From positions 24,345-88,344 of the forward strand of contig CAKTAA010000002.1 of assembly GCA_934526185.1 (NCBI GenBank): a stretch of 64,000 nt of DNA, in the 5' to 3' direction. The notes under the pieces were generated by a model. It saw only the letters and a list, made by a program, of their open reading frames with translations. It was not told where the DNA came from and did not search any database. Position numbers and translations under genes: made by a program. The stretch comes from an uncultured Eubacteriales bacterium (GTDB taxonomy: Bacteria > Bacillota > Clostridia > Oscillospirales > CAG-272). Shown here piece after piece: positions 1 to 64,000 of the stretch. Positions within the stretch are counted from its first letter, which is position 1. Every line of letters begins with the position of its first letter.

Positions 1-1326
1 TGCAGCGTCACCGATATAGCTTGCAAACGACATTCCTCTTCCGTGTATATTGACAATTATTGTATCTTTGATTTCTGTAAAGTATTGAATCCGTACGCTT
101 TCTGTTGAGTTATCGTACATGTTCCATATTAACAATGGATATTTGTTTTCCGGACTGAAATTATCCGGCAAACATACGTAATATTCAATATATGCATCGT
201 CTAATCGGGAGAAATAATAAAGATTTTTAATACCGCCCGAGTTCAGCCATTTATCATACTGTCCTGCCTCAATCAAATCGAGCTTTTTATTAAATTCAAA
301 CCAGGTATAAAAAACCCTGTGCGCAGCTTCGTCATATGTATACGCGTTTTTTAATTGATAGGTAATGTACGATATAGAATCATTGGAAAGCTTGCCGCAT
401 GCCAGTATCTTTTCCGCCCGCTCCTTGACGGGCTGTATATATCCTTTCGGCTTGGTTATATTTAACGGGAAAACAAACACTTTTTCTTCATTTTCGGTTG
501 TCCTGTACCGAATCGTAAACCGTAGATGCTGAAGCGGATTTTCTTGTCTGTATTTTAAATCAGCCACATTAATATTTATATTTTCATACAGCCTTGCTTT
601 AAAGGACAGTATTTTTTCATTTTTAAACGGCTCAATAACATCAATATCAAACACCGTATCGTTTCGCAGATGCACCGCATCAACAGGCGCTAAGGTGAAG
701 CTGAAGAAATCCTTATCATAACAGATTGCACTATAGGATTCATTGGATTCCATGTCAAACGCAGCGGTTATTTTTCCTTTTTCATAATGGTAATTATTAT
801 ATATAATGGATGCATATTTTTTCTTGTGCTCGTACTCAAACGTAGTAATCACAATGGTAGTTTTGAAGAAGGAGAGCGCTTGGTGCTGTTCAATACAAAA
901 GATATTACGTCCCTTTGTCAATCTGATGGTGTAAATAGGACGGCGTTCATGGTATTCCAAGCAGCAGAACGTACACAATTTGGAATTTATCCAAACCCGC
1001 TGCCGTGCGATAGATTCAATTGTAAATGTTACATTTGTGTCTTCATCGCATTCAACCAAAAAGAATGAATATACTTTTGAAATCGGCTCAAACTCAAATT
1101 TGCTGTAGTCAATTACAGATACCCCGGACTCAGTTGAAAAATCCATTATATCTGAGTCAGCAATGTTGCCGCTTATAACCATATCACGGATTTTATCAAT
1201 CGATTTAGGAACGGGAGCGATTTTTTCGAGTTGGAAATCATCGTCCGGAGGTTCTACAACGATTCCCATATATGCCGGATTTATTACACCTTGATTTGCA
1301 TAGTAAGTAATTTTTTCAATGTTCAT
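1..1326 (-). CDS. Large hypothetical protein, N-terminal 442 codons only (gene runs off the left edge). The visible C-terminal portion resembles the lead-in to an alpha/beta-hydrolase (S9-type peptidase/esterase) domain.
   Basis: Absent from the supplied ORF track because it is open at the window edge. I translated the reverse complement codon by codon from ATG 1326 to position 1 and found no stop: MNIEKITYYANQGVINPAYMGIVVEPPDDD ... IIVNIHGRGMSFASYIGDAA. RBS AGGGAGA lies at 1333-1339, 6 nt upstream. The segment YIEYYVCLPDNFSPENKYPLLIWNM...VNIHGRG resembles the region preceding the nucleophile elbow of secreted esterases/peptidases. The functional call is a guess. Confidence 0.6.
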   Translation of the reverse strand, partial: MNIEKITYYANQGVINPAYMGIVVEPPDDDFQLEKIAPVPKSIDKIRDMVISGNIADSDIMDFSTESGVSVIDYSKFEFEPISKVYSFFLVECDEDTNVTFTIESIARQRVWINSKLCTFCCLEYHERRPIYTIRLTKGRNIFCIEQHQALSFFKTTIVITTFEYEHKKKYASIIYNNYHYEKGKITAAFDMESNESYSAICYDKDFFSFTLAPVDAVHLRNDTVFDIDVIEPFKNEKILSFKARLYENININVADLKYRQENPLQHLRFTIRYRTTENEEKVFVFPLNITKPKGYIQPVKERAEKILACGKLSNDSISYITYQLKNAYTYDEAAHRVFYTWFEFNKKLDLIEAGQYDKWLNSGGIKNLYYFSRLDDAYIEYYVCLPDNFSPENKYPLLIWNMYDNSTESVRIQYFTEIKDTIIVNIHGRGMSFASYIGDAA

Positions 1327-1474
1327 CTTTATTCTCCCTGTGTAAATAATACATTGCTGTATGCATTCCGGATTCTTTCTCTTGGTTTTTTGGCTTGTAA
1401 TAGAATAAGATATGCTCTCCGTTTTGCGCACTGTCAGAACCTGTTGCTGCCGTTATTGCCGCGGCAGCCGTTTA

Positions 1475-2536
1475 TTACATCAAATCTCGGTTCGTTTTAA
1501 CTTTTGCCTTAGCACCGTCGGACAGCGACTGATAAAATTTTCCCGAAAAATCTTTATCAAACAAACGTTCCTCGAATGGGACCTCCCATTTTTTTCGTTC
1601 GGATTCGCACAATCCATAGAAGGGCGTGAGATCTGTTGCTTTCATCTTATCAAATAAATCGAGATACTCCGACGTGGTCGGATCGGCAAAAATATAGTTT
1701 GTAAAATACAGACAGTAGTGAATATAATCTGTTACGCCAAGCGTTCGGCACATTCCGGAAAGAAGGGCGGCGGAGGGGCTGCATGAGCGGAGATAGTACA
1801 GGATATCGCACAGGTGGGAAAGCTGCAATCCGCGGTCAGCGATAAGGTAGATGGAATTAAAATCTTTGTAATGATGCAGGCAAAGCGAGATAAACTCCAT
1901 TTCCGGTGAAAGTTTTTGAAAGAGCACACCGCACAGCTCCGCTTTTTCGGTGTGAGATAGCACGAAATCCATGTCGGCTTTCATGCTGCTCTCACCCCAC
2001 ATAATATCAAGATTCACATCCGCCTCGACAAACGGACAAAGCTTTTCGTCGGTTTTCTTGATAAATGGAGCTGTCTGATGGCTCATTGCAGATTGAAAGA
2101 CGAGCTCCCGACGCGTAAATTCTTTGACTTTACCGCCGCAGATTCGCCCCTGAACGAATCCGTTTCCCTTGAGAATATTTTTAACTGTGTCTATATCCTT
2201 ACGGCTGATCAGTATATCAATATCACCGGAGCACCGCATGAACGCATCGCCGTACGCCGCTGCGGAAAGCACGGCTCCCTTTATCACGGCGTATGGAATC
2301 CGCATTTCCTTAAAAGCATAAAACACTTTTTCGCAGGCACGGAACCGCTCATTTACATTGACTCTGCTCATAAATTTTTCGATTGTGACCTTGTTTGTTA
2401 AATCCGTCGAAAGAGGTATTTTCGAGAGCAGGTAAGTACACATATGTCTGTGCAAAATCTCTGATATATCCGTCTTTGGCATCTGTCCTGCAGCGATTTT
2501 GCGCAGCGCGGAAACGATGCTGCTGTAATCACTCAC
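1475..2536 (-). CDS. Nucleotidyltransferase family protein (uncharacterised NTP_transf_5-like type)
   Basis: 353-aa ORF. GTG start overlaps the upstream stop by 8 nt. Motif FMRCSGDIDILISRKDID (G-x-D-x-D nucleotidyltransferase fold signature) is followed by a helical C-terminal region. Same strand as, and coupled to, the radical SAM cluster. Confidence 0.7.
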   Translation of the reverse strand: MSDYSSIVSALRKIAAGQMPKTDISEILHRHMCTYLLSKIPLSTDLTNKVTIEKFMSRVNVNERFRACEKVFYAFKEMRIPYAVIKGAVLSAAAYGDAFMRCSGDIDILISRKDIDTVKNILKGNGFVQGRICGGKVKEFTRRELVFQSAMSHQTAPFIKKTDEKLCPFVEADVNLDIMWGESSMKADMDFVLSHTEKAELCGVLFQKLSPEMEFISLCLHHYKDFNSIYLIADRGLQLSHLCDILYYLRSCSPSAALLSGMCRTLGVTDYIHYCLYFTNYIFADPTTSEYLDLFDKMKATDLTPFYGLCESERKKWEVPFEERLFDKDFSGKFYQSLSDGAKAKVKTNRDLM

Positions 2537-3713
2537 TGATTTTCACCCCATTAGCAGAATAAAAATTCTCAAACCGAGCGTTTTTTTCAGTGCGGCGGTA
2601 AACACCGGCAATATTCCCATATCGCTTTTTTACTTCATCAATAAGAATCTTTTCGAAATCCCTGCCGAATACGCGGCAGGAAACAAAGAAGCTCTCGATT
2701 ACTGCCGGGTCACCCAGGCAAACCACCGCCAAGGCGACGATTCCCATATCGCCGTACTTATCCGAAGCAGAAAGCGAAATTATGCTGTATGAGCTGTCTC
2801 GCATAAGACCGGAGATTTCGTCCGCAGTATATCTCTTGCCGGACAAATTGAACTGGTTTGTGCGCATTGACAGCTCCGACAGCCTCTCCGCTTGGCCGAG
2901 AGCCGCGGTACCGCATTTTACACAGCTCCCGAGCGATGCATTATATTCGGCCACACTGGCACAGCGAAGCTTTTCCTTTTCGCGTTCCTTCTGATCGCGG
3001 TATTGCTTTGTCCGATTGATTTCAGAAGATGTACCGGCAAAAAACGATGCAATTTTTTCAGGAAATTCCCGATCGTCATACGAAACTTTAACAGCTGTCA
3101 CCTCGGGCAGCATAGCGTTTACAAGTCCGATTTCGTAGTCGCTGTCATCTATGAAAACAATGCTGTCCGTTGAAAGATTCAGTTCGCCGGCAATTTCACG
3201 AATGCTGTTTGGCTTGTCACCGTATCCGATTTTGGATATCACAAAATGCTCTGTATTGAGAAGCATATCGGGATTTTTAAAAACCTCCGTTATGATTTCG
3301 GGCTGATTTTTTGAGCACAGGCAAAGAAGTACACCGGCATTGTACAGCTTTATAAGCTCCGCCTGCAATGATTTTTCATCCGTTCCGATATGTATTTCTT
3401 CCTCACCGGCGATACCGTGCCAGAGCACATTATCGCAATCGGTAATCAGCACTTTTTTGAGCGCGGCAGACTGCTCAAAATATTTATCCAGAGTGGCAAA
3501 CAGATGGTCAAGTGTCTCAAAATTTGAAAACACAAGATCGCTGTCAAGCACTTCAATGCCGAACTGCTCCTCGATTGAAACGATAAACTGAATAAATTCA
3601 ATAGATGTGAGTCCGATGCCCAAAAGCGCGGCGCTTCCGGAGAGGCGATTGAGCTCTTCCGTATCCGCACCGGTGACGCTGGCGAGAATGCTTAATATTT
3701 TATACCTGTCCAT
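2529..3713 (-). CDS. Fusion of an acyl/peptidyl carrier protein domain with a FkbH-like HAD-IIIC phosphatase/acyl-loading domain
   Basis: 394 aa. The N-terminal ~80 aa are carrier-protein-like (LLGIGLTSIEFIQFIVSIEEQFG, Ser in the phosphopantetheine position). The HAD motif I follows in its FkbH form (VLITDCDNVLWHGIAGEE), then FIDDSDYE and the C-terminal RTNQFNLSGKRYT signature typical of FkbH/HAD-IIIC proteins. The ATG lies inside the upstream stop region (14-nt overlap), preceded by AGGGAGGA. Confidence 0.75.
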   Translation of the reverse strand: MDRYKILSILASVTGADTEELNRLSGSAALLGIGLTSIEFIQFIVSIEEQFGIEVLDSDLVFSNFETLDHLFATLDKYFEQSAALKKVLITDCDNVLWHGIAGEEEIHIGTDEKSLQAELIKLYNAGVLLCLCSKNQPEIITEVFKNPDMLLNTEHFVISKIGYGDKPNSIREIAGELNLSTDSIVFIDDSDYEIGLVNAMLPEVTAVKVSYDDREFPEKIASFFAGTSSEINRTKQYRDQKEREKEKLRCASVAEYNASLGSCVKCGTAALGQAERLSELSMRTNQFNLSGKRYTADEISGLMRDSSYSIISLSASDKYGDMGIVALAVVCLGDPAVIESFFVSCRVFGRDFEKILIDEVKKRYGNIAGVYRRTEKNARFENFYSANGVKISE

Positions 3714-4734
3714 TCATTTCCTCCCTTATGCTTTTTGTCAAACCGCATCCGACAAACTGTAATTTTCTGAATTCGCAGCCGTCGTCGTCACCGAGCGGAT
3801 TTCCCGTAAGCTGATCCGCATTCGCCATGCATCCTTTGCCGCAGGTATCACGAAGAATACACTTTGAGCACGAAAAATCGGATCCAACGCGCTCCTTTGC
3901 AAGCGACACGATCTTTGCCATTTTATCGTCGAATTCATTTTTATCGAACGAGAGTATATTGCCGACCGTGAATTTCCCGTCGTAAAGACCTTGACACGGC
4001 TGGATTGAGCCGTCAACCTTTATACAGACAGACAAAGTGTGTTCGGCGGAGAAAAGCGGGCACTTCACTGTGCATCTCGGCAGAAACGCTTTACATTCGA
4101 GCTCGGTATTGAGACGTTCGATGAGCTTCAGTGCCGCAAACTTTTCACGGGCAGTCAAGGCTTTATTCTCCCAATCGTCTGATCCGTTTCCTGATCTGTA
4201 GACGTATGCGAACTCCGGCGTGAAGCCGAGTGAACGGGCAAGCAGGTAAAACCTCTCAATATCTTCATAATTGTTCTTCGATATAACCATTTTCAGAAGG
4301 GGATTACCTTCGGTATTCCGTATGATTTGCGCGAACTCCATAGCCTTTTCAAAATTGCCTTTTCCGCGTGTAAGCGCGTTTGTTTCTTCGCATGCACCGT
4401 CAAGACTGATCTGCAGGGTGAGGTTGCTGTGCGAATTTACCGCGTCGGCGAGAGACTTTGTGCCGGTAGTTGCGTTGGTGACAATGCCGAACGAAAGATC
4501 GCTGTGCGTATCGATAAGCGACAGTACCTTGTCAAATTCAGTATGCAGCGTCGGTTCACCGCCCGAAAAAAGAAAACGGCGCGTGCCGAGCGGCAAGAGT
4601 GTTGCTATGATCCCCTCGATTTGAGAAAACGAAAGTTCGCGCCTTAGAAGATTCGTCCCGGAGCGGTTGTAGCAGGTGGCACAGTTCAGGTTGCATTGAT
4701 TTGTAATTTCAATATAGGCAGTCGATATTTTCAT
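3700..4734 (-). CDS. Radical SAM enzyme with C-terminal SPASM domain (peptide-modifying maturase type)
   Basis: 344 aa. CNLNCATC (CxxxCxxC) at residues 14-21, and the FSGGEPTL (GGE) motif. The C-terminal SPASM pattern is DGSIQPC ... CSKCILRDTCGKGC (Cx2Cx5Cx3C) ... C. ATGA start/stop overlap with the PqqD gene. Confidence 0.9.
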   Translation of the reverse strand: MKISTAYIEITNQCNLNCATCYNRSGTNLLRRELSFSQIEGIIATLLPLGTRRFLFSGGEPTLHTEFDKVLSLIDTHSDLSFGIVTNATTGTKSLADAVNSHSNLTLQISLDGACEETNALTRGKGNFEKAMEFAQIIRNTEGNPLLKMVISKNNYEDIERFYLLARSLGFTPEFAYVYRSGNGSDDWENKALTAREKFAALKLIERLNTELECKAFLPRCTVKCPLFSAEHTLSVCIKVDGSIQPCQGLYDGKFTVGNILSFDKNEFDDKMAKIVSLAKERVGSDFSCSKCILRDTCGKGCMANADQLTGNPLGDDDGCEFRKLQFVGCGLTKSIREEMNGQV

Positions 4735-4994
4735 ACTATCAGCACGACTTTCTTCTCTACGGTGTCCGCAAGGAATTCTTCAACATCGGCGCGGATATCG
4801 TCCGGCTCGGCGTCATAGATTTTGCACAGCTTGCCAAGCAGAGCGTCAAGCCCGCACGCTTCGTCGAGACACGTGAGAATATCGATTCCCGTCTCGTCAA
4901 ACAGGTGCGTGTCACCGCTTTCGGGATCGAATACCGCAAGCGACGTTTCGTCGGTCTGAATGTAATCCATTTTGTCATTCTTTTTGTAATGCAT
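4731..4994 (-). CDS. PqqD-family protein (RiPP recognition element / peptide chaperone)
   Basis: The C-terminal 80 aa (DYIQTDETSLAVFDPESGDTHLFDETGIDILTCLDEACGLDALLGKLCKIYDAEPDDIRADVEEFLADTVEKKVV) have the PqqD winged-helix pattern. The track ORF extends to 5144, but that would overlap the peptidase gene. I place the start at ATG 4994 (MHYKKNDKMDY...); ATG 4970 is also possible. Confidence 0.75.
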   Translation of the reverse strand: MHYKKNDKMDYIQTDETSLAVFDPESGDTHLFDETGIDILTCLDEACGLDALLGKLCKIYDAEPDDIRADVEEFLADTVEKKVVLIV

Positions 4995-5097
4995 GATTTT
5001 ACCTGAAACACACGCGAATGATGCGCGGTTTTCTTTCAAGAAAGCTCGGCAAAGAACTATAATAGATTTTACGAATAGAGTTTTTTGCGGAGCTTTT

Positions 5098-5553
5098 TCA
5101 AAAAACAACCGTGTTCTTGTCGTATGCGTTTCTTTTCCTTTCATATTCTTTGTAAATTTCGGTTTTTTTTGTTTTTGACGAGTTAAAGGCGCACTTGTGA
5201 AATTCGCGGTTCACAAGAAGCGACAGCTTTATAAGCTCTGCCGGATAATCTGGCAGAGCTTGTCCGTTTGACAATGCAGCTTTCCCGATTGTCTCTGACG
5301 CAGGAAAATCCTCGAGCCGAAACGCATTGTCACCCTTGCAGAAATATCTGCCGCCGCTGATTTTCAGAAGCCGGTGTACCAAAAGCGTACCCTTGTACAG
5401 AAACACCAGAATATCCCCGACCGCATAGCTGCTTTCCCGCACGACTGTAATGATGTCACCTTCAAAAAGCACCGGATTCATGCTTGAACCGGTCACAGTG
5501 ATTTCTGCAGTCCTGCCGGACGAAAGACGAGCCGCGAGAATTCCTGTCATCAT
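5098..5553 (-). CDS. S24/S26-family serine peptidase (signal-peptidase-I/LexA-like fold)
   Basis: 151 aa. GSSMNPVLFEGDII (the Ser nucleophile box G-S-S-M-x-P), then VHRL and CKGDNA (GDN box) as in S26 signal peptidases. No N-terminal TM anchor is evident. Confidence 0.7.
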   Translation of the reverse strand: MMTGILAARLSSGRTAEITVTGSSMNPVLFEGDIITVVRESSYAVGDILVFLYKGTLLVHRLLKISGGRYFCKGDNAFRLEDFPASETIGKAALSNGQALPDYPAELIKLSLLVNREFHKCAFNSSKTKKTEIYKEYERKRNAYDKNTVVF

Positions 5554-5557
5554 TTTG

Positions 5558-6352
5558 CTATCCGTTTTGTATCACCTCCGCGGCATATGCCATATCGCAG
5601 TATTTCAGACGCACGCAGTTTTCTTTTGCGAGACGCGACATGAGCTTCAGATATTCACCCGTTATCGGATACAGCGTAATCGGCGAGTGAAGCAGTTCGG
5701 TAAGCTTCTCCGTCGTTGTCATCGGCAGAACTGCATTTTCCGATGCAGTTCGCTCGATGAAAAATATCCTGCCGAGCGGAATAACTCTCGATACACAGTT
5801 TTCCGGAGTGAAAACATAACGGCGTGCTTCTTCTTCACCTGTTATGAAAAGCTCTTGCGGGGCAGCGTTGTATTCTCGCAGCACTGAAAGTCCCCCGTCC
5901 CGCAGATGCACCGGAGCGGTACACGGATGAATATCAAAGGTCGAGCGGTCGATAAGAATGCAGTCCTCGGCAACAAATCCGAAGCCAAGACTTAAAAGAT
6001 AGGTACAAAGCGTCGTTTTTCCGGAACTAGAGGACGCAAGAAAAAGGTATGCCCGTCCGCCGTATTCCACTGCCGCACCATGGAGCGCAAGAACGGATTC
6101 GTCATAGCGGTTGTTATCGAACAGATATTGATCTAAAATTCTCATCGGCTGAGTTGTGCGTTTTTTTTCTCCGTCAAGAACAACAGCAAATCCATCTGCG
6201 TTCTGCGTGACTGTTATATCAATTTCCGCTTCCTTTTCCGATTCACTTATGTATTTACCGAACTTAATTCGGAGGAATACGGCAAGTTCAATGCTGTCTG
6301 TTTTGATAGAGTACGATGTTTGATATGGTAAAGCAAGACGCAGTATCGGCAT
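5558..6352 (-). CDS. HPr kinase/phosphorylase-related kinase (HprK C-terminal-domain homologue)
   Basis: 264 aa. LHGAAVEYGGRAYLFLASSSSGKTTLCTYLLSLGFGFVAEDC matches the HprK catalytic core (lHG..v...G.gvLi.G.SG.GKS.l...L...G..lvaDD) with its P-loop. It is the first gene after the promoter. RBS GGAGA is 5 nt upstream. Confidence 0.75.
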   Translation of the reverse strand: MPILRLALPYQTSYSIKTDSIELAVFLRIKFGKYISESEKEAEIDITVTQNADGFAVVLDGEKKRTTQPMRILDQYLFDNNRYDESVLALHGAAVEYGGRAYLFLASSSSGKTTLCTYLLSLGFGFVAEDCILIDRSTFDIHPCTAPVHLRDGGLSVLREYNAAPQELFITGEEEARRYVFTPENCVSRVIPLGRIFFIERTASENAVLPMTTTEKLTELLHSPITLYPITGEYLKLMSRLAKENCVRLKYCDMAYAAEVIQNG

Positions 6353-6385
6353 AGTATTCTCCGTTCAGAAAAAAATGGTAAACAC

Positions 6386-6414
6386 ATTATACAACATAAT
6401 TCACGAATATTCAA
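6386..6414 (-). promoter_or_regulatory. Sigma-A-type promoter of the radical SAM/kinase operon
   Basis: The minus strand reads TTGAAT - 17 nt - TATAAT (revcomp of 6409-6414 and 6386-6391), about 30 nt upstream of the kinase ATG. Confidence 0.6.
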
Positions 6415-6571
6415 CATATATTATTTAGTTGCTGCTGGAAATATTTTTGAGTAACACTTGATATTTTAAATTTACATGCTATTTTCATCATAAATAAGAA
6501 GAGCTAGAAGTTTAGAAAATGGCATCCGTCGAGATCTTCCTTGGGTGGTGATTATTCGCTTTTCGGCAAAA

Positions 6572-6674
6572 GTGGTGCGGCCGATGATAGTCTTTTACGG
6601 AAAGTCTCTATAGGGAAAATTTTGAAAAAAACCTATAGAAAAGTTTATGAATTAACCATCATCGACCGCACCAG
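6572..6674. repeat. Nested inverted repeat (outer 19-nt arms, inner 8-bp palindrome arms)
   Basis: Outer arms are GTGGTGCGGCCGATGATAG (6572-6590) and CCATCATCGACCGCACCAG (6656-6674): 8 + 7 bp with one C:A mismatch. Inner arms are TCTATAGG (6607-6614) and CCTATAGA (6632-6639) around an A/T-rich 17-nt loop. It lies between the divergent operon promoter and the XRE gene. Confidence 0.6.
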
Positions 6675-6731
6675 CTAAAACAAATCAAGGAAAACTGCTA
6701 TCGAATGATTGATTTTTAACGGAAGTGTGAA

Positions 6732-6971
6732 ATGATAAATTATCTACTCTGCGGAGGCGTGGCTGTAAGTTACAAACTTTTTCATTTAATGATCGAGCGG
6801 GATATTGCCAATGCTCAACAAATGTGGGATGCAGACATCCCTACAAATATTATTACAAAATTGAAAAACGGTCAGTATTATAGCCTTGGACAAGGTACAA
6901 GCATCTGCCCCGCCCTAAACTGCGGCGCTGACGATATACTGGAATTTGTGTCGAATGCTCCAAAAGACTGA
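6732..6971 (+). CDS. Small XRE-family helix-turn-helix transcriptional regulator
   Basis: 79 aa. YKLFHLMIERDI...IPTNIITKLKNGQYYSLGQGTSICPALNCGADDILEFV follows the short Cro/C1-type pattern (..L..LM.Er.i....L....gIs..tIskLkNG..vsl.tl.kIC.aLnC...DIlEFv) common on mobile elements and next to R-M genes. Confidence 0.6.
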   Translation: MINYLLCGGVAVSYKLFHLMIERDIANAQQMWDADIPTNIITKLKNGQYYSLGQGTSICPALNCGADDILEFVSNAPKD

Positions 6972-6984
6972 TGGAGGAAAAAGG

Positions 6985-8080
6985 ATATGGACAACCAAAT
7001 ACATAATATAAGTGGGGTATTGCGGGTGACTCTCTGTGTGGCAATTCATGCGTGGCAAATACCGTGATGTTATTCTGCCCATGTCAGTTAATCGCCGCTT
7101 GGACACTATGCTTGAGGGCATCAAGGCTGCGGTTTTCGAAATGAAGAAAAAGTTGGATGAAGTGGGAATCGACAATCAGTGGCCTGCACTCTGCAATGCA
7201 GCAGGACAGGCTTTCTGCAATGATCTACGTTTTTGCTCAGGGATCTTACCAGCAGCACAAAGATATAGACACCCAAGGATGACTTTGAATCTTATTTGGG
7301 CGTTTTTTCCAATGTGCAGAAAATCCTAGAAAAATTCAAATTCCGCAACCAGATTCATTCGATGAACGATGCGGTTATTCTGAGCAGTGTTATTGAGAAA
7401 TTTATCTCCTTAGCCATCAATCTCAGCCCTAATCTGGTTATAAGGACGAAGAGAGAACGATTCTGAGGCATCAGTGTCTGGAAAATCATGGAGCGGGTAT
7501 GATCCTTGAGAGCTCATCCGTAAGTTCAACGAAGAGGCCGGTGTGCACAGGACGCCCCATGATGTTGCGGAACTGGTGGCAGACCTCATCTTTATGCCGG
7601 TCGCCGACCAAATCAAGGATGCAAACCTCTTCCTACTATGACGGAACATGCGGAACCGGCGGTATGCTTACCGTGGTGTAGAACGCTTGCTGACTCTGGG
7701 CGGGGCAAAAAAGTTTCTATCCATCTGTTCGGGCGGGAAATCAACCCAGAGACTTATGTCATCTGTAAGGCAAATATGCTTTTAAAGGGTGAAAGCGAAC
7801 AGGCTGAATACATCATTTATGGTTCTGCGCTTTCTATGGACGGTAATGCCTCCTGGCAGTTTGATTTTATGCTTTCCAATCCTCCTTACGGCAAGAGCTG
7901 GGCAAACCGCCGCTGAAAAGATGTGCGGTAAAAAAGTGATTTTGGACAGCCGTTTTAATGCCTATCTTGAGGGCGGATACCCGCTTACCATGTTTCCGAA
8001 GGGCAGTGATTGGCGTTGCTGTTCCTGCTGAACAATGTTGCCAAAATGAAAAAAGACTCGCTGCCGGCAGCCGCATACGT
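6985..8080 (+). pseudogene. Decayed N6-adenine DNA methyltransferase (type I HsdM-like), multiply frameshifted and 3'-truncated
   Basis: RBS GGAGGA plus ATG 6985. Homology is scattered over three frames: LRGKYRDVILPMSVNRRLDTMLE (7036 frame), KILEKFKFRNQI.., HFTPRDV-like/ADLIFMPVADQIKD, YDGTCGTGGMLTV (SAM-binding motif I, 7499/7638 frames), VSIHLFGREINPETYVICKANMLLKGE, FDFMLSNPPYGKSW (motif IV NPPY), then DGQLLFLLNNVAKMK-like remnants to about 8075. No hsdS or hsdR follows. Confidence 0.8.
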
Positions 8081-8313
8081 CCATGTGGGAAGGTATAGAT
8101 GAAAAGAAAAGCTCTCCCGTGGGATTTCCTGCGAAATTCAGAACAGCGGCTTTTTTACCGGGCAGTACGACAATATCCCGTAACCTTGCCTCTCACTCCG
8201 AAGATCGTCATGCTTCTGTCTGCGTTTTGACGGACTTGCTCCGGTTTTACCGCCGCCAGTTCATGGCGGCGCAGGCATGCGGCACGGGCAAAGGTGAGTA
8301 TATCCGCGTTGCT

Positions 8314-8491
8314 TTATCTTGAAAAGCCATAGTCGCGGGTAACTTCATTTCGGCTTCGCTGAATATCTTTCCGCCGCTGTTCGGAAAGCAGAATCGCCAA
8401 ATCGCCTGCCTTGCAGCCGTAAAGATTACACAATGCGGAATTGGTTTTGCGGGACTTCCTGCACTTGCCGCACCAGAGATTTGTGTTTCAT
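8314..8491 (-). pseudogene. Frameshifted fragment of a small HTH (XRE-like) gene
   Basis: The minus strand gives MKHKSLVRQVQEVPQNQFRIV* in one frame. It continues in another frame as ..KTNSALCNLYGCKAGDLAILLSEQRRKDIQ..*, which resembles the C-terminal half of Cro/C1 HTH proteins (..LC.aL.C...DL). Weak call. Confidence 0.3.
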
Positions 8492-9101
8492 TTTGCACCA
8501 CTCAGAAAAAGAGCGCACCTTGTTTGGGTAGGTAAGTTGACGAGATTTTTAGACAGCTTTCCGGTGCTGTTTTCCCGATTTCAAGGCCTTTTAAAAATTT
8601 CACTCCACTGCCGTTGGCAGTTCCGCTTCTCCAGAAATTTAAAAAATCGCCGGACAATCGTTCTGTTCGTGTTCGCTCCACAGTACGCCGCTCCCGCGCA
8701 TTACCCATGTCGCTCGTCTCTCCCACACCCGGTGGAAAAGACGCACAGTCTTTTCGGGCTTGCTGTGCTGACTTCGAACCTTTTAGCCGCCGTTATCGTC
8801 AAGGCAGGCTGCTACTTTCCACTCCTTTCATCATTCAAACCTCTATCTTTAATATGACGGATGGTGAACTTTCTTAAAAACGCAAAAAAGCGGTGTCCTC
8901 TTATAAGGGGACGCCGCCCGCAGCACCTGTCCTACGAAAGGTTCGAAATTTCGTCAGGCGGCAAGGCTGGGAATCTTCCGAATGGTCCGGCTTGCTTCCA
9001 TTTTTTTCATCGCACTTCCATCTTTGTCTTTTTCAGCTTCATTCTCCGTTGAAGCTTTTCCCGCCTCACTTTTAATATGACAGATATTGAATAAAATGAA
9101 C

Positions 9102-9128
9102 GCGCAGACGGAAATTTTCCGTCTGCGC
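9102..9128 (+). terminator. Palindromic hairpin with T-run (intrinsic-terminator-like) and no intact upstream gene
   Basis: GCGCAGACGGA-aattt-TCCGTCTGCGC followed by ATTTTTCTTTTC. Its core is nearly identical to the hairpin at 10031-10064. Confidence 0.45.
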
Positions 9129-9828
9129 ATTTTTCTTTTCTTATGCCCGCTTCCCCTTCTGCTCTTAACGTCCTTATTAAGCAGAGGGACGTTGTTGGTT
9201 TGTTTTTTATATTGCAAAATAAATTTATTTTTTTCTATTTTTACAAATGTACGGTAGTTTTTAACTGCGATTTTCTATACATTTTTCAAATTGCATGAAA
9301 CAATAATTATATAAATAATATAAATATATTTTCAATACAAACTTTTATCTAAAAATGAGAGATGGTGAACAAAACAGCTCCTTGTATATTTCGAGCTGAT
9401 TCCCCTTCATTGTTACACTTCACAATATTTTTTCAGCATGGAATAAATTACTTCGAAACATTTACTTAATACTGTTCAGCACTGTTCGCTGCTGGTTTCG
9501 TGTTTTTATCAAATTCGCCTTGATCATCAAAGAAAGATGATAATACGCATTCATACCCGTGAAACCAAGCTCCTACTCGATGGCATTTATGGTTGCCTCC
9601 TTTTTTGTCTGGATAAGATCAAGAATTTCAAAACGTTTTTTTCGAGAGGGTATCGCGAAGGCCTCAAGCGCGGCATTCTGTTCTATTGTATCAATGAACT
9701 AATAAATTCATGGAAAAGTCGAGCGTTTTTTTAAAAAGTTAACAGTTTTGCACTAAAAATTTTCGAAACGGGGTTTTATCGCCTGTTTTGAGAGGTAAAA
9801 CGTATTGCGCGAGGCGGAATATAGTGGA

Positions 9829-9971
9829 AAAAATGGGAAAATTAAGAGAAAAAGGGAATGTTTAAAATAAAATCGGGAGAACCTGGCGTTCCGCCAAGGG
9901 GATGGGATAGAAATTTTGGCAGGGATTGGACGAGAGACTGGGGATTGGCGAAATGCCAAGAGGGGATTTCA
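9829..9971 (+). repeat. Degenerate iteron-like array: GGGA(T) motifs with ~19-24 bp spacing
   Basis: GGGA cores start at 9835, 9854, 9875, 9898/9904, 9922, 9941 and 9963. Sub-families are GCCAAG(A)GGGGAT (9894-9903; 9955-9967) and GGGATTGG (9922-9929; 9941-9948). The strand is strongly purine-rich. Confidence 0.5.
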
Positions 9972-10020
9972 AGCATATATAAATAGGAAGCTTGTGGAAG
10001 CCAGCCAGTTCTGGGCTTAC

Positions 10021-10064
10021 ATACAAAACACCCCACCGCAGACGAATTTTCGTCTGCGGTGGGG
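10021..10064 (-). terminator. Probable intrinsic terminator of the sigma-factor gene
   Basis: 15-bp perfect stem CCCCACCGCAGACGA / TCGTCTGCGGTGGGG with a 4-nt loop. On the minus strand it is followed by TGTTTTGTAT. It lies ~180 nt downstream of the stop at 10247. Confidence 0.6.
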
Positions 10065-10246
10065 TACCGTTAAAGCTTGCATCCATCAAATTCGTTTAAC
10101 AAACGAATAGGCCGAACATCTTACCAATGGTAAAGAGGTTCAACCTATTCAAAATAGGTGCACTTGAGCATTCTGTAATCGAACCGTGCACTTCTTTTAG
10201 AGTGACGGTTGTACGCACTTCGTTGTAATTAAAGGCTCGAACCAGC

Positions 10247-11857
10247 CTATTCTAAGTAAATGTGTGCACCAATTGCGGGACTTACTTTAGTTGCAGGAAG
10301 CAAGTAACCGGAATTTAGCGCCTCTGACATAACATATCCGCGACGGAAATAACAAGTTGAAACTGCCAACCTGCATTGATAGATGTCATCTAAAAAGACT
10401 TTAGGAAGATCAGCACAAACCATCCCATAGATCTCATCATACAAGCCTTTCATCATATCTTTTGCACTTTCCGCTAATACCGAGAGCTCAGATACCACGC
10501 TTGTGTCCATATTATTAACCGTATTCCTAATCTCATCCATATTCAGCGTTACAATAGTTGGAATATATGAGTTTTCTGTTTTTTTCAAGTATCCATAATC
10601 TAATAGATTTTTAATAAGCTCACGTTTTCCTTCTACTTTTTTGCCCAACACAATATCGCACAGAACCTGCGATTCTTCATCGGTAAGATAATCCGGTGTG
10701 TTGGCGGAAATACCGTCGAACTCATATCTAAAATGCTGAAATCCGTGATTACTTCCGTGATTTCCAACAAAATTAGGTTCTGTTACATGACAGTCCTGAT
10801 ATCCAATGATGTCCCATCGTCCGTTGTCAGGACGCTTGGTAAAATCACGATTTCTTGGTGCTTTGTATATAAAGTAGTCAAATGCCAGCATGAGAAGCGA
10901 CCATTTCGCACTTTCATAATCCTGATGTGCCCCGTAAAAATTCTTTCCTTGCATTACAAATGCGTCATTCAGGCTATCCACAAAAGTCGTCAACGCTTTT
11001 GTTATCGAAGGCGCAGCAGTTAACCAAGCAATATGAGTTTGTTCTTGTGCAGCGCAGCTTATGATTGGAAAGGACGTTTGATATTTATTCTCGGTTTTTA
11101 TCAAAAATGTTTCACGGGTGAGCCACTCAAGTTCATCTTCCATGTAAGGGAGAGCAATACCTAACTCCAAGGAAAGTTCTTCGGCTTTCGATGGATTTCC
11201 ATATGATTCCAACAGTACGTTTTTGTACAGTTTGTGTTCCATTACGTTGTAGGGCTGATTTTTGTCACCGGGACGAGAGCAATTACTACAAAAAGTTACT
11301 TCATCCGGTTTATAGCTTCTTACTCCAAATTCTCTTGACATATCCATACCTTCTTTCAATATAATTCGTGCGCGGTGAAGTCTTTGTTGAACCGCGCTTA
11401 CCGAAAGTGAGAGCGGCGATGAAATATCGCGAACGCTTTTGTTCTCTAAATAATAGGCGACGACAATGTTGCGATAATCGCTTTTGATGAACGCCAGCTC
11501 CCGCCGAAGCAGAGCCATCTGCTCTGTTTGTATCATTTCATCAAGGGTATTTTCGCTTTCGTCTTTAATCTCAAAATCACTGATATCGGAACCGGTTACC
11601 GATTTGTTTCGATTGTGCCTTTCTTTTGCCCATACCGAATAACGGTTGCGCGCGATCTGCCATATCCATGCTGAAAAGTTTGTAGGAACCGTGCCTTTAT
11701 TTAAAGCTATGATAATCTGGACCGCAATATCCTGCGTCAAATCTTCCGCTTCAATATTACTCCCCGTTTTTTTCAGACAGAAGTAAAACAGCTTTTCCAT
11801 ATAGTTATCGGTAAAATCATTGATATGCCGATCACGCATTCCATTCGCTTCTTTCAT
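10247..11857 (-). CDS. Sigma-70 family (ECF-like) RNA polymerase sigma factor with a ~350-aa C-terminal extension
   Basis: 536 aa. Region 2 (AEDLTQDIAVQIIIAL ... WIWQIARNRY) and region 4 HTH (YYLENKSVRDISSPLSLSVSAVQQRLHRARIILKE) lie within the first ~180 aa. The remaining ~350 aa are an unassigned domain. RBS AGGGGGG. Confidence 0.8.
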   Translation of the reverse strand: MKEANGMRDRHINDFTDNYMEKLFYFCLKKTGSNIEAEDLTQDIAVQIIIALNKGTVPTNFSAWIWQIARNRYSVWAKERHNRNKSVTGSDISDFEIKDESENTLDEMIQTEQMALLRRELAFIKSDYRNIVVAYYLENKSVRDISSPLSLSVSAVQQRLHRARIILKEGMDMSREFGVRSYKPDEVTFCSNCSRPGDKNQPYNVMEHKLYKNVLLESYGNPSKAEELSLELGIALPYMEDELEWLTRETFLIKTENKYQTSFPIISCAAQEQTHIAWLTAAPSITKALTTFVDSLNDAFVMQGKNFYGAHQDYESAKWSLLMLAFDYFIYKAPRNRDFTKRPDNGRWDIIGYQDCHVTEPNFVGNHGSNHGFQHFRYEFDGISANTPDYLTDEESQVLCDIVLGKKVEGKRELIKNLLDYGYLKKTENSYIPTIVTLNMDEIRNTVNNMDTSVVSELSVLAESAKDMMKGLYDEIYGMVCADLPKVFLDDIYQCRLAVSTCYFRRGYVMSEALNSGYLLPATKVSPAIGAHIYLE

Positions 11858-12086
11858 TTTTTCGCCCCCCTTTCATCCATATAGTGTGGTATTTTTCGAT
11901 TTGCTGACAAGATTTTAAATAATTATATCACAAGTTTTCGAAGATTTCATCCCGCATTTGCCGCCGATTTTTATCCTATATATGGATCGTAACAAAAAAA
12001 GAATTATAGAATAACAGACAAAGGAAGCACAGGATCAAGCCGTACTTTCTTCATTTTCTTTAACTGCGCAGTCTCATTGAGAAAAA

Positions 12087-12127
12087 CAACAGCCCCGAAC
12101 GTTTCACCGATTGGTTCGGGGCTGTTG
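12087..12127 (-). terminator. Orphan terminator-like hairpin
   Basis: 14-bp stem CAACAGCCCCGAAC / GTTCGGGGCTGTTG with a 13-nt loop. The minus-strand tail is GTTTTTCTC. No credible gene ends here. Confidence 0.4.
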
Positions 12128-12327
12128 CTTTCTTGAAAAATGATACATAAGCCTTTGTTTGTGGCAGTATAGGGTGATCCGCTCTGTACCGCCACTTCTT
12201 CATACCCCAATTATTCCCGCAGACTTATTTAACAATGTTCAAGAGCAGTTACAGAAAAACAAAAGAGCTGTCGCATAATTCAAAGGACGACTGTACAAAA
12301 GCCTTGGGTTTATTTTGTTTTAGGTAC

Positions 12328-12357
12328 TTGACAAGTCGTTTGATTTAATGTTATATT
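12328..12357 (+). promoter_or_regulatory. Promoter of the SGNH hydrolase gene
   Basis: TTGACA (12328-12333), 18-nt spacer, TGtTATATT extended -10 (12349-12357). Confidence 0.5.
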
Positions 12358-12388
12358 TAATCTAAATGTATTGTATGGAGGAATATTT

Positions 12389-13030
12389 ATGGCGAAACGC
12401 ATTTTATTCCAAGGCGATTCTATCACGGATTGTGGTCGCACCGCCCCGAACGGCGGTTTCGGTATAGGTTATCCCTGTTTTGTGAAGGCACAGCTTGAAT
12501 ATGAGTACCCGGGTGAATACGAGTTCATCAACGCTGGTATTAGTGGCAATCGCGTGGTGGATCTGTATGCGCGTATCAAAGCAGATTTCATCAATATCGC
12601 ACCCGATTACGCCAGCATCTATATTGGCGTGAACGATACTTGGCATGAGATCGAGCATCGAAACGGTGTGGATACCGAGAAGTTTGAGAAGATATACACT
12701 ATGCTGCTTGACGAGGTGAAGGCTGCCTGCCCGGATATTAAGCTTATGATCATGACACCGTTTGTGTTGGAAGGCCCCGCTACCTGCAATACCGAAGAGA
12801 TCCCCAATAAGTTTAAACTTTTTAAAACTGACGTGGCAGAAAAAGCTGGCGTGGCTAAAAAAATGGCAAAAAAATACGGACTGCCCTGCATTGAACTGCA
12901 GCCGATCTTCGACGAGGCGTGCACCAGGGCACCTGTTGCGCATTGGACGGGCGATGGCGTGCATCCTACTTCCGCTGGCCACGAGATGATCAAACGCCAC
13001 TGGATTGCAGTGTTTGAACAGATGATTTGA
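12389..13030 (+). CDS. SGNH/GDSL-family hydrolase (lipase/acylhydrolase)
   Basis: MAKRILFQGDSITDCGR (block I GDS), GISGN (block II), GVND (block III), DGVHPT (block V Asp/His). RBS GGAGGA lies 6 nt before ATG 12389; the track start at 12371 is less likely. Confidence 0.85.
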   Translation: MAKRILFQGDSITDCGRTAPNGGFGIGYPCFVKAQLEYEYPGEYEFINAGISGNRVVDLYARIKADFINIAPDYASIYIGVNDTWHEIEHRNGVDTEKFEKIYTMLLDEVKAACPDIKLMIMTPFVLEGPATCNTEEIPNKFKLFKTDVAEKAGVAKKMAKKYGLPCIELQPIFDEACTRAPVAHWTGDGVHPTSAGHEMIKRHWIAVFEQMI

Positions 13031-13033
13031 ACG

Positions 13034-13065
13034 AAAAAAAACGACCGCTTATGTGGTCGTTTTTT
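13034..13065. terminator. Bidirectional terminator hairpin between the SGNH gene and tRNA-Leu
   Basis: AAAAAAA-ACGACC-gcttatgt-GGTCGT-TTTTT: A-run and T-run flank a 6-bp GC stem. Confidence 0.55.
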
Positions 13066-13151
13066 GGTGCGGGTAAGAGGACTTGAACCTCCACGAAGTT
13101 GCCCCCACTAGAACCTGAATCTAGCGCGTCTGCCAATTCCGCCATACCCGC
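13065..13151 (-). tRNA. tRNA-Leu (anticodon CAG)
   Basis: The reverse complement folds as a class II tRNA. Acceptor stem GCGGGTA/TACCCGC with encoded ACCA; D-arm GGCGGAATTGGCAGACGC; anticodon arm CTAGA-TTCAGGT-TCTAG (CAG); long variable arm; GGTTCAAGTCC T-loop. 87 nt. Confidence 0.9.
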
Positions 13152-13252
13152 CTATTTGATTTTCCCCTCGGCACTTCAGCATTTTCAAGAAACCGGAACG
13201 TCCATTCTTTCCTTCAGAACCCGTGAGGATAGTTCATGCAGACAATGTCTGC

Positions 13253-13337
13253 TGGTGCGAGAAACGGGACTTGAACCCGTATGGTATTCACCACACGCCC
13301 CTCAAACGTGCGCGTCTGCCAGTTCCGCCACTCTCGC
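13253..13337 (-). tRNA. tRNA-Leu (anticodon GAG)
   Basis: Acceptor stem GCGAGAG/TTCTCGC plus ACCA; anticodon arm CACGT-TTGAGGG-GCGTG (GAG); long variable arm; GGTTCAAGTCC T-loop. 85 nt. Confidence 0.85.
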
Positions 13338-13360
13338 ATACATGAAATATCAGCTTATAT

Positions 13361-13388
13361 ATTATATCATATTTTTTGAAATTGTCAA
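13361..13388 (-). promoter_or_regulatory. Promoter for the tRNA-Leu pair
   Basis: The minus strand reads TTGACA - 16 nt - TATAAT (revcomp of 13383-13388 and 13361-13366), ~25 nt upstream of the tRNA 5' end. Confidence 0.6.
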
Positions 13389-13569
13389 CACGTTTTTTGA
13401 AAAAAGTGGATTTTGTGCAAAAATCCAAAAACAGGCCGTGAATTTCGCCGCAATTTACCATATTTACCGGTTTAGGCTATTGCTTATCCGATTCATGACA
13501 GCATATAAAATCGGGACAGCACTGATATCTTATGATATAATTAGTAACAATAGAAGGGAGGTGGGAGAC

Positions 13570-14472
13570 ATGGATTGGATATCCGGAATGCAAAAGGCAA
13601 TTGATTATATTGAAAATAACATAACGAATGAGCTCCATTATGATGAGATTGCAAAAATCGGCTGTTCGTCAAGCTATCATTTTCAGCGTGTATTCAGCCT
13701 GCTCTGTAACTGTACACTGGGTGAGTATATCCGCAATAGAAGAATGACTCTGGCCGGGGCAGAGCTTGCCGCAGGCAAGATAAAGGTCCTCGAAGCGGCT
13801 TTCAAGTATGGCTACGACAGTCCTGACAGCTTTTCAAGAGCTTTTGTAAAATTTCATGGTATAACGCCGTCGTCGGCACGCGATCCGGGAGCAAATCTGC
13901 GCACTTTTTCAAGAGTTTCTATGAAAATAATGATGGAGGGTGGAAGTATGATGGATTACAAAATTGAAGAAAAACCGGAAATGATTTTAACGGGATACAA
14001 ACGGCGTTTTACCGGAACACCGGCGGAGCGCTTTGAACAGGAGTGTGAATTTTACGTAACAACGCGCATAAATCAGTATATTCTGAAAGGTCTTGCGCAT
14101 GATTGCGACACGGGTTACAGTATCATGACGAATTTTGACGATGAGGGGTACGATTTCTATATTTCATCTCTGCTGAACGAATGGACACGCAACAATCTCG
14201 AAAAAGAGCTGGGCAGTGCGAAAGAGGCCGGACGGTTTAAAAATATTACAGTGCCGGCGCAGCTTTATGTGATCTGCGAAACAGAGAGGACAAAATACCC
14301 AACGATGCTGTTTATGGAACTAAGAAAGAGAATGGTGACGGAATGGCTTCCCTCGTCGGATTATATGCTGGCGGAAGCGCCGGAGATTTCGGTCTTGCAT
14401 TGGTTTTCTCCGAAAAATAGCGGCAATCGCTATATAGAGCTTTGGATTCCTGTGGTAAAAAGGGATGTCTGA
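13570..14472 (+). CDS. AraC-family transcriptional regulator with GyrI-like effector-binding domain
   Basis: Begins MDWISGMQKAIDYIENNITNELHYDEIAKIGCSSSYHFQRVFS...YGYDSPDSFSRAFVKFHGITPS (two AraC HTH units), followed by a GyrI-like domain (MDYKIEEKPEMILTGYKRRF...). The track ORF start (13099) runs through two tRNA genes, so I trimmed to ATG 13570 (RBS GGAGGTGGGAG). Confidence 0.85.
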   Translation: MDWISGMQKAIDYIENNITNELHYDEIAKIGCSSSYHFQRVFSLLCNCTLGEYIRNRRMTLAGAELAAGKIKVLEAAFKYGYDSPDSFSRAFVKFHGITPSSARDPGANLRTFSRVSMKIMMEGGSMMDYKIEEKPEMILTGYKRRFTGTPAERFEQECEFYVTTRINQYILKGLAHDCDTGYSIMTNFDDEGYDFYISSLLNEWTRNNLEKELGSAKEAGRFKNITVPAQLYVICETERTKYPTMLFMELRKRMVTEWLPSSDYMLAEAPEISVLHWFSPKNSGNRYIELWIPVVKRDV

Positions 14473-14643
14473 TGTGAACGTCCTGTATTTCTGAAACCAA
14501 TTATTACAAAATGAAGAAATTCACGCATTCCGGAAGGAACACGGAATGCTATACTGAGATTTAAAAAGTGCTGCGCTGCCACATGTCTTTGGGCGCGGCC
14601 CTTTTTGTATCCGCAGGCGCGCATGCTTTCTTTCATCAAAGGG

Positions 14644-14673
14644 TTGACGACAATCCCCGTAAAATGGTATACT
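14644..14673 (+). promoter_or_regulatory. Promoter upstream of mtnA with a ~150-nt leader
   Basis: TTGACG (14644-14649), 18-nt spacer, extended -10 TGgTATACT (14665-14673). Confidence 0.55.
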
Positions 14674-14828
14674 GAACGCAAGGTCTGTTATTTCTGTAGC
14701 TGTCGGAGCCGTTGAAAACCCTTTAAGGACAAAACGCGGTTGAATGGACCGGACAAAGAAGATTCGGCGGCTCTTTTCCTCTTTGTACCCGGCGGCAGAC
14801 ATAACAAAATTATGAAGAAAAAAGAAAG

Positions 14829-15941
14829 GTGATGACAGCCCGTGTATGCTGTCATACAGATATTTTTATGTCATCTTATATGCAGAATCAGGATCTTGAG
14901 ACTGTAAGACTGGACGACGCGGATAGTGCGCTGGTTGTTCTCGACCAGACGGAGCTTCCGAGGCGTGTGGTGTATCTTCGTTTATATACAACAGAGGAAA
15001 TCAGGGAAGCCATTTGCTCGCTCAGGGTGCGCGGTGCGCCGGCGATCGGCGTCGCGGCGGCCTGCGGTCTGTATCTGGCTGCCAAACGCGCGGCGGAAAA
15101 TTACGTGGAATTCGATCGGTTCTGCGGGAATGTGCAAAAGGCAAGGGAAAGGCTGGCCTCCGCACGACCGACGGCAGTCAATTTGTCATGGGCGCTGGAA
15201 CGAATGTCGGCTGTACTGGAGGTATGCCAAACGAAGTCTGTTGCGGAAGCGGTCCGGAAGTTGCACGATACCTGCGAGGAGATTCGCAAAGAGGATATCA
15301 AGGTGTGTGAAGCGATAGGCGAATACGGACTTCAGCTTCTGAGGCCGGGAGACGGTGTTCTTACGCACTGCAATGCAGGGCAACTGGCTGCTGTCAGATA
15401 CGGTACGGCTACCGCTCCGCTGTATTTGGCTCATCAGAGGGGATATCATATTCGCGTATATACAGAGGAAACGCGGCCGCTGCTGCAGGGAGCGAGACTG
15501 ACCGCGTTTGAGCTTCATAAAGCGGGTTTGGATGTCACTCTGGTATGTGACAATATGAGCGCCGCTTTGATGCGGCAGAGATTGATTCAGGCAGTTTTTG
15601 TCGGATGCGACAGGGTAGCGGCCAACGGCGACACCGCTAATAAAATCGGAACAGCGGTTCTGGCGGCAGTGGCAAAGCAATACGGCGTTCCCTTTTATGT
15701 GTGCGCTCCCGCTGCGACTGTTGATCTGCGGTGCGCATCCGGTGATGTTATTCCGATAGAGGAAAGAGACGGAGCGGAAATTACCGAGCTCTGGTATCGG
15801 GAAAGAATGGCACCGGAGGGAATCCGTGTATGGAATCCTGCGTTTGATGTGACAGACCACAGCTTGATCACTGCATTCGTGACCGAGAAAGGAATTGTTT
15901 ACCCACCGTTCACAGATGGACTTGCCATATGCATGAAGTAA
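14829..15941 (+). CDS. mtnA: S-methyl-5-thioribose-1-phosphate isomerase (eIF-2B alpha/beta/delta-like family)
   Basis: LVVLDQTELP, RVRGAPAIGVAAACG, THCNAG, VGCDRVAANGDTANKIGT and NPAFDVT are all hallmark MtnA/eIF2B-related blocks. The start is uncertain (GTG 14829, or ATG at 14868 or 14880). Confidence 0.85.
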   Translation: MMTARVCCHTDIFMSSYMQNQDLETVRLDDADSALVVLDQTELPRRVVYLRLYTTEEIREAICSLRVRGAPAIGVAAACGLYLAAKRAAENYVEFDRFCGNVQKARERLASARPTAVNLSWALERMSAVLEVCQTKSVAEAVRKLHDTCEEIRKEDIKVCEAIGEYGLQLLRPGDGVLTHCNAGQLAAVRYGTATAPLYLAHQRGYHIRVYTEETRPLLQGARLTAFELHKAGLDVTLVCDNMSAALMRQRLIQAVFVGCDRVAANGDTANKIGTAVLAAVAKQYGVPFYVCAPAATVDLRCASGDVIPIEERDGAEITELWYRERMAPEGIRVWNPAFDVTDHSLITAFVTEKGIVYPPFTDGLAICMK

Positions 15942-16107
15942 AGCAAGCTCTTGCATGATAAGGCATGGCGAAGTGAACCGTGTGATTTGCGAAAAAAATA
16001 CAGAAAAAAACGCTCGAATGCAGTCGATGAGACCGCTGCCGGGTGTTTTTTTAGTAAAAAATAATTTCCAAAATTCATGAATCATTAAATTTTTATAAAG
16101 GGAAATA

Positions 16108-16136
16108 TTGACAAAATAAAAAAATATTTATATAAT
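16108..16136 (+). promoter_or_regulatory. Candidate promoter for the SLH/M23 gene
   Basis: TTGACA - 17 nt - TATAAT in an AT-rich region, ~170 nt upstream of ATG 16310. Confidence 0.4.
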
Positions 16137-16309
16137 AAAAATAGACTAAAAATTAATTTTTAGTTGTATCATGCAAGGGGGCTGATTGACATGTTTTAAG
16201 TAGTTTTTGGCAGAGTGTATATAATGTTAGCGCAAACAACAAATATAGTGAATGATGTGTTAAAAACATTTTCCTGCACGCATACTTCTAATAGGAAAGG
16301 GGATCATGG

Positions 16310-17944
16310 ATGAAACTGCGAAAAACATCTTGGAAGAAATCTTTTATCAAACAAGCACGTATTGTTTTGATAGGTATGCTTGTGGTGACGCTGCTTTTGC
16401 CTTGTTTGATTTTTCCCGTTTCCGCACTTAATTATGCCGATGTTCCGTCTACTTATTGGGCATACCCCTATATTGACGAAGTGACTGACCGCGGCATTAT
16501 GGAAGCATATACGGGGAATTATTTCAGGCCTTCCTACGCGATGACAAGGCTGTCTGCCGTTACGGCGCTTGGAAAGCTTGCGGGCGTTTATCCCAATGAC
16601 AATTGTTCCTCGGACTTTACGGATATGCCGTCCGGCACGACTGGATTGGCTTATGTTATGTGGGCTAAGGAAAACAATATTGTAAACGGCACGACTGCGA
16701 CGACCTTTTCGCCCAACCTGAATATTACAAAAGAGTCGTTTGCCGTTATGATATACAATTTCCTTGTTGCATTTAATCATTCATACACACGGAGCACGAC
16801 GGCTGCTTTCAGCGACCAGGCGGAAATATCCCCATGGGCGTTGGATGCAGTAAAAGAGCTTCATGCAATCGGATTGGTGAGCGGGGACGAACATAACAAT
16901 TTCGAGCCGGATCATGCGCTTCTTCGCTCGGAGGCGGCAGTCGTATTCTCGCAGATTCCGAGTTGTACCACCTTGACAAACGGTATATGTTCCATAAAAA
17001 ACTCTTCCACTTCGAGATATATGACCGTTAAAAATACGGCATTAGGTTATACCGGATTGAATACGACGGCCAACAACTATATTGTAACGGAAGCTGTTGA
17101 TAACAGTCGCGGCGCGCAGTATTTCAGATTTACCCAAGACCTTGAAACAGGCTACTTTAACATTGCTCCGCTATGCAGCTTCTTCGGCTTTTACAGACAG
17201 CTTCAATCAACAGGATACGGCGCCGGCAATTCTGTTCTTACTGCTGTGCCGCAGGATTCCAACTATATGCGGTTCATTCCCGTACAGGTCGGCCCGAGAT
17301 ATCAGTTCGTTTTGGCTGCCAATCCAAATGTTGCGTTGGCTGATGTAGGCGGTTATGTGAAGCTGAAGGCGAAAAATACAAGCGACACCTCGCAGCTTTG
17401 GAATGTATATACCAAAACGGCCATTAAAAATGCAGAGACGGAATATCGGAGCTTGAAATGGGCGCACCCGCTTGAAAATCCTTCAAATTATTATTTGACC
17501 TCTTCGTTCGGCTTTCGGTATTTGCCGGAGGTGTACGGATATGCAGACCCTTGCCGGATGCATGCCGGAGTAGACCTTTCTGCGCCTACCGGTACAAAGC
17601 TTGTGGCGGTTGCGGACGGAGAAATTGAATATAAGGAACACGAGGCGTTGGGATTGTATGCGGTGCTAACTCCGTCGGATTCCCCCGGCGTTTTGGCGGT
17701 TTATCAACACATGAGCGTACAAGAAATCGAAGACCCCGAGGGGGTTATACGTCCGCCCGGCGATATGTCTGTGGACAAGGGGCAATGCATCGGCTTGTCC
17801 GGCAGTTCCGGCGTAGGGACGGGGGCGCATCTGCATTTCGGTGTAGTGTATGACATAGCGGATGTGGCAAAGGAGGGTGACTTTGATACGTTCTTTTATC
17901 CCAACGCGTTCTACGGCCGGTACGTTAACGGCTTCTGGAGCTGA
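16310..17944 (+). CDS. Secreted cell-wall protein: three SLH repeats, a ricin-B-like lectin region and a C-terminal M23 metallopeptidase
   Basis: Signal peptide (KQARIVLIGMLVVTLLLPCLIFPVSA). SLH repeats (YADVPSTYWAYPYIDEV.., FTDMPSGTTGLAYVMWAKENNIVNG.., FSDQAEISPWALDAVKELHAIGLVSG). A QxW-type motif (TSQLWNV). M23 motifs HAGVDLSAPTGTKLVAVADGEI and GAHLHFGV. Confidence 0.85.
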   Translation: MKLRKTSWKKSFIKQARIVLIGMLVVTLLLPCLIFPVSALNYADVPSTYWAYPYIDEVTDRGIMEAYTGNYFRPSYAMTRLSAVTALGKLAGVYPNDNCSSDFTDMPSGTTGLAYVMWAKENNIVNGTTATTFSPNLNITKESFAVMIYNFLVAFNHSYTRSTTAAFSDQAEISPWALDAVKELHAIGLVSGDEHNNFEPDHALLRSEAAVVFSQIPSCTTLTNGICSIKNSSTSRYMTVKNTALGYTGLNTTANNYIVTEAVDNSRGAQYFRFTQDLETGYFNIAPLCSFFGFYRQLQSTGYGAGNSVLTAVPQDSNYMRFIPVQVGPRYQFVLAANPNVALADVGGYVKLKAKNTSDTSQLWNVYTKTAIKNAETEYRSLKWAHPLENPSNYYLTSSFGFRYLPEVYGYADPCRMHAGVDLSAPTGTKLVAVADGEIEYKEHEALGLYAVLTPSDSPGVLAVYQHMSVQEIEDPEGVIRPPGDMSVDKGQCIGLSGSSGVGTGAHLHFGVVYDIADVAKEGDFDTFFYPNAFYGRYVNGFWS

Positions 17945-17980
17945 TGTTCCTCCCGAGGGGAAATATACAAAAAGGAGAAT

Positions 17981-19381
17981 ATGGTTATGAAAAATTTGAA
18001 ATATCTTTGGGCCCCGCTCCTTTGCCTCTGTCTGCTTGTTTCCTGTAACACCTTGACAGGGGACGGCGCCGGATCCGACGGAACCACACAGCCGCCCGTG
18101 TCTGACGCAGACTCCGAAACTACGCCCGACACGGATACCGAGACGAGCGAGTCGCAGATTGGAGTAGGAGGCGGTGTGGGGTCGTTAGACATGTATTATG
18201 ACAACCGCGTTTGCGAGTTCACCTACCTTGTTGGCACCTATATGTGGGAGAACAAGGATGCGATTGGCGAAGTCGCCAAAACCTATAGAGAACTGTATCA
18301 GGATAAGCTTTACAAGGACAACGACTATCCGGCATTTTTGGCTTATATTGTTCAAGAGGCGGAAATTCCGCGTGAGGCGTTCGAGGCGTACAATGCTGCT
18401 CTTGCAGAGCGGTCTAGTTCCAGTGTGCTTCCGGACGAGATGATTGATGCGCTGTACAGCACGGATATAAACGAACAGCGCCGTGTATTGAAACACCCGT
18501 ATACCGTTTATTCGGACGGTCATATCTATCGGTTCTATGACCTGGAAAAGCTTTCTTCCGATGAGCTTGCCGCGCTTGACGTGTCGGAGCAGGAATGGGC
18601 AGACTATATCGCAAGGATCGAGGAATACATGCAGGAAAGGCCGAGCGACATGCGCCGTTCAGTGGAATTCCTGCGTCCCCTTGCGGGCGATGCCACACCG
18701 ACAACGACCGGCGCGGCAGAGGTGAGCGGCGCACCTGAGATATCGGGTGAGCCGGAAAGCAGCGAGTCGCAGATTGGAGTAGGAGGCGGTCTGGATCAGT
18801 TTGATCAGCATTATGACAACCGTGTTTGCGGCTTCACCTACATTGGCTATATGTGGGAAAATAAGGCTGCGATTGGCGAGGTAACTAAAGCCTATAGAGA
18901 ATTGTATCAGGATAAGGTTCTCACGGACGACCGTCCGCCGTTTTTGGCCTACGTTGTTCAAGAGGCAGAAATTCCGCGTGAGGTGTTCGATGAATACAAT
19001 ATCGCCCGTGGAGAAGTGTATGGCAGTCAAATCATACTTCCGGATGAAATGGTAGACGCGCTGTACAGCACGGACGTAAACGAGCAGCGCCGTGTTTTGA
19101 AGGGACCGTATTCCATTTATTCGGACGGTCATCTCTACCTGTTCTATGACCTGGAAAAGCTTTCTTCCGATGAGCTTGCCGCGCTTGACGTGTCGGAGCA
19201 GGAATGGGCAGACTATATCGCAAGGATCGAGGAATACATGCAGGAAAGGCCGAGCGACATGCGCCGTTCAGTGGAATTCCTGCGTCCCCTTGCGGGCGAT
19301 GCCACACCGACAACGACCGGCGCGGCAGAGGTGAGCGGCGCACCTGAGATATCGGGTGAGCCGGAAAGCAGCGAGGCGTAA
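17981..19381 (+). CDS. Lipoprotein of unknown function containing an internal tandem duplication of a ~203-aa module
   Basis: Lipobox LLVSC after a hydrophobic signal peptide. Two modules each start SESQIGVGGG... and end ...PTTTGAAEVSGAPEISGEPES. RBS AAGGAGA. Confidence 0.8.
   Translation: MVMKNLKYLWAPLLCLCLLVSCNTLTGDGAGSDGTTQPPVSDADSETTPDTDTETSESQIGVGGGVGSLDMYYDNRVCEFTYLVGTYMWENKDAIGEVAKTYRELYQDKLYKDNDYPAFLAYIVQEAEIPREAFEAYNAALAERSSSSVLPDEMIDALYSTDINEQRRVLKHPYTVYSDGHIYRFYDLEKLSSDELAALDVSEQEWADYIARIEEYMQERPSDMRRSVEFLRPLAGDATPTTTGAAEVSGAPEISGEPESSESQIGVGGGLDQFDQHYDNRVCGFTYIGYMWENKAAIGEVTKAYRELYQDKVLTDDRPPFLAYVVQEAEIPREVFDEYNIARGEVYGSQIILPDEMVDALYSTDVNEQRRVLKGPYSIYSDGHLYLFYDLEKLSSDELAALDVSEQEWADYIARIEEYMQERPSDMRRSVEFLRPLAGDATPTTTGAAEVSGAPEISGEPESSEA
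18146..19375 (+). repeat. Tandem direct repeat, two units (615 and 609 bp), mosaic identity
   Basis: Unit boundaries are marked by AGCGAGTCGCAGATTGGAGTAGGAGGCGGT at 18146 and 18761. The 3' 235 nt of each unit (18532-18766 vs 19141-19375, offset 609) are identical by direct comparison. The 5' ~380 nt are clearly diverged. Confidence 0.9.
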
Positions 19382-19428
19382 GCACGGCCTGCCGAATGTA
19401 AATATAGCCAAAATACAGCGCAAATATC

Positions 19429-19463
19429 AAAGCGCCGCAGGATTCTTTCTGCGGCGCTTTTTT
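19429..19463 (+). terminator. Intrinsic terminator after the lipoprotein gene
   Basis: AAAGCGCCGCAG-gattcttt-CTGCGGCGCTTT followed by TTTG. Confidence 0.75.
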
Positions 19464-19483
19464 GTCATACAACCGATTGCTTA

Positions 19484-20335
19484 TCATGCATGAATATGAA
19501 TAATGCGGTAAAAGCCTGTAAAGCAAGGCGCGGCGGTGTATTGCAGTACCGTTTGGCCGTGATCGGCATCGTCACCTGTGGCAAAGTGTATGTGTCCGGC
19601 AAAAACTGCCCGGACAATGCTGCGGTTTTCATTCAACAGCTTAAGAAAACGCCGGTTGATCTCACTTTGCTGCTCCTCGCCTACCATCCAGTTATATCCC
19701 CAAAAGCTCCAGACGGTCTCCTTTGCCGCCGGAGAAAATACGGGAGCATGAAGAAGCAGCAGGATCGGCCTCCCTTTCCGGATCTGATTTTTCATGAGTC
19801 TGTACTGTTCCTCCGTAACGCTTACAAACCCATCGTTTATGACAACGATGTCCAGTCCCTCAAGTGAAACAACACGAAATTGCGGGGATCCGCCTGTCAT
19901 CTCCAAAAACATACGGCGCAGTTCTATTGGCGCATCTTCACCTACGTCATCGTGATTGCCCGGCGCGAGGATAAAATCCGAGCCAAGCGCATCCAGAAAG
20001 GCTTTTAAGCGTCTCAGATTGGAGCGTGACGGATAATCCACGGTATCTCCTGTGCAGAATACCATATCAGGAGAAATTTCGCGTATGCGCGCCGCTACAA
20101 TCTCGTTGGCTTCGATGGGATACATTCCCGCCTGATTTTTCCAGAATTCCGCTCTCGAAGCCGCCAGCGCCTTATCCTCGTCCGAATCTTCGTCTTCGCT
20201 GGCTGTAATATGGAGATCGGAGATGTGAACAAAAGTATATTCGCGTGTCAGTCCCGGGATAATCAGCTCCACCACGGATTCGGTCAGTCGGCAGGCGCCG
20301 CAGTTGGCTGAAAAATCTACTGTATGTATGGCCAT
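19484..20335 (-). CDS. Metallophosphoesterase (calcineurin-like)
   Basis: FVHISDLHI, GDTVDY, GNHD and GHIH motifs in canonical order. 283 aa. Confidence 0.8.
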   Translation of the reverse strand: MAIHTVDFSANCGACRLTESVVELIIPGLTREYTFVHISDLHITASEDEDSDEDKALAASRAEFWKNQAGMYPIEANEIVAARIREISPDMVFCTGDTVDYPSRSNLRRLKAFLDALGSDFILAPGNHDDVGEDAPIELRRMFLEMTGGSPQFRVVSLEGLDIVVINDGFVSVTEEQYRLMKNQIRKGRPILLLLHAPVFSPAAKETVWSFWGYNWMVGEEQQSEINRRFLKLLNENRSIVRAVFAGHIHFATGDDADHGQTVLQYTAAPCFTGFYRIIHIHA

Positions 20336-20347
20336 ATTTCTCTCCTT

Positions 20348-21024
20348 TCACGTCAGCGGAAGCCCGTTTTTTCTCAAGTGATGCGTATTGTTGATATACA
20401 GAAAACGGGGGACGGTATAGCCGCTGTCCGAATTGTGAATGTTAATCCAGGAGATGCCCGTCTGATAAATGAAGAAGGAGTGCCATGCTGTAAGCGTGGG
20501 CATCTGCAGCAGATACCCGGCTAAGATTAGAAAAGCGCCTGCATGACCAAAAAAAGCTACATTTTTATCATTTTTGTTTAGAATTTTGAAGCGGTGTCCC
20601 TCGCGCCGGTATCCTTGCCTTTCAAGAAAATCTTCTGCCCCGTCCTCTACGGTTTTTACCATATTTCTTATCTGCTCCGAGCCGTTGAACCGCGGGTGTG
20701 TGTACCACTCCTCGCCCAAAGCCTCAAGCTCGGGGGAACGAAGAAATTCCGGCTCTATCTGAACGGCCAGCGTTGATTTTCCGCCGCTCAGATAAGCGTA
20801 ATGCTCGACCTCGTGCGCCCAAGGTTCGGCTTTTATCGGTTTTCCGAGCTTATCCGCCAGATACCGGGCTGTTTCGAGTGCCCTTCCCATGGAGGAAGAA
20901 AAGATTTCGTCAATATTCATGTCCAGCAGCTCCTCTGCACAGGCTTCCGCCTGCTGCCGGCCAAGCTCTGTCAGGCAGTCCCGGCAGTAATCGGGATTGC
21001 CGTGCCGTATAAAGTATAGATTCA
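20348..21024 (-). CDS. Histidine phosphatase family protein (phosphoglycerate-mutase-like)
   Basis: MNLYFIRHGNPDY (RHG motif) ... FFGHAGAF. Start moved to ATG 21024 (MNLYF) rather than the track start at 21070. Confidence 0.75.
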
Positions 21025-21289
21025 TAAACACCTCGCAAACAGTAAATTTATCCGCTCCTGCCGCCGGCATTTCTTGAGTTTTTTATTGAGATTCGATACA
21101 GACTGCAGGGAAAGTTGCGGCGGGAGGCCGGAAGCGGATAATTCCGGACACCCTTGATTGATTATAACGCAGGGGATGAAAAATCACAGGGGGACTGCCG
21201 CGTTATAAAACGCAGCAGCCCCCCTGCTGCCGGAGATAGCTGTTTAATTGCCATGATTTATGATTTTCGCTTGAAAGCTGATTTTCTGC

Positions 21290-21886
21290 TCACTCATCAA
21301 GCGGTAAAATCCAGACATTACGGAAGCAAACACGGTTGCCATGATCCTGAAGCATCAGCGGTCCCTTCGGAACTACGTGATCGGTGACGCCGCCCGGCGT
21401 GTTGCTGTGCAGAATGATATTGTTATGTACGGGGAGTCCGTTTTGGAGAATCGTCATACGGGCATCCTCAATAACCGCGTTGTTTTCGTTGTATCGGGGA
21501 GCGCGGAGAATGATGTCATAGGTCTGCCACTGCTCCGGGGGGAGGCAGGCGTTTGTGAGCGGAGTGTAGATGCAGTAGATTGCGCTGCAATCATTGCAGA
21601 TGGGCTTTTCGATGCCATAGGAATCGAGAACCTGAACCTCATAGCAGCCGTGAACATAAACGCCGCTGTTGCCCTTGTCCTGACCGTGGCATTCCGGCAT
21701 ATCGGGACACTTGAATTCTACATGAATCAGTGCGTCCCTGTATTCCACGGTGGAAATGATGTCGCCGTGTCCGACGACCAGCTCTCCGTTTTCAATGGTC
21801 CAGTTACAGTCGGAACCGTCGCGCATTTTCCAGGAATCCGTATTGGTCCCGTCAAACAGAACGATCTTTTTGTTTTTATCGTACAT
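21290..21886 (-). CDS. DUF1080-type (3-keto-disaccharide hydrolase / LamG-like) protein
   Basis: KIVLFDGTNTDSWKMRDGSDCNWTIENGELVV...LIHVEFK...NSGVY...YEVQVLDS...MLQDHGNRVCFRNVWILPL matches the DUF1080 pattern. AAGGAG lies 9 nt before ATG 21886. Confidence 0.7.
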   Translation of the reverse strand: MYDKNKKIVLFDGTNTDSWKMRDGSDCNWTIENGELVVGHGDIISTVEYRDALIHVEFKCPDMPECHGQDKGNSGVYVHGCYEVQVLDSYGIEKPICNDCSAIYCIYTPLTNACLPPEQWQTYDIILRAPRYNENNAVIEDARMTILQNGLPVHNNIILHSNTPGGVTDHVVPKGPLMLQDHGNRVCFRNVWILPLDE

Positions 21887-22011
21887 ATAAATCAACTCCT
21901 TTGATTATAAAAAAAGTTTTATACATTATATAACGCACGGGGAAAGAAGTCAAGATATTTATACGCCAATGGAGCGAAAAAAATATTTTTTTGCTTTTTT
22001 TTACAGAACTC

Positions 22012-22040
22012 TTGATAATTTTACAAAAGCATGGTATCAT
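22012..22040 (+). promoter_or_regulatory. Promoter of carB
   Basis: TTGATA - 17 nt - TGgTATCAT (extended -10), ~70 nt upstream of ATG 22113. Confidence 0.55.
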
Positions 22041-22112
22041 ATAAAGAAATGCGAAAAATCATTGATTCTCTGCAAAGTCATCAAAATTCAGAAAAACGGA
22101 GGAGCATTACAC

Positions 22113-25100
22113 ATGCCGAAACGCAATGATCTTCAGAAAATTCTGATTATAGGATCCGGTCCCATCATCATCGGACAGGCCTGCGAGTTTGACTATTCCG
22201 GAACACAGGCCTGCAAGGCGCTGCGGAAGCTTGGCTATGAAATTGTATTGGTTAATTCCAACCCCGCAACCATCATGACGGATACCGACATGGCCGACGT
22301 GACGTATATTGAGCCTCTGAATGTGGAAAAATTGACGGAGATTATAGAGAAGGAACGCCCGGACGCTCTATTGCCAAATCTTGGCGGGCAGTCCGGGCTT
22401 AATTTAAGCCTGGAGCTTGCAAAGGCCGGTGTGCTTGCGCGTTACGGCGTAGAGGTCATCGGTGTTCAGCTTGACGCAATTGAGCGCGGCGAGGACCGCA
22501 TCGAATTCAAGGAAACAATGGAAGCTCTAGGAATTGAGATGGCGCGCAGCGCTCCGGCATACAGCCTTGAGGAGGCAGAAAAAATTGCGGAAACTTTAGG
22601 ATTTCCGCTGGTTATCCGTCCGGCTTATACGATGGGCGGCACCGGCGGCGGAATTGTATACAATATGGAAGAGCTTCGCTCGCTTGCGGCGCGCGGCATT
22701 CAGGCGAGCATGGTCGGACAGATTCTCATTGAAGAAGCTGTTATCGGCTGGGAAGAATTGGAGCTGGAAATTGTCCGCGATGCGGCGGGGAATATGATCA
22801 CCGTATGCTTCATTGAAAACATTGATCCGATGGGCGTACATACCGGCGATTCTTTCTGCGCGGCGCCGATGCTTACAATTTCTGAGGAACTGCAGAAGCG
22901 GCTTCAGAAATACGCGTATTCCATTGTGGAGTCTATCGGCGTTATCGGCGGGACCAACGTTCAGTTTGCACATGATCCTGTTTCGGACCGCGTCATAATT
23001 ATTGAAATCAATCCGAGAACCTCGCGCTCCTCAGCTCTCGCGTCCAAGGCAACGGGATTCCCGATTGCCATGGTATCTGCGATGCTTGCCGTAGGACTGA
23101 CACTGGAGGAGATGCCGTACTACGGAGGCCGTTCACTGAAGGAGTATGTGCCGGGCGGCGATTATGTTGTAATAAAATTTGCGCGCTGGGCTTTCGACAA
23201 ATTCAAGGATGCTGAGGACAAGCTGGGAACACAGATGAAGGCTGTCGGCGAAGTTATGTCTATCGGCAAAACCTATAAGGAAGCTCTCCAGAAGGCGATT
23301 CGTTCGCTGGAAAACGGACGCAGCGGTTTGGGGTTTGCCAAGGATTTTCACGAAAAATCGCTGGATGAGCTTCTTGCCATGCTTGCGGTGCCGACAAGCG
23401 AGCGCCAGTTCCTTATGTACGAGGCAATGCGCAAGGGCGCGACAATTGAACAGCTCTATCAGTTGACCAAAATTAAAAAGTGGTTTCTGGAGCAGATGTA
23501 TGAACTGGTGGCAGAGGAAGAAACATTGCTCTCCGCTGGGGAAATTACGGACGAAATGCTCGTATCCGCAAAGAAAAACGGATTTTCGGATAAATATCTG
23601 GCAAAAATTTTAGGCAGAACCGAGGAAGCCATTCGGGAACAGCGGCTTTCGGCAGGTGCGGCGGAGCGCTGGGAGGGAGTTCCGGTCAGCGGTGTTGAGG
23701 AGCCGTCCTATTACTATTTTTCAACCTATCAGGACAGTGTTCCCAAGACGCCTTCGCCGCTGGAGTCTGACCGCAAGGTCATGATACTCGGCAGCGGGCC
23801 GAATCGGATCGGACAGGGAATAGAATTCGACTATTGCTGCGTTCACGCTGCGTTTGCGCTGCGGGAGCTTGGCTTCTCCTCCATTATGGTTAACTGCAAT
23901 CCGGAGACGGTGTCGACGGATTACGACACGTCAGATACCCTCTACTTTGAGCCGCTGACTGTGGAGGATGTCCTCAGTATATACGAGAGGGAGAAGCCGC
24001 TCGGAATCATCGCGCAGTTCGGCGGACAGACACCGCTTAATATTGCGAATGAGCTGCAGAAATACGGGTGCAGGATTCTTGGAACTACGCCGGCATCGAT
24101 CGACCTGGCCGAGGACAGAGATCAGTTCAAGGTGATGATGGATAAAATCGGCGTACCCATGCCGGAATCCGGAATGGCGGCAAATTGCGGGGAGGCAGTT
24201 CAAATAGCAGCGGAAATCGGTTACCCTGTAATGGCGCGTCCCTCCTATGTTCTGGGCGGCCGCGGTATGGAAATTGTCCGCGACGAGGCGTCTCTGATAA
24301 ATTATATGCAGAATGCGGTAGGCATTACAAAAGAAAGACCGGTTCTGATTGACCGATTCCTGAGCCATGCGACCGAGGCGGAGGCAGACGCTATTGCGGA
24401 TAATGGAAAGGCATTTGTGCCGGCGGTGATGCAGCATATTGAGCTGGCGGGCATTCATTCAGGAGACAGCGCCTGTATCATACCTTCTCTCGATATTCCG
24501 CAGCGTCATGTGGATACGATAAGAAGATATACGGAAACCATTGCCAGGGAGCTGCATGTGTGCGGACTGATGAACATGCAGTACGCAATTGCAGACGATA
24601 CAGTATATGTCCTGGAAGCCAACCCCCGTGCTTCACGCACCGTTCCGTTGGTATCGAAGATCTGTGATCTGCAGATGGCTAAAGTTGCAACAAAAGTGAT
24701 TATGCGTGAATTTACGGGAGGAGAATCTCCGGTGGAAGCTCTGCGTCACAGATATATACCGCATTACGGCGTCAAGGAAGCGGTTTTTCCGTTTTCCATG
24801 TTCCCGGAGGTGGATCCTGTGCTGGGACCGGAGATGCGCTCTACCGGCGAAGTGCTCGGCATCTCCGATTCGTTCGGCGTTGCTTTCTATAAATCGCAGG
24901 AAGCGACACAGGTACGTCTGCCTGCTGAAGGCAAGATTCTGATCAGCGTCAATGACGAGGACAAGCCCGAGGCGCTTTCTATTGCAAAATCTTTCGCGGA
25001 GCTTGGATATACGATTGTTTCCACAGAGGGAACATGTCGGTATCTGAGAGCGGGCGGCGTTCCGGCTGAACCGGTTGCAAAGCTGTATGAGGGACGTCCG

Positions 25101-25355
25101 AACCTGCTGGACGCCCTGACAAACGGGGAAATTGCAATGGTTATCAATACGCCGGCGTCAACCAGCGCGCGGTCAATACATGATGACTCCTATATCCGGA
25201 AAACGGCAATTCGAAAAAAGGTTTCCTATATGACTACACTGGCGGCTGCAAGGGCAGCGGCGGAAGCACTTCGCGAACTTGAGAACGGCAAGTTCGGCGG
25301 AGTAAAATCTCTTCAGGATTACCATGCCGCAATTACCGGACCGGAAGAAAAATAA
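22113..25355 (+). CDS. carB: Carbamoyl-phosphate synthase large subunit
   Basis: [37 protein letters not shown]... with duplicated ATP-grasp halves (second half [24 protein letters not shown]) and a C-terminal MGS-like domain. RBS GGAGGAG. The track start at 21969 is upstream of the RBS and was rejected. Confidence 0.95.
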   Translation: [1080 protein letters not shown]

Positions 25356-25440
25356 ATATTCCCTGTCGGTTTCGCTTCTCCCTCAGTGAAATACTGGTGA
25401 CGAAACGCGTGTCGGACGGCCTTTTAAGGGCATATTCGGG

Positions 25441-25472
25441 AGATGTCCGCGGTTTTATAACCGCGGACATCT
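25441..25472 (+). terminator. Hairpin downstream of carB
   Basis: 14-bp perfect stem AGATGTCCGCGGTT / AACCGCGGACATCT with a 4-nt loop. The U-tail is poor (GTTATGTG). Confidence 0.5.
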
Positions 25473-26088
25473 GTTATGTGTGACAGAACCGTTTTCCAAT
25501 TTAACATAAATTTATACTGTTCGCGGCATACTTTAAAACGGACTGACAAAGGCAGGAAAGTATAGGAATAAAGTACAAACTTATTTCAGGCGGTGTTTTA
25601 TCTTTTGTTGTTTTTATCCATCATTACAGAGCATAAAATTTTCTGTTATAAAAGGTATAAAAATCTTATGAAACCTCTTTACAACTTGAAAAAAAGGGTG
25701 TATAATCATTTCTTATATCAGATTGATATCTCGCAGTTCAATGGAGATACTTTGGCAAAATATATAGCAAATGAGCTTGAAAACAATTGGCGGCAGATTT
25801 TATCGGAAATAAGTATTCGAATCGCATAAGAGAGCCTGAAGTCATAGAAGGGAAAGCTTTTTTCTTTCGCTTGTTTTGTTCAATATTACTGATCAACAGA
25901 ATGATAATTCTTGCAGAGCAGCAGGAGCAGCGGCCCGGCAGAGGCAGGTGAGGGACGCAGGCTCCTGTTCCGTGCGTTCGGAAATGACAGTGTTCGCTGC
26001 GGATATTGTTTTTGTCTGATGTCTCGGACGGTATTCGGCATATCTGTCAGAAAAATTGATATGTCCGGGATAGGAAGGGGGACGGCGT

Positions 26089-26370
26089 ATGGCCTTTGCT
26101 GTTATTGGTCTGCTTTTTGGCGGTATACAGTTTTATCTGTTATACAGAATTACATGCAGTCTGTTGAAAAACGAGGGAAAAAAATGGCCGTTTGCTCTGG
26201 CAAAGATTTCTTTATATACAATTGCCGGCATTCTCTTTCTGACGGTATTTCAGGCACATCTTATGCCTTTCGGAATAGGCATGGGCGCAGGAATGATAGC
26301 GGCGGCATTTATCTTTTTTTGCAGGACGGCTTACGATCAGAACCGCAATGGTAAAGGTGGAGATGATTGA
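26089..26370 (+). CDS. Small membrane protein at the head of the atp operon (AtpI-like position)
   Basis: 93 aa with three predicted hydrophobic helices. RBS GGAAGGGGGA. Position and size fit ATP synthase protein I, but there is no diagnostic motif. Confidence 0.5.
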   Translation: MAFAVIGLLFGGIQFYLLYRITCSLLKNEGKKWPFALAKISLYTIAGILFLTVFQAHLMPFGIGMGAGMIAAAFIFFCRTAYDQNRNGKGGDD

Positions 26371-26430
26371 AGAAGGGGTGCCGCATATATGCAATGTTTG
26401 GCGGTTCCTCCGTTGTGCAAATAGAGAATC

Positions 26431-27978
26431 ATGCTTCATTCCTTTGCAGCAATTTTAAAAGAAAGGAACTCTTTGCAAAAGCAAAGGCTGGTGATAAAGA
26501 TGCAGACAGAAACAATCATTCAGCTAGCAGTATCGGCGTTTGTGGCTGCTTTATTTCTGATTCTGCGGGCATTTGTCAAGACACGGGGATGCGAACGGCC
26601 CGCCGGTCGTTACTCCATAAAACTGAAATTCTGGCTGGAAGCTGCACTTGTTTGTCTCGGTACCGCCGTTATCGTCAATACGGCGGCAGCATCGGCAGCA
26701 AGAGCTTTGATAGACTTCAAACCGGGAATGCTGACATGGACAGCGGCCGGTCTGCTTGTACTGTCTGCGGTGCTCGGCGTTGCCTGCGGGTATATGGTTT
26801 CATCCCGGCGCAAAAACGGCAAGCCGGAGCACGTTGAAGATAAGCTGCAGGAGGGGACCGAAAACCGGAAGAAAAAGAAAACAAAAACATCGTCATGCGG
26901 AAGTGCCGGCATTCTTTTGCGTGTGATTCTGCTGAGCCTTTTTGGGGGATGCGTTCTGTTTCTGATGGATCTCAAGGGGATGAATTTCAGTGAGGTCGTC
27001 CGGATATTTTCTGCAAAAATGACAGCGGGTGGTATAAGCGTAGCATGGACGGCAATTGTGATCGGAATTTTTGTATGCCTGACTCCCGCCTTGGCGTTGC
27101 TCCTCCGACATCGGTATGCATCAGGAAAGCGCGGTGCCTGTGCCAGCTACTTTGGTGCGCACTACATTGCTGAACAGGCACCTGATACGCCTAAAAAAAT
27201 CAAACGCAAGCTTCGCCTGATGACAATGATAATTGTTATATCCGCTTGGTATTTTACAGGCGTGCTCCTGAACTGGCTCTCGGGCGGCAAAGGCGGCGGA
27301 CTTCAGGTAGAATTTGAAATGTTCTCCGAGAGAACGACACTGTTCGGTCTTTCAATAGCGAATACTACGATACTGACATGGGTGGTTATCGGTGTTGTTT
27401 TGCTTTTTGCTTTGATTTTTCGTTTTCTGGTCTTTCCCCGTTTTCGGGAGAGGCCGCAGGGACTGCAGAACGTCATGGAACTGGCGGTGGAAGCTATGGA
27501 CAGCTTTGCAAAGAATACAGTAGGAGAATACGGGGCAAGTCTGTCGCCGTATATGTTTTCCATAGCGGTTCTGATGGTGGGCTGCGCGGCAACAGAGCTA
27601 TTCGGCCAGCGTCCACCGACGTCGGATCTCTTGATGACGGGAACAATGGGACTGGTTACCTTTGCACTCATCAATTATTACGGTTTCCGCAAAAAGGGCA
27701 TTGGCGGAAGAATACGCGGAATGGCAAAGCCTTCGCCGGTAATATTTCCCATGAAGGTACTGAGTGATGTGGCGGTACCGGTATCTCTTGCGTGCCGTCT
27801 GTTTGGCAATATGCTCGGCGGTATGATAGTTATGGATCTTCTGAAATCGTCGCTGGGGGGATATTCGGTCGGCATTACGGCGCTGGCCGGCATTTACTTT
27901 AATCTGTTTCACCCGCTGATACAGACATATATTTTTATCATTTTATCCATGACTTTTATAAATGAAGCGACGGAATGA
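26431..27978 (+). CDS. atpB: F0 ATP synthase subunit a with a ~260-aa N-terminal multi-TM extension
   Basis: The C-terminal 252 aa (from M264, nt 27220) are canonical subunit a: TLFGLSIANTTILTWVV..., LACRLFGNMLGGMIV (essential Arg), FHPLIQTYIFIILSMTFI. The upstream 263 codons are open in the same frame and predicted membrane-spanning. The start may be 26431 or 26500. Confidence 0.85.
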   Translation: MLHSFAAILKERNSLQKQRLVIKMQTETIIQLAVSAFVAALFLILRAFVKTRGCERPAGRYSIKLKFWLEAALVCLGTAVIVNTAAASAARALIDFKPGMLTWTAAGLLVLSAVLGVACGYMVSSRRKNGKPEHVEDKLQEGTENRKKKKTKTSSCGSAGILLRVILLSLFGGCVLFLMDLKGMNFSEVVRIFSAKMTAGGISVAWTAIVIGIFVCLTPALALLLRHRYASGKRGACASYFGAHYIAEQAPDTPKKIKRKLRLMTMIIVISAWYFTGVLLNWLSGGKGGGLQVEFEMFSERTTLFGLSIANTTILTWVVIGVVLLFALIFRFLVFPRFRERPQGLQNVMELAVEAMDSFAKNTVGEYGASLSPYMFSIAVLMVGCAATELFGQRPPTSDLLMTGTMGLVTFALINYYGFRKKGIGGRIRGMAKPSPVIFPMKVLSDVAVPVSLACRLFGNMLGGMIVMDLLKSSLGGYSVGITALAGIYFNLFHPLIQTYIFIILSMTFINEATE

Positions 27979-28175
27979 ACCGGATAAGAAATCGGGGAAG
28001 CAGCGGAACCTCTGCGCTACCGATTTCCCTGTACCTGTCAGCAAAAGGCAGGGCCGGGCATGCCCTTTCTTCCTGACAGCAAATTGTTTATGCGGGAGAG
28101 GCGGAGTGTCATCAGGCTCGGCCGTAAAAATAGAAATAATGTTGTAATTTAATGAGAACACGGAGGAAAAGAGAA

Positions 28176-28388
28176 ATGAACGGATTAGCAGCTGCTTTGG
28201 CATTGCTTCCCGCTATGGGAGCCGGAATTATGATGGGATTTGCAACCAGTAAGGCGGTCGAGGCGGTAGCGCGGCAGCCGGAGGCGTCGGGTAAAATCAA
28301 TTCAATTTTGCTTTTGGGACTTGCGCTTGCGGAATCTACGGCAATTTACGCGTTTGTGGTAGCGCTTCTTTTGTTTACAAAGGCATAA
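28176..28388 (+). CDS. atpE: F0 ATP synthase subunit c
   Basis: [67 protein letters not shown]. This is the hairpin proteolipid with the RQPE loop and carboxylate Glu in helix 2. RBS GGAGGA lies 8 nt upstream of ATG 28176. Confidence 0.95.
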
Positions 28389-28530
28389 AACAGCAGATCA
28401 GTTCGCCCGAAAAGGCAACATTCATATACGGAGAAGCCTGAAGGCGGATTTTATAGTAAAATTTACGGTCTGCGGAGACGGCTCAGCGGTTATCGGATTC
28501 GGACATGCACAGAAAGGATAGACAGGAGTC

Positions 28531-29028
28531 ATGGAGGGGTTATCGTTATCAAATATACCGGTTGATTTGCTGCTCAATCTCATCAATATTGTTTTGTTGT
28601 TTTTGATAGTACGTGCGCTGGTTTATAAACCGGTAAGAAAATTTCTGGACGCACGGACAGAACGCATACAGAATCAGGAGAAGGCTGCCGCTGAAAAGCT
28701 GGCAGAGGCGGAACGCCTGAAAACAGAATACGGCGAAATGCTGAAGCAGGGAGAAGCAGAAGCACGCCGTATAGAAGAGGGACGCGCGGAGCAGGCTTCA
28801 ATGGAAGCGGAAAAGATTGTGTCGGAAGCCAAAAAGAAGGCAAATGCTTTGATTGATGAGGTACGCGAAAGGTCAGAGGCGGAGAAGAAGGAGGCGATGC
28901 TCGGCATGAAGAACGAAGTGGCGGAGCTGGCGCTCGAAATCTCAGAAAAAATTCTGCGCAGGGAGATAAATGACAGAGACAACCGCAGGATTGCGGAGGA
29001 GTTTTTTGCAGCGGATATCAAAAAATAA
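28531..29028 (+). CDS. atpF: F0 ATP synthase subunit b
   Basis: 165 aa. A single N-terminal TM helix is followed by a long charged coiled-coil (EAERLKTEYGEMLKQGEAEARRIEE...). Confidence 0.85.
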   Translation: MEGLSLSNIPVDLLLNLINIVLLFLIVRALVYKPVRKFLDARTERIQNQEKAAAEKLAEAERLKTEYGEMLKQGEAEARRIEEGRAEQASMEAEKIVSEAKKKANALIDEVRERSEAEKKEAMLGMKNEVAELALEISEKILRREINDRDNRRIAEEFFAADIKK

Positions 29029-29043
29029 GAGGGAGGCACTGAG

Positions 29044-29262
29044 GTGAAAACAATCACCGTCACACATGCCGGCAATTTGTCAGAGGATACGCTTGCCTAT
29101 ATCCGGGGAGAAATCGACCGGAAATACGGTGAGGATTATGTGTTTGAGGTAGAAGTGAATCCGTCGCTTGTCGGCGGTTTCCTCCTGAATATTGACGGAA
29201 AGGTTTTTGACGTCAGTCTGAAGACACGATTGGAACAAATGAAAGAGCATATTGAAAAATAA
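29044..29262 (+). CDS. atpH: Truncated F1 delta (OSCP) subunit, C-terminal domain only
   Basis: 72 aa from GTG 29044 (RBS GAGGGAGG 7 nt upstream). VNPSLVGGFLLNIDGKVFDVSLKTRLEQMKEHI matches the delta C-terminal signature (d.sLiGG..i..gd.v.D.S....L..l). The usual ~100-aa N-terminal helical domain is missing. Confidence 0.75.
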   Translation: MKTITVTHAGNLSEDTLAYIRGEIDRKYGEDYVFEVEVNPSLVGGFLLNIDGKVFDVSLKTRLEQMKEHIEK

Positions 29263-29282
29263 AGAACGGGGGTGCGGAAGAC

Positions 29283-30827
29283 GTGTTTGATACGGAGCTT
29301 GAAAATCTCGGTGAATATTTGAAAAAACGCATCGCGTCCTACGAACCGGAGCCGGTCGCATACCGTTTCGGACATGTGTCCCGAACCGGCGACGGCGTGG
29401 TGCGCGTAGCCGGCCTTCCCAACCGCCGGTACGGTGAGCTGCTCGAGTTTGAGGGCGGCGTATACGGAATGACACTGGATCTCGAAGAAGAGGGAACAGG
29501 AGCAGTGCTGCTGAGCGCTACGGATAATGTGAGCATCGGAGACACGGTGCGCGGTACAAACCGAGTGGTAGAAATACCGGTAGGGGAAGAGCTGCTCGGC
29601 CGAATTGTGGATCCGATCGGGCGGCCCTATGACGGGGAACCGCTTGACGCACGGATGACGCTCCCTGTTGAGAGGCCGGCGCCGCCGCTGATTGACCGCC
29701 GACCTGTGGATACGCCGCTGCAAACGGGTATTATGGCGATTGACAGCATGATCCCGATCGGACGCGGTCAGAGAGAGCTTATCATCGGTGACAGGCAGAC
29801 GGGAAAATCCACCATTGCGCTGGACACGATTTTGAATCAGAAACGGAGCGGTGTGGTCTGCGTCTACTGTGCTATCGGGCAAAAGGCTTCAACGATTGCA
29901 CAGGTCATACGCACGCTTCGCGAGGGGGGAGCGATGCCTTACAGCATTGTTGTAGCGGCAACAGCCTCCGACAGTCCGGCTATGCAGTATCTGGCGCCGT
30001 ATGCAGCCTGTGCGATTGCGGAAAGCTTCATGGAAAAGGGGCGGGACGTGCTGGTGGTATACGATGATTTGTCCAAGCACGCCGTTGCGTACAGGACTAT
30101 GTCACTGCTTCTTCGACGTCCGCCGGGTCGGGAGGCCTATCCCGGAGACGTATTTTATCTGCACAGCCGTCTGCTCGAACGCGCTGCATGCCTTTCCAAG
30201 GAAAAAGGCGGCGGAACCATGACAGCGCTGCCTATCATTGAGACCACGGGCGGCAACATTTCCGCCTACATTCCGACCAACGTCATTTCCATCACGGATG
30301 GTCAGATTTACCTGGAAAGCGAGTTGTTTCACAGTGGAATCAGGCCGGCGGTCAATACGGGACTTTCTGTTTCCCGTGTCGGCCGTGCTGCTCAGCACCC
30401 GGCGATGCGCCGCGTTTCCGGTTCGCTTCGTATTGAGCTTGCACAGTACCGGGAAATGGCGGTTTTCGCCAGATTCGGCGCGGATATCGATCCCTCGACC
30501 AAACGCATGCTGACGCGCGGTGAGCATCTTACCATGCTGTTTAAGCAGAACAAGGGCCTGACCTATTCGCTCAGCGATATGGTGTGTCTGCTGTTCGCCT
30601 TTAATCGCAATACTTTTGAATCCTTTGAGGCGGCTGATATGTCTGAGACAGGAGGAGATATGCTTCGTTACCTCAGACAGCGGTGTCTGCCGCTGATTCA
30701 GCGAATTGAGCAGACCGGGGCGCTTGACGAGGACGGGGTGGATGCGCTCGGTACCCATATCGATCAATGGCTTGCTGATAAGCAGAGGGAACGGGAGAAC
30801 GCTGCAGGGGCCGGCGGTGAGGTATAA
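29283..30827 (+). CDS. atpA: F1 ATP synthase alpha subunit
   Basis: GDRQTGKSTIALDTILNQ (Walker A), VYCAIGQKAST, LVVYDDLSKHA, and so on. GTG start. Confidence 0.95.
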   Translation: MFDTELENLGEYLKKRIASYEPEPVAYRFGHVSRTGDGVVRVAGLPNRRYGELLEFEGGVYGMTLDLEEEGTGAVLLSATDNVSIGDTVRGTNRVVEIPVGEELLGRIVDPIGRPYDGEPLDARMTLPVERPAPPLIDRRPVDTPLQTGIMAIDSMIPIGRGQRELIIGDRQTGKSTIALDTILNQKRSGVVCVYCAIGQKASTIAQVIRTLREGGAMPYSIVVAATASDSPAMQYLAPYAACAIAESFMEKGRDVLVVYDDLSKHAVAYRTMSLLLRRPPGREAYPGDVFYLHSRLLERAACLSKEKGGGTMTALPIIETTGGNISAYIPTNVISITDGQIYLESELFHSGIRPAVNTGLSVSRVGRAAQHPAMRRVSGSLRIELAQYREMAVFARFGADIDPSTKRMLTRGEHLTMLFKQNKGLTYSLSDMVCLLFAFNRNTFESFEAADMSETGGDMLRYLRQRCLPLIQRIEQTGALDEDGVDALGTHIDQWLADKQRERENAAGAGGEV

Positions 30828-30944
30828 ATCCGGGAATTAACGCTGTCTTGGCTATCCTGATTAAAAAAGAGTGAATCGGCAGTTTCATGTGAGCGGTTTT
30901 ATAGGATAGCGGCGCGTAAAAATGAGCTGAGGAGATCCGGGAAT

Positions 30945-31820
30945 ATGAAATCAATGAATGAAATCCGGCGGAACCAGAGAGCGGTTCAGGAAACGCGCCA
31001 GATAACAAATGCTATGTACCTGCTTTCCACATCGCGCATGAAAAGAGCGATGTCGCAAATTGGCTATAATCAAGTATACATGCGCCGGATCCGCGCGGCA
31101 GTTAAGGATGTGCTCGACAAGGCGCAGGGGGCCAAGCACCGGTATCTGGACAGAACACGTTCCGGAAGGGCGGCCTTTGTTGTCATGGCTTCTGACAAGG
31201 GACTGTGCGGTGCCTATAACGCGAATGTGGTACATCTTGCAGAGAAAAAATGCGCATTGTACAGCAATCCGTATGTGACGACTGTTGGCATTTGCTCGAC
31301 CAAAATGCTTCAGTCACGCGGAATTCCGGTACACCACGAATGGCTCGGAGCGTCGCAGCAGCCGTCTATCTACTACGCCAGACAGATCGGAGAAAATCTG
31401 GTGGAGCTGTATCGCGACAGCGTGGTGGATGAGGTGTACGTCGTTTATACGCATTATTACAGCCAAATGAAGCAGGAGGCAGTGTGTGTACGACTGCTGC
31501 CCCTGTCGGCGGAGGATTTCGGCGATGTATCGCTGGAGTACAACTATCGGGCGGACATTATCTATGAACCTTCGATTGAAGCTGTTTTCGATACGCTTGT
31601 CCCGCAGTATGTAATTGGTCTGGTATACGGGTGTCTGAATCAGGCCTCGGCCAGCGAGCATGTCACGCGGATGAACGCCATGCAGAACGCGACGCACAAC
31701 GCGGACGAAATGCTCCGACGGCTGAATTTTGAATACAGCATGGCAAGGCAGACGGCTGTGACGAATGAGATAACGGAGATAGCAGCAGCAATGGAAATTA
31801 TCGGAACGAGATCGGTATAA
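30945..31820 (+). CDS. atpG: F1 ATP synthase gamma subunit
   Basis: N-terminal MNEIRRNQRAVQETRQITNAMYLLS and C-terminal RQTAVTNEITEIAAAMEI coiled-coil signatures. Confidence 0.9.
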   Translation: MKSMNEIRRNQRAVQETRQITNAMYLLSTSRMKRAMSQIGYNQVYMRRIRAAVKDVLDKAQGAKHRYLDRTRSGRAAFVVMASDKGLCGAYNANVVHLAEKKCALYSNPYVTTVGICSTKMLQSRGIPVHHEWLGASQQPSIYYARQIGENLVELYRDSVVDEVYVVYTHYYSQMKQEAVCVRLLPLSAEDFGDVSLEYNYRADIIYEPSIEAVFDTLVPQYVIGLVYGCLNQASASEHVTRMNAMQNATHNADEMLRRLNFEYSMARQTAVTNEITEIAAAMEIIGTRSV

Positions 31821-33227
<1,407 letters not shown>

Positions 33228-33323
33228 GGAAGCCCGTAAAAAATGTCTGAATTTCAAGGAAGTCGAGGGGCGGATAAATCTGTTTGAAAAAATAGAACGG
33301 AAATAAGGAGACGGGAGAGCGCC

Positions 33324-33734
33324 ATGAGCAGGCCTTTTAAATTGGAAATTATCACGCCGACGCGCGAATTTTTAGAAATGACAGCGGAAGCCGTGTCGGC
33401 TTCAACACCGGATGGCGAGATAACGGTTTTGGCGGGACATGCGCCGATGGTAGCTGCGCTGAGCATCGGCGAGCTGAAATGTAAGGAAGTCGGCGGTGTA
33501 TGGAGAAAGGCCTTTCATTCAGAGGGATTTATGGAGGTCAGGCCGGATGAGGTTCTGATTTTTGCACAGGCCTGCGAGTGGCCGGAGGAAATCGACATAA
33601 AACGCGCGGAAAGCGCACGCGAACGGGCGCTTGAGAAGCTGCGGCAGAAGCAGAGCATATACGAGTATCAACACACAAACATTTCGCTTGCCCGCGCTAT
33701 GACGCGGCTGAAACTGACGAAGGGCAGAAAATAG
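33324..33734 (+). CDS. atpC: F1 ATP synthase epsilon subunit
   Basis: 136 aa. FKLEIITPTREF...GEITVLAGHAPMVAAL pattern and a C-terminal helical hairpin. Confidence 0.9.
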   Translation: MSRPFKLEIITPTREFLEMTAEAVSASTPDGEITVLAGHAPMVAALSIGELKCKEVGGVWRKAFHSEGFMEVRPDEVLIFAQACEWPEEIDIKRAESARERALEKLRQKQSIYEYQHTNISLARAMTRLKLTKGRK

Positions 33735-33844
33735 CCGGCTACTGCCACGCAGAATGCGGATATCCCAAAACGCCGGCAGTATAACAGGCAGTACAAAATA
33801 TAAATCAATTATGAAAACAGAAACCATGACAGGAGAACGGAAAA

Positions 33845-35674
33845 TTGATTAGAGAAGATTTGAGAAATATTGCAATCATCGCGCATGTTGACCATGGAAA
33901 AACCACGTTAGTGGATGAAATGCTGAAGCAGGGCGGGGTATATAGAGAAAATCAAGCGACAGAGGAGCGTGTTATGGACAATAACGCGCTGGAACGCGAG
34001 CGCGGCATTACCATACTGGCAAAAAATACAGCCGTGCATTACAAAAATACAAAAATTAATATCATCGATACCCCCGGACATGCGGATTTCAGCGGTGAAG
34101 TGGAACGAATCCTGAAAATGGTGAACGGCGTAGTGTTGCTCGTAGACGCGGCAGAGGGACCGATGCCGCAGACGAGATTCGTTTTGCAGCGCGCCCTTGA
34201 GATGCAGCATCCTGTCATTATAGTAGTCAATAAAATAGACAAGCCGGACGCGCGGCTTGACGAAGTCGGGGACGAGGTGCTGGAGCTGATGCTTGAACTG
34301 GACGCAACGGATGAACAGCTCGACAGCCCAATGATCTTCTGCTCCGGCCGTGCCGGTACCGCGTCTTTTTCGCCGTATGAAGCCGGAATTGATTTAAAGC
34401 CTTTGTTCGATACCATCCTCGACTATATCCCTGCGCCGGAAGGCGAAGAAAACGCGCCTCTGCAGCTTCTGGTTTCCTCTATCGACTATAATGATTATGT
34501 CGGACGTATCGGTATTGGTCGCATTGAGCGCGGCGTCTTGCGGCAGAACAGCGATGTTATGGTTTCCAATTTCCATGCGGCCGGAGAGGAGCCTCGCCGA
34601 CGCCGTATTGTAAGCCTGTATCAAATCGACGGTTTGCGTCGAATTCCGGTTGAAAGTGCAAAGATGGGAGATATCGTCTGCTTTTCCGGAGCGGAGGATA
34701 TTACCATCGGAGATACGATAACAGCGGTTGAGGCGGTGGAGCCGCTGGAATTTGTAAAAGTGAGCGAGCCGACTATGGAGATGACGTTTTCCGTCAATGA
34801 CAGCCCATTTGCCGGTCGCGAGGGAAAATTTGTGACCTCGCGACAGCTTAGAGAGCGGCTGTACAGGGAGCTGCTCAAGGATGTTTCTTTGCGGGTAAAT
34901 GACGGCGATACGACCGATTCCTTTAAAGTATGCGGCCGAGGGGAGATGCACTTGTCTATCCTAATCGAAACCATGCGCCGCGAGGGGTACGAGCTTGCGG
35001 TGAGCACGCCGCGCGTTATCATGAAGGAAATCGACGGAAAGCTGCAGGAACCGATGGAAAAGGTGTATATCGACGTTCCGGAAAGCTGCGTTGGATCAGT
35101 AATGGAAAAGCTCGGTGCACGCAAGGGGGAGCTGCTGGAAATGGGTATGCACGGAACCCGGATGCGGATCCAGTATCTGATACCTGCACGCTGTCTCTTC
35201 GGCTACCGAAGCGAATTTCTTACGGATACGCGGGGAGAGGGAATTTTGAATTCGGTGTTTGAGGGGTATCAGCCGTTCAAAGGAGAAATTGCGCGGCGCT
35301 TTACAGGTTCCCTTATCGCTTCGGAAACCGGAGAATCTACCTCGTACGGTGTGTTCAACGCGCAGGATCGCGGAACGATGTTTATATCGAATCAGTGTCA
35401 GGTTTACGAGGGGATGATCGTCGGGGAATGCCCGAAAATGACGGATATCACGGTGAATGTCTGCAAAAAGAAGCAGCTTACCGCTATCCGCTCCTCCGGT
35501 GCGGACGAGGCACTCAGACTGGTGACGCCGAAAATTATGAGCCTGGAAGAGGCTATAGAATTCATCGCTGACGATGAGATGATCGAGGTAACTCCAAAAA
35601 ATATACGACTGCGGAAACAAATTCTCGACAATTCTCTGAGACTGAAGGCGGTAAGCAAACAAAATAAGAACTGA
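33845..35674 (+). CDS. typA: Translational GTPase TypA/BipA
   Basis: LRNIAIIAHVDHGKTTLVD, DTPGHADF and NKID G-motifs, with length and domain order of BipA. TTG start after AGGAGA. Confidence 0.95.
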   Translation: MIREDLRNIAIIAHVDHGKTTLVDEMLKQGGVYRENQATEERVMDNNALERERGITILAKNTAVHYKNTKINIIDTPGHADFSGEVERILKMVNGVVLLVDAAEGPMPQTRFVLQRALEMQHPVIIVVNKIDKPDARLDEVGDEVLELMLELDATDEQLDSPMIFCSGRAGTASFSPYEAGIDLKPLFDTILDYIPAPEGEENAPLQLLVSSIDYNDYVGRIGIGRIERGVLRQNSDVMVSNFHAAGEEPRRRRIVSLYQIDGLRRIPVESAKMGDIVCFSGAEDITIGDTITAVEAVEPLEFVKVSEPTMEMTFSVNDSPFAGREGKFVTSRQLRERLYRELLKDVSLRVNDGDTTDSFKVCGRGEMHLSILIETMRREGYELAVSTPRVIMKEIDGKLQEPMEKVYIDVPESCVGSVMEKLGARKGELLEMGMHGTRMRIQYLIPARCLFGYRSEFLTDTRGEGILNSVFEGYQPFKGEIARRFTGSLIASETGESTSYGVFNAQDRGTMFISNQCQVYEGMIVGECPKMTDITVNVCKKKQLTAIRSSGADEALRLVTPKIMSLEEAIEFIADDEMIEVTPKNIRLRKQILDNSLRLKAVSKQNKN

Positions 35675-35836
35675 TGCCACTTTTACGATTGACTGCAGGA
35701 ACTGAGAAATGAAAGAACAAAATTTTATTGCTGTAAGGACTTGGCAAAATATAAACAGCGTAAGCCGGCAGTTTTAAACCTGATTTTTTGTTTGTAAAAT
35801 CAGCGCTGTAAATTTGTATACAATCTATGCTAAATC

Positions 35837-35875
35837 AGCAGCGGAAAGCTTTAACTTTCCGCTGCTTTTATATTT
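35837..35875 (+). terminator. Intrinsic terminator after typA
   Basis: AGCAGCGGAAAG-ctttaa-CTTTCCGCTGCT followed by TTTATATTT. Confidence 0.75.
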
Positions 35876-36010
35876 CAGCGCATGAAACTCCGTTTATAAA
35901 ATATTTGTTCGAGGTAAGAAATTCTGAAAAGGTGACGGAGAAGTTATGCCTGCTAATGAAGTTTTGGTTATGAGCCTGCTCCCGTATGGCTATTATCTGC
36001 ATTAAATATC

Positions 36011-36916
36011 TTATTTCAACACGGCATTGACAAGGCTGATATGTTCAAATGCGCTTAAATCAGTACCGCGCCCGGTAAAATAATTTTGCTGTATATCATC
36101 GGCTGACAGCAATTCATAAATGAGAAAACGATGCCTTTCCAGCAGCTTTTCCAATGCGGCATATCCAAAACAGGATATCATCGGTTCACCGCTGGCAGCG
36201 GCCAAGGAAATCATATTCTGCACCCGTTTTTGGTCGGATAAAAATAATTTTTCATCCGCATAATCAAAAATGAGTGAGCTGCCCTCCGCTGATATGTCGG
36301 CAAGGCTGTCAAGCAAATTTTCAATCTGATTGACGGACAGATAATAGCTGACACCAAGCCAGGAAAACAATGTCTTTTTGTTCCTTTCAAATCCGGCGTG
36401 CAGTAGTTTTTTTTTCAGATCATCTGTTCTGAAGTCAATCGGAATGAAATATACGTTATCAGGAATTGTTAGACCGGCACGTTGTATTCGTTCTATTTTA
36501 TCCGATTGTGTCAACGGGTGATCTGCTTCAAAAACTTTGCAGTTTTTCATAAATTCCGGTTCGCGGAAGGAAAAAGAGTCCATACCTGCTCCGAGAATTA
36601 CGTATTGTTTCGTACCGGTGAGAACGGCGGTTTTTAAGCTGTCCTCGCAAAATCTTGCGCGGGCCAGCGGCGTGGGAGCAATCTGTGTATATACCAGATA
36701 GCGCAAGGCATCTCCGTGGCTTGTAAAGGCTCTTTTTTTCTCCGGAGCAAAAAAATCTATGCCGCTGAGAATATACTCGCAAATTGCGGTATATTCATCT
36801 GCGGTTATCAGCTTTTTGGCTATGGGATCTTCAAAAACCGGAGCAGTTTCATGCTCTGTATGATAGGCCCTGGCGAAAGCGGAGAGCAGGGCTGTTAAGC
36901 TTGCACTGTGATTCAT
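36011..36916 (-). CDS. Class I SAM-dependent methyltransferase (leucine carboxyl / O-methyltransferase-like family)
   Basis: 301 aa. SLTALLSAFARAYH..., VILGAGMDSF (SAM motif I in the LCM-type form), EADHP, W.GVSYYL. Confidence 0.7.
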   Translation of the reverse strand: MNHSASLTALLSAFARAYHTEHETAPVFEDPIAKKLITADEYTAICEYILSGIDFFAPEKKRAFTSHGDALRYLVYTQIAPTPLARARFCEDSLKTAVLTGTKQYVILGAGMDSFSFREPEFMKNCKVFEADHPLTQSDKIERIQRAGLTIPDNVYFIPIDFRTDDLKKKLLHAGFERNKKTLFSWLGVSYYLSVNQIENLLDSLADISAEGSSLIFDYADEKLFLSDQKRVQNMISLAAASGEPMISCFGYAALEKLLERHRFLIYELLSADDIQQNYFTGRGTDLSAFEHISLVNAVLK

Positions 36917-37045
36917 CTGTTTGCCACCTTTCCTTGCTTGAAATTTTATGACCGGTTAAGGCTTTCAAATGTGTCTGAGAATTTGTGCTTCGAATTTGGC
37001 GCACCGCCGAAGATAAAAAAGCAGAGCCGGTTTTCCTGAACAGGA

Positions 37046-37237
37046 CTATCGGCTCTGCGTCTGTGCGTCTGGCTCTTTTGCAGCGGATATATGAAATTTT
37101 CGGACATTGATAATGGATTGCCGCCGGCATTTCGGACAGTACAGCGGATAGTTTATCAAAACCGTTTCCTCCAGTATTCTGTCGCGGGTTTTACCGTTAC
37201 AGACAGGACAAATCAGCCACATACCGTTTTCGTTCAC
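37046..37237 (-). CDS. Cysteine-rich KTR-domain small protein
   Basis: 63 aa. WLICPVCNGKTRDRI...YCPKCRRQ: two CxxC pairs with the KTR signature. It starts immediately after the TetR stop. Confidence 0.7.
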   Translation of the reverse strand: MNENGMWLICPVCNGKTRDRILEETVLINYPLYCPKCRRQSIINVRKFHISAAKEPDAQTQSR

Positions 37238-37882
37238 TTAAATTTTCACCTCCGATATAGACTGGATAAGCTGCTGAAAGCCATATTCCAAAAAGTCAGT
37301 TTCAGAAATGGAAAACTGTTTTGCAATAAATTTTCCCTTGGTCTGCACCAGAGAAAGCAGGGACGTAATACTTGACCACCATATATAAACGGACATCATT
37401 GGTACAACATCCTGCCGCACATCGCCGCTTGCTTTTCCGTCCTCGATAAAGGCTGCAAGCAGGCTGTTTATTTCCGTTCCCAGACTTAAAATGCGCTTGA
37501 GCGTGTTGGAAAGCTTCGATGTATCAAAGCAATCCGATTTTGCCCGGTTGACATTTTCCAAAGAACAGGGACATTCGCTTTGATACTTTCTCATGGCAGC
37601 GCAAATTGCTTTATAACGGGTTATAAAATCCCCGCGGAGCATGACTGCATTTTCAAGGTTATGTTTTAATTCAATCAGCCCTTTTTCTACAATACGGTGC
37701 AGAATTTCATCCTTGCTTTCAAAATAAGAATAGACGGTTCTGCGGCTATACTCAGATGCTTTGGAAATATCGGCTATTGTGGTCTGCGCATAACCCTTTT
37801 CTGAAAAGAGCCTTTCCGATGCCTGTAAAATCCGCTCTCTGTGAAGCGACGCAACTGCTTCTTTTTTATTTGTCCTGCTCAT
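37238..37882 (-). CDS. TetR/AcrR-family transcriptional regulator
   Basis: The N-terminal HTH GYAQTTIADISKASEYSRRTVYSYFESKDEIL is typical of TetR. Confidence 0.85.
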   Translation of the reverse strand: MSRTNKKEAVASLHRERILQASERLFSEKGYAQTTIADISKASEYSRRTVYSYFESKDEILHRIVEKGLIELKHNLENAVMLRGDFITRYKAICAAMRKYQSECPCSLENVNRAKSDCFDTSKLSNTLKRILSLGTEINSLLAAFIEDGKASGDVRQDVVPMMSVYIWWSSITSLLSLVQTKGKFIAKQFSISETDFLEYGFQQLIQSISEVKI

Positions 37883-38323
37883 AGTATATCACCGTTATTT
37901 TTAGTATATCAATAGTATACCATATGAACGTGCTAAAGTCAATAGGATAAAAGAAAAAATGACAGACAGTTACGGTGCTGTAATTGATTGAATAAACACG
38001 TTCTTCTTAGAATTGTGCTGCCTGCTTGAGACTGTTGATGTTGGACCGCTTTTGATGCGCTAAGGAGGCGAGTAATACCTGATAAAGCTGTATTTTTGTT
38101 GTTAAACTTGATAATTTATGGTATAATGACGGTCATTTTGGACAGATTTCGCCTACAGCGAGGCTCCCGTCAGTACAGAGTGTTCAGTCTACAGCCGGGA
38201 ATCTTCACGGTAATGTGATAAAAGTTTATTAATTGCGGCCAGTGCGTCCATTTTCATCTTTTGGCAAAACCGATTAACAGAGATAGAGACGGTAAATATA
38301 TAGGAATAAACAGAAAGCCGGCG

Positions 38324-38506
38324 TCAACTAAGGGATGAAATATATGAGCAATTTTCCAAGAAATAATAGCGCTGTTTGGCGGCATATTTAAAGCCTGTTT
38401 TCCAACGGCTTACCGCCTGCGGAGAAATACTCAGATACTCTGATAATTTTCCCTACGGGGTGTTCTTTTCACAGCGAAGCTTTTTGATAACATTTCGAAT
38501 ATTCAT
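38324..38506 (-). pseudogene. Small XRE-type HTH gene interrupted by one in-frame TAG
   Basis: The minus strand reads MNIRNVIKKLRCEKNTP-TAG-GKLSEYLSISPQAVSRWKTGFKY...*. The HTH core (LSEYL.IS.QAVSRW..G) continues in the same frame after the stop. Confidence 0.5.
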
Positions 38507-38869
38507 AGCATAATTTTGCCCTTGTGTACCAAGGGACTCCTTTCTTAAGGCATTAGGAGTGTGGGCATAAAATTACTGTACCGTGCGCACCGTATAATTC
38601 AATTAAAGGGATTTAACGGTGCTGTGCAAGGCCTTTCTGCTTAGTCCGTCACAACCGGTAATGGATATTTTGCAGATGCGGTATGTAAAAAGTGTTTTAA
38701 CGTGCTCGGTTTGAATGTATTGAAAAGTAGCGGAAGGTGTGCTATAATGTGCATAAGGGAAAAGAACATCGTTTTGAAGCAAAAAACTGAATGATTGACA
38801 GGTGCGGTGAGAAGGATCTGGTGCGGAAAGCAGCGGGACCGGAGAGGTAGTACGTTCGGAAAGCGGGTA

Positions 38870-39850
38870 ATGCGGATGGGTTACAATAAAGAAAATTACA
38901 AACGGATAAGGCACGAGTTTGAGGAAAAACACTTGGCAGCCAAAAGAACGGCGGAGGAACGCCGGAAAGAGCTGCACCGTCGGCTGCCTGAAGTGGCGGA
39001 GATCGATCGGGCGCTGTCACAGACGGGGCTGAAGCTGTTCCGAGAAGCTGCAAAGGGAACGAAGAATCTGGACGAACGAATCGCTGCTGTACAAAAAGAG
39101 AATCAGGAGCTTCAGGCAATTCGTGCTGACGTATTGACGCGGAACGGATACCCCGCGGACTATTCGGCCGTGCATTACGAATGCGCTGTTTGTTCCGACA
39201 CCGGATTTGACGGTGAAAAAATATGCAGGTGTATGAAAAAGGCGCTTGTTATGGCTGGATATGAAAGCTCCGGCATCGGTCATCTCATGCGGACACAATC
39301 GTTTGAAGCCTTTACGCTTGATTATTACAAGGAGCCCTGTAAAAGACAGATGTCAGAAATTCTGCGCCAGTGCCGAAAATATGCGGAGAATTTTGAAAGC
39401 GGCAAAGCGGATAATCTTTTCTTTTACGGGACAACCGGACTGGGAAAGACGCATCTTTCCACTTCGATTGCAAAAGCCGTTATTGACAGGGGATATGATG
39501 TTGTTTACGATACGGCGCAGAATGTGTTTTCCGATTTTGAATACGAGAGGTTTAACCGCGGATACAACGAGGGAACGCCGGAAACGCGGACAGACAGATA
39601 TTTTCAGTGTGATTTGCTGATTCTGGATGACCTCGGCGCGGAGATGACGAATCAATTTACCGTTTCTTGTCTGTATAATCTGCTGAATACGCGGCTGAAT
39701 TTGAGTAAGGCTGTGATAATCAGCACCAACCTGACACACGCGGAGATGCAGAAACGCTATGCGGACAGAATTCTGTCCCGCCTGCTGGGGGAATACCGCC
39801 AGATGCCGTTTGTAGGAGAAGATATCCGAATGGTACGGCTGCGCATGTAG
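38870..39850 (+). CDS. DnaC/IstB-like AAA+ ATPase (replication helicase-loader-like)
   Basis: Walker A FFYGTTGLGKTHL, Walker B LLILDDLG, and an upstream Cys cluster CAVCSDTGF...CRC. The start at 38870 or 38876 (MRMGYNKE) is preferred over the track start at 38795. Confidence 0.7.
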   Translation: MRMGYNKENYKRIRHEFEEKHLAAKRTAEERRKELHRRLPEVAEIDRALSQTGLKLFREAAKGTKNLDERIAAVQKENQELQAIRADVLTRNGYPADYSAVHYECAVCSDTGFDGEKICRCMKKALVMAGYESSGIGHLMRTQSFEAFTLDYYKEPCKRQMSEILRQCRKYAENFESGKADNLFFYGTTGLGKTHLSTSIAKAVIDRGYDVVYDTAQNVFSDFEYERFNRGYNEGTPETRTDRYFQCDLLILDDLGAEMTNQFTVSCLYNLLNTRLNLSKAVIISTNLTHAEMQKRYADRILSRLLGEYRQMPFVGEDIRMVRLRM

Positions 39851-40218
39851 GGGGAGGCAAAACTTATACCGATGCTCGTTTTGCCGTGCATATTTTCAAC
39901 AGGATTGTATCAAACTCAGGTATTATCGGCGTATGAGAAAAATTACGCACGAAAACGATGCAATGGAAGATGAATTATAAATTTTATCAGTGTGTATTAA
40001 ATCGAACCGATTCGCTTGCGCTTGATAAAAAAGTTTGACTTGCGTGAAAGATATAATAGAACGGTTGAAAACAGAGTCGATTGTCACAAACAATTACCGA
40101 AAAATCAATTAAAAAAGGATACTCAGATTACGCAGCGTTATCATTTGGTTATGTGTCTTATCTTTTCATCATAAGATTGCCGATAAAACGTAGAAATAAG
40201 GGATAGACTTCGCCAACG

Positions 40219-40265
40219 CAAAAAAAACGATCCGAATCAGAAACATAAATTCTATTCGGATCGTT
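40219..40265 (-). terminator. Intrinsic terminator after the queG-like gene
   Basis: 12-bp stem AACGATCCGAAT / ATTCGGATCGTT. On the minus strand it is followed by T8. Confidence 0.7.
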
Positions 40266-40436
40266 CTGTTTATGATTGCCGATAGCGTTTGCAAAAGCAA
40301 AACGGAAAGCGTTGGCGCAAACGATTTTCCTTAGTGCATCGTTTGAACAAAGTTATGAAATAGGTAAATGACGTTTTAAAAAGAAGAAAACCGATATGTA
40401 CGACAGAATACCGACCGAGGAAATTTGTGCTTTATT

Positions 40437-41291
40437 TTAATATCCGTTTTCCAAAATGGTGAGATTGCGATGGATGCACGTTTTCTTTTTCCATGCATAA
40501 GCCCGTTCGGCAAAAATATTTTCAGGCATGTCCATAATTTGTTGAGCGGTCAAATGCCAGATTAGCTTTTCTCGAAAAAACGGAATGGGGGAAAGCGCGG
40601 CACCGTTTTTCATTGCCTGCTGCGTATGCGGGCAGGACGTTTGACACAAATCACACCCCCACGCAGAACCATAACGTTTAAGATAAGCGGGGTAAAGAGG
40701 ATTTACCCATTTTTTTGTCTGCGTCACAGCAGAAAGACAGTCGGAAATTCCAAAGGGATTGTCATATATAGGACATGCACTGCGGCATTGACCGCAATGC
40801 TCACAGCTTTTCGGCTCCTGAAGCCGTACAGCTTTGCCCGGATAATAATACTGATCCGCCGGAAGATCGGAATAAATGCCTCCGATAAAAACAAGTGAGG
40901 CGTAGCGTGGATGGATAAGAAGCCCGTTATCTCCGAAAACGCCAAGACCTGCCGAGGCTGCCGCATGCCTTTCATCAATCGCCGAGCTGTCCCCCCCACC
41001 CATGAATGAGCGACCGGGAAAAATCTCGGAGAGGGCTTGCTCCAGTCTTTGGAAAAGCTGACTGAAATACAAGTGATAGTCTCTTGCTACTGCATACAGA
41101 GAAATATTGCGTTCCGGACGGTCACCTGCAAAATACGGGACCAGAAAAATCAGCACGCTCTGAACTGCTGATGCGCCGCGCTGAAAATGCTCGAGCTTGC
41201 GAGGAAAGGTCAGGCGGCAGGCGGAGAGGGGGAGGGCGGCCGCCTCGGTCAGACCTTCACGAAAAAGTATGTTCAGTATTTCGGATTTCAT
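40437..41291 (-). CDS. queG: Epoxyqueuosine reductase-like 4Fe-4S protein (QueG family, short form)
   Basis: VARDYHLYF, CEHCGQCRSACP and GCDLCQTSCPH (two ferredoxin-type clusters), as in QueG. Start at ATG 41291 (MKSEIL, RBS AGAGGA). Confidence 0.6.
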   Translation of the reverse strand: MKSEILNILFREGLTEAAALPLSACRLTFPRKLEHFQRGASAVQSVLIFLVPYFAGDRPERNISLYAVARDYHLYFSQLFQRLEQALSEIFPGRSFMGGGDSSAIDERHAAASAGLGVFGDNGLLIHPRYASLVFIGGIYSDLPADQYYYPGKAVRLQEPKSCEHCGQCRSACPIYDNPFGISDCLSAVTQTKKWVNPLYPAYLKRYGSAWGCDLCQTSCPHTQQAMKNGAALSPIPFFREKLIWHLTAQQIMDMPENIFAERAYAWKKKTCIHRNLTILENGY

Positions 41292-42100
41292 GATGTTATA
41301 TCCTCTCTGCCGTATGATAAAATGTTTTATCCGTCTTGCGGAATCCAATTTTCTGCCGGACCATCTGTATATATGTACCTATTATAGCGGTATTGACATA
41401 CGAAGGAAAGGCGCTGCCGGTAATTTGGGGAAGCACAGCGCTGACAGTAAAAGAAAAATAGACTGACTGCTGATTTTTGTATATAAAGAAGTTATGGGAA
41501 TGTGATATATCAAATGGAAACAGCATTGCGCCCGAAGGAACACGGATAATGTACAGTGCTGCGATGGAATATCCTGCGCCGAAGTATTATGGAAATTCAA
41601 TATTTCTTGAGTCAGTAAGGTATTGTTCTTTTATTAAATAAGATAAATAATGAAAGAAAGTACATGTATGAAAAGGGAATTCAGTTTAACAGTTTCAGGC
41701 CTGTTCTGTTTGAATTTCAGAAAATTTTTCCGGAAGCTTTCAATACTGTTTGAAATACTTTCGCCGGATGCGTTGCTGACGGCCGAATGTTACACGCAGT
41801 TGTTTTCCTGTGCCTCCCGGTTTACGCATATTCACGCAAGGAAAGCGTCAGTAAAATAAATCAATATTGTGTTCTGTGTTTCAATCCTTATTTATTTGTC
41901 AGAACCGTCGGTTTGCTTGGCCGCTGAGCTGTAAAAAATTGGGTATACTTGCTTTTCTGATTTTGACGGACCGCGGCAGCGTATGTGCGTGAAAACACAA
42001 AAATTGTCAATCAGAATGCTATGATTGGAAATTGTATTGCAACAGAGCTCTGCTGTGCTCTCAGTGTTTTATCGTAATCTATAAGTCAGCCTGTGATACC

Positions 42101-42147
42101 GTAATTCAAAAAGTCCCGCTTGCCGGTTGCCGACAAACGGGACTTTT
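42101..42147 (-). terminator. Intrinsic terminator after the oxidoreductase operon
   Basis: AAAAGTCCCG ... CGGGACTTTT hairpin just downstream of the gamma-subunit stop. The minus-strand tail is TTTGAATT. Confidence 0.6.
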
Positions 42148-42156
42148 AATCTGCCA

Positions 42157-42696
42157 TCAGGCCCTATCAAAACGGTAACCCAAGTCAAATGCCTTTTGGT
42201 TCTTTTCTATCAGCGCCGCTTTTGATTCGGGAATTCCCTTGGTCAGGTGATGGACAAAGGTATCATATGCGAAGAGACCGGTTTCACGGATCAATTTACC
42301 GAGCATAATCACGTTTGCCATGCCTGTCAGGCTGTTATCCGATGCAAGAGCAGTCGCGGGAACGTAAAAAGCTTTGATATCATCTCTTTCCGAGGTCTTT
42401 GTAATCAGGGAGCTGTCTGCAAAAAGCAGACCGCCTTCCTTTACAGAGGGTTCAAACTTTTCAAACGAGGGAAGATTGAAGGACATCAGAATATCCGGAA
42501 AGTTGACCAACGGAGAGCCGATTGCCTCATCCGCAATGATGACGCTGCAATTCGCCGTGCCGCCGCGCATTTCCGGGCCGTAGGAGGGCAGCCATGATAC
42601 CTGCTTATTTTCATCCATACCTGTTTTGGCAAGCTGCTTGCCGGCAAACAGAATGCCCTGGCCGCCGAAGCCCGACAGAAGAATGCTTGTCGTCAT
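42157..42696 (-). CDS. 2-oxoacid:ferredoxin oxidoreductase gamma subunit
   Basis: 179 aa. ILLSGFGGQGILFAGKQLA...SYGPEMRGG is the canonical gamma-subunit N-terminus. Confidence 0.9.
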   Translation of the reverse strand: MTTSILLSGFGGQGILFAGKQLAKTGMDENKQVSWLPSYGPEMRGGTANCSVIIADEAIGSPLVNFPDILMSFNLPSFEKFEPSVKEGGLLFADSSLITKTSERDDIKAFYVPATALASDNSLTGMANVIMLGKLIRETGLFAYDTFVHHLTKGIPESKAALIEKNQKAFDLGYRFDRA

Positions 42697-43454
42697 TTCG
42701 CCTCGCCTCCTTCCGCCGTTTTATCCGCATAAACGCCGAGCGGATAATAGGGAATCATATTCTCTTCAAGCCATTTTATGGCTTCGGTGGGAGACAGGCC
42801 CCAGTTTGTAGGACAAGTGGAGAGTACCTCCACAATGGAAAGTCCTTTTTTATCAATCTGCGTTTGAAAGGCTTTCCGAATCGCCTTTTTCGCCTGTGTT
42901 ACGTGTTTAACGGAATCTACTGCGACGCGCTCCGCGTAGGCGGTGCCGTCGAGCGTGGAGAGCATCTCGCAGACGCGGATGGGGTTGCCCTGAATTTTCC
43001 TGTCGCGGCCGTACGGCGAGGTGGTAGTAACCTGACCGGGCAGCGTGGTTGGAGCCATCTGACCGCCGGTCATGCCGTAAATGGCATTGTTGATAAAAAT
43101 AATTGTAACATTTTCTCCGCGCGCGGCAATATGTACGGTTTCTGCTGTTCCGATAGCGGCGAGGTCGCCGTCCCCCTGATAGGTAAATACAACATTGTCC
43201 GGATGCGAGCGCTTGACACCCGTAGCGACTGCCGGTGCTCTGCCATGAGCAGCCTGAATCATGTCGCACTCAAAGTAGTTATAGGAAAAAACGGAACAGC
43301 CGACAGAGGCGATACCGACGGTGCGGTCCTCGACACCCAATTCGTCGAGCACCTCGGCGACAAGGCGATGTACGATTCCGTGCGTACAGCCCGGGCAATA
43401 ATGAAAAGGGACCGGAGACAAAGCCTTCGGCCTGTCGAACACAACTTTACTCAT
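42693..43454 (-). CDS. 2-oxoacid:ferredoxin oxidoreductase beta subunit (TPP-binding)
   Basis: YCPGCTHG, GCS.., FTYQGDGDLAAIG (TPP GDG motif), NNAIYGMTGGQ. Confidence 0.9.
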   Translation of the reverse strand: MSKVVFDRPKALSPVPFHYCPGCTHGIVHRLVAEVLDELGVEDRTVGIASVGCSVFSYNYFECDMIQAAHGRAPAVATGVKRSHPDNVVFTYQGDGDLAAIGTAETVHIAARGENVTIIFINNAIYGMTGGQMAPTTLPGQVTTTSPYGRDRKIQGNPIRVCEMLSTLDGTAYAERVAVDSVKHVTQAKKAIRKAFQTQIDKKGLSIVEVLSTCPTNWGLSPTEAIKWLEENMIPYYPLGVYADKTAEGGEAK

Positions 43455-44515
43455 TGCTTTTCACCTCCGCAGATTTTTACGATCTCGGCAAGTACGTCCT
43501 CGGCTGAGGGAATCATACCGCCTGTGCGACCGAAAAAGGATACCGGTTTCTTACAGTCAATGGCGACCTTGACGTCATCAACCATCTGCCCCAGATTGAG
43601 CTCCACAACAAGGAAGTTCTTCGCCGTGTCCGCGAGTTTTCGGAGAATCTTTTTGGGATACGGCCACAGCGTGATGGGACGCAGCATGCCAACCTTCAAG
43701 CCAACGGCGCGCGCATTGTTGATAGCTGTTTTGCAGATCCGGGAGGTAATACCGTAGGAAACAATGATGAGATCCGCATCGTCCGCCATATAGTTTTCAT
43801 ACAAAACTTCATTTTCCTCGACAAGCTCATAACGCTTTACACGTTCACGAATCGAGTCTTCCAGTGCATCGGGCTGAATATACAGCGAGTTGATGATATT
43901 CTTTTTGCGCTTTCCGCCGTGGCCGCAGGCAGCCCACGGCTTTTCGGGAAGATCCGCTGTTGGAATGCTGTCGAAGTCAACAGGTTCCATCATCTGACCG
44001 AGCGCGCCGTCTGCCAGAATCATCACCGGCATCCGGTATTTGTCACCCAGCATGAAGGCCTTTCCGGTCATGTCAGCCATCTCCTGAATAGAAGAGGGCG
44101 CAAGAACGATGAGGTGCATATCTCCATGTCCGTTTGCTTTGGTAGCTTGGTTATAGTCCGATTGAGCTGGCTGAATGCCGCCCAAACCGGGACCGCCGCG
44201 CTGTACATTGAGGATCAGGCAAGGGAGATCACAGCCTGCTATGTAGCTGATGCCTTCGCTTTTCAGACTGATGCCGGGCGAGGAGGAGGAGGTCATAACA
44301 CGAACACCGGACGCTGCTGCGCCCATGACCATATTGATTGCGGAAATTTCACTTTCCGCCTGAAGACATAGTCCGCCGACCTTCGGCATGCGCTTTGCCA
44401 TGTACTCCGCGATTTCTGTCTGCGGCGTGATGGGGTACCCAAAGTAATGTCTGCAGCCGCTGCGGATTGCCGCTTCCGCAATGGCTTCGTTTCCTTTCAT
44501 TAATACCTTAGCCAT
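43451..44515 (-). CDS. 2-oxoacid:ferredoxin oxidoreductase alpha subunit (Vor/Kor type)
   Basis: MAKVLMKGNEAIAEAAIRSGCRHYFGYPITPQTEI is the typical alpha N-terminus. Substrate (2-oxoisovalerate vs 2-oxoglutarate) cannot be assigned from sequence alone. The start is trimmed from the track start at 44563. Confidence 0.85.
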   Translation of the reverse strand: MAKVLMKGNEAIAEAAIRSGCRHYFGYPITPQTEIAEYMAKRMPKVGGLCLQAESEISAINMVMGAAASGVRVMTSSSSPGISLKSEGISYIAGCDLPCLILNVQRGGPGLGGIQPAQSDYNQATKANGHGDMHLIVLAPSSIQEMADMTGKAFMLGDKYRMPVMILADGALGQMMEPVDFDSIPTADLPEKPWAACGHGGKRKKNIINSLYIQPDALEDSIRERVKRYELVEENEVLYENYMADDADLIIVSYGITSRICKTAINNARAVGLKVGMLRPITLWPYPKKILRKLADTAKNFLVVELNLGQMVDDVKVAIDCKKPVSFFGRTGGMIPSAEDVLAEIVKICGGEKQ

Positions 44516-44638
44516 AATGGTTGTTTTTTTCCGGTACCCGCAGGCGTCAAATGCCGAAGGCACAGGAAAAAGCTCCTTTCTTCCCCGAAAAGTTCTGAAA
44601 CAGCGCCGGCCCGGACGGGGAGGGGCACGGCTTCCGGC

Positions 44639-44848
44639 CTAATCCTTTTCAACGCGTATGACAACATCAGGACACATTGTAGCGCACATGGCGCAGCCGA
44701 TACAGCTTTCCATATCCGTAACCTGAGCGGGGTGGTAACCCTTGGCATTCAAAGTATGGTTGGCCAGCGTGATGATCTTTTTGGGACATGCTGTAACACA
44801 GAGTCCGCAGCCCTTGCAGAGATCGATCTGAAATACAACTTTATTCAT
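44639..44848 (-). CDS. 2-oxoacid:ferredoxin oxidoreductase delta subunit (2x[4Fe-4S] ferredoxin)
   Basis: 69 aa with CKGCGLCVTACP and CIGCAMCATMCP. Confidence 0.9.
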   Translation of the reverse strand: MNKVVFQIDLCKGCGLCVTACPKKIITLANHTLNAKGYHPAQVTDMESCIGCAMCATMCPDVVIRVEKD

Positions 44849-44854
44849 AACACC

Positions 44855-45577
44855 CTATGACCTCCTATCATAAATGTTTTTGGTGATATTCTGCATGACG
44901 AAAAGTCGGCGTCCGGAGGAGAGCTGTCCGAGCGCGTCCGGGGACAGGTAATCTGCGGCTGCCGTATCCGCAATCAGCGGTATTCCCGTTTTCTCCGCCA
45001 CGGCGTCTGCAAACGCAAAGGAAGCGGAAATGCAGGCGGCGTCTGTCGCAGTACCGAGGTTGGAATTGTTGACCAGTCCTGTACAGCGCAGCCGTGAGGC
45101 GATTTCAATATCGCGGAGCATCTGGGCGGCGTCCTCCGGTGATTTGGTTAACGGGCGGTAACAGTTGAGAATACAATACATATCGTAGGGGAGATCGCCT
45201 ATCAGATTTCTGTAAAAACCAAGGGCTGTAGCTCCTGCGTCGTCACCGCCAATATCGAGAATGGCAATTCCGGACGGCTTTTCGCGAAGCGAAACAAAAA
45301 TGGATTGAATTTCGGGAGGAACCGACGGTATGTCCACGTTGGAGTTTGCATATTCCGGAACAATGACGTTTACACCGAGCCTGCGAAGCTCACCGGCGTT
45401 ATCTGCAGCCCGGAAATACGGGTTGACGATATCCAGATCTGCGAGTGTTACCTCAGCTCCGCTCTCTGCAAGCTGCATTGCGAGATTGACGGCCACGTTG
45501 GTTTTACCTGTGCCGTAGTGACCGACTATCAAAAGGAGATTGTTGTGTGGTGCGGGAAATCTGTAAGAAGCTTCCAA
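44855..45577 (-). CDS. MinD/ParA/CobQ-type P-loop ATPase, first gene of the oxidoreductase operon
   Basis: 240 aa. LLLIVGHYGTGKTNVAVNLA (Walker A) ... LADLDIVNPYF ... ILDIGGDD. TTG start after GGGAGG. Only 6 nt separate its stop from the delta-subunit start. Confidence 0.7.
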   Translation of the reverse strand: MEASYRFPAPHNNLLLIVGHYGTGKTNVAVNLAMQLAESGAEVTLADLDIVNPYFRAADNAGELRRLGVNVIVPEYANSNVDIPSVPPEIQSIFVSLREKPSGIAILDIGGDDAGATALGFYRNLIGDLPYDMYCILNCYRPLTKSPEDAAQMLRDIEIASRLRCTGLVNNSNLGTATDAACISASFAFADAVAEKTGIPLIADTAAADYLSPDALGQLSSGRRLFVMQNITKNIYDRRS

Positions 45578-46031
45578 AACAAAAAGAACCTCCCGAAACG
45601 ATATTTATAAAATATATTGTACCACGTCGAAAAAGAAAATATAAGGCAGAAATATAACATAAAAGGAAACTAATTATGAACGCAAAGCGAGACGTTCACA
45701 ATAATTTTAAAATATAGTGCATCGAAAGAGGAAAAAAATGTACAAAAGCATTTGAAATTGCATGATAAGTGTGGTAAAATAATAAAGATATAATAACAGC
45801 ATTGTCAGGGGGCATTCTTTCAAAGAAAGAGCCGAAGGCCGGCAGGCGTAAGAAACCGGACTGAACGGCTGAAAATCCGAAAAACATGGCTGTATCTAGT
45901 GATGAATGGGAAGACGATTGACACAGGAGGCGGCAAAGGCGCATAAATCGAAATTTTTATGCTCATCCGCCTGCGTCTATCAGTTTATTTACTTTCATAC
46001 AAAAGTGAAAATGATATGGGGGCCGTAAAGA

Positions 46032-46886
46032 ATGGGTACGTTGTGGGAATGGATTGTGACAGAATGGAAATACGTAGAAAATCAACTGACTTCCATAGGC
46101 ATTACAGATATCCTCGATATGATATTTGTGACCATTATTTTGTTTTATATATACCGGTTTATACGGGAGCGGCGCGCAGGCAAGCTGGCGCTTGGTATGG
46201 TTCTGCTTTTTGTTATCATGATACTAAGCGATGTATTTAACATGCATGTCATCCGTTTCCTTTTACAGAACATTTTTCAGGTGGGGATTATCGCGCTGAT
46301 TGTCCTGTTTCAGCCTGAGTTGCGTTCGGCCCTTGAAAAAATTGGCGGAGAGCCGCTGAAAAACTTTAAGAGTATCGGTGTTCAGAAAAATTCCTCTGTG
46401 ACGCTCGGCGTCATACGGGAGGTCACAGATGCGGCTGCGGATTTGTCTGCCAGCCAGACAGGAGCGCTGATCGTTTTTGAACGGACGACAAAGCTTGGTG
46501 ATATTTCGAAAACGGGAACGGTGCTGAATGCTGATGTCAGCTCTTTTCTGCTCAAAAATATTTTTTTCAATAAAGCCCCGATGCACGATGGCGCAGTGGT
46601 GATTTCGGACGGCCGAATTCATGCTGCGGGATGTTTCCTGCCGCTGTCTCTGAATGAAGATATTATAAAAGATCTGGGAACTCGCCACCGTGCAGCTATC
46701 GGGATGAGCGAAAACAGCGACGCGGTCGTGGTAGTGGTATCAGAGGAGACGGGCACGATTTCCATAGCGCTTGAGGGACATCTGGTCCGCGGTTATGACA
46801 AAAACTCTCTCTGCGCAGAGCTTGAGCGTCTGCTGCTTCGGGATAAAAATATATATAGCAGACTGAAAAGCCGTATAAAACGTTGA
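46032..46886 (+). CDS. cdaA: Diadenylate cyclase CdaA (membrane-anchored DAC domain)
   Basis: Three N-terminal TM helices, then GALIVFE, DGAVVISDGRIHAAGCFLPLS and GTRHRAAIGMSE (DGA/RHR DAC motifs). Confidence 0.9.
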   Translation: MGTLWEWIVTEWKYVENQLTSIGITDILDMIFVTIILFYIYRFIRERRAGKLALGMVLLFVIMILSDVFNMHVIRFLLQNIFQVGIIALIVLFQPELRSALEKIGGEPLKNFKSIGVQKNSSVTLGVIREVTDAAADLSASQTGALIVFERTTKLGDISKTGTVLNADVSSFLLKNIFFNKAPMHDGAVVISDGRIHAAGCFLPLSLNEDIIKDLGTRHRAAIGMSENSDAVVVVVSEETGTISIALEGHLVRGYDKNSLCAELERLLLRDKNIYSRLKSRIKR

Positions 46887-46970
46887 AAACGGATATTGGC
46901 TGAGCGGCAGGAGCAGGGAAGCCTGCGGCAAAGGAGCGGCGGCTGAACCGCCTGAAAGGGGAGATACGGA

Positions 46971-48233
46971 ATGCGAAAAAAAAATGGAGCCGAAGAGACC
47001 GTTTCTTATGTCAGCTCACAGAAGACAAATCGGAACAACATCATTGCTATTGTCATCTGCGCGTTTGCGTCTGTATGTATCTGGTTCTATGTTATGAGCG
47101 TCGACAGTCCGATATATGAGGAAACCTTTTCGTCCGTGCCTGTTGAGCTGAAAATGGGAAGCGGGGAAAGCTCTAATTCTGACTATTCAGCAATTTCAGG
47201 AACCGGAAACGTAATTGAGGTGACGCTGAAGGGGCGAAAAACTATCCTGAATGCTTTGAAGGCGGAAGAGATTGAGGCCTATGTGGATGTTTCAAACGTG
47301 AGCGCTGCGGGCCGGGCATCTTACGGCGTCGTTTTGGAACCGCCGAGCGGAACAGTGATTGTTGATTATTATCCCAAGGAAATTTCTGTTTATATGGATC
47401 GTCGTACGTCAAAGCAGATTCCTGTACGCGTCGAACTTCAGGATTACACGTATCCGGAGGATTATATACTGGATAGCCAGCCGAGCGTGGAAACGGTAAC
47501 GGTGACGGGACCCGAAACGGAGCTGGCGCTGATTGAGGAAGCGCGCGTTGTCATCAGTCCGGGGCCGATAACCGGTTCTTCTGTGAACATCGGAAGCGTT
47601 CAGCTCGTAAAAAAGGACGGTACGGAAGTCAGCAGATATGTGACGACAGATGTGACCAATGTCACAGTAAAGATTGTTGTGTATCTTGAAAAGGATATAC
47701 CGCTGAGCGTCGCATATGTACACGGTTACTACAACGATGATACGGTGTCCGTGAAAATAAATCCGGAGGTGATCCCTGTAAGAGGCACCAAGGAACAGTT
47801 GGATCAAATGACGGAAATTCTGGTGGCGACCATTGACGAAACGCAGATCCATGGAGACGGGGTATATTACTATAATTTGACACTGCCGGAAGGCATCGAA
47901 GTGCTGGAGGCCTATGAAAGAGTTGCGGTGACCATCAATCACGCCTCCGATTATGCGCAGCGGACAATACAGGTCACGGATATTCGGACAGAAAATGTCC
48001 CGGAAGGGAAAAACGTTGACATACTGGCAGAATCTATATCGGTGCAGCTTCGTGGCGTAGTGAATAAATTATATGCGCTGACGGAGGAGGATGTTTACTT
48101 GGTAATAGACATGAAAAATTTGACACAGGTTACCGGGAATGTCTACGCAACGGCAACGGCAGTTATCAAAGACGGCAATTCAGCCGAGCTGTATCCGCTT
48201 AGCTCATATATGGTTCCCATCAGTATTAGCTGA
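46971..48233 (+). CDS. cdaR: CdaA regulatory protein CdaR (YbbR-repeat protein)
   Basis: 420 aa. An N-terminal TM anchor and repeated YbbR-like beta modules (..VPV.L..., ..V.V.V.G...). Positioned immediately after cdaA. Confidence 0.8.
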   Translation: MRKKNGAEETVSYVSSQKTNRNNIIAIVICAFASVCIWFYVMSVDSPIYEETFSSVPVELKMGSGESSNSDYSAISGTGNVIEVTLKGRKTILNALKAEEIEAYVDVSNVSAAGRASYGVVLEPPSGTVIVDYYPKEISVYMDRRTSKQIPVRVELQDYTYPEDYILDSQPSVETVTVTGPETELALIEEARVVISPGPITGSSVNIGSVQLVKKDGTEVSRYVTTDVTNVTVKIVVYLEKDIPLSVAYVHGYYNDDTVSVKINPEVIPVRGTKEQLDQMTEILVATIDETQIHGDGVYYYNLTLPEGIEVLEAYERVAVTINHASDYAQRTIQVTDIRTENVPEGKNVDILAESISVQLRGVVNKLYALTEEDVYLVIDMKNLTQVTGNVYATATAVIKDGNSAELYPLSSYMVPISIS

Positions 48234-48365
48234 CGCAGTTTGTTCAGAGACTTAACCAGGTATACCGGAATAAAAAACGGACAGGCTGCCGGTGCTATTT
48301 GGGTGATTTTTATTTAAGGAGTTATTGTAAAGAAAACAATGGCACAGGAAGAGGGGAGATGCATT

Positions 48366-49985
48366 ATGCGGCAGAAACCAGAGTATGTCAGACTGTTGAT
48401 CCGCAATCGGATACTGCCGTATACGGCGGCGGAAGAAGATGCACTTCAGTCCGCGTCCGATTTACTGAAAAAGGTGTGCGGAACGAGACCGGAGACGCTC
48501 CAGGTGGTTCGGAGATCGGTGGATGCGCGCCATGCACCGCGTGTGATGTTTGTATATACAGTGCTTGCCGGTATTTGCATCAGTCCTGCTGTTGCAGAAC
48601 GCGCGCTGTCCTTTCGCGATATTTCGCTGTATGAGGACACGTCCCTGAACTTTGAGTACGGAAACGAAGTGCTGAAAGGGCGGCCCGTAATTGCCGGATT
48701 CGGTCCCTGTGGCATGTTCTGCGCTATGATACTTGCGGAAAAAGGATACCGTCCCATTATCGTTGAACGCGGCGGAGATATAGACGAACGGGCCGCTGCA
48801 GTAAAAAGATTTTATGAAACGCGCTGCCCGGATCCGGACTGCAACGTGCAGTTCGGGGCGGGCGGCGCCGGAACATTTTCGGACGGAAAGCTTCTGACAC
48901 GGATAAACGATCCGCTATGTACCTATGTGCTGCGCCGTTTTGTCGAATTCGGTGCGCCTCCGGATATTCTAATCAATGCAAAGCCTCATGTAGGGACGGA
49001 TAAGCTCTGTACTGTTGTGCGGAATATTGAACAATACCTGCTCCAACAGGGTTGTGAGATCCGGTACCGAACACGTCTTGACGATCTGATATCGCAGGGA
49101 AACGATGGCGTGGCGTGCAGGACAGGGAGCGAAAAAATTCTGTGCGGCGCTCTGGTGCTGGCAACAGGGCACAGCGCCAGAGATACCTATCGGATGCTTA
49201 TGCGCCGCGGCATTGCGACAGAGGCAAAGCCGTTTTCAGCAGGCGTGAGAATTGAACATCTGCAGACAGATATCAACCGGGCGGTTTACGCGGCAGCCGC
49301 GGAGGATCCGCGGCTGCCGCCGGCCGAATACTCACTGTCAGCGCACATCGGAGGCAGGGGCGTCTATTCTTTCTGCATGTGTCCCGGCGGCGAGGTCGTT
49401 GCTGCCGCTTCTGAGGAAGGTGGCGTAGTGACAAACGGCATGAGCCGTCACGCAAGAAACGGTGCGAATGCCAATGCAGCGATTGCTGTTTCTGTTCAGA
49501 CAGAGGACTTCGGCGGGACACCGGAAGGAGCGCTCAACTTTCAGCGGCGGCTTGAGGAGGAGGCTTTTCGGAGCGGAGGGGAAGATTATTCTGCTCCGTG
49601 CGAAACTTTGGGATCGTTTCTGGGACTCCGTACGGCAAATGTATGCACACGCACAGAGCCGTCATATTGGGGAGGCCGCGTCCGCATGTGCGGTTTGGCG
49701 TCGATTCTTCCGCAGTATATGTCCCGGACGCTTGCAGAGGGGATTCGTGCTTTTGATAGGAAATTGCCTGGATTTGCGTCTCCGGACGCACTTCTGACCG
49801 GCGTGGAGACGAGAACGTCGGCACCGGTCAGAATCACGAGAGATGCTTTGACAGGCGTCTCGAATTCCTGTTCCCTGCTCTATCCCTGCGGCGAAGGGGC
49901 CGGTTATGCCGGAGGAATTACCAGCGCTGCGGTGGATGGTATTCGCTGCGCTATGCGGCTTATGAAGCGTTTTCGACCGTTTTAA
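48366..49985 (+). CDS. FAD-dependent oxidoreductase of unknown specificity (COG2509-like)
   Basis: VIAGFGPCGMFCAMILAEKGYRPIIVERG (GxGxxG Rossmann), GAGGAGTFSDGKL, ATGHSARD, PCGEGAGYAGGI. Start at ATG 48366 after GAGGGGAG. Confidence 0.75.
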   Translation: MRQKPEYVRLLIRNRILPYTAAEEDALQSASDLLKKVCGTRPETLQVVRRSVDARHAPRVMFVYTVLAGICISPAVAERALSFRDISLYEDTSLNFEYGNEVLKGRPVIAGFGPCGMFCAMILAEKGYRPIIVERGGDIDERAAAVKRFYETRCPDPDCNVQFGAGGAGTFSDGKLLTRINDPLCTYVLRRFVEFGAPPDILINAKPHVGTDKLCTVVRNIEQYLLQQGCEIRYRTRLDDLISQGNDGVACRTGSEKILCGALVLATGHSARDTYRMLMRRGIATEAKPFSAGVRIEHLQTDINRAVYAAAAEDPRLPPAEYSLSAHIGGRGVYSFCMCPGGEVVAAASEEGGVVTNGMSRHARNGANANAAIAVSVQTEDFGGTPEGALNFQRRLEEEAFRSGGEDYSAPCETLGSFLGLRTANVCTRTEPSYWGGRVRMCGLASILPQYMSRTLAEGIRAFDRKLPGFASPDALLTGVETRTSAPVRITRDALTGVSNSCSLLYPCGEGAGYAGGITSAAVDGIRCAMRLMKRFRPF

Positions 49986-50065
49986 CAGATCGTGGAAACT
50001 GATGGAATGTAAATGTATTCCAAATGCGGACATATAGAAAAAGGCAGCGGCCGCGGGAGGATCGA

Positions 50066-50488
50066 GTGGAACAAACCGGAATTGTAAGAGAGACGAGAGA
50101 CGGGATCGCCGTCGTAGAAGTAATCAGAAAATCCACGTGCGCCGGCTGTGAAAAAAGCGGTCTCTGCGGAGGGGTGGACGGCGGCTGTCCGACGGTGACT
50201 TTGGAAGCTGAAAATCAGGCGGGTGCGCAAACCGGCGATCAGGTGAGCATATACTTTCCCTCTCGATGCGTACTTGGCTATGCCGCCGCCGTGTTTTTTT
50301 TACCTCCGGTTATCTGTTTGCTGTTTTACTTTTTGGGCTGGTATTTTTGGAAAACCGTCGGCGCATCAATCGCCTGCTCTGCGGCAGCGCTTCTTTTCTA
50401 TCTGCTATTTTTGCGCACCGTTATGGAGAAAAGAGCAAAACGGATGCGTTATGTCGTCCGGCAAATAAAGTACAAAAGGAAAATATAA
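50066..50488 (+). CDS. RseC/MucC-family (SoxR-reducing-system-like) membrane protein
   Basis: VEQTGIVRETRDGIAVVEVIRKSTCAGCEKSGLCG followed by two TM helices. GTG 50066 lies 5 nt after GGGAGGA. Confidence 0.7.
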   Translation: MEQTGIVRETRDGIAVVEVIRKSTCAGCEKSGLCGGVDGGCPTVTLEAENQAGAQTGDQVSIYFPSRCVLGYAAAVFFLPPVICLLFYFLGWYFWKTVGASIACSAAALLFYLLFLRTVMEKRAKRMRYVVRQIKYKRKI

Positions 50489-50491
50489 ATT

Positions 50492-52612
50492 ATGGGGCGA
50501 AAGCATTGGAAAATTGCTGAACAGGATACGGGTACTGTGGAGAAGCTGATAGGAGAACTGTCGATCTCCCCCATTGTTGCGCGTCTGCTGATCAACCGTG
50601 GCCTTTCTGATACGGCGGAGGCTGAAAGATTTCTTCGGAAAGAAAATGGAAGGCTGTACGATCCTTTTCTGCTGAAGGACATGGAGCGAGCCGTTATACG
50701 TCTTTCCCATGCGATAGAGACGGGTGAGTTCATCGCTATATACGGCGATTATGATGTAGACGGGGTGACGTCAGTCAGTATCCTGTATCAGTATCTGAAA
50801 AAACGAGGCGCTAAGATAACATATTATATTCCGAACCGCGTCGGCGAGGGCTATGGTCTGAACGCAGAGGCTGCGGCGAGACTGAAGGAACAAGGCGTCA
50901 ATTTGATTCTGACGGTGGATACGGGCGTTACGGCTATTGAAGAAACCGAGCGGATAAAGGAACTCGGCGTGGACATTATCATAACCGATCACCATGAGTG
51001 CAGGGCAGAGCTGCCGGACGCCTGCGCTGTTGTGAATCCGAGGAGAAGCGACGACACGTATCCCTTTAAGCATCTGGCTGGTGTCGGTGTAGCCTTTAAG
51101 TTGATTTGCGCAATGGAAACGGCCGGCCTTGAAAGTACGGATAAAAAACAGGAGGCCGTCCGTGCAGTATGTCTTGCCTATGCAGATCTGACCGCAGTCG
51201 GCACAATAGCGGATGTAATGCCGCTGACGGATGAGAACCGGCTGCTTGTAAATATGGGATTGGCACTGATTCAGAGAACAGAAAATCCTGGGATTACGGC
51301 ACTTCTGGAGGAAGCAAATCTTTGGGAACGCGGACGGAAGCGCCGCAGAATCACCTCATCGTCTGTCAGCTTCGGCATGGCTCCCCGTATCAATGCCGCG
51401 GGACGCATCAGCCGCGCCTCACGCGCCGTCGAACTTTTTCTAACAGATTCACAGCCACATGCGGATAGAATTGCGGCTGAATTGTGTGAGATTAACCGCG
51501 AAAGGCAAAATGAGGAAAACAAGATCCTTGGCGGGGTATATGAGCGGATCAACACAGAAATGATGCCGGACAAACCGAAAATTTTGGTGTTGGAGGACGA
51601 CTCTTGGCATCACGGCGTTATCGGTATCGTAGCTTCACGTATTACGGAGCATTACCATCTGCCGTCAATCCTGATCTCTTTCGAAGGCTGCGAGGACGGC
51701 ATCGGAAAGGGATCAGGCCGCAGCATCAAGGGGCTGAATCTTGTGGAGGCGCTGGCGTCGTGTGGAGATCTTCTCGAAAAATACGGCGGTCACGAGCTGG
51801 CAGCCGGTCTGTCTGTCCGTCGGGAAAACGTAGAGGAGTTCCGCAGAAGAATTCAGACTTATTGCGAAGAACATTTGACAGATATAGCTATGATACCGGA
51901 AATGTCTGTTGACTGTGAAATGACAACAGAGGATATTACGCTTGAGACGGCAAATGAGCTATACTGCCTTGAGCCGTACGGAACCTCCAATCCGGTGCCG
52001 CTGTTCTGTATACGGAACATGCCCCTGCTTAATGTTACCGGCGTCAGCGGCGGGAAACACACAAAGATACTTGCCGGAAACAGAAATGCTCCTGTAACGG
52101 CAATGTATTTCGGACATCCGCTGGCAGATATGGATTTGAATGCGGGTGAACGGGCAGACATCGTTTTTCAGCTTGATATCAACGAATTTCAGGGGCGCAG
52201 ACAGGTTCAGATGCTGATTCGGGATATGGATTTTACAGAAGAGATGTATGCAGAGCTAGAAGAGGGAGAAAAGGCTTACTGTAATATCTGCGAAGGGCGC
52301 GTCGGCGAGGGAGATCTCCCGGAGCGTGCAGATTTCAAGGCAGTCTATCTGTACCTCAACCGTATAAAACCGTGTAAATCAGGATATCACAAGGCAGCTA
52401 TGGTGCGACGGTTGGGGCGGCCGTATCAGGTGATACGTATTGTTTTAGAGGTTTTGCTGGAGACCGGGCTGCTGAAAACGCTGGAATTCGGAGAAACGTA
52501 TATCAGTGCTGCTCTGAGAAACAGTAGACAGGAAAGTAAGGTGGATTTGGAGCAATCACCGACTATGCAGCGGCTCCGCAAATTGCTGAGTGAATCTGTC
52601 CGAGAGGCATGA
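50492..52612 (+). CDS. recJ: Single-stranded-DNA-specific exonuclease RecJ
   Basis: IAIYGDYDVDGVTS (DHH motif I), TVDTG, ITDHHE (DHH), GHELAAG (DHHA1). 706 aa. Confidence 0.95.
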   Translation: MGRKHWKIAEQDTGTVEKLIGELSISPIVARLLINRGLSDTAEAERFLRKENGRLYDPFLLKDMERAVIRLSHAIETGEFIAIYGDYDVDGVTSVSILYQYLKKRGAKITYYIPNRVGEGYGLNAEAAARLKEQGVNLILTVDTGVTAIEETERIKELGVDIIITDHHECRAELPDACAVVNPRRSDDTYPFKHLAGVGVAFKLICAMETAGLESTDKKQEAVRAVCLAYADLTAVGTIADVMPLTDENRLLVNMGLALIQRTENPGITALLEEANLWERGRKRRRITSSSVSFGMAPRINAAGRISRASRAVELFLTDSQPHADRIAAELCEINRERQNEENKILGGVYERINTEMMPDKPKILVLEDDSWHHGVIGIVASRITEHYHLPSILISFEGCEDGIGKGSGRSIKGLNLVEALASCGDLLEKYGGHELAAGLSVRRENVEEFRRRIQTYCEEHLTDIAMIPEMSVDCEMTTEDITLETANELYCLEPYGTSNPVPLFCIRNMPLLNVTGVSGGKHTKILAGNRNAPVTAMYFGHPLADMDLNAGERADIVFQLDINEFQGRRQVQMLIRDMDFTEEMYAELEEGEKAYCNICEGRVGEGDLPERADFKAVYLYLNRIKPCKSGYHKAAMVRRLGRPYQVIRIVLEVLLETGLLKTLEFGETYISAALRNSRQESKVDLEQSPTMQRLRKLLSESVREA

Positions 52613-52778
52613 CGAACCGTTTCATCCTTTCCGTAGTATTTGCCGGAGGCAGAAAAAACAAGCCAGATCATGCTGCCTTCAGCGCCGCAGATCTGCATAT
52701 TTGCGGCAGAAACGGAGCTGATTTGCAATCGGAAAATGAAGAGAAGACTTCAATCCTGATGTAAAAGAGGTCATTGTA

Positions 52779-54977
52779 ATGCACAGCGGAATTGAACGCC
52801 TGTTGTTTATACTGGAGAAAACGGGTAAAAATTACGATACGGAAAAAATTAGAAAAGCATATGAATACGCCCGCGAGGTGCATGAGGGACAATTCCGCAA
52901 CAGTGGGGAGGCCTATATTTCGCATCCGGTGGCAGTCGCCGAAATTGTAGCGGGATTGGAACTGGATACGGATTCCATTTGTGCGGCTCTGCTGCACGAT
53001 ACGGTAGAGGACTGTCCGGGAAAGGTGGATCTTCAGAAAATCCGGCAGCAGTTCGGCGACAGCGTTGCGGGATTGGTGGACGGCCTGACAAAGCTGGTGA
53101 GAATTCCCTTTGAAGACAAAGAAGAAGAGAGCATGGAGAATCTCCGGAAAATGCTTCTGGCGATGTCAAAGGATGTTCGTGTGATCTTCATTAAGCTCTG
53201 CGATCGGCTGCACAATATGCGGACGCTGGACGCCAAGCCGGAGCACAAACGCAGACTGACGGCGCTGGAGACGATGAACGTATACGCGCCGCTTGCGCAC
53301 CGCCTCGGTATGCAGCGTATCAAACAGGAGCTTGAAAATTTGTCACTGTCATATCTGGATCCCATTGGGTATCAGGAGGTGTCTCACGATATTGAGCGAA
53401 AATACGGCTTGAATCGGAACTTTTTGGAAAAAGCGCGAGAGCAGGTAGCGCAGAAGCTTACGGAAAATCATATTCATTTTACACTTGAGGGCAGAGTCAA
53501 GAGCGTATACAGCATCTACCGGAAAATGTACAACCAAAACAAGAGCTTTGACGAAATTTATGATTTTTACGCGCTCCGCATCATCGTGGAAACAGAGCTG
53601 GAATGCTATACGTCGCTCGGCGTGATTCACGACATGTTTAACTCGATGCCGGGCAGGTTCAAGGATTATATTTCTACGCCGAAGCCCAATATGTACCGTT
53701 CCCTGCACACGACGGTTATCGGCCGGGACGGCATCCCGTTCGAGGTGCAGATTCGTACGCGTGAGATGCATCAGATAGCGGAGTACGGCGTAGCCGCACA
53801 CTGGAAATATAAATCGGGAGAGAGCTCGCCGGCGGATATTGATCAGAAGCTGCAATGGATCGCCAATTTGATCGAATCGGAAAGCGATACACGCGATCCG
53901 GACGAATTCATCCGTGCGCTGAAGATCGATATTTTTCAGGATGAAACCTTTGTATTTACGCCAAAGGGAGACGTTATCGCTCTGCCGCAGGGCTCCACGG
54001 TTATTGATTTTGCCTATGCCATTCATTCGCAAATCGGCAATAAAATGATCGGCGGAAAAATAAATGGGACGATTGTACCCATTGACCGTGTGCTGCAGAA
54101 TGGCGAAATCGTCGAAATTCTTACCTCCGCCGCGTCGCGCGGCCCGAGCCGTGACTGGCTGAAGATCGTTAAAACAGGCGAGGCGCGGAATAAAATCAGA
54201 CAATGGTTCAAACGGGAGAAGAGAAGCGAGAATATACTGGTCGGCAAGGGCGAAGTCGAACGGGAGATGAAACGCTTCGGCCGGCCGTTTACTGAGCAGC
54301 AGAAAAACGAGGTTCTTGAAAATATTTCCAAACGCATGGGCTTCCGAGAGGTTGAGGATCTTTTCAACACCATTGGATTCGGCGGACTTTCCGTTTCAAA
54401 ATTGTCAGCCAAAATGAAGGATGAGTTTGAACGGGTAGTCAAGCCGGAGGATACGGAGATTCTTGAAATTGAGCAGGTCCCTCTGTCACCGAAGAAGACG
54501 CACAAGGCGGAAAACGGCGTGGTTGTTGACGGCGTGGAGGGCTGCCTGGTGAAGTTTGCCAAATGCTGCAATCCTTTGCCGGGTGATCCGATTGTCGGCT
54601 TTGTTACAAAAGGCTTCGGCATTTCCATTCACCGGGCAGACTGTAAGAATATTGTGAAAAATATGGGCCGGAACGAGGACAGAGAGCGATACAAAACCGC
54701 ACATTGGGAGGAGGCGTCGCTTGCGCCCGCCGGAAATGTGTTCGAGGCCATGCTTCAGATCCGTGCTGTACAGAGCCTTACGCTGATTGCCGATATGACC
54801 GCTGCACTGGCAGATATGAGAATTTCGGTGCTGCAAATCAATTCGCAGAAATGCAGTATGGACGAAACGCTGATCAGTCTGGTGATATCCTGCCGGAACT
54901 TGGAGCACCTGCGCGCAATCGTCGCACGCCTGCAAACCATCCGCGGCGTAGAAGCCGTGATGCGCGGAAGCGGCTGA
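52779..54977 (+). CDS. relA: Bifunctional (p)ppGpp synthetase/hydrolase (long RSH, Rel)
   Basis: HD hydrolase domain (ISHPVAVAEI...LLHDTVED), synthetase domain (YRSLHTTV..EVQIRT), TGS (FTPKGDVIALPQGSTVIDFAYAIH) and a C-terminal ACT region. Confidence 0.95.
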   Translation: MHSGIERLLFILEKTGKNYDTEKIRKAYEYAREVHEGQFRNSGEAYISHPVAVAEIVAGLELDTDSICAALLHDTVEDCPGKVDLQKIRQQFGDSVAGLVDGLTKLVRIPFEDKEEESMENLRKMLLAMSKDVRVIFIKLCDRLHNMRTLDAKPEHKRRLTALETMNVYAPLAHRLGMQRIKQELENLSLSYLDPIGYQEVSHDIERKYGLNRNFLEKAREQVAQKLTENHIHFTLEGRVKSVYSIYRKMYNQNKSFDEIYDFYALRIIVETELECYTSLGVIHDMFNSMPGRFKDYISTPKPNMYRSLHTTVIGRDGIPFEVQIRTREMHQIAEYGVAAHWKYKSGESSPADIDQKLQWIANLIESESDTRDPDEFIRALKIDIFQDETFVFTPKGDVIALPQGSTVIDFAYAIHSQIGNKMIGGKINGTIVPIDRVLQNGEIVEILTSAASRGPSRDWLKIVKTGEARNKIRQWFKREKRSENILVGKGEVEREMKRFGRPFTEQQKNEVLENISKRMGFREVEDLFNTIGFGGLSVSKLSAKMKDEFERVVKPEDTEILEIEQVPLSPKKTHKAENGVVVDGVEGCLVKFAKCCNPLPGDPIVGFVTKGFGISIHRADCKNIVKNMGRNEDRERYKTAHWEEASLAPAGNVFEAMLQIRAVQSLTLIADMTAALADMRISVLQINSQKCSMDETLISLVISCRNLEHLRAIVARLQTIRGVEAVMRGSG

Positions 54978-55215
54978 GCTGTTTCTGATTACGGGGCTGA
55001 AAAGGATGGTATCGGCCATCCGATAACTCCGGAAAAAACGTATATAACTTAGGCAAGATCCCCCAACTTCAGGGCGGCGGGAGAAATATCCGTGTTCAGC
55101 GTCACAACTGAACCCGGCACTGCAAATCAGTGACCTTGCCACCTCCATGACGGGGCAAGCTTCTTACTGAATGAAGAAATGAATAAGACAGGATATGCAG
55201 AAGGGAAAATAATAC

Positions 55216-55692
55216 ATGAGAGCAGTTGTACAGAGGGTATCGGAGGCGATGGTTGAGACAGGGGGCGCCGCTGTCGGAGCCTGCGAAAAAGGCTTTTTGA
55301 TTTTACTGGGGGTTCATCGGGACGACACGGAAGAGGATGCTGTTCTGCTGACAGAAAAAATATGTAAGCTGCGCGTGTTTTCTGATGAAAACGGGAAAAT
55401 GAACCGATCGGTGACAGATGTGGGCGGAGGTGTCCTCGTTGTTTCGAATTTTACGCTGTATGCCAATACTGCGGGCGGAAACCGGCCGGATTTTTTGGAA
55501 GCGGCGGCGCCGGAACGTGCGAATTACCTGTATCGCTTTTTCATAGAAAAAATGCGCGGCAGGGTGGAGCAGGTCGGAGAGGGCGTTTTCGGAGCTGATA
55601 TGACAGTGCGTCTGATAAACGACGGACCTGTGACGATTATTCTGGACAGCGAAAATTTAAAAAAACATAAAGGAAGTACAAAGAACGCATGA
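55216..55692 (+). CDS. dtd: D-aminoacyl-tRNA deacylase
   Basis: MRAVVQRV...LILLGV...VSNFTL...GNRP.F: the canonical Dtd blocks. Confidence 0.9.
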   Translation: MRAVVQRVSEAMVETGGAAVGACEKGFLILLGVHRDDTEEDAVLLTEKICKLRVFSDENGKMNRSVTDVGGGVLVVSNFTLYANTAGGNRPDFLEAAAPERANYLYRFFIEKMRGRVEQVGEGVFGADMTVRLINDGPVTIILDSENLKKHKGSTKNA

Positions 55693-57179
55693 AACTGACA
55701 GTGGAGGGAAATGTAAATCCGTATTATGTACAGACGCTGTGCATGCTTTTTTTTCCGGGGGTGAAATTTTCAAAGACGGATGGCCCCGCCGAGGAGCTTG
55801 AAGCAATTGTCAGAACGGCGGAAGAGGATACGCAGATTACGGCCTCTGTTGTTCTCCGCTGCGGAAATCAAACGGCAGCAGCGAAAACGGCGGAGCCGTA
55901 TCAGGAGCGCCACACGAGGCAGCGGAGTATCAAAATGGCCGTAGGAAAGGCATTTTTTGACGCCGGAGAGCAGCTATTGTCTTACCGTCCAGTTTGGGGC
56001 ATTCTGACCGGTGTGCGTCCGGCGAAAGTGGCAAATTCCTATTTTGAACAAGGCTTCGATATGCCTGCTGTACAGGATATTCTCTGCGGGGAGTTTTTTG
56101 TGCATCCGAAAAAAGCGGCTCTCGCAGTTGAAATTGCGATGTATGAAAGACAGATAGCCGACGCTTATGCGGCGGCGGATACCTGTTCGCTTTATATATC
56201 GATTCCGTTTTGTCCTACGCGCTGCTCCTATTGTTCCTTTGTCTCCTATACCTCTCGCAAGCTGCTTGCGCTGATCCCTGATTATCTGAATAAGCTGTGT
56301 ACGGAAATAAATGAAACCTGTCGGCTGCTGCGTTCGCTTGGCAAAAGGGTGATATGCGTTTATATCGGAGGCGGAACGCCGACTACGCTCGATGAAAAAC
56401 AGCTTGCAAGGCTGCTGGATACTGTTTGCGGCAATCTTGATCCGGACACGCTTTCGGAGTTTACACTTGAGGCCGGCCGACCGGATACCATAACAAAAGA
56501 AAAGCTGCATATAGCGGCGGAGCACAGGGTCAGCCGCGTGAGTATCAATCCGCAGACGCTTGACGACAAAATCCTTGAAGGGATAGGCAGAAAGCATACG
56601 GCTGAGGATTTTTACCGTGCATATGATATGGCAAAGGACAGCGGGATTCCCTGCATCAATACTGATCTTATCGCCGGACTTCCCGAAGAGACTTTTTTGG
56701 GATTTTCGAAGACAGTAGACAAAATATTGATGCTTCGTCCGGAAAACCTTACCGTTCATACCTTCTGCGTGAAAAAGGCAGCGGATATCCTGCGGGAGGG
56801 CACCGATATCTATTCGAGAACCGGCGGAGATACGGGGACAAGCGTGGAATACGCTCAGCTTTCGGCCAAAAATGCCGGTTATGTACCGTACTATATCTAT
56901 CGGCAGAAAAATACGGCAGGAAATTTGGAAAACGTAGGATATGCGAGGGACGGCATGACCGGGCTTTACAATGTTTTCATGATGGAGGAGCTGCACAGTG
57001 TCTTTGCGGTGGGAGCCGGAGCTGTGACAAAGCTTGTATCGCCGGACAGGAAGCGGATTGAGCGTATATTCTCACCGAAATATCCATATGAATATATAAA
57101 AGAAAATGTCAAAAGTACGATAAATGAGGGAGCTTGTAAGCGGATACGCGAGTTTGAGCAGGAGAATCGGCCGACCTGA
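55689..57179 (+). CDS. Radical SAM protein of the oxygen-independent coproporphyrinogen oxidase family (HemN/HemZ-like)
   Basis: YISIPFCPTRCSYCSF (CxxxCxxC), YIGGGTPT and HemN-type downstream blocks. It has a long N-terminal extension as in HemZ-type proteins. 4-nt overlap with dtd. Confidence 0.8.
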   Translation: MKLTVEGNVNPYYVQTLCMLFFPGVKFSKTDGPAEELEAIVRTAEEDTQITASVVLRCGNQTAAAKTAEPYQERHTRQRSIKMAVGKAFFDAGEQLLSYRPVWGILTGVRPAKVANSYFEQGFDMPAVQDILCGEFFVHPKKAALAVEIAMYERQIADAYAAADTCSLYISIPFCPTRCSYCSFVSYTSRKLLALIPDYLNKLCTEINETCRLLRSLGKRVICVYIGGGTPTTLDEKQLARLLDTVCGNLDPDTLSEFTLEAGRPDTITKEKLHIAAEHRVSRVSINPQTLDDKILEGIGRKHTAEDFYRAYDMAKDSGIPCINTDLIAGLPEETFLGFSKTVDKILMLRPENLTVHTFCVKKAADILREGTDIYSRTGGDTGTSVEYAQLSAKNAGYVPYYIYRQKNTAGNLENVGYARDGMTGLYNVFMMEELHSVFAVGAGAVTKLVSPDRKRIERIFSPKYPYEYIKENVKSTINEGACKRIREFEQENRPT

Positions 57180-57263
57180 TATCCGTGAAAGACAAAGAAG
57201 ATTCGGGGCTGAATGGATATGGCCGGGTGAAGCTTTTTACCGGGATAAGGAGTATGTTGATAC

Positions 57264-58172
57264 ATGATATTTTTAAATAGTCAATTTGCATCGGAGGCGG
57301 AGAAACGGGAATATACAGATGCATGCGAGATGCAGTTTCAGAAGCAGCTTGCGGCAGCGGTCGACCATATCTGTGCTATGCCTGACCTGCGGTTCGTTAT
57401 GCTGGCGGGTCCGACATGCTCCGGCAAAACAACAACCGCGAGCCAGCTTTCTCGGCTTTTGGAGACGCACGGTAAACGGCTTATGATGATTTCCATCGAC
57501 GATTTTTTTCGTGATCGCGATCAGCTTCATATAACGCCGGAGGGCAATGTCGATTATGAATCTCTGCACGCCATAGATTTTCCTTATCTGGCCGAATGTA
57601 TGAAGCGGCTGCTGGAAAACAAGGAGGTCCTTCTGCCGGTTTTTGATTTTAAAATCGGCGGCCGCTCAGGGATACGGCCGTTTTTGCCAATGCCTGACGA
57701 CATCCTGTTGTTCGAGGGTATACAGGCGATATATCCGGAGATTCTATCCCTGACGCCGAAGGAGAGGAGCACAAGCATCTATATCAGTCCCATGCAGCAG
57801 GTTGATGCATACGGTGCTCTGTTCTCACCGCGCGAAATCCGATTTCTGCGCCGTTTGGTCCGCGACAGTATGTTTCGTTCTGCTGACGCGGCGCGCACGT
57901 TTTTTTTATGGGAGGGTGTCCGGAGAAACGAAGATGAAAATATACTGCCGTATGCGTCAGGGGCGTCAATCAGCATCGATTCCTTTTTGCCCTACGAGCT
58001 GAACGTTATCCGACCGTTTGCTGAGACAGTTCTGCAGCAGTTGCCTGATGGAGATTCGCATACGGCTGAGCGAGACGGACTGCTTGAAAAGCTGTCGGGT
58101 ATTCCGGTGATTTCATCCGAATATGTTCCGGCGGATTCTTTTTTCCGCGAATTTATCGGTCCGCGTAAATAA
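57264..58172 (+). CDS. Uridine-kinase-family nucleoside kinase
   Basis: P-loop LAGPTCSGKTTTA, ISIDDFF, LFEGIQAIYPE. Confidence 0.65.
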   Translation: MIFLNSQFASEAEKREYTDACEMQFQKQLAAAVDHICAMPDLRFVMLAGPTCSGKTTTASQLSRLLETHGKRLMMISIDDFFRDRDQLHITPEGNVDYESLHAIDFPYLAECMKRLLENKEVLLPVFDFKIGGRSGIRPFLPMPDDILLFEGIQAIYPEILSLTPKERSTSIYISPMQQVDAYGALFSPREIRFLRRLVRDSMFRSADAARTFFLWEGVRRNEDENILPYASGASISIDSFLPYELNVIRPFAETVLQQLPDGDSHTAERDGLLEKLSGIPVISSEYVPADSFFREFIGPRK

Positions 58173-58324
58173 TTGAGGCGTCGGATTTGTTTTTAAATGA
58201 TACAGGACTGCGGAAAAAGCGAGCAATCAATCCCGGTGTGAAAAATTGTTCCGGAACATAGAACAGCGCTTATAGTGCAGGGCGTCAGAACCGAGTATTG
58301 CCCGAAGAAAGGAAAGGATTGGTT

Positions 58325-59155
58325 ATGTTAAAAAAAGCTGATATAACAAAATACAGGGAAAGTGCGGAATATATCCGTAAGCGTGCCGGAAAAGCGCCGG
58401 ATACGGCTGTCATATTGGGTTCCGGCTTGGGCGGATATGCGTCCTGTGCAGAAAATGCCGTTGTCATACCCTACCGTGAGATACCGCATTTTCCGATATC
58501 TACCGTTTCGTACCAAAAGGGTGAGCTGATTATTGGAGATATCGGCGGCAAACGTGTACTGATGATGAACGGCCGCTTTCATTATTACGAGGGATGGGAG
58601 ATGTGGGAGACCGCGTATCCTATCGGCGTGTTTTCATTACTCGGTATCAATAAAATGATAGTTACAAACGCAGCGGGCGGCATCAATGCAGAAAAGCTGA
58701 GGCGCGGAGACCTTGTGTGTGTAACGGATCATATCAAACTTTCACCGGACAGTCCGGTGCGCGGACAGAATATCGATGCATTCGGCGACCGGTTCTTCGA
58801 CATGCAGAGCGTTTATGACCGGGGGATGGCGGCACTGGCAAAGAAGAAAGCGGCAGAGGCCGGATTTGAGCTGAAAGAAGGCGTATACGCCTATATGTCA
58901 GGTCCACAGTATGAAACGCCGGCTGAAATTCGGATGCTGAAAACACTGGGAGCGGATCTTGTAGGTATGTCGACAGTTGCGGAGGTCATTTCTGCGGCGC
59001 AGTGCGGTATCCGTGTGCTGTGTATCTCCTGCGTATCGAATATGGCTGCCGGCGTTACGGGAGAGCCGATCACAGAAGAGGAGGTTTTGGAGATTGCGGC
59101 ACAGATTTCTTCTAAATTTGAAAAACTGGTAACGGATGTGATTCTTGAGCTGTAA
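58325..59155 (+). CDS. Purine nucleoside phosphorylase (trimeric PNP/MTAP family)
   Basis: AVILGSGLG, GRFHYYEG, NAAGG, MSGPQYETPAEIRMLKTLGADLVGMSTVAEV. ATG 58325 follows AAAGGAAAGGA. Confidence 0.9.
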   Translation: MLKKADITKYRESAEYIRKRAGKAPDTAVILGSGLGGYASCAENAVVIPYREIPHFPISTVSYQKGELIIGDIGGKRVLMMNGRFHYYEGWEMWETAYPIGVFSLLGINKMIVTNAAGGINAEKLRRGDLVCVTDHIKLSPDSPVRGQNIDAFGDRFFDMQSVYDRGMAALAKKKAAEAGFELKEGVYAYMSGPQYETPAEIRMLKTLGADLVGMSTVAEVISAAQCGIRVLCISCVSNMAAGVTGEPITEEEVLEIAAQISSKFEKLVTDVILEL

Positions 59156-59230
59156 ATATCGGCCGGAAACGTGCTGAGATCGGACAACACAAACGGCAAA
59201 ACCGGGACCGGATGTATGAAAGGAATGCAT

Positions 59231-60520
59231 ATGAAAATTTTGTTTGACGGCGTAACAGTCTTGACGGAAAACGGCCGGACGATACCGAGAGGCTATGTAA
59301 TGACAGACGGTGCGCATATCGCATATGTGGGAGCCGAGAAGCCTAAAGAGAAGGCCGACCGAGTAATCAAAGGCGGGGGAAAGCTTCTGATGCCGGGGCT
59401 TTATAATTGCCATACACATGCAGCCATGTCCCTGTTTCGTGGGTACGGAGAGGACATGCCGCTTCAGAGCTGGCTGTTTGACAGGATTTTTCCTGCCGAG
59501 GAGCGCCTGAATCCCGAGGCTGTATATGCAGCCTCCTTGCTGGCCTGTGCGGAACAGATCAAGAACGGAATCGTTTCTTTTTCGGATCTGTACTTTTTTT
59601 GTGAGGATACGGTACGAGCTGTTGCCGACAGCGGAATGAAAGCCAATATCAGCAGAGGCATTAGCTGCTTCGAGCCGGTTTCAAAGGAAAATGACTACCG
59701 CTTTGCCGAGGCGTGCGCCCTGCATAAATCGTATCATAAAGCTTTTGACGGACGAATACATATAGATATGGCCATTCATGCGGAATATACAATTCTGCCG
59801 GAAAACTGCGGATACATTGCCGCATATGCCAAGGAAAACGGTCTGGGACTTCAGCTTCATCTTTCGGAAACAGAAAAGGAGCACAGGGAGTGCGAGGAAC
59901 GGCATGGAAAAACGCCTGCCCGCTTTTTCTATGATCTGGGTGTATTCGATGTCCCAGTATCGGCTGCCCATTGCGTCTGGTTGACGGATGAGGACATGGA
60001 ACTGCTGGCGGAGAAAGGCGTGACGGCTGTTCATAATCCGGCAAGTAATCTGAAGCTCGGCAGCGGTATCATGCCGCTGCACAGGATATGGAGGAAGGGA
60101 ATCCGAGTGACGCTGGGAACGGACGGCGCTGCTTCCAATAACACCCTTGATATCCTACGCGAGCTGAATTTGGCGGCGCTGCTGCAGAAAGGCAGCGATC
60201 GCGTATGCGATGCCATGGCCGCAGCGGATTTTGTTCCGATGGCGACGGTCAACGGCGCATGCGCCCAAGGCAGATCGGACTGCGGACGCATGTGTGCCGG
60301 CGCGCGTGCCGATCTTGTTCTGATCGATCTTGATACGCCAAATAATCTGCCGGTGCATGATCCCGTGACCTCGCTGCTGTACAGCGTCAACACTTCGAAT
60401 GTGCTGATGACCATGGCAGACGGCAGTGTTTTATATGAAAACGGGCAATATACGACGATAGATATTGAAAAGACAAAACAGAAAATAAAAGATGTCTGCG
60501 GCAGTTTTTTTAAACAATGA
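59231..60520 (+). CDS. mtaD: Amidohydrolase, 5-methylthioadenosine/S-adenosylhomocysteine deaminase type
   Basis: MKILFDGVTVL..., LMPGLYNCHTHAAMSLFRGYGEDMPLQSWL, HLSET..E, GTDGAASNN. Start trimmed to 59231 (RBS AAAGGA). Confidence 0.85.
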   Translation: MKILFDGVTVLTENGRTIPRGYVMTDGAHIAYVGAEKPKEKADRVIKGGGKLLMPGLYNCHTHAAMSLFRGYGEDMPLQSWLFDRIFPAEERLNPEAVYAASLLACAEQIKNGIVSFSDLYFFCEDTVRAVADSGMKANISRGISCFEPVSKENDYRFAEACALHKSYHKAFDGRIHIDMAIHAEYTILPENCGYIAAYAKENGLGLQLHLSETEKEHRECEERHGKTPARFFYDLGVFDVPVSAAHCVWLTDEDMELLAEKGVTAVHNPASNLKLGSGIMPLHRIWRKGIRVTLGTDGAASNNTLDILRELNLAALLQKGSDRVCDAMAAADFVPMATVNGACAQGRSDCGRMCAGARADLVLIDLDTPNNLPVHDPVTSLLYSVNTSNVLMTMADGSVLYENGQYTTIDIEKTKQKIKDVCGSFFKQ

Positions 60521-60791
60521 GAAACTGTCAGCCTAAGCGCCTGAAATATCATACAGGCATTGTGTTTCGGGCCGCATAGAACGGTCCGGTAACTTTTAAG
60601 CCGTGGAAAAACTGCTTGGCGGTAAGCATTACGTCAGCAGACAAAAATCGCTCCGGATTTACAGCCAAAAGCGCCGGGGATTTCGGAGGATTCCCTCCTG
60701 TCTGCATGAAAGGGTGGATAGACAATTGGCAAAACAAAAACAAACAGAAAATGCGGTGCAGCCGTCGGATTTTGTGCAGAAAAGCAAGAAG

Positions 60792-62396
60792 ATGTTTTTT
60801 TCCGGCGTGGTTGTGCTGACCATCTCCAATATCGTCATCAAATTGATGGGATTGCTCCTCAAGGTTCCGCTGACCAATATGATAGGCGACACCGGCATGG
60901 GATACTTCAATTTGGCGTATACTATTTATAAATGGTTTTATATGGTGTCGACGGCCGGTCTGCCCGTTGCGATATCTATTATGGTATCAGAAAGCCGGAC
61001 ACGCCGCAAGGAAAAGGAAATCAAAAAGATTTATAACGTGACGCTGACGCTGTTTCTCATCATCGGCATTGCCGGAACAGCGGCTATGATGTTCGGTTCG
61101 GGCATATTTGCAAAAATGCAGGGTGCGCCTGACGCGAAATTCTGTATTATGGCCATTGCGCCGACGCTGTTTTTCATCTGTATTTCAAGCGCGATCCGCG
61201 GGTATTTTCAAGGCTTTCAGAATATGACGCCGACGGCGGTTTCGCAGATCATCGAAGCGTTCAGCAAGCTGGCGGTCGGACTGCTGCTCGGATACTACGC
61301 TAAAAATATTGCCAACAACGGCGAGGGTTATCCGATCGAAATTGTCGCGGCATTTGCAATAGCCGGTCTGACCATCGGTGTACTGTTCGGCATGATTTTC
61401 CTGGTTCTGTCAAAATGTATTTATAAGCCGATCTTCAATATGGCTATAGAGGCGGACGAGAATGTACGTCCGGCAGATGAAATTGCCAAACGGCTGATGC
61501 TGACGGCAATACCCATCACCATCAGCGCGTCCGTTATGAGTCTGACGGATTTGGTGGATTCCATGATCATCATCCGCCGGCTGAAAAGCATAGGTCTTGA
61601 TGCGGAATACGCTTTGAAGCTATACGGCAACTATACGTCGCTGGCTGTGCCGATGTTCAACCTGCCCCCGGTTCTGATTTATCCGATTTCGTATTCTCTT
61701 GTGCCCCTGATTTCATCCGCTCTGGCGTACGGAAACAGAGAGCGGACGCGCACCATCATCAATTCCGCGCTGAAGGTGACGTCAATCATTGCGCTGCCGT
61801 GCGCGCTCGGTATGTCTGTGCTTTCAGAGCCGATCCTGCTGATGTTTTTCGAACCCGAGCTTGTGGAAACCGGTGCGCCGCTTTTGGCGGTGCTGGCGCT
61901 TGCTGTATTTTTTGTCTCCATTCTATCTATAACCAATGCCATTCTGCAGTCCTGCAAACTGGAAAGAAAGCCGATTATTGCTATGCTGGTCGGCGCTGTG
62001 GTAAAACTGATTTCAAGCTACATATTGATTGGCATTCCGGCGATAGGCATATACGGTACGCCTATCAGTACGCTGCTGTGCTATATCACAATCACGGCAA
62101 TGAACATTTTCTTTGTCGTCAAATATGTCAAAGTGGTTCCTTCAGTTCAGCGGGTATTTTTCAGGCCGTTTTTGGCGGCTCTGATCTGCGCTTTGACGGC
62201 TTTGGGCGCGTATAAGTTCACATTTGATCAGTTAGATTCCGCAAAGCTGGCGACCGTGGCTTCCATCGGCTGTGCGGCACTTGTTTACGCGGTAGTGCTT
62301 TTCCTAATCCGAGGCGTGGATAAGGACGATATTCTTTTGCTGCCGAAGGGTGAAAAAATATATAAAATTTTGCATAAAATGCACTTGTTGGCGTAA
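60792..62396 (+). CDS. MOP-superfamily polysaccharide/lipid II flippase (SpoVB/MurJ-like)
   Basis: About 12-14 TM segments. The N-terminus FFSGVVVLTISNIVIKLMGLLLKVPLTNMIGDTGMGYFNLAY resembles SpoVB. The start is uncertain: ATG 60792 or an upstream in-frame GTG. The track start at 60603 is unlikely. Confidence 0.75.
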   Translation: MFFSGVVVLTISNIVIKLMGLLLKVPLTNMIGDTGMGYFNLAYTIYKWFYMVSTAGLPVAISIMVSESRTRRKEKEIKKIYNVTLTLFLIIGIAGTAAMMFGSGIFAKMQGAPDAKFCIMAIAPTLFFICISSAIRGYFQGFQNMTPTAVSQIIEAFSKLAVGLLLGYYAKNIANNGEGYPIEIVAAFAIAGLTIGVLFGMIFLVLSKCIYKPIFNMAIEADENVRPADEIAKRLMLTAIPITISASVMSLTDLVDSMIIIRRLKSIGLDAEYALKLYGNYTSLAVPMFNLPPVLIYPISYSLVPLISSALAYGNRERTRTIINSALKVTSIIALPCALGMSVLSEPILLMFFEPELVETGAPLLAVLALAVFFVSILSITNAILQSCKLERKPIIAMLVGAVVKLISSYILIGIPAIGIYGTPISTLLCYITITAMNIFFVVKYVKVVPSVQRVFFRPFLAALICALTALGAYKFTFDQLDSAKLATVASIGCAALVYAVVLFLIRGVDKDDILLLPKGEKIYKILHKMHLLA

Positions 62397-62564
62397 TGAA
62401 ACGGCCATTTTGAGGGATTGGGCAGAGAAATTTGTGTTCGTCGGTATATCTCTGTTAAACTGAAAAGTATTATTAAAGTTACAAAAAGCAGTGGCAGCCA
62501 ACCGCGGAGATAACTGCGCAATGCGCCCGGTTGAAAGCCGCTGCCTCTGATTTTACGGACAGAA

Positions 62565-62604
62565 AACGGACACGCCGCGGGCCGAGCCGGCGTGTCCGTT
62601 TTTT
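62565..62604 (+). terminator. Intrinsic terminator
   Basis: 13-bp stem AACGGACACGCCG / CGGCGTGTCCGTT with a 10-nt loop, followed by TTTTTT. Confidence 0.8.
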
Positions 62605-63479
62605 CTGGGAATATGTAAATAAGGAAAGTTTTATTTGCCAGCCTTCTTCCTTTTGCTGTACATATCCATACCGATGCTGCTGAACAATGTAAGCGAAAGC
62701 CAAAGTAAAAGGCTGCTTTCATCTTCCGAATGCGGGGGATTATCCACACCATTGCCGGCTTCCGTACTTAAGCTCGATTACCGAAATTTGTGTGTCACAA
62801 TCAAAACAGTTTTAATGACAAATGGGGAGAGACTCTTTGTTTGATATTTTGCGATACACTTGAAAGGAAATCGATTTCGACATCCGCAGGAGATATGGGC
62901 AGCGATAATTTCTGTGCTTTGGCTGTCTTGAGTCTCTTAATAGACACTATGTACCAGATCCTCTGACGCTCGGCACTGCACCATTACCGTTAAATCGGCG
63001 TTATAACCGTCCTGCCGGCGGCATATACAGATCTTCAAAATGCTATGTTGCTTTTGGTTTTGATGTATCATATTTCGATGTTTTATAAATCGGATGAAAC
63101 ACAAATGATGGCAGAAATGGAAGCAATGGAGTGTTAAAGGAAAAGATTATTTGGACAAAAAGCCTGTATTCATGAGAAGAAAAACACCTCATTGGGGGAG
63201 CCGGATACTCGCGGACAATATACCAAATCCCTGTTATTTCAGTATTTTTTATCAAATTCGAATTTAAAAAAGAATTTTTAAGAAAAAATTTCCATGGATA
63301 TACTGCCAGGTATTTGGTGTTGAAATTGCAAAACGGCGGCGTTATAATAGGAACGAAGGCTGAAGAAGGGAATTGAAACCGCCCTCTGTCACCTGAGGCT
63401 GCCGGATAGCTTGTTGCGGAGGCTTGCAGCTCTCGAAATCCTTCAAAACCACTGTATTCCGCAAAGCAAAGGAGTTACT

Positions 63480-64000
63480 TATGAAAAGAATGCTACGACG
63501 TATGATGGTCTGTGCGGCTGGCCTTATGACGGCTGCAGCTATGATACTTCCGGCGAGCGCGGCCTGCCCGCTTCAGAATGCGGTGCAGTCCTATGCTCAG
63601 AAGTCAACCGGTACAAGCTCAGACTGGTCCAATCTGAAAATTACAGGCGCCGACCTTTCTAAATTGAATTGCGGAAACTCATCCTGTCCTTTGACCGGCT
63701 GCGAAGGCAGCACCTGCGGGACGGATCAGAGCTGTCCGGCAAACAGTACAAATGATGCTGTTAAGAAAATCATCGTCCAGAAAACAGGGAATCTTCCCTC
63801 CTGCCTTCAGGACGGCACGTGCGATATCACGGATAAACTGCAGGAGATGATAAATAACAACGACGGTGTTTGCGCGGACGGAAACTGTGAAAACGAGCAG
63901 ACCGTTCCTTCTGAAACTCCTGTCATACCGCAGGTAACCCCTGACGAAACGGATAAGACAGAGATTGAACAGCCGGCAGAAAACAATACACAGACAGGTA
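63480..64000 (+). CDS. Secreted Cys-rich protein of unknown function, N-terminal part (runs off the right edge)
   Basis: Not in the track because it is open at the edge. AAAGGAG RBS plus ATG 63480. MKRMLRRMMVCAAGLMTAAAMILPASA (signal peptide), then at least 13 Cys in ~120 aa (CPLQ.., NCGNSSCPLTGCEGSTCGTDQSCP, SCLQDGTCD, VCADGNCE), followed by a Pro/Thr/Glu-rich linker. Confidence 0.65.

What the first reader, a model, noticed from the sequence alone, without database searches (positions are those of the whole stretch)
2529..3713. Carrier-protein/FkbH (HAD-IIIC) fusion embedded in a RiPP-type operon
Seen in sequence: an N-terminal ~80-aa carrier domain with a Ser in the phosphopantetheine position (GLTSIEF) is fused to a FkbH-type HAD domain (DCDNVLWHG) and its C-terminal acyl-loading region (RTNQFNLSGKRY). 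The gene is translationally coupled on both sides, to the rSAM upstream and the nucleotidyltransferase downstream.

Established knowledge: FkbH-type enzymes dephosphorylate 1,3-bisphosphoglycerate and tether glycerate to an ACP. I am aware of them in polyketide/tetronate and some glycolipid pathways, not in RiPP pathways.

Inference: a self-loading glyceryl-S-carrier next to a kinase and a nucleotidyltransferase suggests a glycerate/glycerol-phosphate-type decoration or a hybrid peptide/small-acid product.
Basis: partly seen in the sequence, partly recalled or inferred. Interest (0 to 1): 0.6.

Follow-up and report, generated by a model that had tools for sequence, protein, structure and literature searches.

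The report
Self-loading glycerate carrier in peptide-modification operon
A gut-Clostridia gene fuses an acyl-carrier domain to an FkbH-type enzyme, normally a polyketide building-block loader. It sits, always with an uncharacterised nucleotidyltransferase, inside a conserved radical-SAM peptide-modification operon, which points to an undescribed glycerate-based tailoring step, although this copy of the operon has lost its peptide gene.

Summary
Gene 2529..3713 (-) encodes 394 aa: a PP-binding carrier (res 5-69, Ser37 invariant in 52 homologues) fused to a complete FkbH domain (TIGR01686, 221.6 bits, cutoff 146.65). All HAD catalytic residues are present, as is the only Cys (C346) shared with polyketide-type FkbH proteins. 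The overlaps with the rSAM gene (14 nt) and the PF14907 nucleotidyltransferase gene (8 nt) are real.

The six-gene cassette is HprK/ScmC-like, S24 peptidase, PqqD, rSAM/SPASM, ACP-FkbH, NTP_transf_5. It recurs in about 18 Clostridia lineages. ACP-FkbH plus NTP_transf_5 is a near-invariant, portable pair. Nine related loci carry a precursor-like peptide with a 'WKKP' leader, AAA, and a Ser/Cys core ending in FR.

The window has no such peptide, only a decayed remnant of the adjacent HTH_20 gene. Its enzymes are nevertheless under purifying selection (dN/dS 0.06-0.22).

Most likely this is a self-loading glyceryl-S-carrier that supplies a glycerate-derived unit to a peptide product. The acceptor, the chemistry and the nucleotidyltransferase's role are inferred, not shown. 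I found no paper linking FkbH to rSAM RiPPs. Verdict: a new variant of known kinds, of moderate to high interest.

The parts
2529..3713 (-). ACP-FkbH fusion gene, 394 aa. Carrier domain is residues 1-80 (3474..3713) with the Ser37 codon at 3603..3605. HAD-IIIC domain is about residues 86-225 (3039..3458), with D92 at 3438..3440, D94 at 3432..3434, S134, K167 and D189/D190. The GNAT-like C-terminal domain is residues 226-394 (2532..3038), with R284-T285 and C346 at 2676..2678.
1475..2536 (-). NTP_transf_5 (PF14907) Pol-beta-type nucleotidyltransferase, 353 aa. Its GTG start overlaps the FkbH stop by 8 nt. It is the near-invariant partner of the fusion.
   Evidence: PF14907, E 1.4e-28; invariant G87, S103, D105, D107, D173; pLDDT 95.3, fold matches to MenT1, ANT(2''), LnuA and FKRP. 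Adjacency.
3700..4734 (-). Radical SAM/SPASM enzyme, 344 aa. It is related to peptide maturases but below every equivalog cutoff.
   Evidence: PF04055, E 1.2e-20; best matches are MftC, StsB and ScmE/F, all below cutoff.
4731..4994 (-). PqqD-family peptide-binding (RRE) protein. The listed ORF extends to 5144, but homology and gene calls in an identical contig start at Met51, which is position 4994.
   Evidence: PF05402, E 2.4e-11. TIGR04353, 44.8 bits, cutoff 35; alignments begin at residues 49-51. L042 gene call.
5098..5553 (-). S24/S26 signal-peptidase-like serine peptidase, 151 aa. It is fused to the PqqD domain in relatives L003, L013, L047 and L048.
5558..6352 (-). HprK-related / ScmC-like P-loop protein, 264 aa (Walker A motif SSSSGKTT). 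It is the first gene of the operon.
   Evidence: TIGR04352 E 2.5e-10 and TIGR04249 E 2e-6, both below cutoff. PF27840 ScmC, weak.
6386..6414 (-). Promoter-like site (TTGAAT-17-TATAAT) upstream of the first gene. This is a consensus match only.
1..1326 (-). N-terminal 442 aa of an 857-aa protein that runs off the window. The full-length protein in L041 has a GxSxG alpha/beta-hydrolase motif and weak S9 and PHB-depolymerase matches. In L041 two ABC exporter genes follow it.
   Evidence: 99% identity over 2600 nt to L041..
9440..9695 (-). Decayed remnant, with in-frame stops, of the roughly 350-aa HTH_20 (ArsR-type) gene. In relatives this gene sits next to the cassette and directly precedes the precursor-like peptide gene.
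   Evidence: tblastn 50% identity over 86 aa, E 5e-17..

Best explanation
The gene encodes a self-contained glyceryl-S-carrier synthase.

Inferred mechanism, from the FkbH/OzmB/ZmaN paradigm:
1. Cys346, in a GNAT-like loop of the C-terminal domain, takes the acyl group of 1,3-bisphosphoglycerate as a thioester.
2. The HAD-IIIC domain removes the 3-phosphate. D92 is the nucleophile, D94 the acid/base, and S134, K167, D189 and D190 complete the site.
3. The glyceryl group passes in cis to the phosphopantetheine arm on Ser37 of the fused N-terminal carrier.

The glyceryl thioester is then used together with the translationally coupled PF14907 nucleotidyltransferase, its near-invariant partner. 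In this operon it would serve as a tailoring donor for the product of an rSAM/SPASM-PqqD-S24 peptidase-HprK-like peptide-maturation cassette.

In related loci that product is most plausibly a short peptide. It would be released after an AAA motif from a 'WKKP'-leader precursor, and its core carries a conserved Ser and Cys.

Shown here: domain identity, conservation of all catalytic residues, conserved gene pairing and cassette, purifying selection, and existence of the peptide family.

Inferred: the substrate (1,3-BPG), the acceptor, the order of steps, and what the kinase-like and nucleotidyltransferase proteins do.
For: - Domain scores are above the curated cutoffs.
- Alignment with FkbH proteins from PKS/NRPS natural-product loci (a ZmaN-like gene in an NRPS/PKS plasmid locus I take, from memory, to be zwittermicin-type; a methoxymalonyl-ACP locus; a tetronate-type locus; a Burkholderia sp. 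FERM BP-3421 PKS domain, FR901464 by memory) leaves these invariant: D92, D94, S134, K167, D189, D190, R284, T285 and S345-C346-R347. C346 is the only invariant Cys.
- Ser37 and C346 are invariant in 52 family members.
- The AF2 model (pLDDT 88.9) puts Ser37 at the N-terminus of carrier helix II. It puts C346 between a beta-strand and a helix, in an R-x-x-G-x-G/A-type loop.
- There are weak GNAT matches on the C-terminal domain.
- The OzmB mechanism, via a phosphoglyceryl-S-enzyme, is as reviewed in PMC9057759.
- Among the closest relatives outside the ~395-aa family are PKS megasynthase FkbH domains (P0251, P0261, P0263).
- The 8-nt overlap with NTP_transf_5 is conserved, and the pair is present in all but one locus examined.
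- The cassette is conserved in about 18 lineages.
- A precursor-like peptide is found in nine loci.
- dN/dS is 0.06-0.22 for all seven genes.
- There is precedent for an HprK kinase and a nucleotidyltransferase acting as a RiPP tailoring pair in the lasso peptide pseudomycoidin (PMC6993621).
Against: - There is no precursor peptide gene in the window. Its 85%-identical relative L039 carries only a peptide pseudogene.
- The cassette has no recognisable acyltransferase, ketosynthase or oxidoreductase that could consume glyceryl-ACP.
- The ACP-FkbH/NTP_transf_5 pair also occurs without rSAM and kinase (L048). It also occurs in a TrpRS-paralogue cluster without any RRE (L050), and the fusion alone sits in a sugar-type cluster in Sellimonas (L010). 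The pair is therefore not RiPP-specific.
- The position of the catalytic Cys in OzmB could not be retrieved.
- No PPTase was found in the window.
- Substrate specificity cannot be read from sequence.
Confidence: 0.5

Rival explanations
1. The ACP-FkbH/NTP_transf_5 pair, with the two ABC exporters, is an autonomous module. It would make or export a non-peptide product, such as a glycerate-containing small molecule, glycolipid or nucleotide conjugate. Its neighbourhood with the rSAM/PqqD genes would then reflect a shared non-ribosomal product or mere co-mobility.
For: - The pair occurs with other partner genes: L048 (S24-RRE, BtrH_N-like, no rSAM or kinase), L050 (TrpRS paralogues, GT3, Hydrolase_3) and L010 (phosphoketolase, GT28, PHP).
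- A related split module, NTP_transf_5-VOC-ACP-FkbH-BtrH_N-like, is found on C. perfringens plasmids and in Acetatifactor.
- In L008 the two sub-blocks are divergent, and in five loci ABC genes separate them.
- The window lacks a precursor, yet its enzymes are under selection.
Against: - Co-occurrence with the PqqD/rSAM/S24 block holds in about 18 of 22 lineages.
- In the window the genes overlap by 14 nt.
- Even the rSAM-less variant L048 keeps an S24-RRE fusion, which is a peptide-binding module.
- PqqD is the most constrained gene in the window clade, with dN/dS 0.06.
Confidence: 0.2
2. The FkbH-like domain does not load glycerate. It would use another phosphorylated acyl donor, or act mainly as a GNAT-type acyltransferase/phosphatase on the kinase-phosphorylated peptide, with the carrier bringing a different acyl group.
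For: - FkbH-family members in sugar loci (L016, L021) and BF1531-type proteins have unknown substrates.
- This subfamily has its own invariant residues (C93, C131, C133) that are absent from ZmaN- and OzmB-type proteins.
- An HprK-like kinase in the operon could supply a phospho-substrate for the HAD site.
Against: - All residues shared by the PKS/NRPS-locus FkbH proteins compared here (presumed glyceryl loaders) are retained.
- The DCDN variant also occurs in a PKS FkbH domain, L034.
- The pair functions without the kinase in L048 and L050.
Confidence: 0.15
3. The copy in this window is an orphaned, decaying cluster with no product, because its regulator and precursor genes have been lost.
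For: - The HTH_20 gene is reduced to a fragment with in-frame stops.
- Broken restriction-modification genes lie next to it.
- L039 has a peptide pseudogene.
Against: - All seven genes are intact.
- They are 99% identical across independent metagenome samples.
- dN/dS is 0.06-0.22 against the 85% relative.
- A precursor could be encoded elsewhere in the genome.
Confidence: 0.1

Closest known systems
FkbH / OzmB / ZmaN glyceryl-ACP synthases of the (methoxy/hydroxy)malonyl-ACP pathway
   Same: Both have the HAD-IIIC plus C-terminal domain. The match reaches TIGR01686 above cutoff. All invariant residues are shared, including the single conserved Cys. A carrier protein is the acceptor.
   Different: - Here the carrier is fused N-terminally. 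Only about 35 of the top 150 cluster representatives at 50% identity share this architecture, out of 3433 clusters with E<=1e-30.
- There are no accompanying dehydrogenases, O-methyltransferase or PKS.
- Identity is only 25-28%.
- The genomic context is a peptide-maturation cassette.
Tetronate-type and PKS loading-module FkbH (RkD/Tmn16 type; by memory also the BryA and FR901464 loaders)
   Same: The FkbH domain works with a dedicated ACP. PKS-embedded domains are among the closest relatives outside the family, at 33-36% identity. L034 shares the DCDN motif.
   Different: Those proteins carry an extra N-terminal domain of about 200 aa, or are parts of megasynthases with the ACP downstream. They feed a FabH-like or KS enzyme. 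No such consumer is present here.
Kinase plus nucleotidyltransferase tailoring of lasso peptides (paeninodin PadeK; pseudomycoidin PsmK/PsmN)
   Same: Both combine an HprK-family protein, an uncharacterised NTP transferase, a PqqD-type RRE and an ABC exporter. The precursor leader has a faint paeninodin-like start.
   Different: There is no lasso cyclase and no B2 protease. An rSAM/SPASM enzyme and an S24 peptidase take their place. The nucleotidyltransferase is here coupled to a carrier-FkbH fusion. Whether PsmN belongs to PF14907 was not tested.
SynChlorMet (Scm) cassette and the HPr-rel-A system (in-silico systems defined by NCBIfam/TIGRFAM)
   Same: The cassette has a ScmC-/HprK-like protein, a PqqD-like protein (TIGR04353 above cutoff) and a ScmE/F-like rSAM/SPASM enzyme.
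   Different: The HprK and rSAM matches are below the equivalog cutoffs. Those systems are themselves uncharacterised. As far as I recall, they are not described with FkbH or a carrier protein.
ACP-dependent acylation of RiPPs (goadvionin GdvG GNAT, lipolanthines). Recalled from memory, not tested.
   Same: A carrier-tethered acyl group is delivered to a ribosomal peptide through a GNAT-fold catalyst.
   Different: Those systems use long PKS/FAS-derived chains and a separate GNAT. Here the acyl unit would be a C3 hydroxy acid made by the same polypeptide.

Membership tests
FkbH family (TIGR01686 / HAD-IIIC glyceryl-ACP synthases) | Full-length match to the FkbH domain model above the curated cutoff | tested here: met
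   221.6 bits against cutoff 146.65, residues 86-392
FkbH family (TIGR01686 / HAD-IIIC glyceryl-ACP synthases) | HAD motifs I-IV: DxDx(T/V), S/T, K, DD | tested here: met
   D92, D94, S134, K167, D189 and D190 are invariant in the alignment with FkbH proteins from PKS/NRPS loci. In 52 family members D94, S134, K167 and D189 are invariant and D92 and D190 are present in at least 90%.
FkbH family (TIGR01686 / HAD-IIIC glyceryl-ACP synthases) | Active-site Cys that carries the (phospho)glyceryl thioester | tested here: inconclusive
   C346 (SCRV) is the only Cys invariant across all 12 sequences and lies in a GNAT-like loop. The residue number mapped experimentally in OzmB could not be retrieved.
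FkbH family (TIGR01686 / HAD-IIIC glyceryl-ACP synthases) | Dedicated carrier protein with a modifiable Ser | tested here: met
   PP-binding covers residues 5-69. Ser37 is invariant in 52 of 52 sequences. It sits at the start of helix II in the model.
FkbH family (TIGR01686 / HAD-IIIC glyceryl-ACP synthases) | Converts 1,3-bisphosphoglycerate to glyceryl-S-ACP | not testable with these tools
   Requires in-vitro loading followed by intact-protein MS.
RiPP biosynthetic gene cluster (rSAM/SPASM type) | Precursor peptide gene in or next to the cluster | tested here: not met
   No match in the 64-kb window to an HMM built from the nine related peptides, and no conserved small ORF. The feature is met in related loci L003, L006, L008, L011, L012, L013, L045, L046 and L047.
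RiPP biosynthetic gene cluster (rSAM/SPASM type) | RiPP recognition element (PqqD-like) plus rSAM/SPASM maturase | tested here: met
   PF05402, TIGR04353 above cutoff, and PF04055 with a SPASM-type maturase similarity profile.
RiPP biosynthetic gene cluster (rSAM/SPASM type) | Leader peptidase and exporter | tested here: inconclusive
   An S24/S26-like peptidase is present and is fused to the RRE in relatives. ABC exporters lie downstream in the 99%-identical contig L041, beyond the window edge. Cleavage after the AAA motif is inferred only.
Lasso-peptide kinase/nucleotidyltransferase clusters (paeninodin type) | Lasso cyclase (Asn-synthetase-like C) and B2 cysteine protease | tested here: not met
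   Neither is found among the cassette genes in the window or in any related locus.
Pol-beta-type nucleotidyltransferases (PF14907), for the partner gene | G[SG] motif, DxD catalytic pair and a third carboxylate on the NTase fold | tested here: met
   G87, S103, D105, D107 and D173 are invariant in 50 sequences. Fold matches include MenT1, ANT(2''), LnuA and FKRP.

The most novel reading that the evidence does not exclude
The cassette makes a previously undescribed kind of modified ribosomal peptide.

An rSAM-cross-linked core of 12-13 residues would receive a glycerate-derived unit, either as an N-terminal glyceroyl cap or linked through a phosphate to the conserved Ser. The unit would be delivered from a self-loading ACP-FkbH protein. 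The PF14907 nucleotidyltransferase would be its obligate catalytic partner.

This would be the first FkbH-dependent RiPP tailoring reaction and the first biochemical role for the ACP-FkbH/PF14907 pair.

A bolder sub-reading is that the Pol-beta-type enzyme acts directly on the carrier Ser or on the tethered glycerate. That would resemble the MdcG/CitX holo-ACP synthases (recalled from memory), or would build a glyceryl-nucleotide, which is a seryl-adenylate mimic.
Probability: 0.3. Interest if true: 0.8.

Novelty: new variant of a known kind. Interest (0 to 1): 0.62.

Why it matters
FkbH enzymes are known for diverting a glycolytic intermediate into polyketide extender and tetronate units. Finding one hard-wired to its own carrier, and coupled to an uncharacterised nucleotidyltransferase inside a peptide-maturation cassette, would extend that chemistry to ribosomal peptides.

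It would also give PF14907, a family common in lasso and other RiPP clusters, a testable function. It would define a compact, mobile C3-acyl donor module. The cassette is widespread in gut Clostridia and often lies next to prophage or conjugative-element genes. It is small enough (6-9 genes) for direct heterologous reconstitution.

Tried and rejected
- Precursor search in the window. I scanned small ORFs upstream of the first gene. I clustered all 18-130-aa ORFs across 17 loci. I ran two peptide HMMs over six frames of the window and all loci, and a W.KP motif scan. No precursor was found in the window.
- The 21-aa ORF at 9345..9410 (-), ending in FCSPSLIFR, follows the HTH_20 remnant. It does not match the peptide HMM.
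- Anti-phage defence reading: PADLOC gave only generic rSAM/viperin similarity.
- Phage carriage: no relatives in IMG/VR.
- Position of the catalytic Cys in OzmB: the Dorrestein 2006 paper is not held, and no other paper gives it.
- C93 of the DCDN motif as the catalytic Cys: rejected, because ZmaN-type and methoxymalonyl-type FkbH proteins have DLD.
- PPTase in the window: tblastn with Sfp and AcpS sequences recalled from memory found nothing significant. This test is weak.
- Literature linking FkbH, PF14907 or HprK to rSAM RiPPs: none found.
Full report
**What is there**

The minus strand of window 1..6414 carries one tightly packed operon.
- A promoter-like site lies at 6414..6386.
- The genes, in order, are:
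  - an HprK-related/ScmC-like P-loop protein (6352..5558);
  - an S24/S26-type peptidase (5553..5098);
  - a PqqD-family protein (probable start 4994, end 4731);
  - a radical SAM/SPASM enzyme (4734..3700);
  - the gene in question (3713..2529);
  - a PF14907 'NTP_transf_5' nucleotidyltransferase (2536..1475).
- The operon continues past the nucleotidyltransferase. Window 1..2600 is 99% identical to contig L041. In L041 an 857-aa protein starts at the position equivalent to window 1326 (-) and is followed by two ABC exporter genes. The window holds only its first 442 codons.

**Checking the observation**

- The 394-aa product matches PP-binding at residues 5-69.
- It matches the FkbH domain model TIGR01686 at residues 86-392, at 221.6 bits against a curated cutoff of 146.65. 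HAD-IIIC is nested inside that match.
- The rSAM stop overlaps the FkbH ATG by 14 nt, with a GGGAGG ribosome-binding site 6 nt upstream.
- The FkbH stop overlaps the GTG of the nucleotidyltransferase by 8 nt.

**Catalytic residues**

I took FkbH genes from annotated plasmids and judged each by its neighbours:
- a ZmaN-like FkbH gene (359 aa) lying between a cyclic-peptide export ABC transporter gene and NRPS genes, with a hybrid NRPS/PKS gene further upstream, on a B. thuringiensis plasmid. I take this, from memory, to be the zwittermicin cluster;
- an FkbH gene in a methoxymalonyl-ACP-type locus (3-hydroxyacyl-CoA dehydrogenase, ACP, acyl-CoA dehydrogenase, FkbH) in Streptomyces canus;
- a tetronate-type set with KSIII, ACP and a PPTase;
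- the FkbH domain of a PKS on a plasmid of Burkholderia sp. FERM BP-3421, which by memory is the FR901464 producer.

In the 12-sequence alignment these residues are invariant: D92, D94, S134, N136, K167, D189, D190, R284, T285, D318, G321, G324, S345-C346-R347, R351 and N378.
- These include the four HAD motifs.
- C346 is the only Cys common to all sequences.
- Cys93 of 'DCDN' is Leu in the ZmaN and methoxymalonyl types. It is therefore not the conserved thioester site.

Among 52 members of the ACP-FkbH family, Ser37 and C346 are invariant.

An AlphaFold model (pLDDT 88.9) places Ser37 at the N-terminus of carrier helix II. It places C346 between strand 337-344 and helix 353-364, in an 'R-x-x-G-x-G/A'-like loop. 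That is where GNAT enzymes hold the pantetheine thioester. This GNAT reading rests on my knowledge of the fold and on two weak hits.

There is no solved full-length FkbH. The PDB matches cover only the HAD domain, with 3SLR (BF1531) the best.

The experimentally mapped Cys of OzmB could not be retrieved. The mechanism via a phosphoglyceryl-S-enzyme is taken from a review (PMC9057759).

**Relatives and context**

The fused architecture is a distinct minority.
- 3433 clusters at 50% identity match at E<=1e-30.
- Only about 35 of the top 150 are roughly 395-aa ACP-FkbH proteins.
- Most of the rest are roughly 570-aa proteins with a different N-terminal domain, or PKS megasynthases.

Close homologues (45-98% identity) come from uncultured gut and rumen Clostridia, including Oscillospiraceae and Acutalibacteraceae.

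| Context | Loci |
|---|---|
| Same cassette: HprK-like, S24, PqqD, rSAM, ACP-FkbH, NTP_transf_5 | Complete in 12 of the 15 closest genome loci and in L039, L045 and L047. Contig-truncated fragments L001 and L020 are consistent with it |
| Two ABC exporter genes inserted between rSAM and ACP-FkbH | Five loci |
| The two halves of the cassette are divergent | L008 |
| S24 and PqqD fused into one protein | Several loci |
| Pair with an S24-RRE fusion, a BtrH_N-like protein and ABC genes, on a conjugative element; no rSAM or kinase | L048 |
| Pair with two TrpRS paralogues, a glycosyltransferase-3 family (PF00591) gene, an rSAM/SPASM gene and HAD hydrolases | L050 |
| Split version: NTP_transf_5, VOC, ACP, FkbH, BtrH_N-like | C. 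perfringens plasmids and Acetatifactor |
| Fusion alone in a sugar-type cluster | Sellimonas L010 |

- The nucleotidyltransferase is the constant neighbour. It directly follows ACP-FkbH in every locus except Sellimonas L010, usually with the same 8-nt overlap.
- Distant FkbH proteins (26-34% identity) in Bacteroidetes and Acidobacteriaceae do sit in sugar or polysaccharide loci. These are a different architecture.

**The peptide**

Clustering all small ORFs across loci revealed a family of 36-49-aa peptides.
- An example is MKKLWKKPVCTTMAAQTLSNHIKAAAWSGEGICDFEDFR.
- The family is present in nine loci.
- It is always directly downstream of a roughly 350-aa protein with a C-terminal ArsR-type HTH_20 domain.
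- The N-terminal 'W-x-K-P-x-(V/L)' resembles PqqA ('MWKKP...') and the lasso leader motif bound by PqqD-type RREs. This comparison is from my own knowledge, apart from a faint paeninodin-family hit.
- The A-A-A stretch is the kind of site signal-peptidase-type enzymes cut.
- The short core has a conserved Ser and Cys and a basic C-terminus.

This supports the RiPP reading for the cassette as a family.

The window itself has no such gene.
- It holds only an HTH_20 fragment with in-frame stops at about 9695..9440, about 3 kb from the first gene of the cassette. Broken restriction-modification genes lie in between.
- In the 85% relative L039 the HTH_20 gene is intact. The peptide gene there carries TGA at the Trp position and TAA at the His position.
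- Even so, all seven genes compared between the window and L039 have dN/dS of 0.06-0.22. PqqD is the lowest.
- So the enzymes are still maintained. Either a precursor is encoded elsewhere in the genome, or the substrate in this clade differs.

**The partner enzyme**

- The PF14907 protein keeps the Pol-beta nucleotidyltransferase signature: G87, S103, D105, D107 and D173 are invariant in 50 sequences.
- It models at pLDDT 95.3.
- Its nearest solved folds are:
  - MenT-type tRNA nucleotidyltransferase toxins;
  - the antibiotic adenylyltransferases ANT(2'') and LnuA;
  - FKRP, which transfers ribitol-phosphate from CDP-ribitol.
- This leaves open whether it adenylylates a hydroxyl or transfers a phospho-alcohol.
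- The only functional precedent I found is PsmN in the lasso peptide pseudomycoidin. PsmN is needed to add hexose to a Ser that the HprK-type kinase PsmK has phosphorylated (PMC6993621).

**Interpretation**

The best-supported reading has three parts.
- The gene makes a glyceryl thioester on its own carrier domain, by FkbH chemistry.
- This C3 unit is used together with the nucleotidyltransferase.
- In this cassette it decorates a peptide product.

The first part is well supported by sequence. The other two are inferences from conserved gene order.

Nothing in the cassette looks like a classical consumer of glyceryl-ACP. The transfer step may be done by the GNAT-like domain itself, by the nucleotidyltransferase, or by the ScmC-like protein.

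The main rivals are:
- an autonomous non-peptide module;
- a different acyl or phospho substrate;
- an orphaned cluster in this particular genome.

**Novelty**

No paper in the searchable library links FkbH, PF14907 or HprK-like proteins with rSAM peptide maturation. PADLOC and IMG/VR gave nothing.

The parts are known kinds: FkbH, ACP, an rSAM/PqqD RiPP core, and the kinase/nucleotidyltransferase tailoring pair. The combination, and the fused, portable ACP-FkbH/NTase pair, are not described. I rate it a new variant of a known kind. Interest is moderate to high, because the key claims can be tested directly with a small construct.

Noticed in passing
window 1..1326 (-): An unlisted gene runs off the window start. 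It is the N-terminal 442 aa of an 857-aa protein. The full-length protein in L041 has a GQCSGG (GxSxG) alpha/beta-hydrolase motif and weak S9-peptidase and PHB-depolymerase matches. It occurs only in the window's own clade (L039-L041, L044). In L041 two ABC exporter genes follow it.
   Followed up: partly
window 9440..9695 (-) and 9345..9410 (-): There is a remnant, with in-frame stops, of the HTH_20 gene that accompanies the cassette in relatives. A 21-aa ORF follows it (MKGNQLEIYKELFCSPSLIFR). Its C-terminus loosely recalls the C....FR end of the precursor-like peptides, but it does not match their HMM.
   Followed up: partly
L039 2189..2300 (-): In the 85% relative, the precursor-like peptide gene has TGA where relatives have Trp (TGG). 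It has TAA where they have His. It is therefore a pseudogene, although the adjacent HTH_20 gene and all enzyme genes are intact.
   Followed up: partly
L003, L006, L008, L011, L012, L013, L045, L046, L047 (for example L047 5405..5515 -): A family of 36-49-aa peptides has a 'WKKP' leader, an AAA motif and a Ser/Cys core ending in FR or FK. Each is encoded directly after a roughly 350-aa ArsR-type HTH_20 protein. The peptides match no NCBIfam model.
   Followed up: yes
L035 1558..5769 (C. perfringens plasmids); L018 6676..10826 (Acetatifactor): A split version of the module recurs: NTP_transf_5, a VOC/glyoxalase-like protein, a stand-alone ACP, a 512-538-aa FkbH, and a protein with a weak BtrH_N match. 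BtrH_N is from an ACP-dependent acyltransferase. In Acetatifactor it lies next to a B12-rSAM gene and two ABC genes.
   Followed up: partly
L050 1..12245: The ACP-FkbH/NTP_transf_5 pair also sits in a different cluster. That cluster has a full TrpRS copy above the trpS cutoff, which may be a self-resistance gene. It also has a divergent TrpRS-like protein, a glycosyltransferase-3 family (PF00591) gene, an rSAM/SPASM gene, two HAD hydrolases and two ABC exporters.
   Followed up: no
window 6990..8500 (+): A type I restriction-modification methyltransferase (N6_Mtase, NPPYG motif) is broken into several short ORFs. It is apparently a pseudogene, lying between the cassette and the HTH_20 remnant.
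   Followed up: no
window 18146..19336 (+): Two tandem copies of a roughly 600-bp segment lie inside ORF 17981..19381. They are 80-94% identical with a spacing of 606-615 bp, which gives an internal protein repeat.
   Followed up: no
window 13068..13151 and 13256..13337 (-): These are two tRNA genes. They were the only Rfam matches at gathering threshold in the window.
   Followed up: no
L045/L046 1..3556; L047 1..767; L049 12990..21197: In relatives the cassette lies next to prophage genes (terminase, portal; holin, amidase) or inside a conjugative element (ArdA, TraG/VirD4-like, TrbL). This suggests it travels as mobile-element cargo. No relative was found in IMG/VR viral contigs.
   Followed up: partly

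Follow-up and report, generated by a model that had tools for sequence, protein, structure and literature searches.

Genes at the locus

The window, i.e. the whole stretch of 64 kb that was analysed, carries at 6352..1475 on the minus strand a single operon of six genes, in the order HprK/PEPCK-fold kinase-like protein, Sec11/SipW-type S24 peptidase, PqqD, rSAM-SPASM enzyme, ACP-FkbH and NTP_transf_5. The five gene types of the initial annotation were all recovered at their coordinates on this strand, but the sixth, the ACP-FkbH fusion at 3713..2529, had been overlooked. The features of the locus are as follows.

1..1326, minus strand: 5' portion, 442 codons, of a gene for 857 aa, next after the NTase gene in the same orientation and cut by the left edge
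1475..2536, minus strand: NTP_transf_5 nucleotidyltransferase-fold protein (NTase), 353 aa, SGDIDIL motif
2529..3713, minus strand: ACP-FkbH fusion, 394 aa, with N-terminal carrier domain, HAD-IIIC phosphatase and FkbH C-terminal region
3700..4734, minus strand: radical SAM/SPASM peptide maturase, 344 aa, no built-in RRE domain
4731..4994, minus strand: PqqD-type RiPP recognition element, 87 aa when started at MHYKK (open reading frame up to 5144)
5098..5553, minus strand: soluble Sec11/SipW-type S24/S26 peptidase, 151-aa ORF (150 aa in gene calls)
5558..6352, minus strand: kinase-like P-loop protein of HprK/PEPCK fold, "ScmC-like", 264 aa, Walker A SSSSGKTT
6386..6414, minus strand: promoter-like site TTGAAT-17-TATAAT, preceding the start codon of the kinase by 34 nt
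6506..9418, no strand: unrelated DNA where relatives place the regulator and precursor genes
6732-6971, plus strand: HTH_26 gene (Pfam HTH_26)
about 7036-8100, plus strand: frameshifted N6_Mtase fragments (precomputed N6_Mtase hits on identical contigs)
9419..9688, minus strand: pseudogene remnant of an ArsR-type regulator (residues ~258-334 of 334), broken by an internal stop codon and a frameshift

The rSAM enzyme matched Pfam Radical_SAM with 74.8 bits, and its motifs can be read off the sequence (CX3CX2C at residues 14-21; SPASM CX2CX5CX3C). Its top NCBIfam match is the mycofactocin maturase (106 bits, full length), followed by StsB and ScmE, all under their cut-offs; SkfB and PqqE are its PDB relatives, the latter matched over its full length. 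The peptidase scored 36.7 bits against Pfam Peptidase_S24 (cut-off 23.3) and 39.4 bits, under the cut-off, against NCBIfam sigpep_I_arch. SEC11C was its sole PDB relative by sequence search (E 0.008), the motifs GSSMNP, VHRLL and KGDN..D are directly legible, and it is a putative leader peptidase. The PqqD protein, called as 87 aa on identical contigs, matched Pfam PqqD with 44.2 bits and NCBIfam PqqD_rel_X with 44.8 bits, over the cut-off of 35. In the window these two genes are separate, whereas most homologous loci encode a single S24-PqqD fusion protein of ~240 aa.

The ACP-FkbH protein exceeded the cut-offs of both NCBIfam FkbH (TIGR01686; 221.6 bits, cut-off 146.65) and HAD-SF-IIIC (52.8, cut-off 35.75), matched Pfam PP-binding with 31.6 bits and contains the HAD motif DCDNV. 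The NTase scored 100.6 bits against Pfam PF14907 (cut-off 31.2), and its AlphaFold model (pLDDT 94.1) gave Foldseek matches to MenT1, ANT(2''), LnuA, TM1012 and FKRP.

The kinase-like protein matched NCBIfam HprK_rel_A (E 2.5e-10, 39.9 bits) and ScmC (E 2e-6, 27.4 bits) far under the respective cut-offs of 200 and 125, and Pfam Hpr_kinase_C only at E 0.024. In sequence it resembles HprK itself only marginally. With the AlphaFold model (pLDDT 94.3), Foldseek retrieved ATP-PEPCK (E 6e-6) and HprK/P (E 3e-4), and an HG...GK.TL...D.C motif is invariant among 30 homologues. A lasso kinase probe also matched the protein, with 27.3 bits. Its identity is 16-18% to lasso kinases and 19-24% to proteobacterial HprK_rel_A-like proteins; judged by sequence, it is no nearer to the former than to the latter, and it may be no protein or peptide kinase.

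Flanks and loss of the regulator and precursor genes

None of the six ORFs is disrupted, and their dN/dS is 0.04-0.23 (0.04 for PqqD) against L016, the nearest complete relative, with 88.5% DNA identity; these low values reflect mainly the history before the loss. The ORFs are identical on at least 12 contigs, which come from different samples and show two or more distinct upstream contexts. The cassette has a GC content of 0.45-0.50, against 0.37 for the gene at 1..1326. The reading frame of the latter is open throughout its window part, and on identical contigs as well as in L004, L005 and L016 the full 857-aa gene is followed by two ABC exporter genes. Its protein has no Pfam family and only a weak Peptidase_S9 match.

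The promoter-like site comes from a consensus scan and is a consensus match (10 of 12 positions); it sits where homology to L016 and L006 persists, which extends upstream to 6482 and 6505, respectively. About 3 kb from the cassette, and inverted relative to the ancestral layout, lies the regulator remnant, whose fragment at 9647..9419 aligned with L016 798-1036 at 80.8% over 239 nt (blastn) and at 78% amino-acid identity by tblastn (E 9e-23). This homology stops at 9424, beyond which the precursor-gene region of L016 is unalignable. Moreover, the precursor model found no match in the 64 kb window or on contigs L003-L007, and no precursor look-alikes were found in the window. Neither the absent precursor gene nor the lost regulator had been mentioned in the initial annotation.

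Conservation of the cassette and its precursor

The cassette belongs to a conserved, uncharacterised family in uncultured gut Clostridia. The family comprises 185 kinase clusters at 50% identity (representative clusters, E<=1e-30), and species-representative genomes contribute 38 loci. The same gene order, i.e. kinase, S24/PqqD, rSAM, (ABC pair), ACP-FkbH and NTase, recurs in dozens of loci whose kinases are 35-53% identical to that of the window, so the arrangement is not due to chance. Among 44 non-redundant loci, the kinase is present in 37, the rSAM enzyme in 36, the regulator in 33, the NTase in 32, FkbH in 26 and the ABC genes in 20.

The relatives possess an ArsR-type regulator and a new family of precursors of 35-40 aa, whose gene directly adjoins the regulator gene beside the cassette in the loci inspected. 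The precursor consensus is MKxWKKPxxxTLxAxELSxHIKAAA, then (R/W/Y)S-x1-5-C-x5-R. The main family consists of 27 distinct peptides from 29 loci, counting the sister loci L056/57. Ser follows the AAA site in 26 of the 27, and 24 of the 27 cores have one Cys only. Of 26 full-length cores, 24 have this Cys exactly six residues ahead of the basic residue at the end, and the C-terminal C-x4-(F/Y/L)-R segment is invariant. In L012 the enzyme-substrate pairing is ambiguous because the precursor also adjoins a second rSAM system.

Relation to lasso-peptide enzymes

The initial annotation had regarded kinase, NTase and PqqD as lasso accessory enzymes present without the lasso core enzymes. Their absence was borne out with the cyclase and B2 protease of a Priestia paeninodin-type cluster as probes: phmmer found no match in the whole window translated in all six frames, in ~6 kb past its left edge (identical contigs) or in any ORF of L001-L058, loci taken with up to 10 kb of flank. 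The SGGxDS PP-loop motif is absent from 9073 ORFs. Beyond the left edge, where a cyclase/B2 pair was to be looked for, the 857-aa gene and then the ABC pair were found. With these probes and the motif scan matchless, an ordinary lasso cluster is refuted for the DNA available. Across the loci, the lasso kinase probe matched 58 kinase ORFs, B1 matched 11 PqqD ORFs and D matched 46 ABC ORFs. The earlier proposal that an rSAM-SPASM enzyme and an S24/S26 peptidase replace the lasso core enzymes is plausible, the former plausibly acting as macrocyclase and the latter as leader protease.

We further compared the phylogenies, in which the rSAM-associated kinases (100/100 bootstraps) and NTases (60/60 bootstraps) form two clades, each distinct from the lasso-associated homologues that were compared, and have conserved gene surroundings of their own. 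The window NTase and a C. perfringens plasmid NTase fall in one clade (60/60 bootstraps). The supposed portable module of kinase, NTase and RRE is borne out in part: homologous parts are indeed re-used with an rSAM enzyme, but the triad is not a single unit, as the kinase goes with PqqD, rSAM and precursor, and the NTase with ACP-FkbH. In fact, the former set occurs without the NTase in L032, L054 and L056/57, the C. perfringens block reads NTase-VOC-ACP-FkbH, and the ABC pair frequently splits the kinase half of the cassette from the NTase/FkbH half. Likewise, the lasso label holds for homology but is too narrow. A Vibrio plasmid HprK_rel_A system combines a kinase-like gene and NTP_transf_5 with neither lasso nor rSAM genes, NTP_transf_5 also occurs in small-molecule settings, and the SynChlorMet cassette is a further case.

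Proposed pathway in complete relatives

From gene content and sequence we infer the following pathway, in which cross-link type, kinase target, glyceryl-ACP role and NTase substrate are drawn by analogy. The PqqD domain would bind the 35-40 aa precursor via a lasso-like (W)xxPx-hydrophobic leader motif, and the rSAM-SPASM enzyme would cross-link the short core, most likely by linking the single Cys with a residue of the C-terminal C-x4-(F/Y/L)-R segment. The HprK/PEPCK-fold protein might phosphorylate a hydroxyl, the best candidate being Ser-2 of the core, which is invariant. ACP-FkbH would load itself with a glyceryl unit from 1,3-bisphosphoglycerate, and the NTase-fold enzyme would add a further group, by the pseudomycoidin analogy on the phosphate and possibly together with the glyceryl-ACP. 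The PqqD-tethered Sec11/SipW-type peptidase would then cut off the leader after the A-x-A site, and paired ABC transporters, homologues of lasso D proteins, would export the product.

Interpretation of the window copy

We consider it likely that the operon at 6352..1475, still intact in structure, represents a conserved cassette for the maturation of a non-lasso RiPP, and that this copy has recently lost its regulator and precursor gene. The cassette appears to be a variant of rSAM RiPP clusters, with the chemistry of its product predicted from sequence. Since the enzymes and the promoter-like site are kept while the substrate gene is absent, it most likely yields no product here, barring a precursor gene at another place in the genome.

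It is possible, though rather doubtful, that the cassette is fully functional and matures a same-family precursor or another peptide encoded elsewhere, the loss of the regulator giving constitutive expression. The six intact ORFs, identical across contigs and upstream contexts, the dN/dS range and the retained promoter-like consensus match would fit. L021, L025 and L045 likewise have neither regulator nor precursor in the available flanks, and L019 has a second precursor gene ~1.3 kb off the cassette on the opposite side, which indicates that precursor genes can be dispersed. However, no member or look-alike of the precursor family lies within the 64 kb, the precursor is inside the fetched flanks in 29 loci and beside the regulator in those inspected, and rearrangements at one and the same junction removed it twice independently. 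Decayed relatives are also known, i.e. L014 with fragmented FkbH and NTase genes and C. beijerinckii with a lone NTase among transposases.

Far less probable is a pathway other than RiPP biosynthesis, in which the kinase-like protein, the NTase (LicD/FKRP-like fold), ACP-FkbH and the ABC proteins decorate a cell-surface polymer or a small molecule. FkbH is classically an enzyme of polyketide extender units, FKRP is among the NTase fold matches, NTP_transf_5 genes on Bacillus and Streptomyces plasmids stand near sugar-nucleotide, ACP, decarboxylase and adenylating enzymes, and in Parasedimentitalea a kinase-like gene and an NTase adjoin polysaccharide genes. Yet PqqD, rSAM-SPASM and a leader-type peptide family accompany the kinase in most loci, PqqD is physically fused to the peptidase, and the peptide combines an RRE-type leader motif with a strongly patterned core. 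Such a role might fit the NTase/FkbH half only. An ordinary large lasso cluster with cyclase and B2 outside the interval inspected is the most improbable of all. The homologues of kinase, NTase, PqqD and ABC exporter in paeninodin-type clusters and the shared leader start speak for it; the matchless probes and motif scan and the composition of the precursor cores speak against it.

Comparison with known systems

The combination of HprK-like protein, PqqD and rSAM/SPASM enzyme is already catalogued in the SynChlorMet cassette (NCBIfam models). In paeninodin-type lasso clusters, K, B1, N and D are homologous to the kinase, PqqD, NTase and ABC exporter of the cassette; the kinase and NTase chemistry of paeninodin and pseudomycoidin has been reviewed (PMC8498205), and a leader motif YxxPxL and the dependence of kinase action on B1 have been described (PMC10368454). 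The precursor cores of the relatives differ from lasso precursors in having neither Thr at -2 nor a conserved Asp/Glu lactam acceptor, and whereas lasso kinases target a C-terminal Ser, this precursor family has Arg at its end. The leader start KKxWxxP, in contrast, is common to paeninodin-type lasso leaders and the relatives' precursors, and positions 1-13 of the precursor model scored two lasso leaders at 12.3 and 11.4 bits, against 6.7 bits for the best random segment.

Genes of the cassette

The ORF list shows six ORFs from window position 6352 to 1475 on the minus strand, overlapping or closely packed, which encode in order a kinase-like protein, an S24 peptidase, PqqD, a radical SAM (rSAM)-SPASM enzyme, an ACP-FkbH fusion and an NTP_transf_5 nucleotidyltransferase (NTase). 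The initial annotation had named these gene types correctly, except that the ACP-FkbH gene was left out.

The kinase-like protein (264 aa) reaches 39.9 bits with the NCBIfam model HprK_rel_A (cut-off 200), with residues 86-162 alone aligned, and 27.4 bits with ScmC (cut-off 125). HprK_rel_B and HprK are also far below their cut-offs, Pfam Hpr_kinase_C is matched at E 0.024 only, and the precomputed match to PF27840 (ScmC) is weak. The structure was modelled because the assignment hung on these weak sequence matches; moreover, PDB sequence searches with the kinase and the NTase gave nothing but noise, so fold searches were needed. The best solved-structure matches of the kinase model (pLDDT 94.3) in Foldseek are ATP-dependent PEP carboxykinases (PEPCK; E 6e-6, TMq at most 0.60) and HprK/P (E 3e-4, TMt 0.41-0.47), and the P-loop GK[TS] (Walker A) is invariant in 30 homologues. 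The predicted fold places the protein in the PEPCK/HprK P-loop superfamily. As for the NTase, it scores 100.6 bits with Pfam NTP_transf_5 (PF14907; gathering threshold 31.2) and its SGDIDIL motif is invariant, while no NCBIfam release 20 model matches it. Its model (pLDDT 94.1) matches MenT1, ANT(2''), LnuA, TM1012 and FKRP, which indicates a predicted nucleotidyltransferase fold of the Pol-beta type.

The S24 peptidase exceeds the Pfam S24 cut-off. Its best NCBIfam match is sigpep_I_arch (archaeal/Sec11-type signal peptidase I; 39.4 bits, cut-off 51.85), its sole PDB match by sequence is SEC11C, and SM, HR and GDN motifs were read by eye. PqqD exceeds the cut-off of the NCBIfam model PqqD_rel_X ("HPr-rel-A system PqqD family peptide chaperone"; 44.8 bits, cut-off 35) and reaches 20.7 bits with lasso_PqqD_Strm (cut-off 70), though its Pfam PqqD domain is clear. 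The PqqD gene and the rSAM start codon overlap at 4731-4734. The rSAM enzyme (344 aa; Pfam Radical_SAM 74.8 bits) carries the CX3CX2C motif as CNLNCATC at residues 14-21 and the SPASM motif CX2CX5CX3C as CSKCILRDTCGKGC close to the C-terminus. The mycofactocin maturase model is its best NCBIfam match, over the full length, and SkfB and PqqE are its nearest solved structures by sequence. With both Cys motifs and an adjacent PqqD gene, the cassette fits an rSAM/SPASM RiPP maturase with a separate RRE. The ACP-FkbH fusion (394 aa) exceeds the cut-offs of TIGR01686 (221.6 against 146.65), TIGR01681 (52.8 against 35.75) and PP-binding (31.6 against 20.8); HAD-IIIC motif I is present as DCDNV, and a carrier domain is attached. 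Membership of this family suggests that it may form glyceryl-S-ACP from 1,3-bisphosphoglycerate.

Directly downstream of the NTase gene lies one further gene:

1-1326, minus strand: 5' part of an 857-aa gene running off the left edge of the window (full length on the related contig L004, 7527-10100)

Its GC content is 0.37, against 0.45-0.50 for the cassette. No Pfam family was found in the protein, merely a weak Peptidase_S9 match at residues 450-492, and a word-indexed search of 5.8 billion proteins returned no homologues. Homologues of about 800-900 aa are present near the cassette in six of the loci compared (L016, L024, L028, L046 and others). On the contigs identical to the window, two ABC exporter genes come after the 857-aa gene.

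A conserved cassette family in gut Clostridia

The database clustered at 90% identity contains at least 200 homologues of the kinase-like protein, 40-53% identical to it, and the family comprises 185 clusters at 50% identity (E at most 1e-30). In the search of the cluster representatives, all 150 proteins among the matches listed belong to this same family, and lasso kinases were unreachable by this route. We compared the gene contexts of divergent members together with 38 loci of species-representative genomes. The hosts are almost all uncultured Oscillospiraceae, Ruminococcaceae, Acutalibacteraceae and other gut Clostridia. The shared order is kinase-like gene, S24-PqqD, rSAM, then ACP-FkbH and NTase; S24-PqqD is usually a single fused protein of 240 aa, and the ABC pair is located after the NTase or between rSAM and FkbH. 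Among 44 non-redundant loci, the kinase was counted in 37, the rSAM in 36, a regulator in 33, the NTase in 32, FkbH in 26 and ABC genes in 20.

Several loci (L032, L054 and the distant L056/57) hold kinase, PqqD, rSAM and precursor without FkbH or NTase, and a contiguous NTase-VOC-ACP-FkbH block is found on Clostridium perfringens plasmids. Thus the kinase goes with the RRE/rSAM core, and the NTase with ACP-FkbH. The initial annotation had proposed the kinase, NTase and RRE as one portable triad; the parts are indeed shared, but they fall into two sub-modules rather than a single unit.

About 7 kb from the cassette, the window contains two tRNA-Leu genes (13065-13151 and 13253-13337, minus strand), with the anticodons CAG and GAG. 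In the related locus L011, a tRNA-Pro gene and the precursor gene are 400 nt apart, and four loci have phage-type integrases close to the cassette. Islands targeting tRNA genes may be carriers of the cassette. In Clostridium beijerinckii (GCA_027687085.1, comparison locus L067, 10001-11062), an NTP_transf_5 gene 47% identical to that of the window stands alone among IS66, IS21, IS110 and Mutator-type transposases. We rejected this isolated gene as a full cassette; it appears to be a stranded cassette fragment in a cultured species.

Precursor peptides of the relatives

In the relatives, a regulator of 334-351 aa with a C-terminal ArsR-type winged helix adjoins the cassette, and an ORF of 35-42 aa follows directly after the regulator gene. 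An HMM seeded with six of these peptides yielded 27 distinct main-family peptides, and precursors were found in 29 loci including the sister loci L056/57. In their consensus, MKxWKKPxxxTLxAxELSxHIKAAA leads into (R/W/Y)S; after 1-5 residues comes Cys, then four residues, (F/Y/L) and, at the C-terminus, Arg. A single Cys is present in 24 of the 27 cores, exactly six residues ahead of the terminal basic residue in 24 of 26 full-length cores, and Ser follows AAA in 26 of the 27 peptides. No NCBIfam release 20 model matches these precursors.

Type I signal peptidases follow the -3/-1 rule, and the putative AAA junction of the precursors fits it. Given this junction, and since the peptidase is physically fused to PqqD in most relatives, an RRE-guided leader peptidase would be the most economical reading of the S24 peptidase.

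Two family precursor genes with different cores flank the cassette in the related locus L019 (8584-8712, minus strand; 17760-17879, plus strand), and one of these precursors has a four-residue extension beyond the usual C-terminal Arg (…DFRSINY). In the loci L012 and L013, the precursor gene is flanked on its far side by a second maturation system:

L012 4371-8663, minus strand, and L013: 444-aa rSAM/SPASM protein (TIGR04463-like), 82-aa ACP, S8 protease fused to a TIGR04066-type domain, and two ABC genes

The peptide there may be common to, or contested by, two rSAM systems.

The window copy and its missing precursor

L016/L017 is the complete relative nearest to the window: the kinases are 86% identical, and over window 6482..1 the DNA identity is 88.5%. 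In this relative the regulator is present upstream in divergent orientation, and the precursor is MKKIWNKPVITSFKASEISKCIKAAAISWDLNCPGDLR. The homology of the window to L016 ends at 6482, and the following features are found beyond this point:

within 6732-8100, plus strand: intact HTH_26 (Cro/C1-type) gene, 79 aa, between the cassette and the regulator remnant
within 6732-8100, plus strand, after the HTH_26 gene: frameshifted N6 adenine methyltransferase fragments, a restriction-modification remnant
9688..9424: regulator remnant, 265 bp of the 3' end, residues about 258-334

A frameshift and an internal stop interrupt the regulator remnant, its orientation is the reverse of that in L016, and its homology stops a few bases short of the regulator stop codon. 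Just beyond it (10247-11857, minus strand) is encoded a 536-aa protein with N-terminal sigma-70 regions 2 and 4 and a long uncharacterised C-terminal part. In other metagenomes, the identical cassette has upstream a 332-aa serine recombinase (Resolvase and Recombinase domains; L006 175-2182, L007 1096-3109, L009 2-2006), and on these contigs the regulator is reduced to an N-terminal remnant of 58-60 aa. This looks like a second, independent disruption of the same junction, at about window 6505.

No precursor was found in the window by tblastn with six relatives' peptides, by an HMM search in two rounds on every stop-to-stop segment of at least 15 aa, or by a C-terminal regular expression, and the L016 precursor region could not be aligned to the window (score 16 against 13.3 +/- 2.2 for shuffles). 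The model and pattern searches were likewise negative on the contigs with the identical cassette, while 29 related loci have a precursor. One 21-aa ORF, MKGNQLEIYKELFCSPSLIFR (9343-9408, minus strand), stands directly after the regulator remnant, the place expected for a precursor, and has one Cys and an xFR end. It was rejected, with -1.9 bits in the HMM and DNA that cannot be aligned to the L016 precursor gene.

The regulator remnant and the lack of a precursor in 64 kb lead us to favour a recently orphaned copy. A precursor encoded in trans, outside the 64 kb, is a possible alternative. All six enzyme ORFs are intact, with dN/dS of 0.04-0.23 against L016, and a promoter-like site, TTGAAT-17-TATAAT, is kept 34 nt upstream of the first gene. 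On the reading as an orphaned copy, the window is also a caution for cluster mining, as its biosynthetic genes are intact and the substrate gene is missing.

Relation to lasso-peptide clusters

Authentic lasso probes were taken from plasmid records that had been reached through tblastn matches. Their genes are A (precursor), C (cyclase), B1 (PqqD-type RRE), B2 (protease), K (kinase), N (NTase) and D (ABC exporter):

Priestia aryabhattai pB2.3, plasmid record: lasso cluster in the order C, A, K, B1, B2, D
Paenibacillus cellulosilyticus, plasmid record: lasso cluster in the order N, C, A, K, B1, B2, D

The K gene of pB2.3 (L069 7659-8594), an HPr-kinase homologue, is labelled "aldolase" in RefSeq, probably a misannotation.

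The absence of a lasso cyclase and B2 protease, first noticed around the cassette, holds over the whole window and the 58 related loci. The Priestia cyclase (646 aa, SGGLDS) has no phmmer match in the six-frame window or the ORFs of these loci, the SGGxDS PP-loop motif occurs in 0 of 9073 ORFs, and no Asn_synthase Pfam match was found in the gene calls of the window-identical contigs and related loci examined. The Priestia B2 protease (159 aa) has no match in the window or the 58 loci either. About 6 kb further left was covered as well, and a C/B2 pair just beyond the left edge, which would have made this an ordinary lasso cluster, is not there. Nor do the peptides have the features of a lasso-type precursor (YxxPxL leader, Thr at -2, Gly/Ala/Ser/Cys at core position 1, Asp/Glu at 7-9): the relatives' cores lack a conserved acidic acceptor, their leaders end in AAA, and just the (W)xxPx-hydrophobic start is common with lasso precursors.

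The paeninodin/pseudomycoidin clusters of Bacillota have in common homologues of the kinase-like protein, the PqqD RRE, NTP_transf_5 and the ABC exporter. The lasso kinase probe matched 58 family kinase ORFs (best E 3e-10) and the lasso D exporter probe 46 ABC ORFs; the Priestia B1 probe matched 11 relatives' PqqD ORFs, and not the window copy at E at most 0.1. The relatives' leader start MKKxWKKP resembles the Priestia and Paenibacillus lasso precursors, which begin MKKEWKKPELEVLDV and MSKKNWQAPVVEALEI. These two leaders score 12.3 and 11.4 bits on precursor-model positions 1-13, against 6.7 for the best of 4423 random segments. The common stretch corresponds to the YxxPxL motif, which is bound by lasso B1 proteins (PMC10368454). 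At the level of sequence, five components and the leader start are homologous to those of paeninodin-type clusters. Unlike the paeninodin type, the window has rSAM-SPASM and a putative Sec11/SipW-type peptidase in place of a cyclase and B2, and in addition ACP-FkbH; the family core ends in Arg, not Ser, and is without a lactam acceptor.

The initial annotation had asked whether the rSAM-associated versions form a separate clade, and the trees agree with this for both enzymes. The rSAM-associated kinases are monophyletic (100/100 bootstraps), the two lasso kinases pair (100/100), and the C. perfringens kinase joins the latter (82/100). The NTases of the family and C. perfringens form a clade (60/60). 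The window kinase shares 16-18% identity with lasso kinases and 19-24% with proteobacterial HprK_rel_A-like proteins; for the NTases of the clade, the identity is 16% with the lasso enzyme and 14% with that of Vibrio. These small, unrooted neighbour-joining distance trees show the separateness of the kinase and NTase clades, not the direction of descent.

Proposed pathway and its meaning

In paeninodin/pseudomycoidin-type clusters, K phosphorylates Ser and N puts a hexose on the phosphate (PMC8498205). By analogy, we infer a pathway in which PqqD would bind the WxxPx-hydrophobic leader motif and the rSAM enzyme would link the Cys to the invariant C-terminal segment, by an SkfB-like thioether or by C-terminal chemistry like that of the mycofactocin maturase, both being possible. 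The kinase-like protein would phosphorylate the conserved Ser, where lasso kinases use a C-terminal Ser instead. ACP-FkbH may provide a glyceryl unit, and the NTase may elaborate the phosphate, like PsmN in pseudomycoidin (PMC8498205). The S24 peptidase would cut after AAA, a site suggested by the relatives' precursors, and the ABC pair would export the product.

Taken together, a tentative reading, which we consider rather doubtful as a whole, is a new RiPP class: a peptide of 9-14 residues with an rSAM-made macrocycle from Cys to C-terminus, a phospho-Ser handle and an FkbH-derived glyceryl group. As part of the same reading, it would be an evolutionary chimera that retained a leader of the lasso type together with the RRE, kinase, NTase and exporter, while the lasso cyclase and protease were swapped for the rSAM enzyme and an RRE-fused signal-peptidase-like protease. 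If true, it would be the first glyceryl-ACP chemistry on a ribosomal peptide.

The literature search found no description of this cassette, "ScmC" giving unrelated acronyms only, and no paper joining HPr kinase, radical SAM, nucleotidyltransferase and RiPP. For HPr kinase and radical SAM RiPPs, just a 2014 survey was found, which names HPr kinase in lasso clusters only, and no link of FkbH to RiPPs turned up. The unnamed family is widespread among Clostridia of the human and animal gut. It illustrates concretely the exchange of modules between RiPP classes: one set of leader motif, RRE, kinase-like protein, NTase and exporter seems to work with either a lasso cyclase/protease or an rSAM/signal-peptidase pair. 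Testable questions are how an HprK/PEPCK-fold protein acts on a peptide without a C-terminal Ser, why NTP_transf_5 and ACP-FkbH occur together, and whether the RRE-fused, putatively Sec11-type peptidase is a leader peptidase.

Comparison with other known systems

The SynChlorMet cassette (TIGR04248-TIGR04251) has the same logic, with an HprK-like protein, a PqqD homologue and rSAM/SPASM, and its models foreshadow this general architecture. However, no window gene exceeds an Scm cut-off (ScmC 27.4 against 125, ScmD 17.4 against 100, ScmE 82.9 and ScmF 71.3 against 400), so that the window cassette, which also has one rSAM instead of two, is not a SynChlorMet member. It further differs in the extra peptidase, ACP-FkbH and NTase, and in its taxa.

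The HPr-rel-A system (TIGR04352/TIGR04353) combines, as in the window, a kinase-like protein, NTP_transf_5 and a PqqD-type protein without lasso enzymes. The window PqqD is above the PqqD_rel_X cut-off (44.8 against 35), but the kinase is far below its own (39.9 against 200; Vibrio control 323.9). A kinase-like gene with NTP_transf_5 and without lasso or rSAM genes occurs on a Vibrio alfacsensis plasmid and also in Parasedimentitalea, and NTP_transf_5 is found in small-molecule contexts too. The Vibrio locus differs from the window in lacking rSAM, peptidase and FkbH. In this locus (L061, 7581-10660), a bona fide HprK_rel_A gene overlaps the NTP_transf_5 gene, and no lasso or rSAM genes lie within 9 kb. 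Two ORFs lie upstream: one of 84 aa without annotation, which was considered as a candidate PqqD partner and has no PqqD match in Pfam or NCBIfam, and one for a 274-aa protein whose signal, SRRRFIRSAA, is twin-arginine-like.

The window FkbH shares with the FkbH/OzmB-type glyceryl-ACP loaders an above-cut-off FkbH match, the HAD DxDxV motif and an attached carrier. Unlike in polyketide/tetronate pathways, its surroundings are those of a RiPP-type cassette, where genes for a polyketide synthase, a ketosynthase and hydroxymalonyl/methoxymalonyl tailoring are absent.

On C. perfringens plasmids, thirteen 56-kb records match the NTase at 35-37% identity, and one was inspected:

NZ_CP148590.1 (L059/L066), 48864-56015 and 1-5769: uncharacterised cluster

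It has in common rSAM-SPASM, an S24 peptidase (signal peptidase I), PqqD, Hpr_kinase_C, two ABC genes, NTP_transf_5 (37%), ACP and FkbH. Unlike the window, it has three rSAM genes, one fused to PqqD, a separate ACP and an extra VOC protein. An unannotated precursor-like ORF (L066 8784-8936) reads MSKKKYVKPTLKTVKVDKAVMVAASRSGMGNCKITFLS; this peptide ends in Ser, and the kinase groups with the lasso kinases. These plasmid clusters are in a cultured, genetically tractable host.

In the mycofactocin (MftB/MftC) and PQQ (PqqD/PqqE) systems, too, the rSAM-SPASM enzyme has about 340 aa, lacks an RRE of its own and is encoded beside a small PqqD gene. The window rSAM reaches 106 against the cut-off of 265 for the mycofactocin maturase equivalog, and PqqE aligns over its full length. 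The cassette differs from both in its unrelated precursor and in having no mycofactocin or PQQ accessory genes. The mycofactocin precursor MftA has a strongly conserved C-terminus, and the cassette family is like MftA in this respect.
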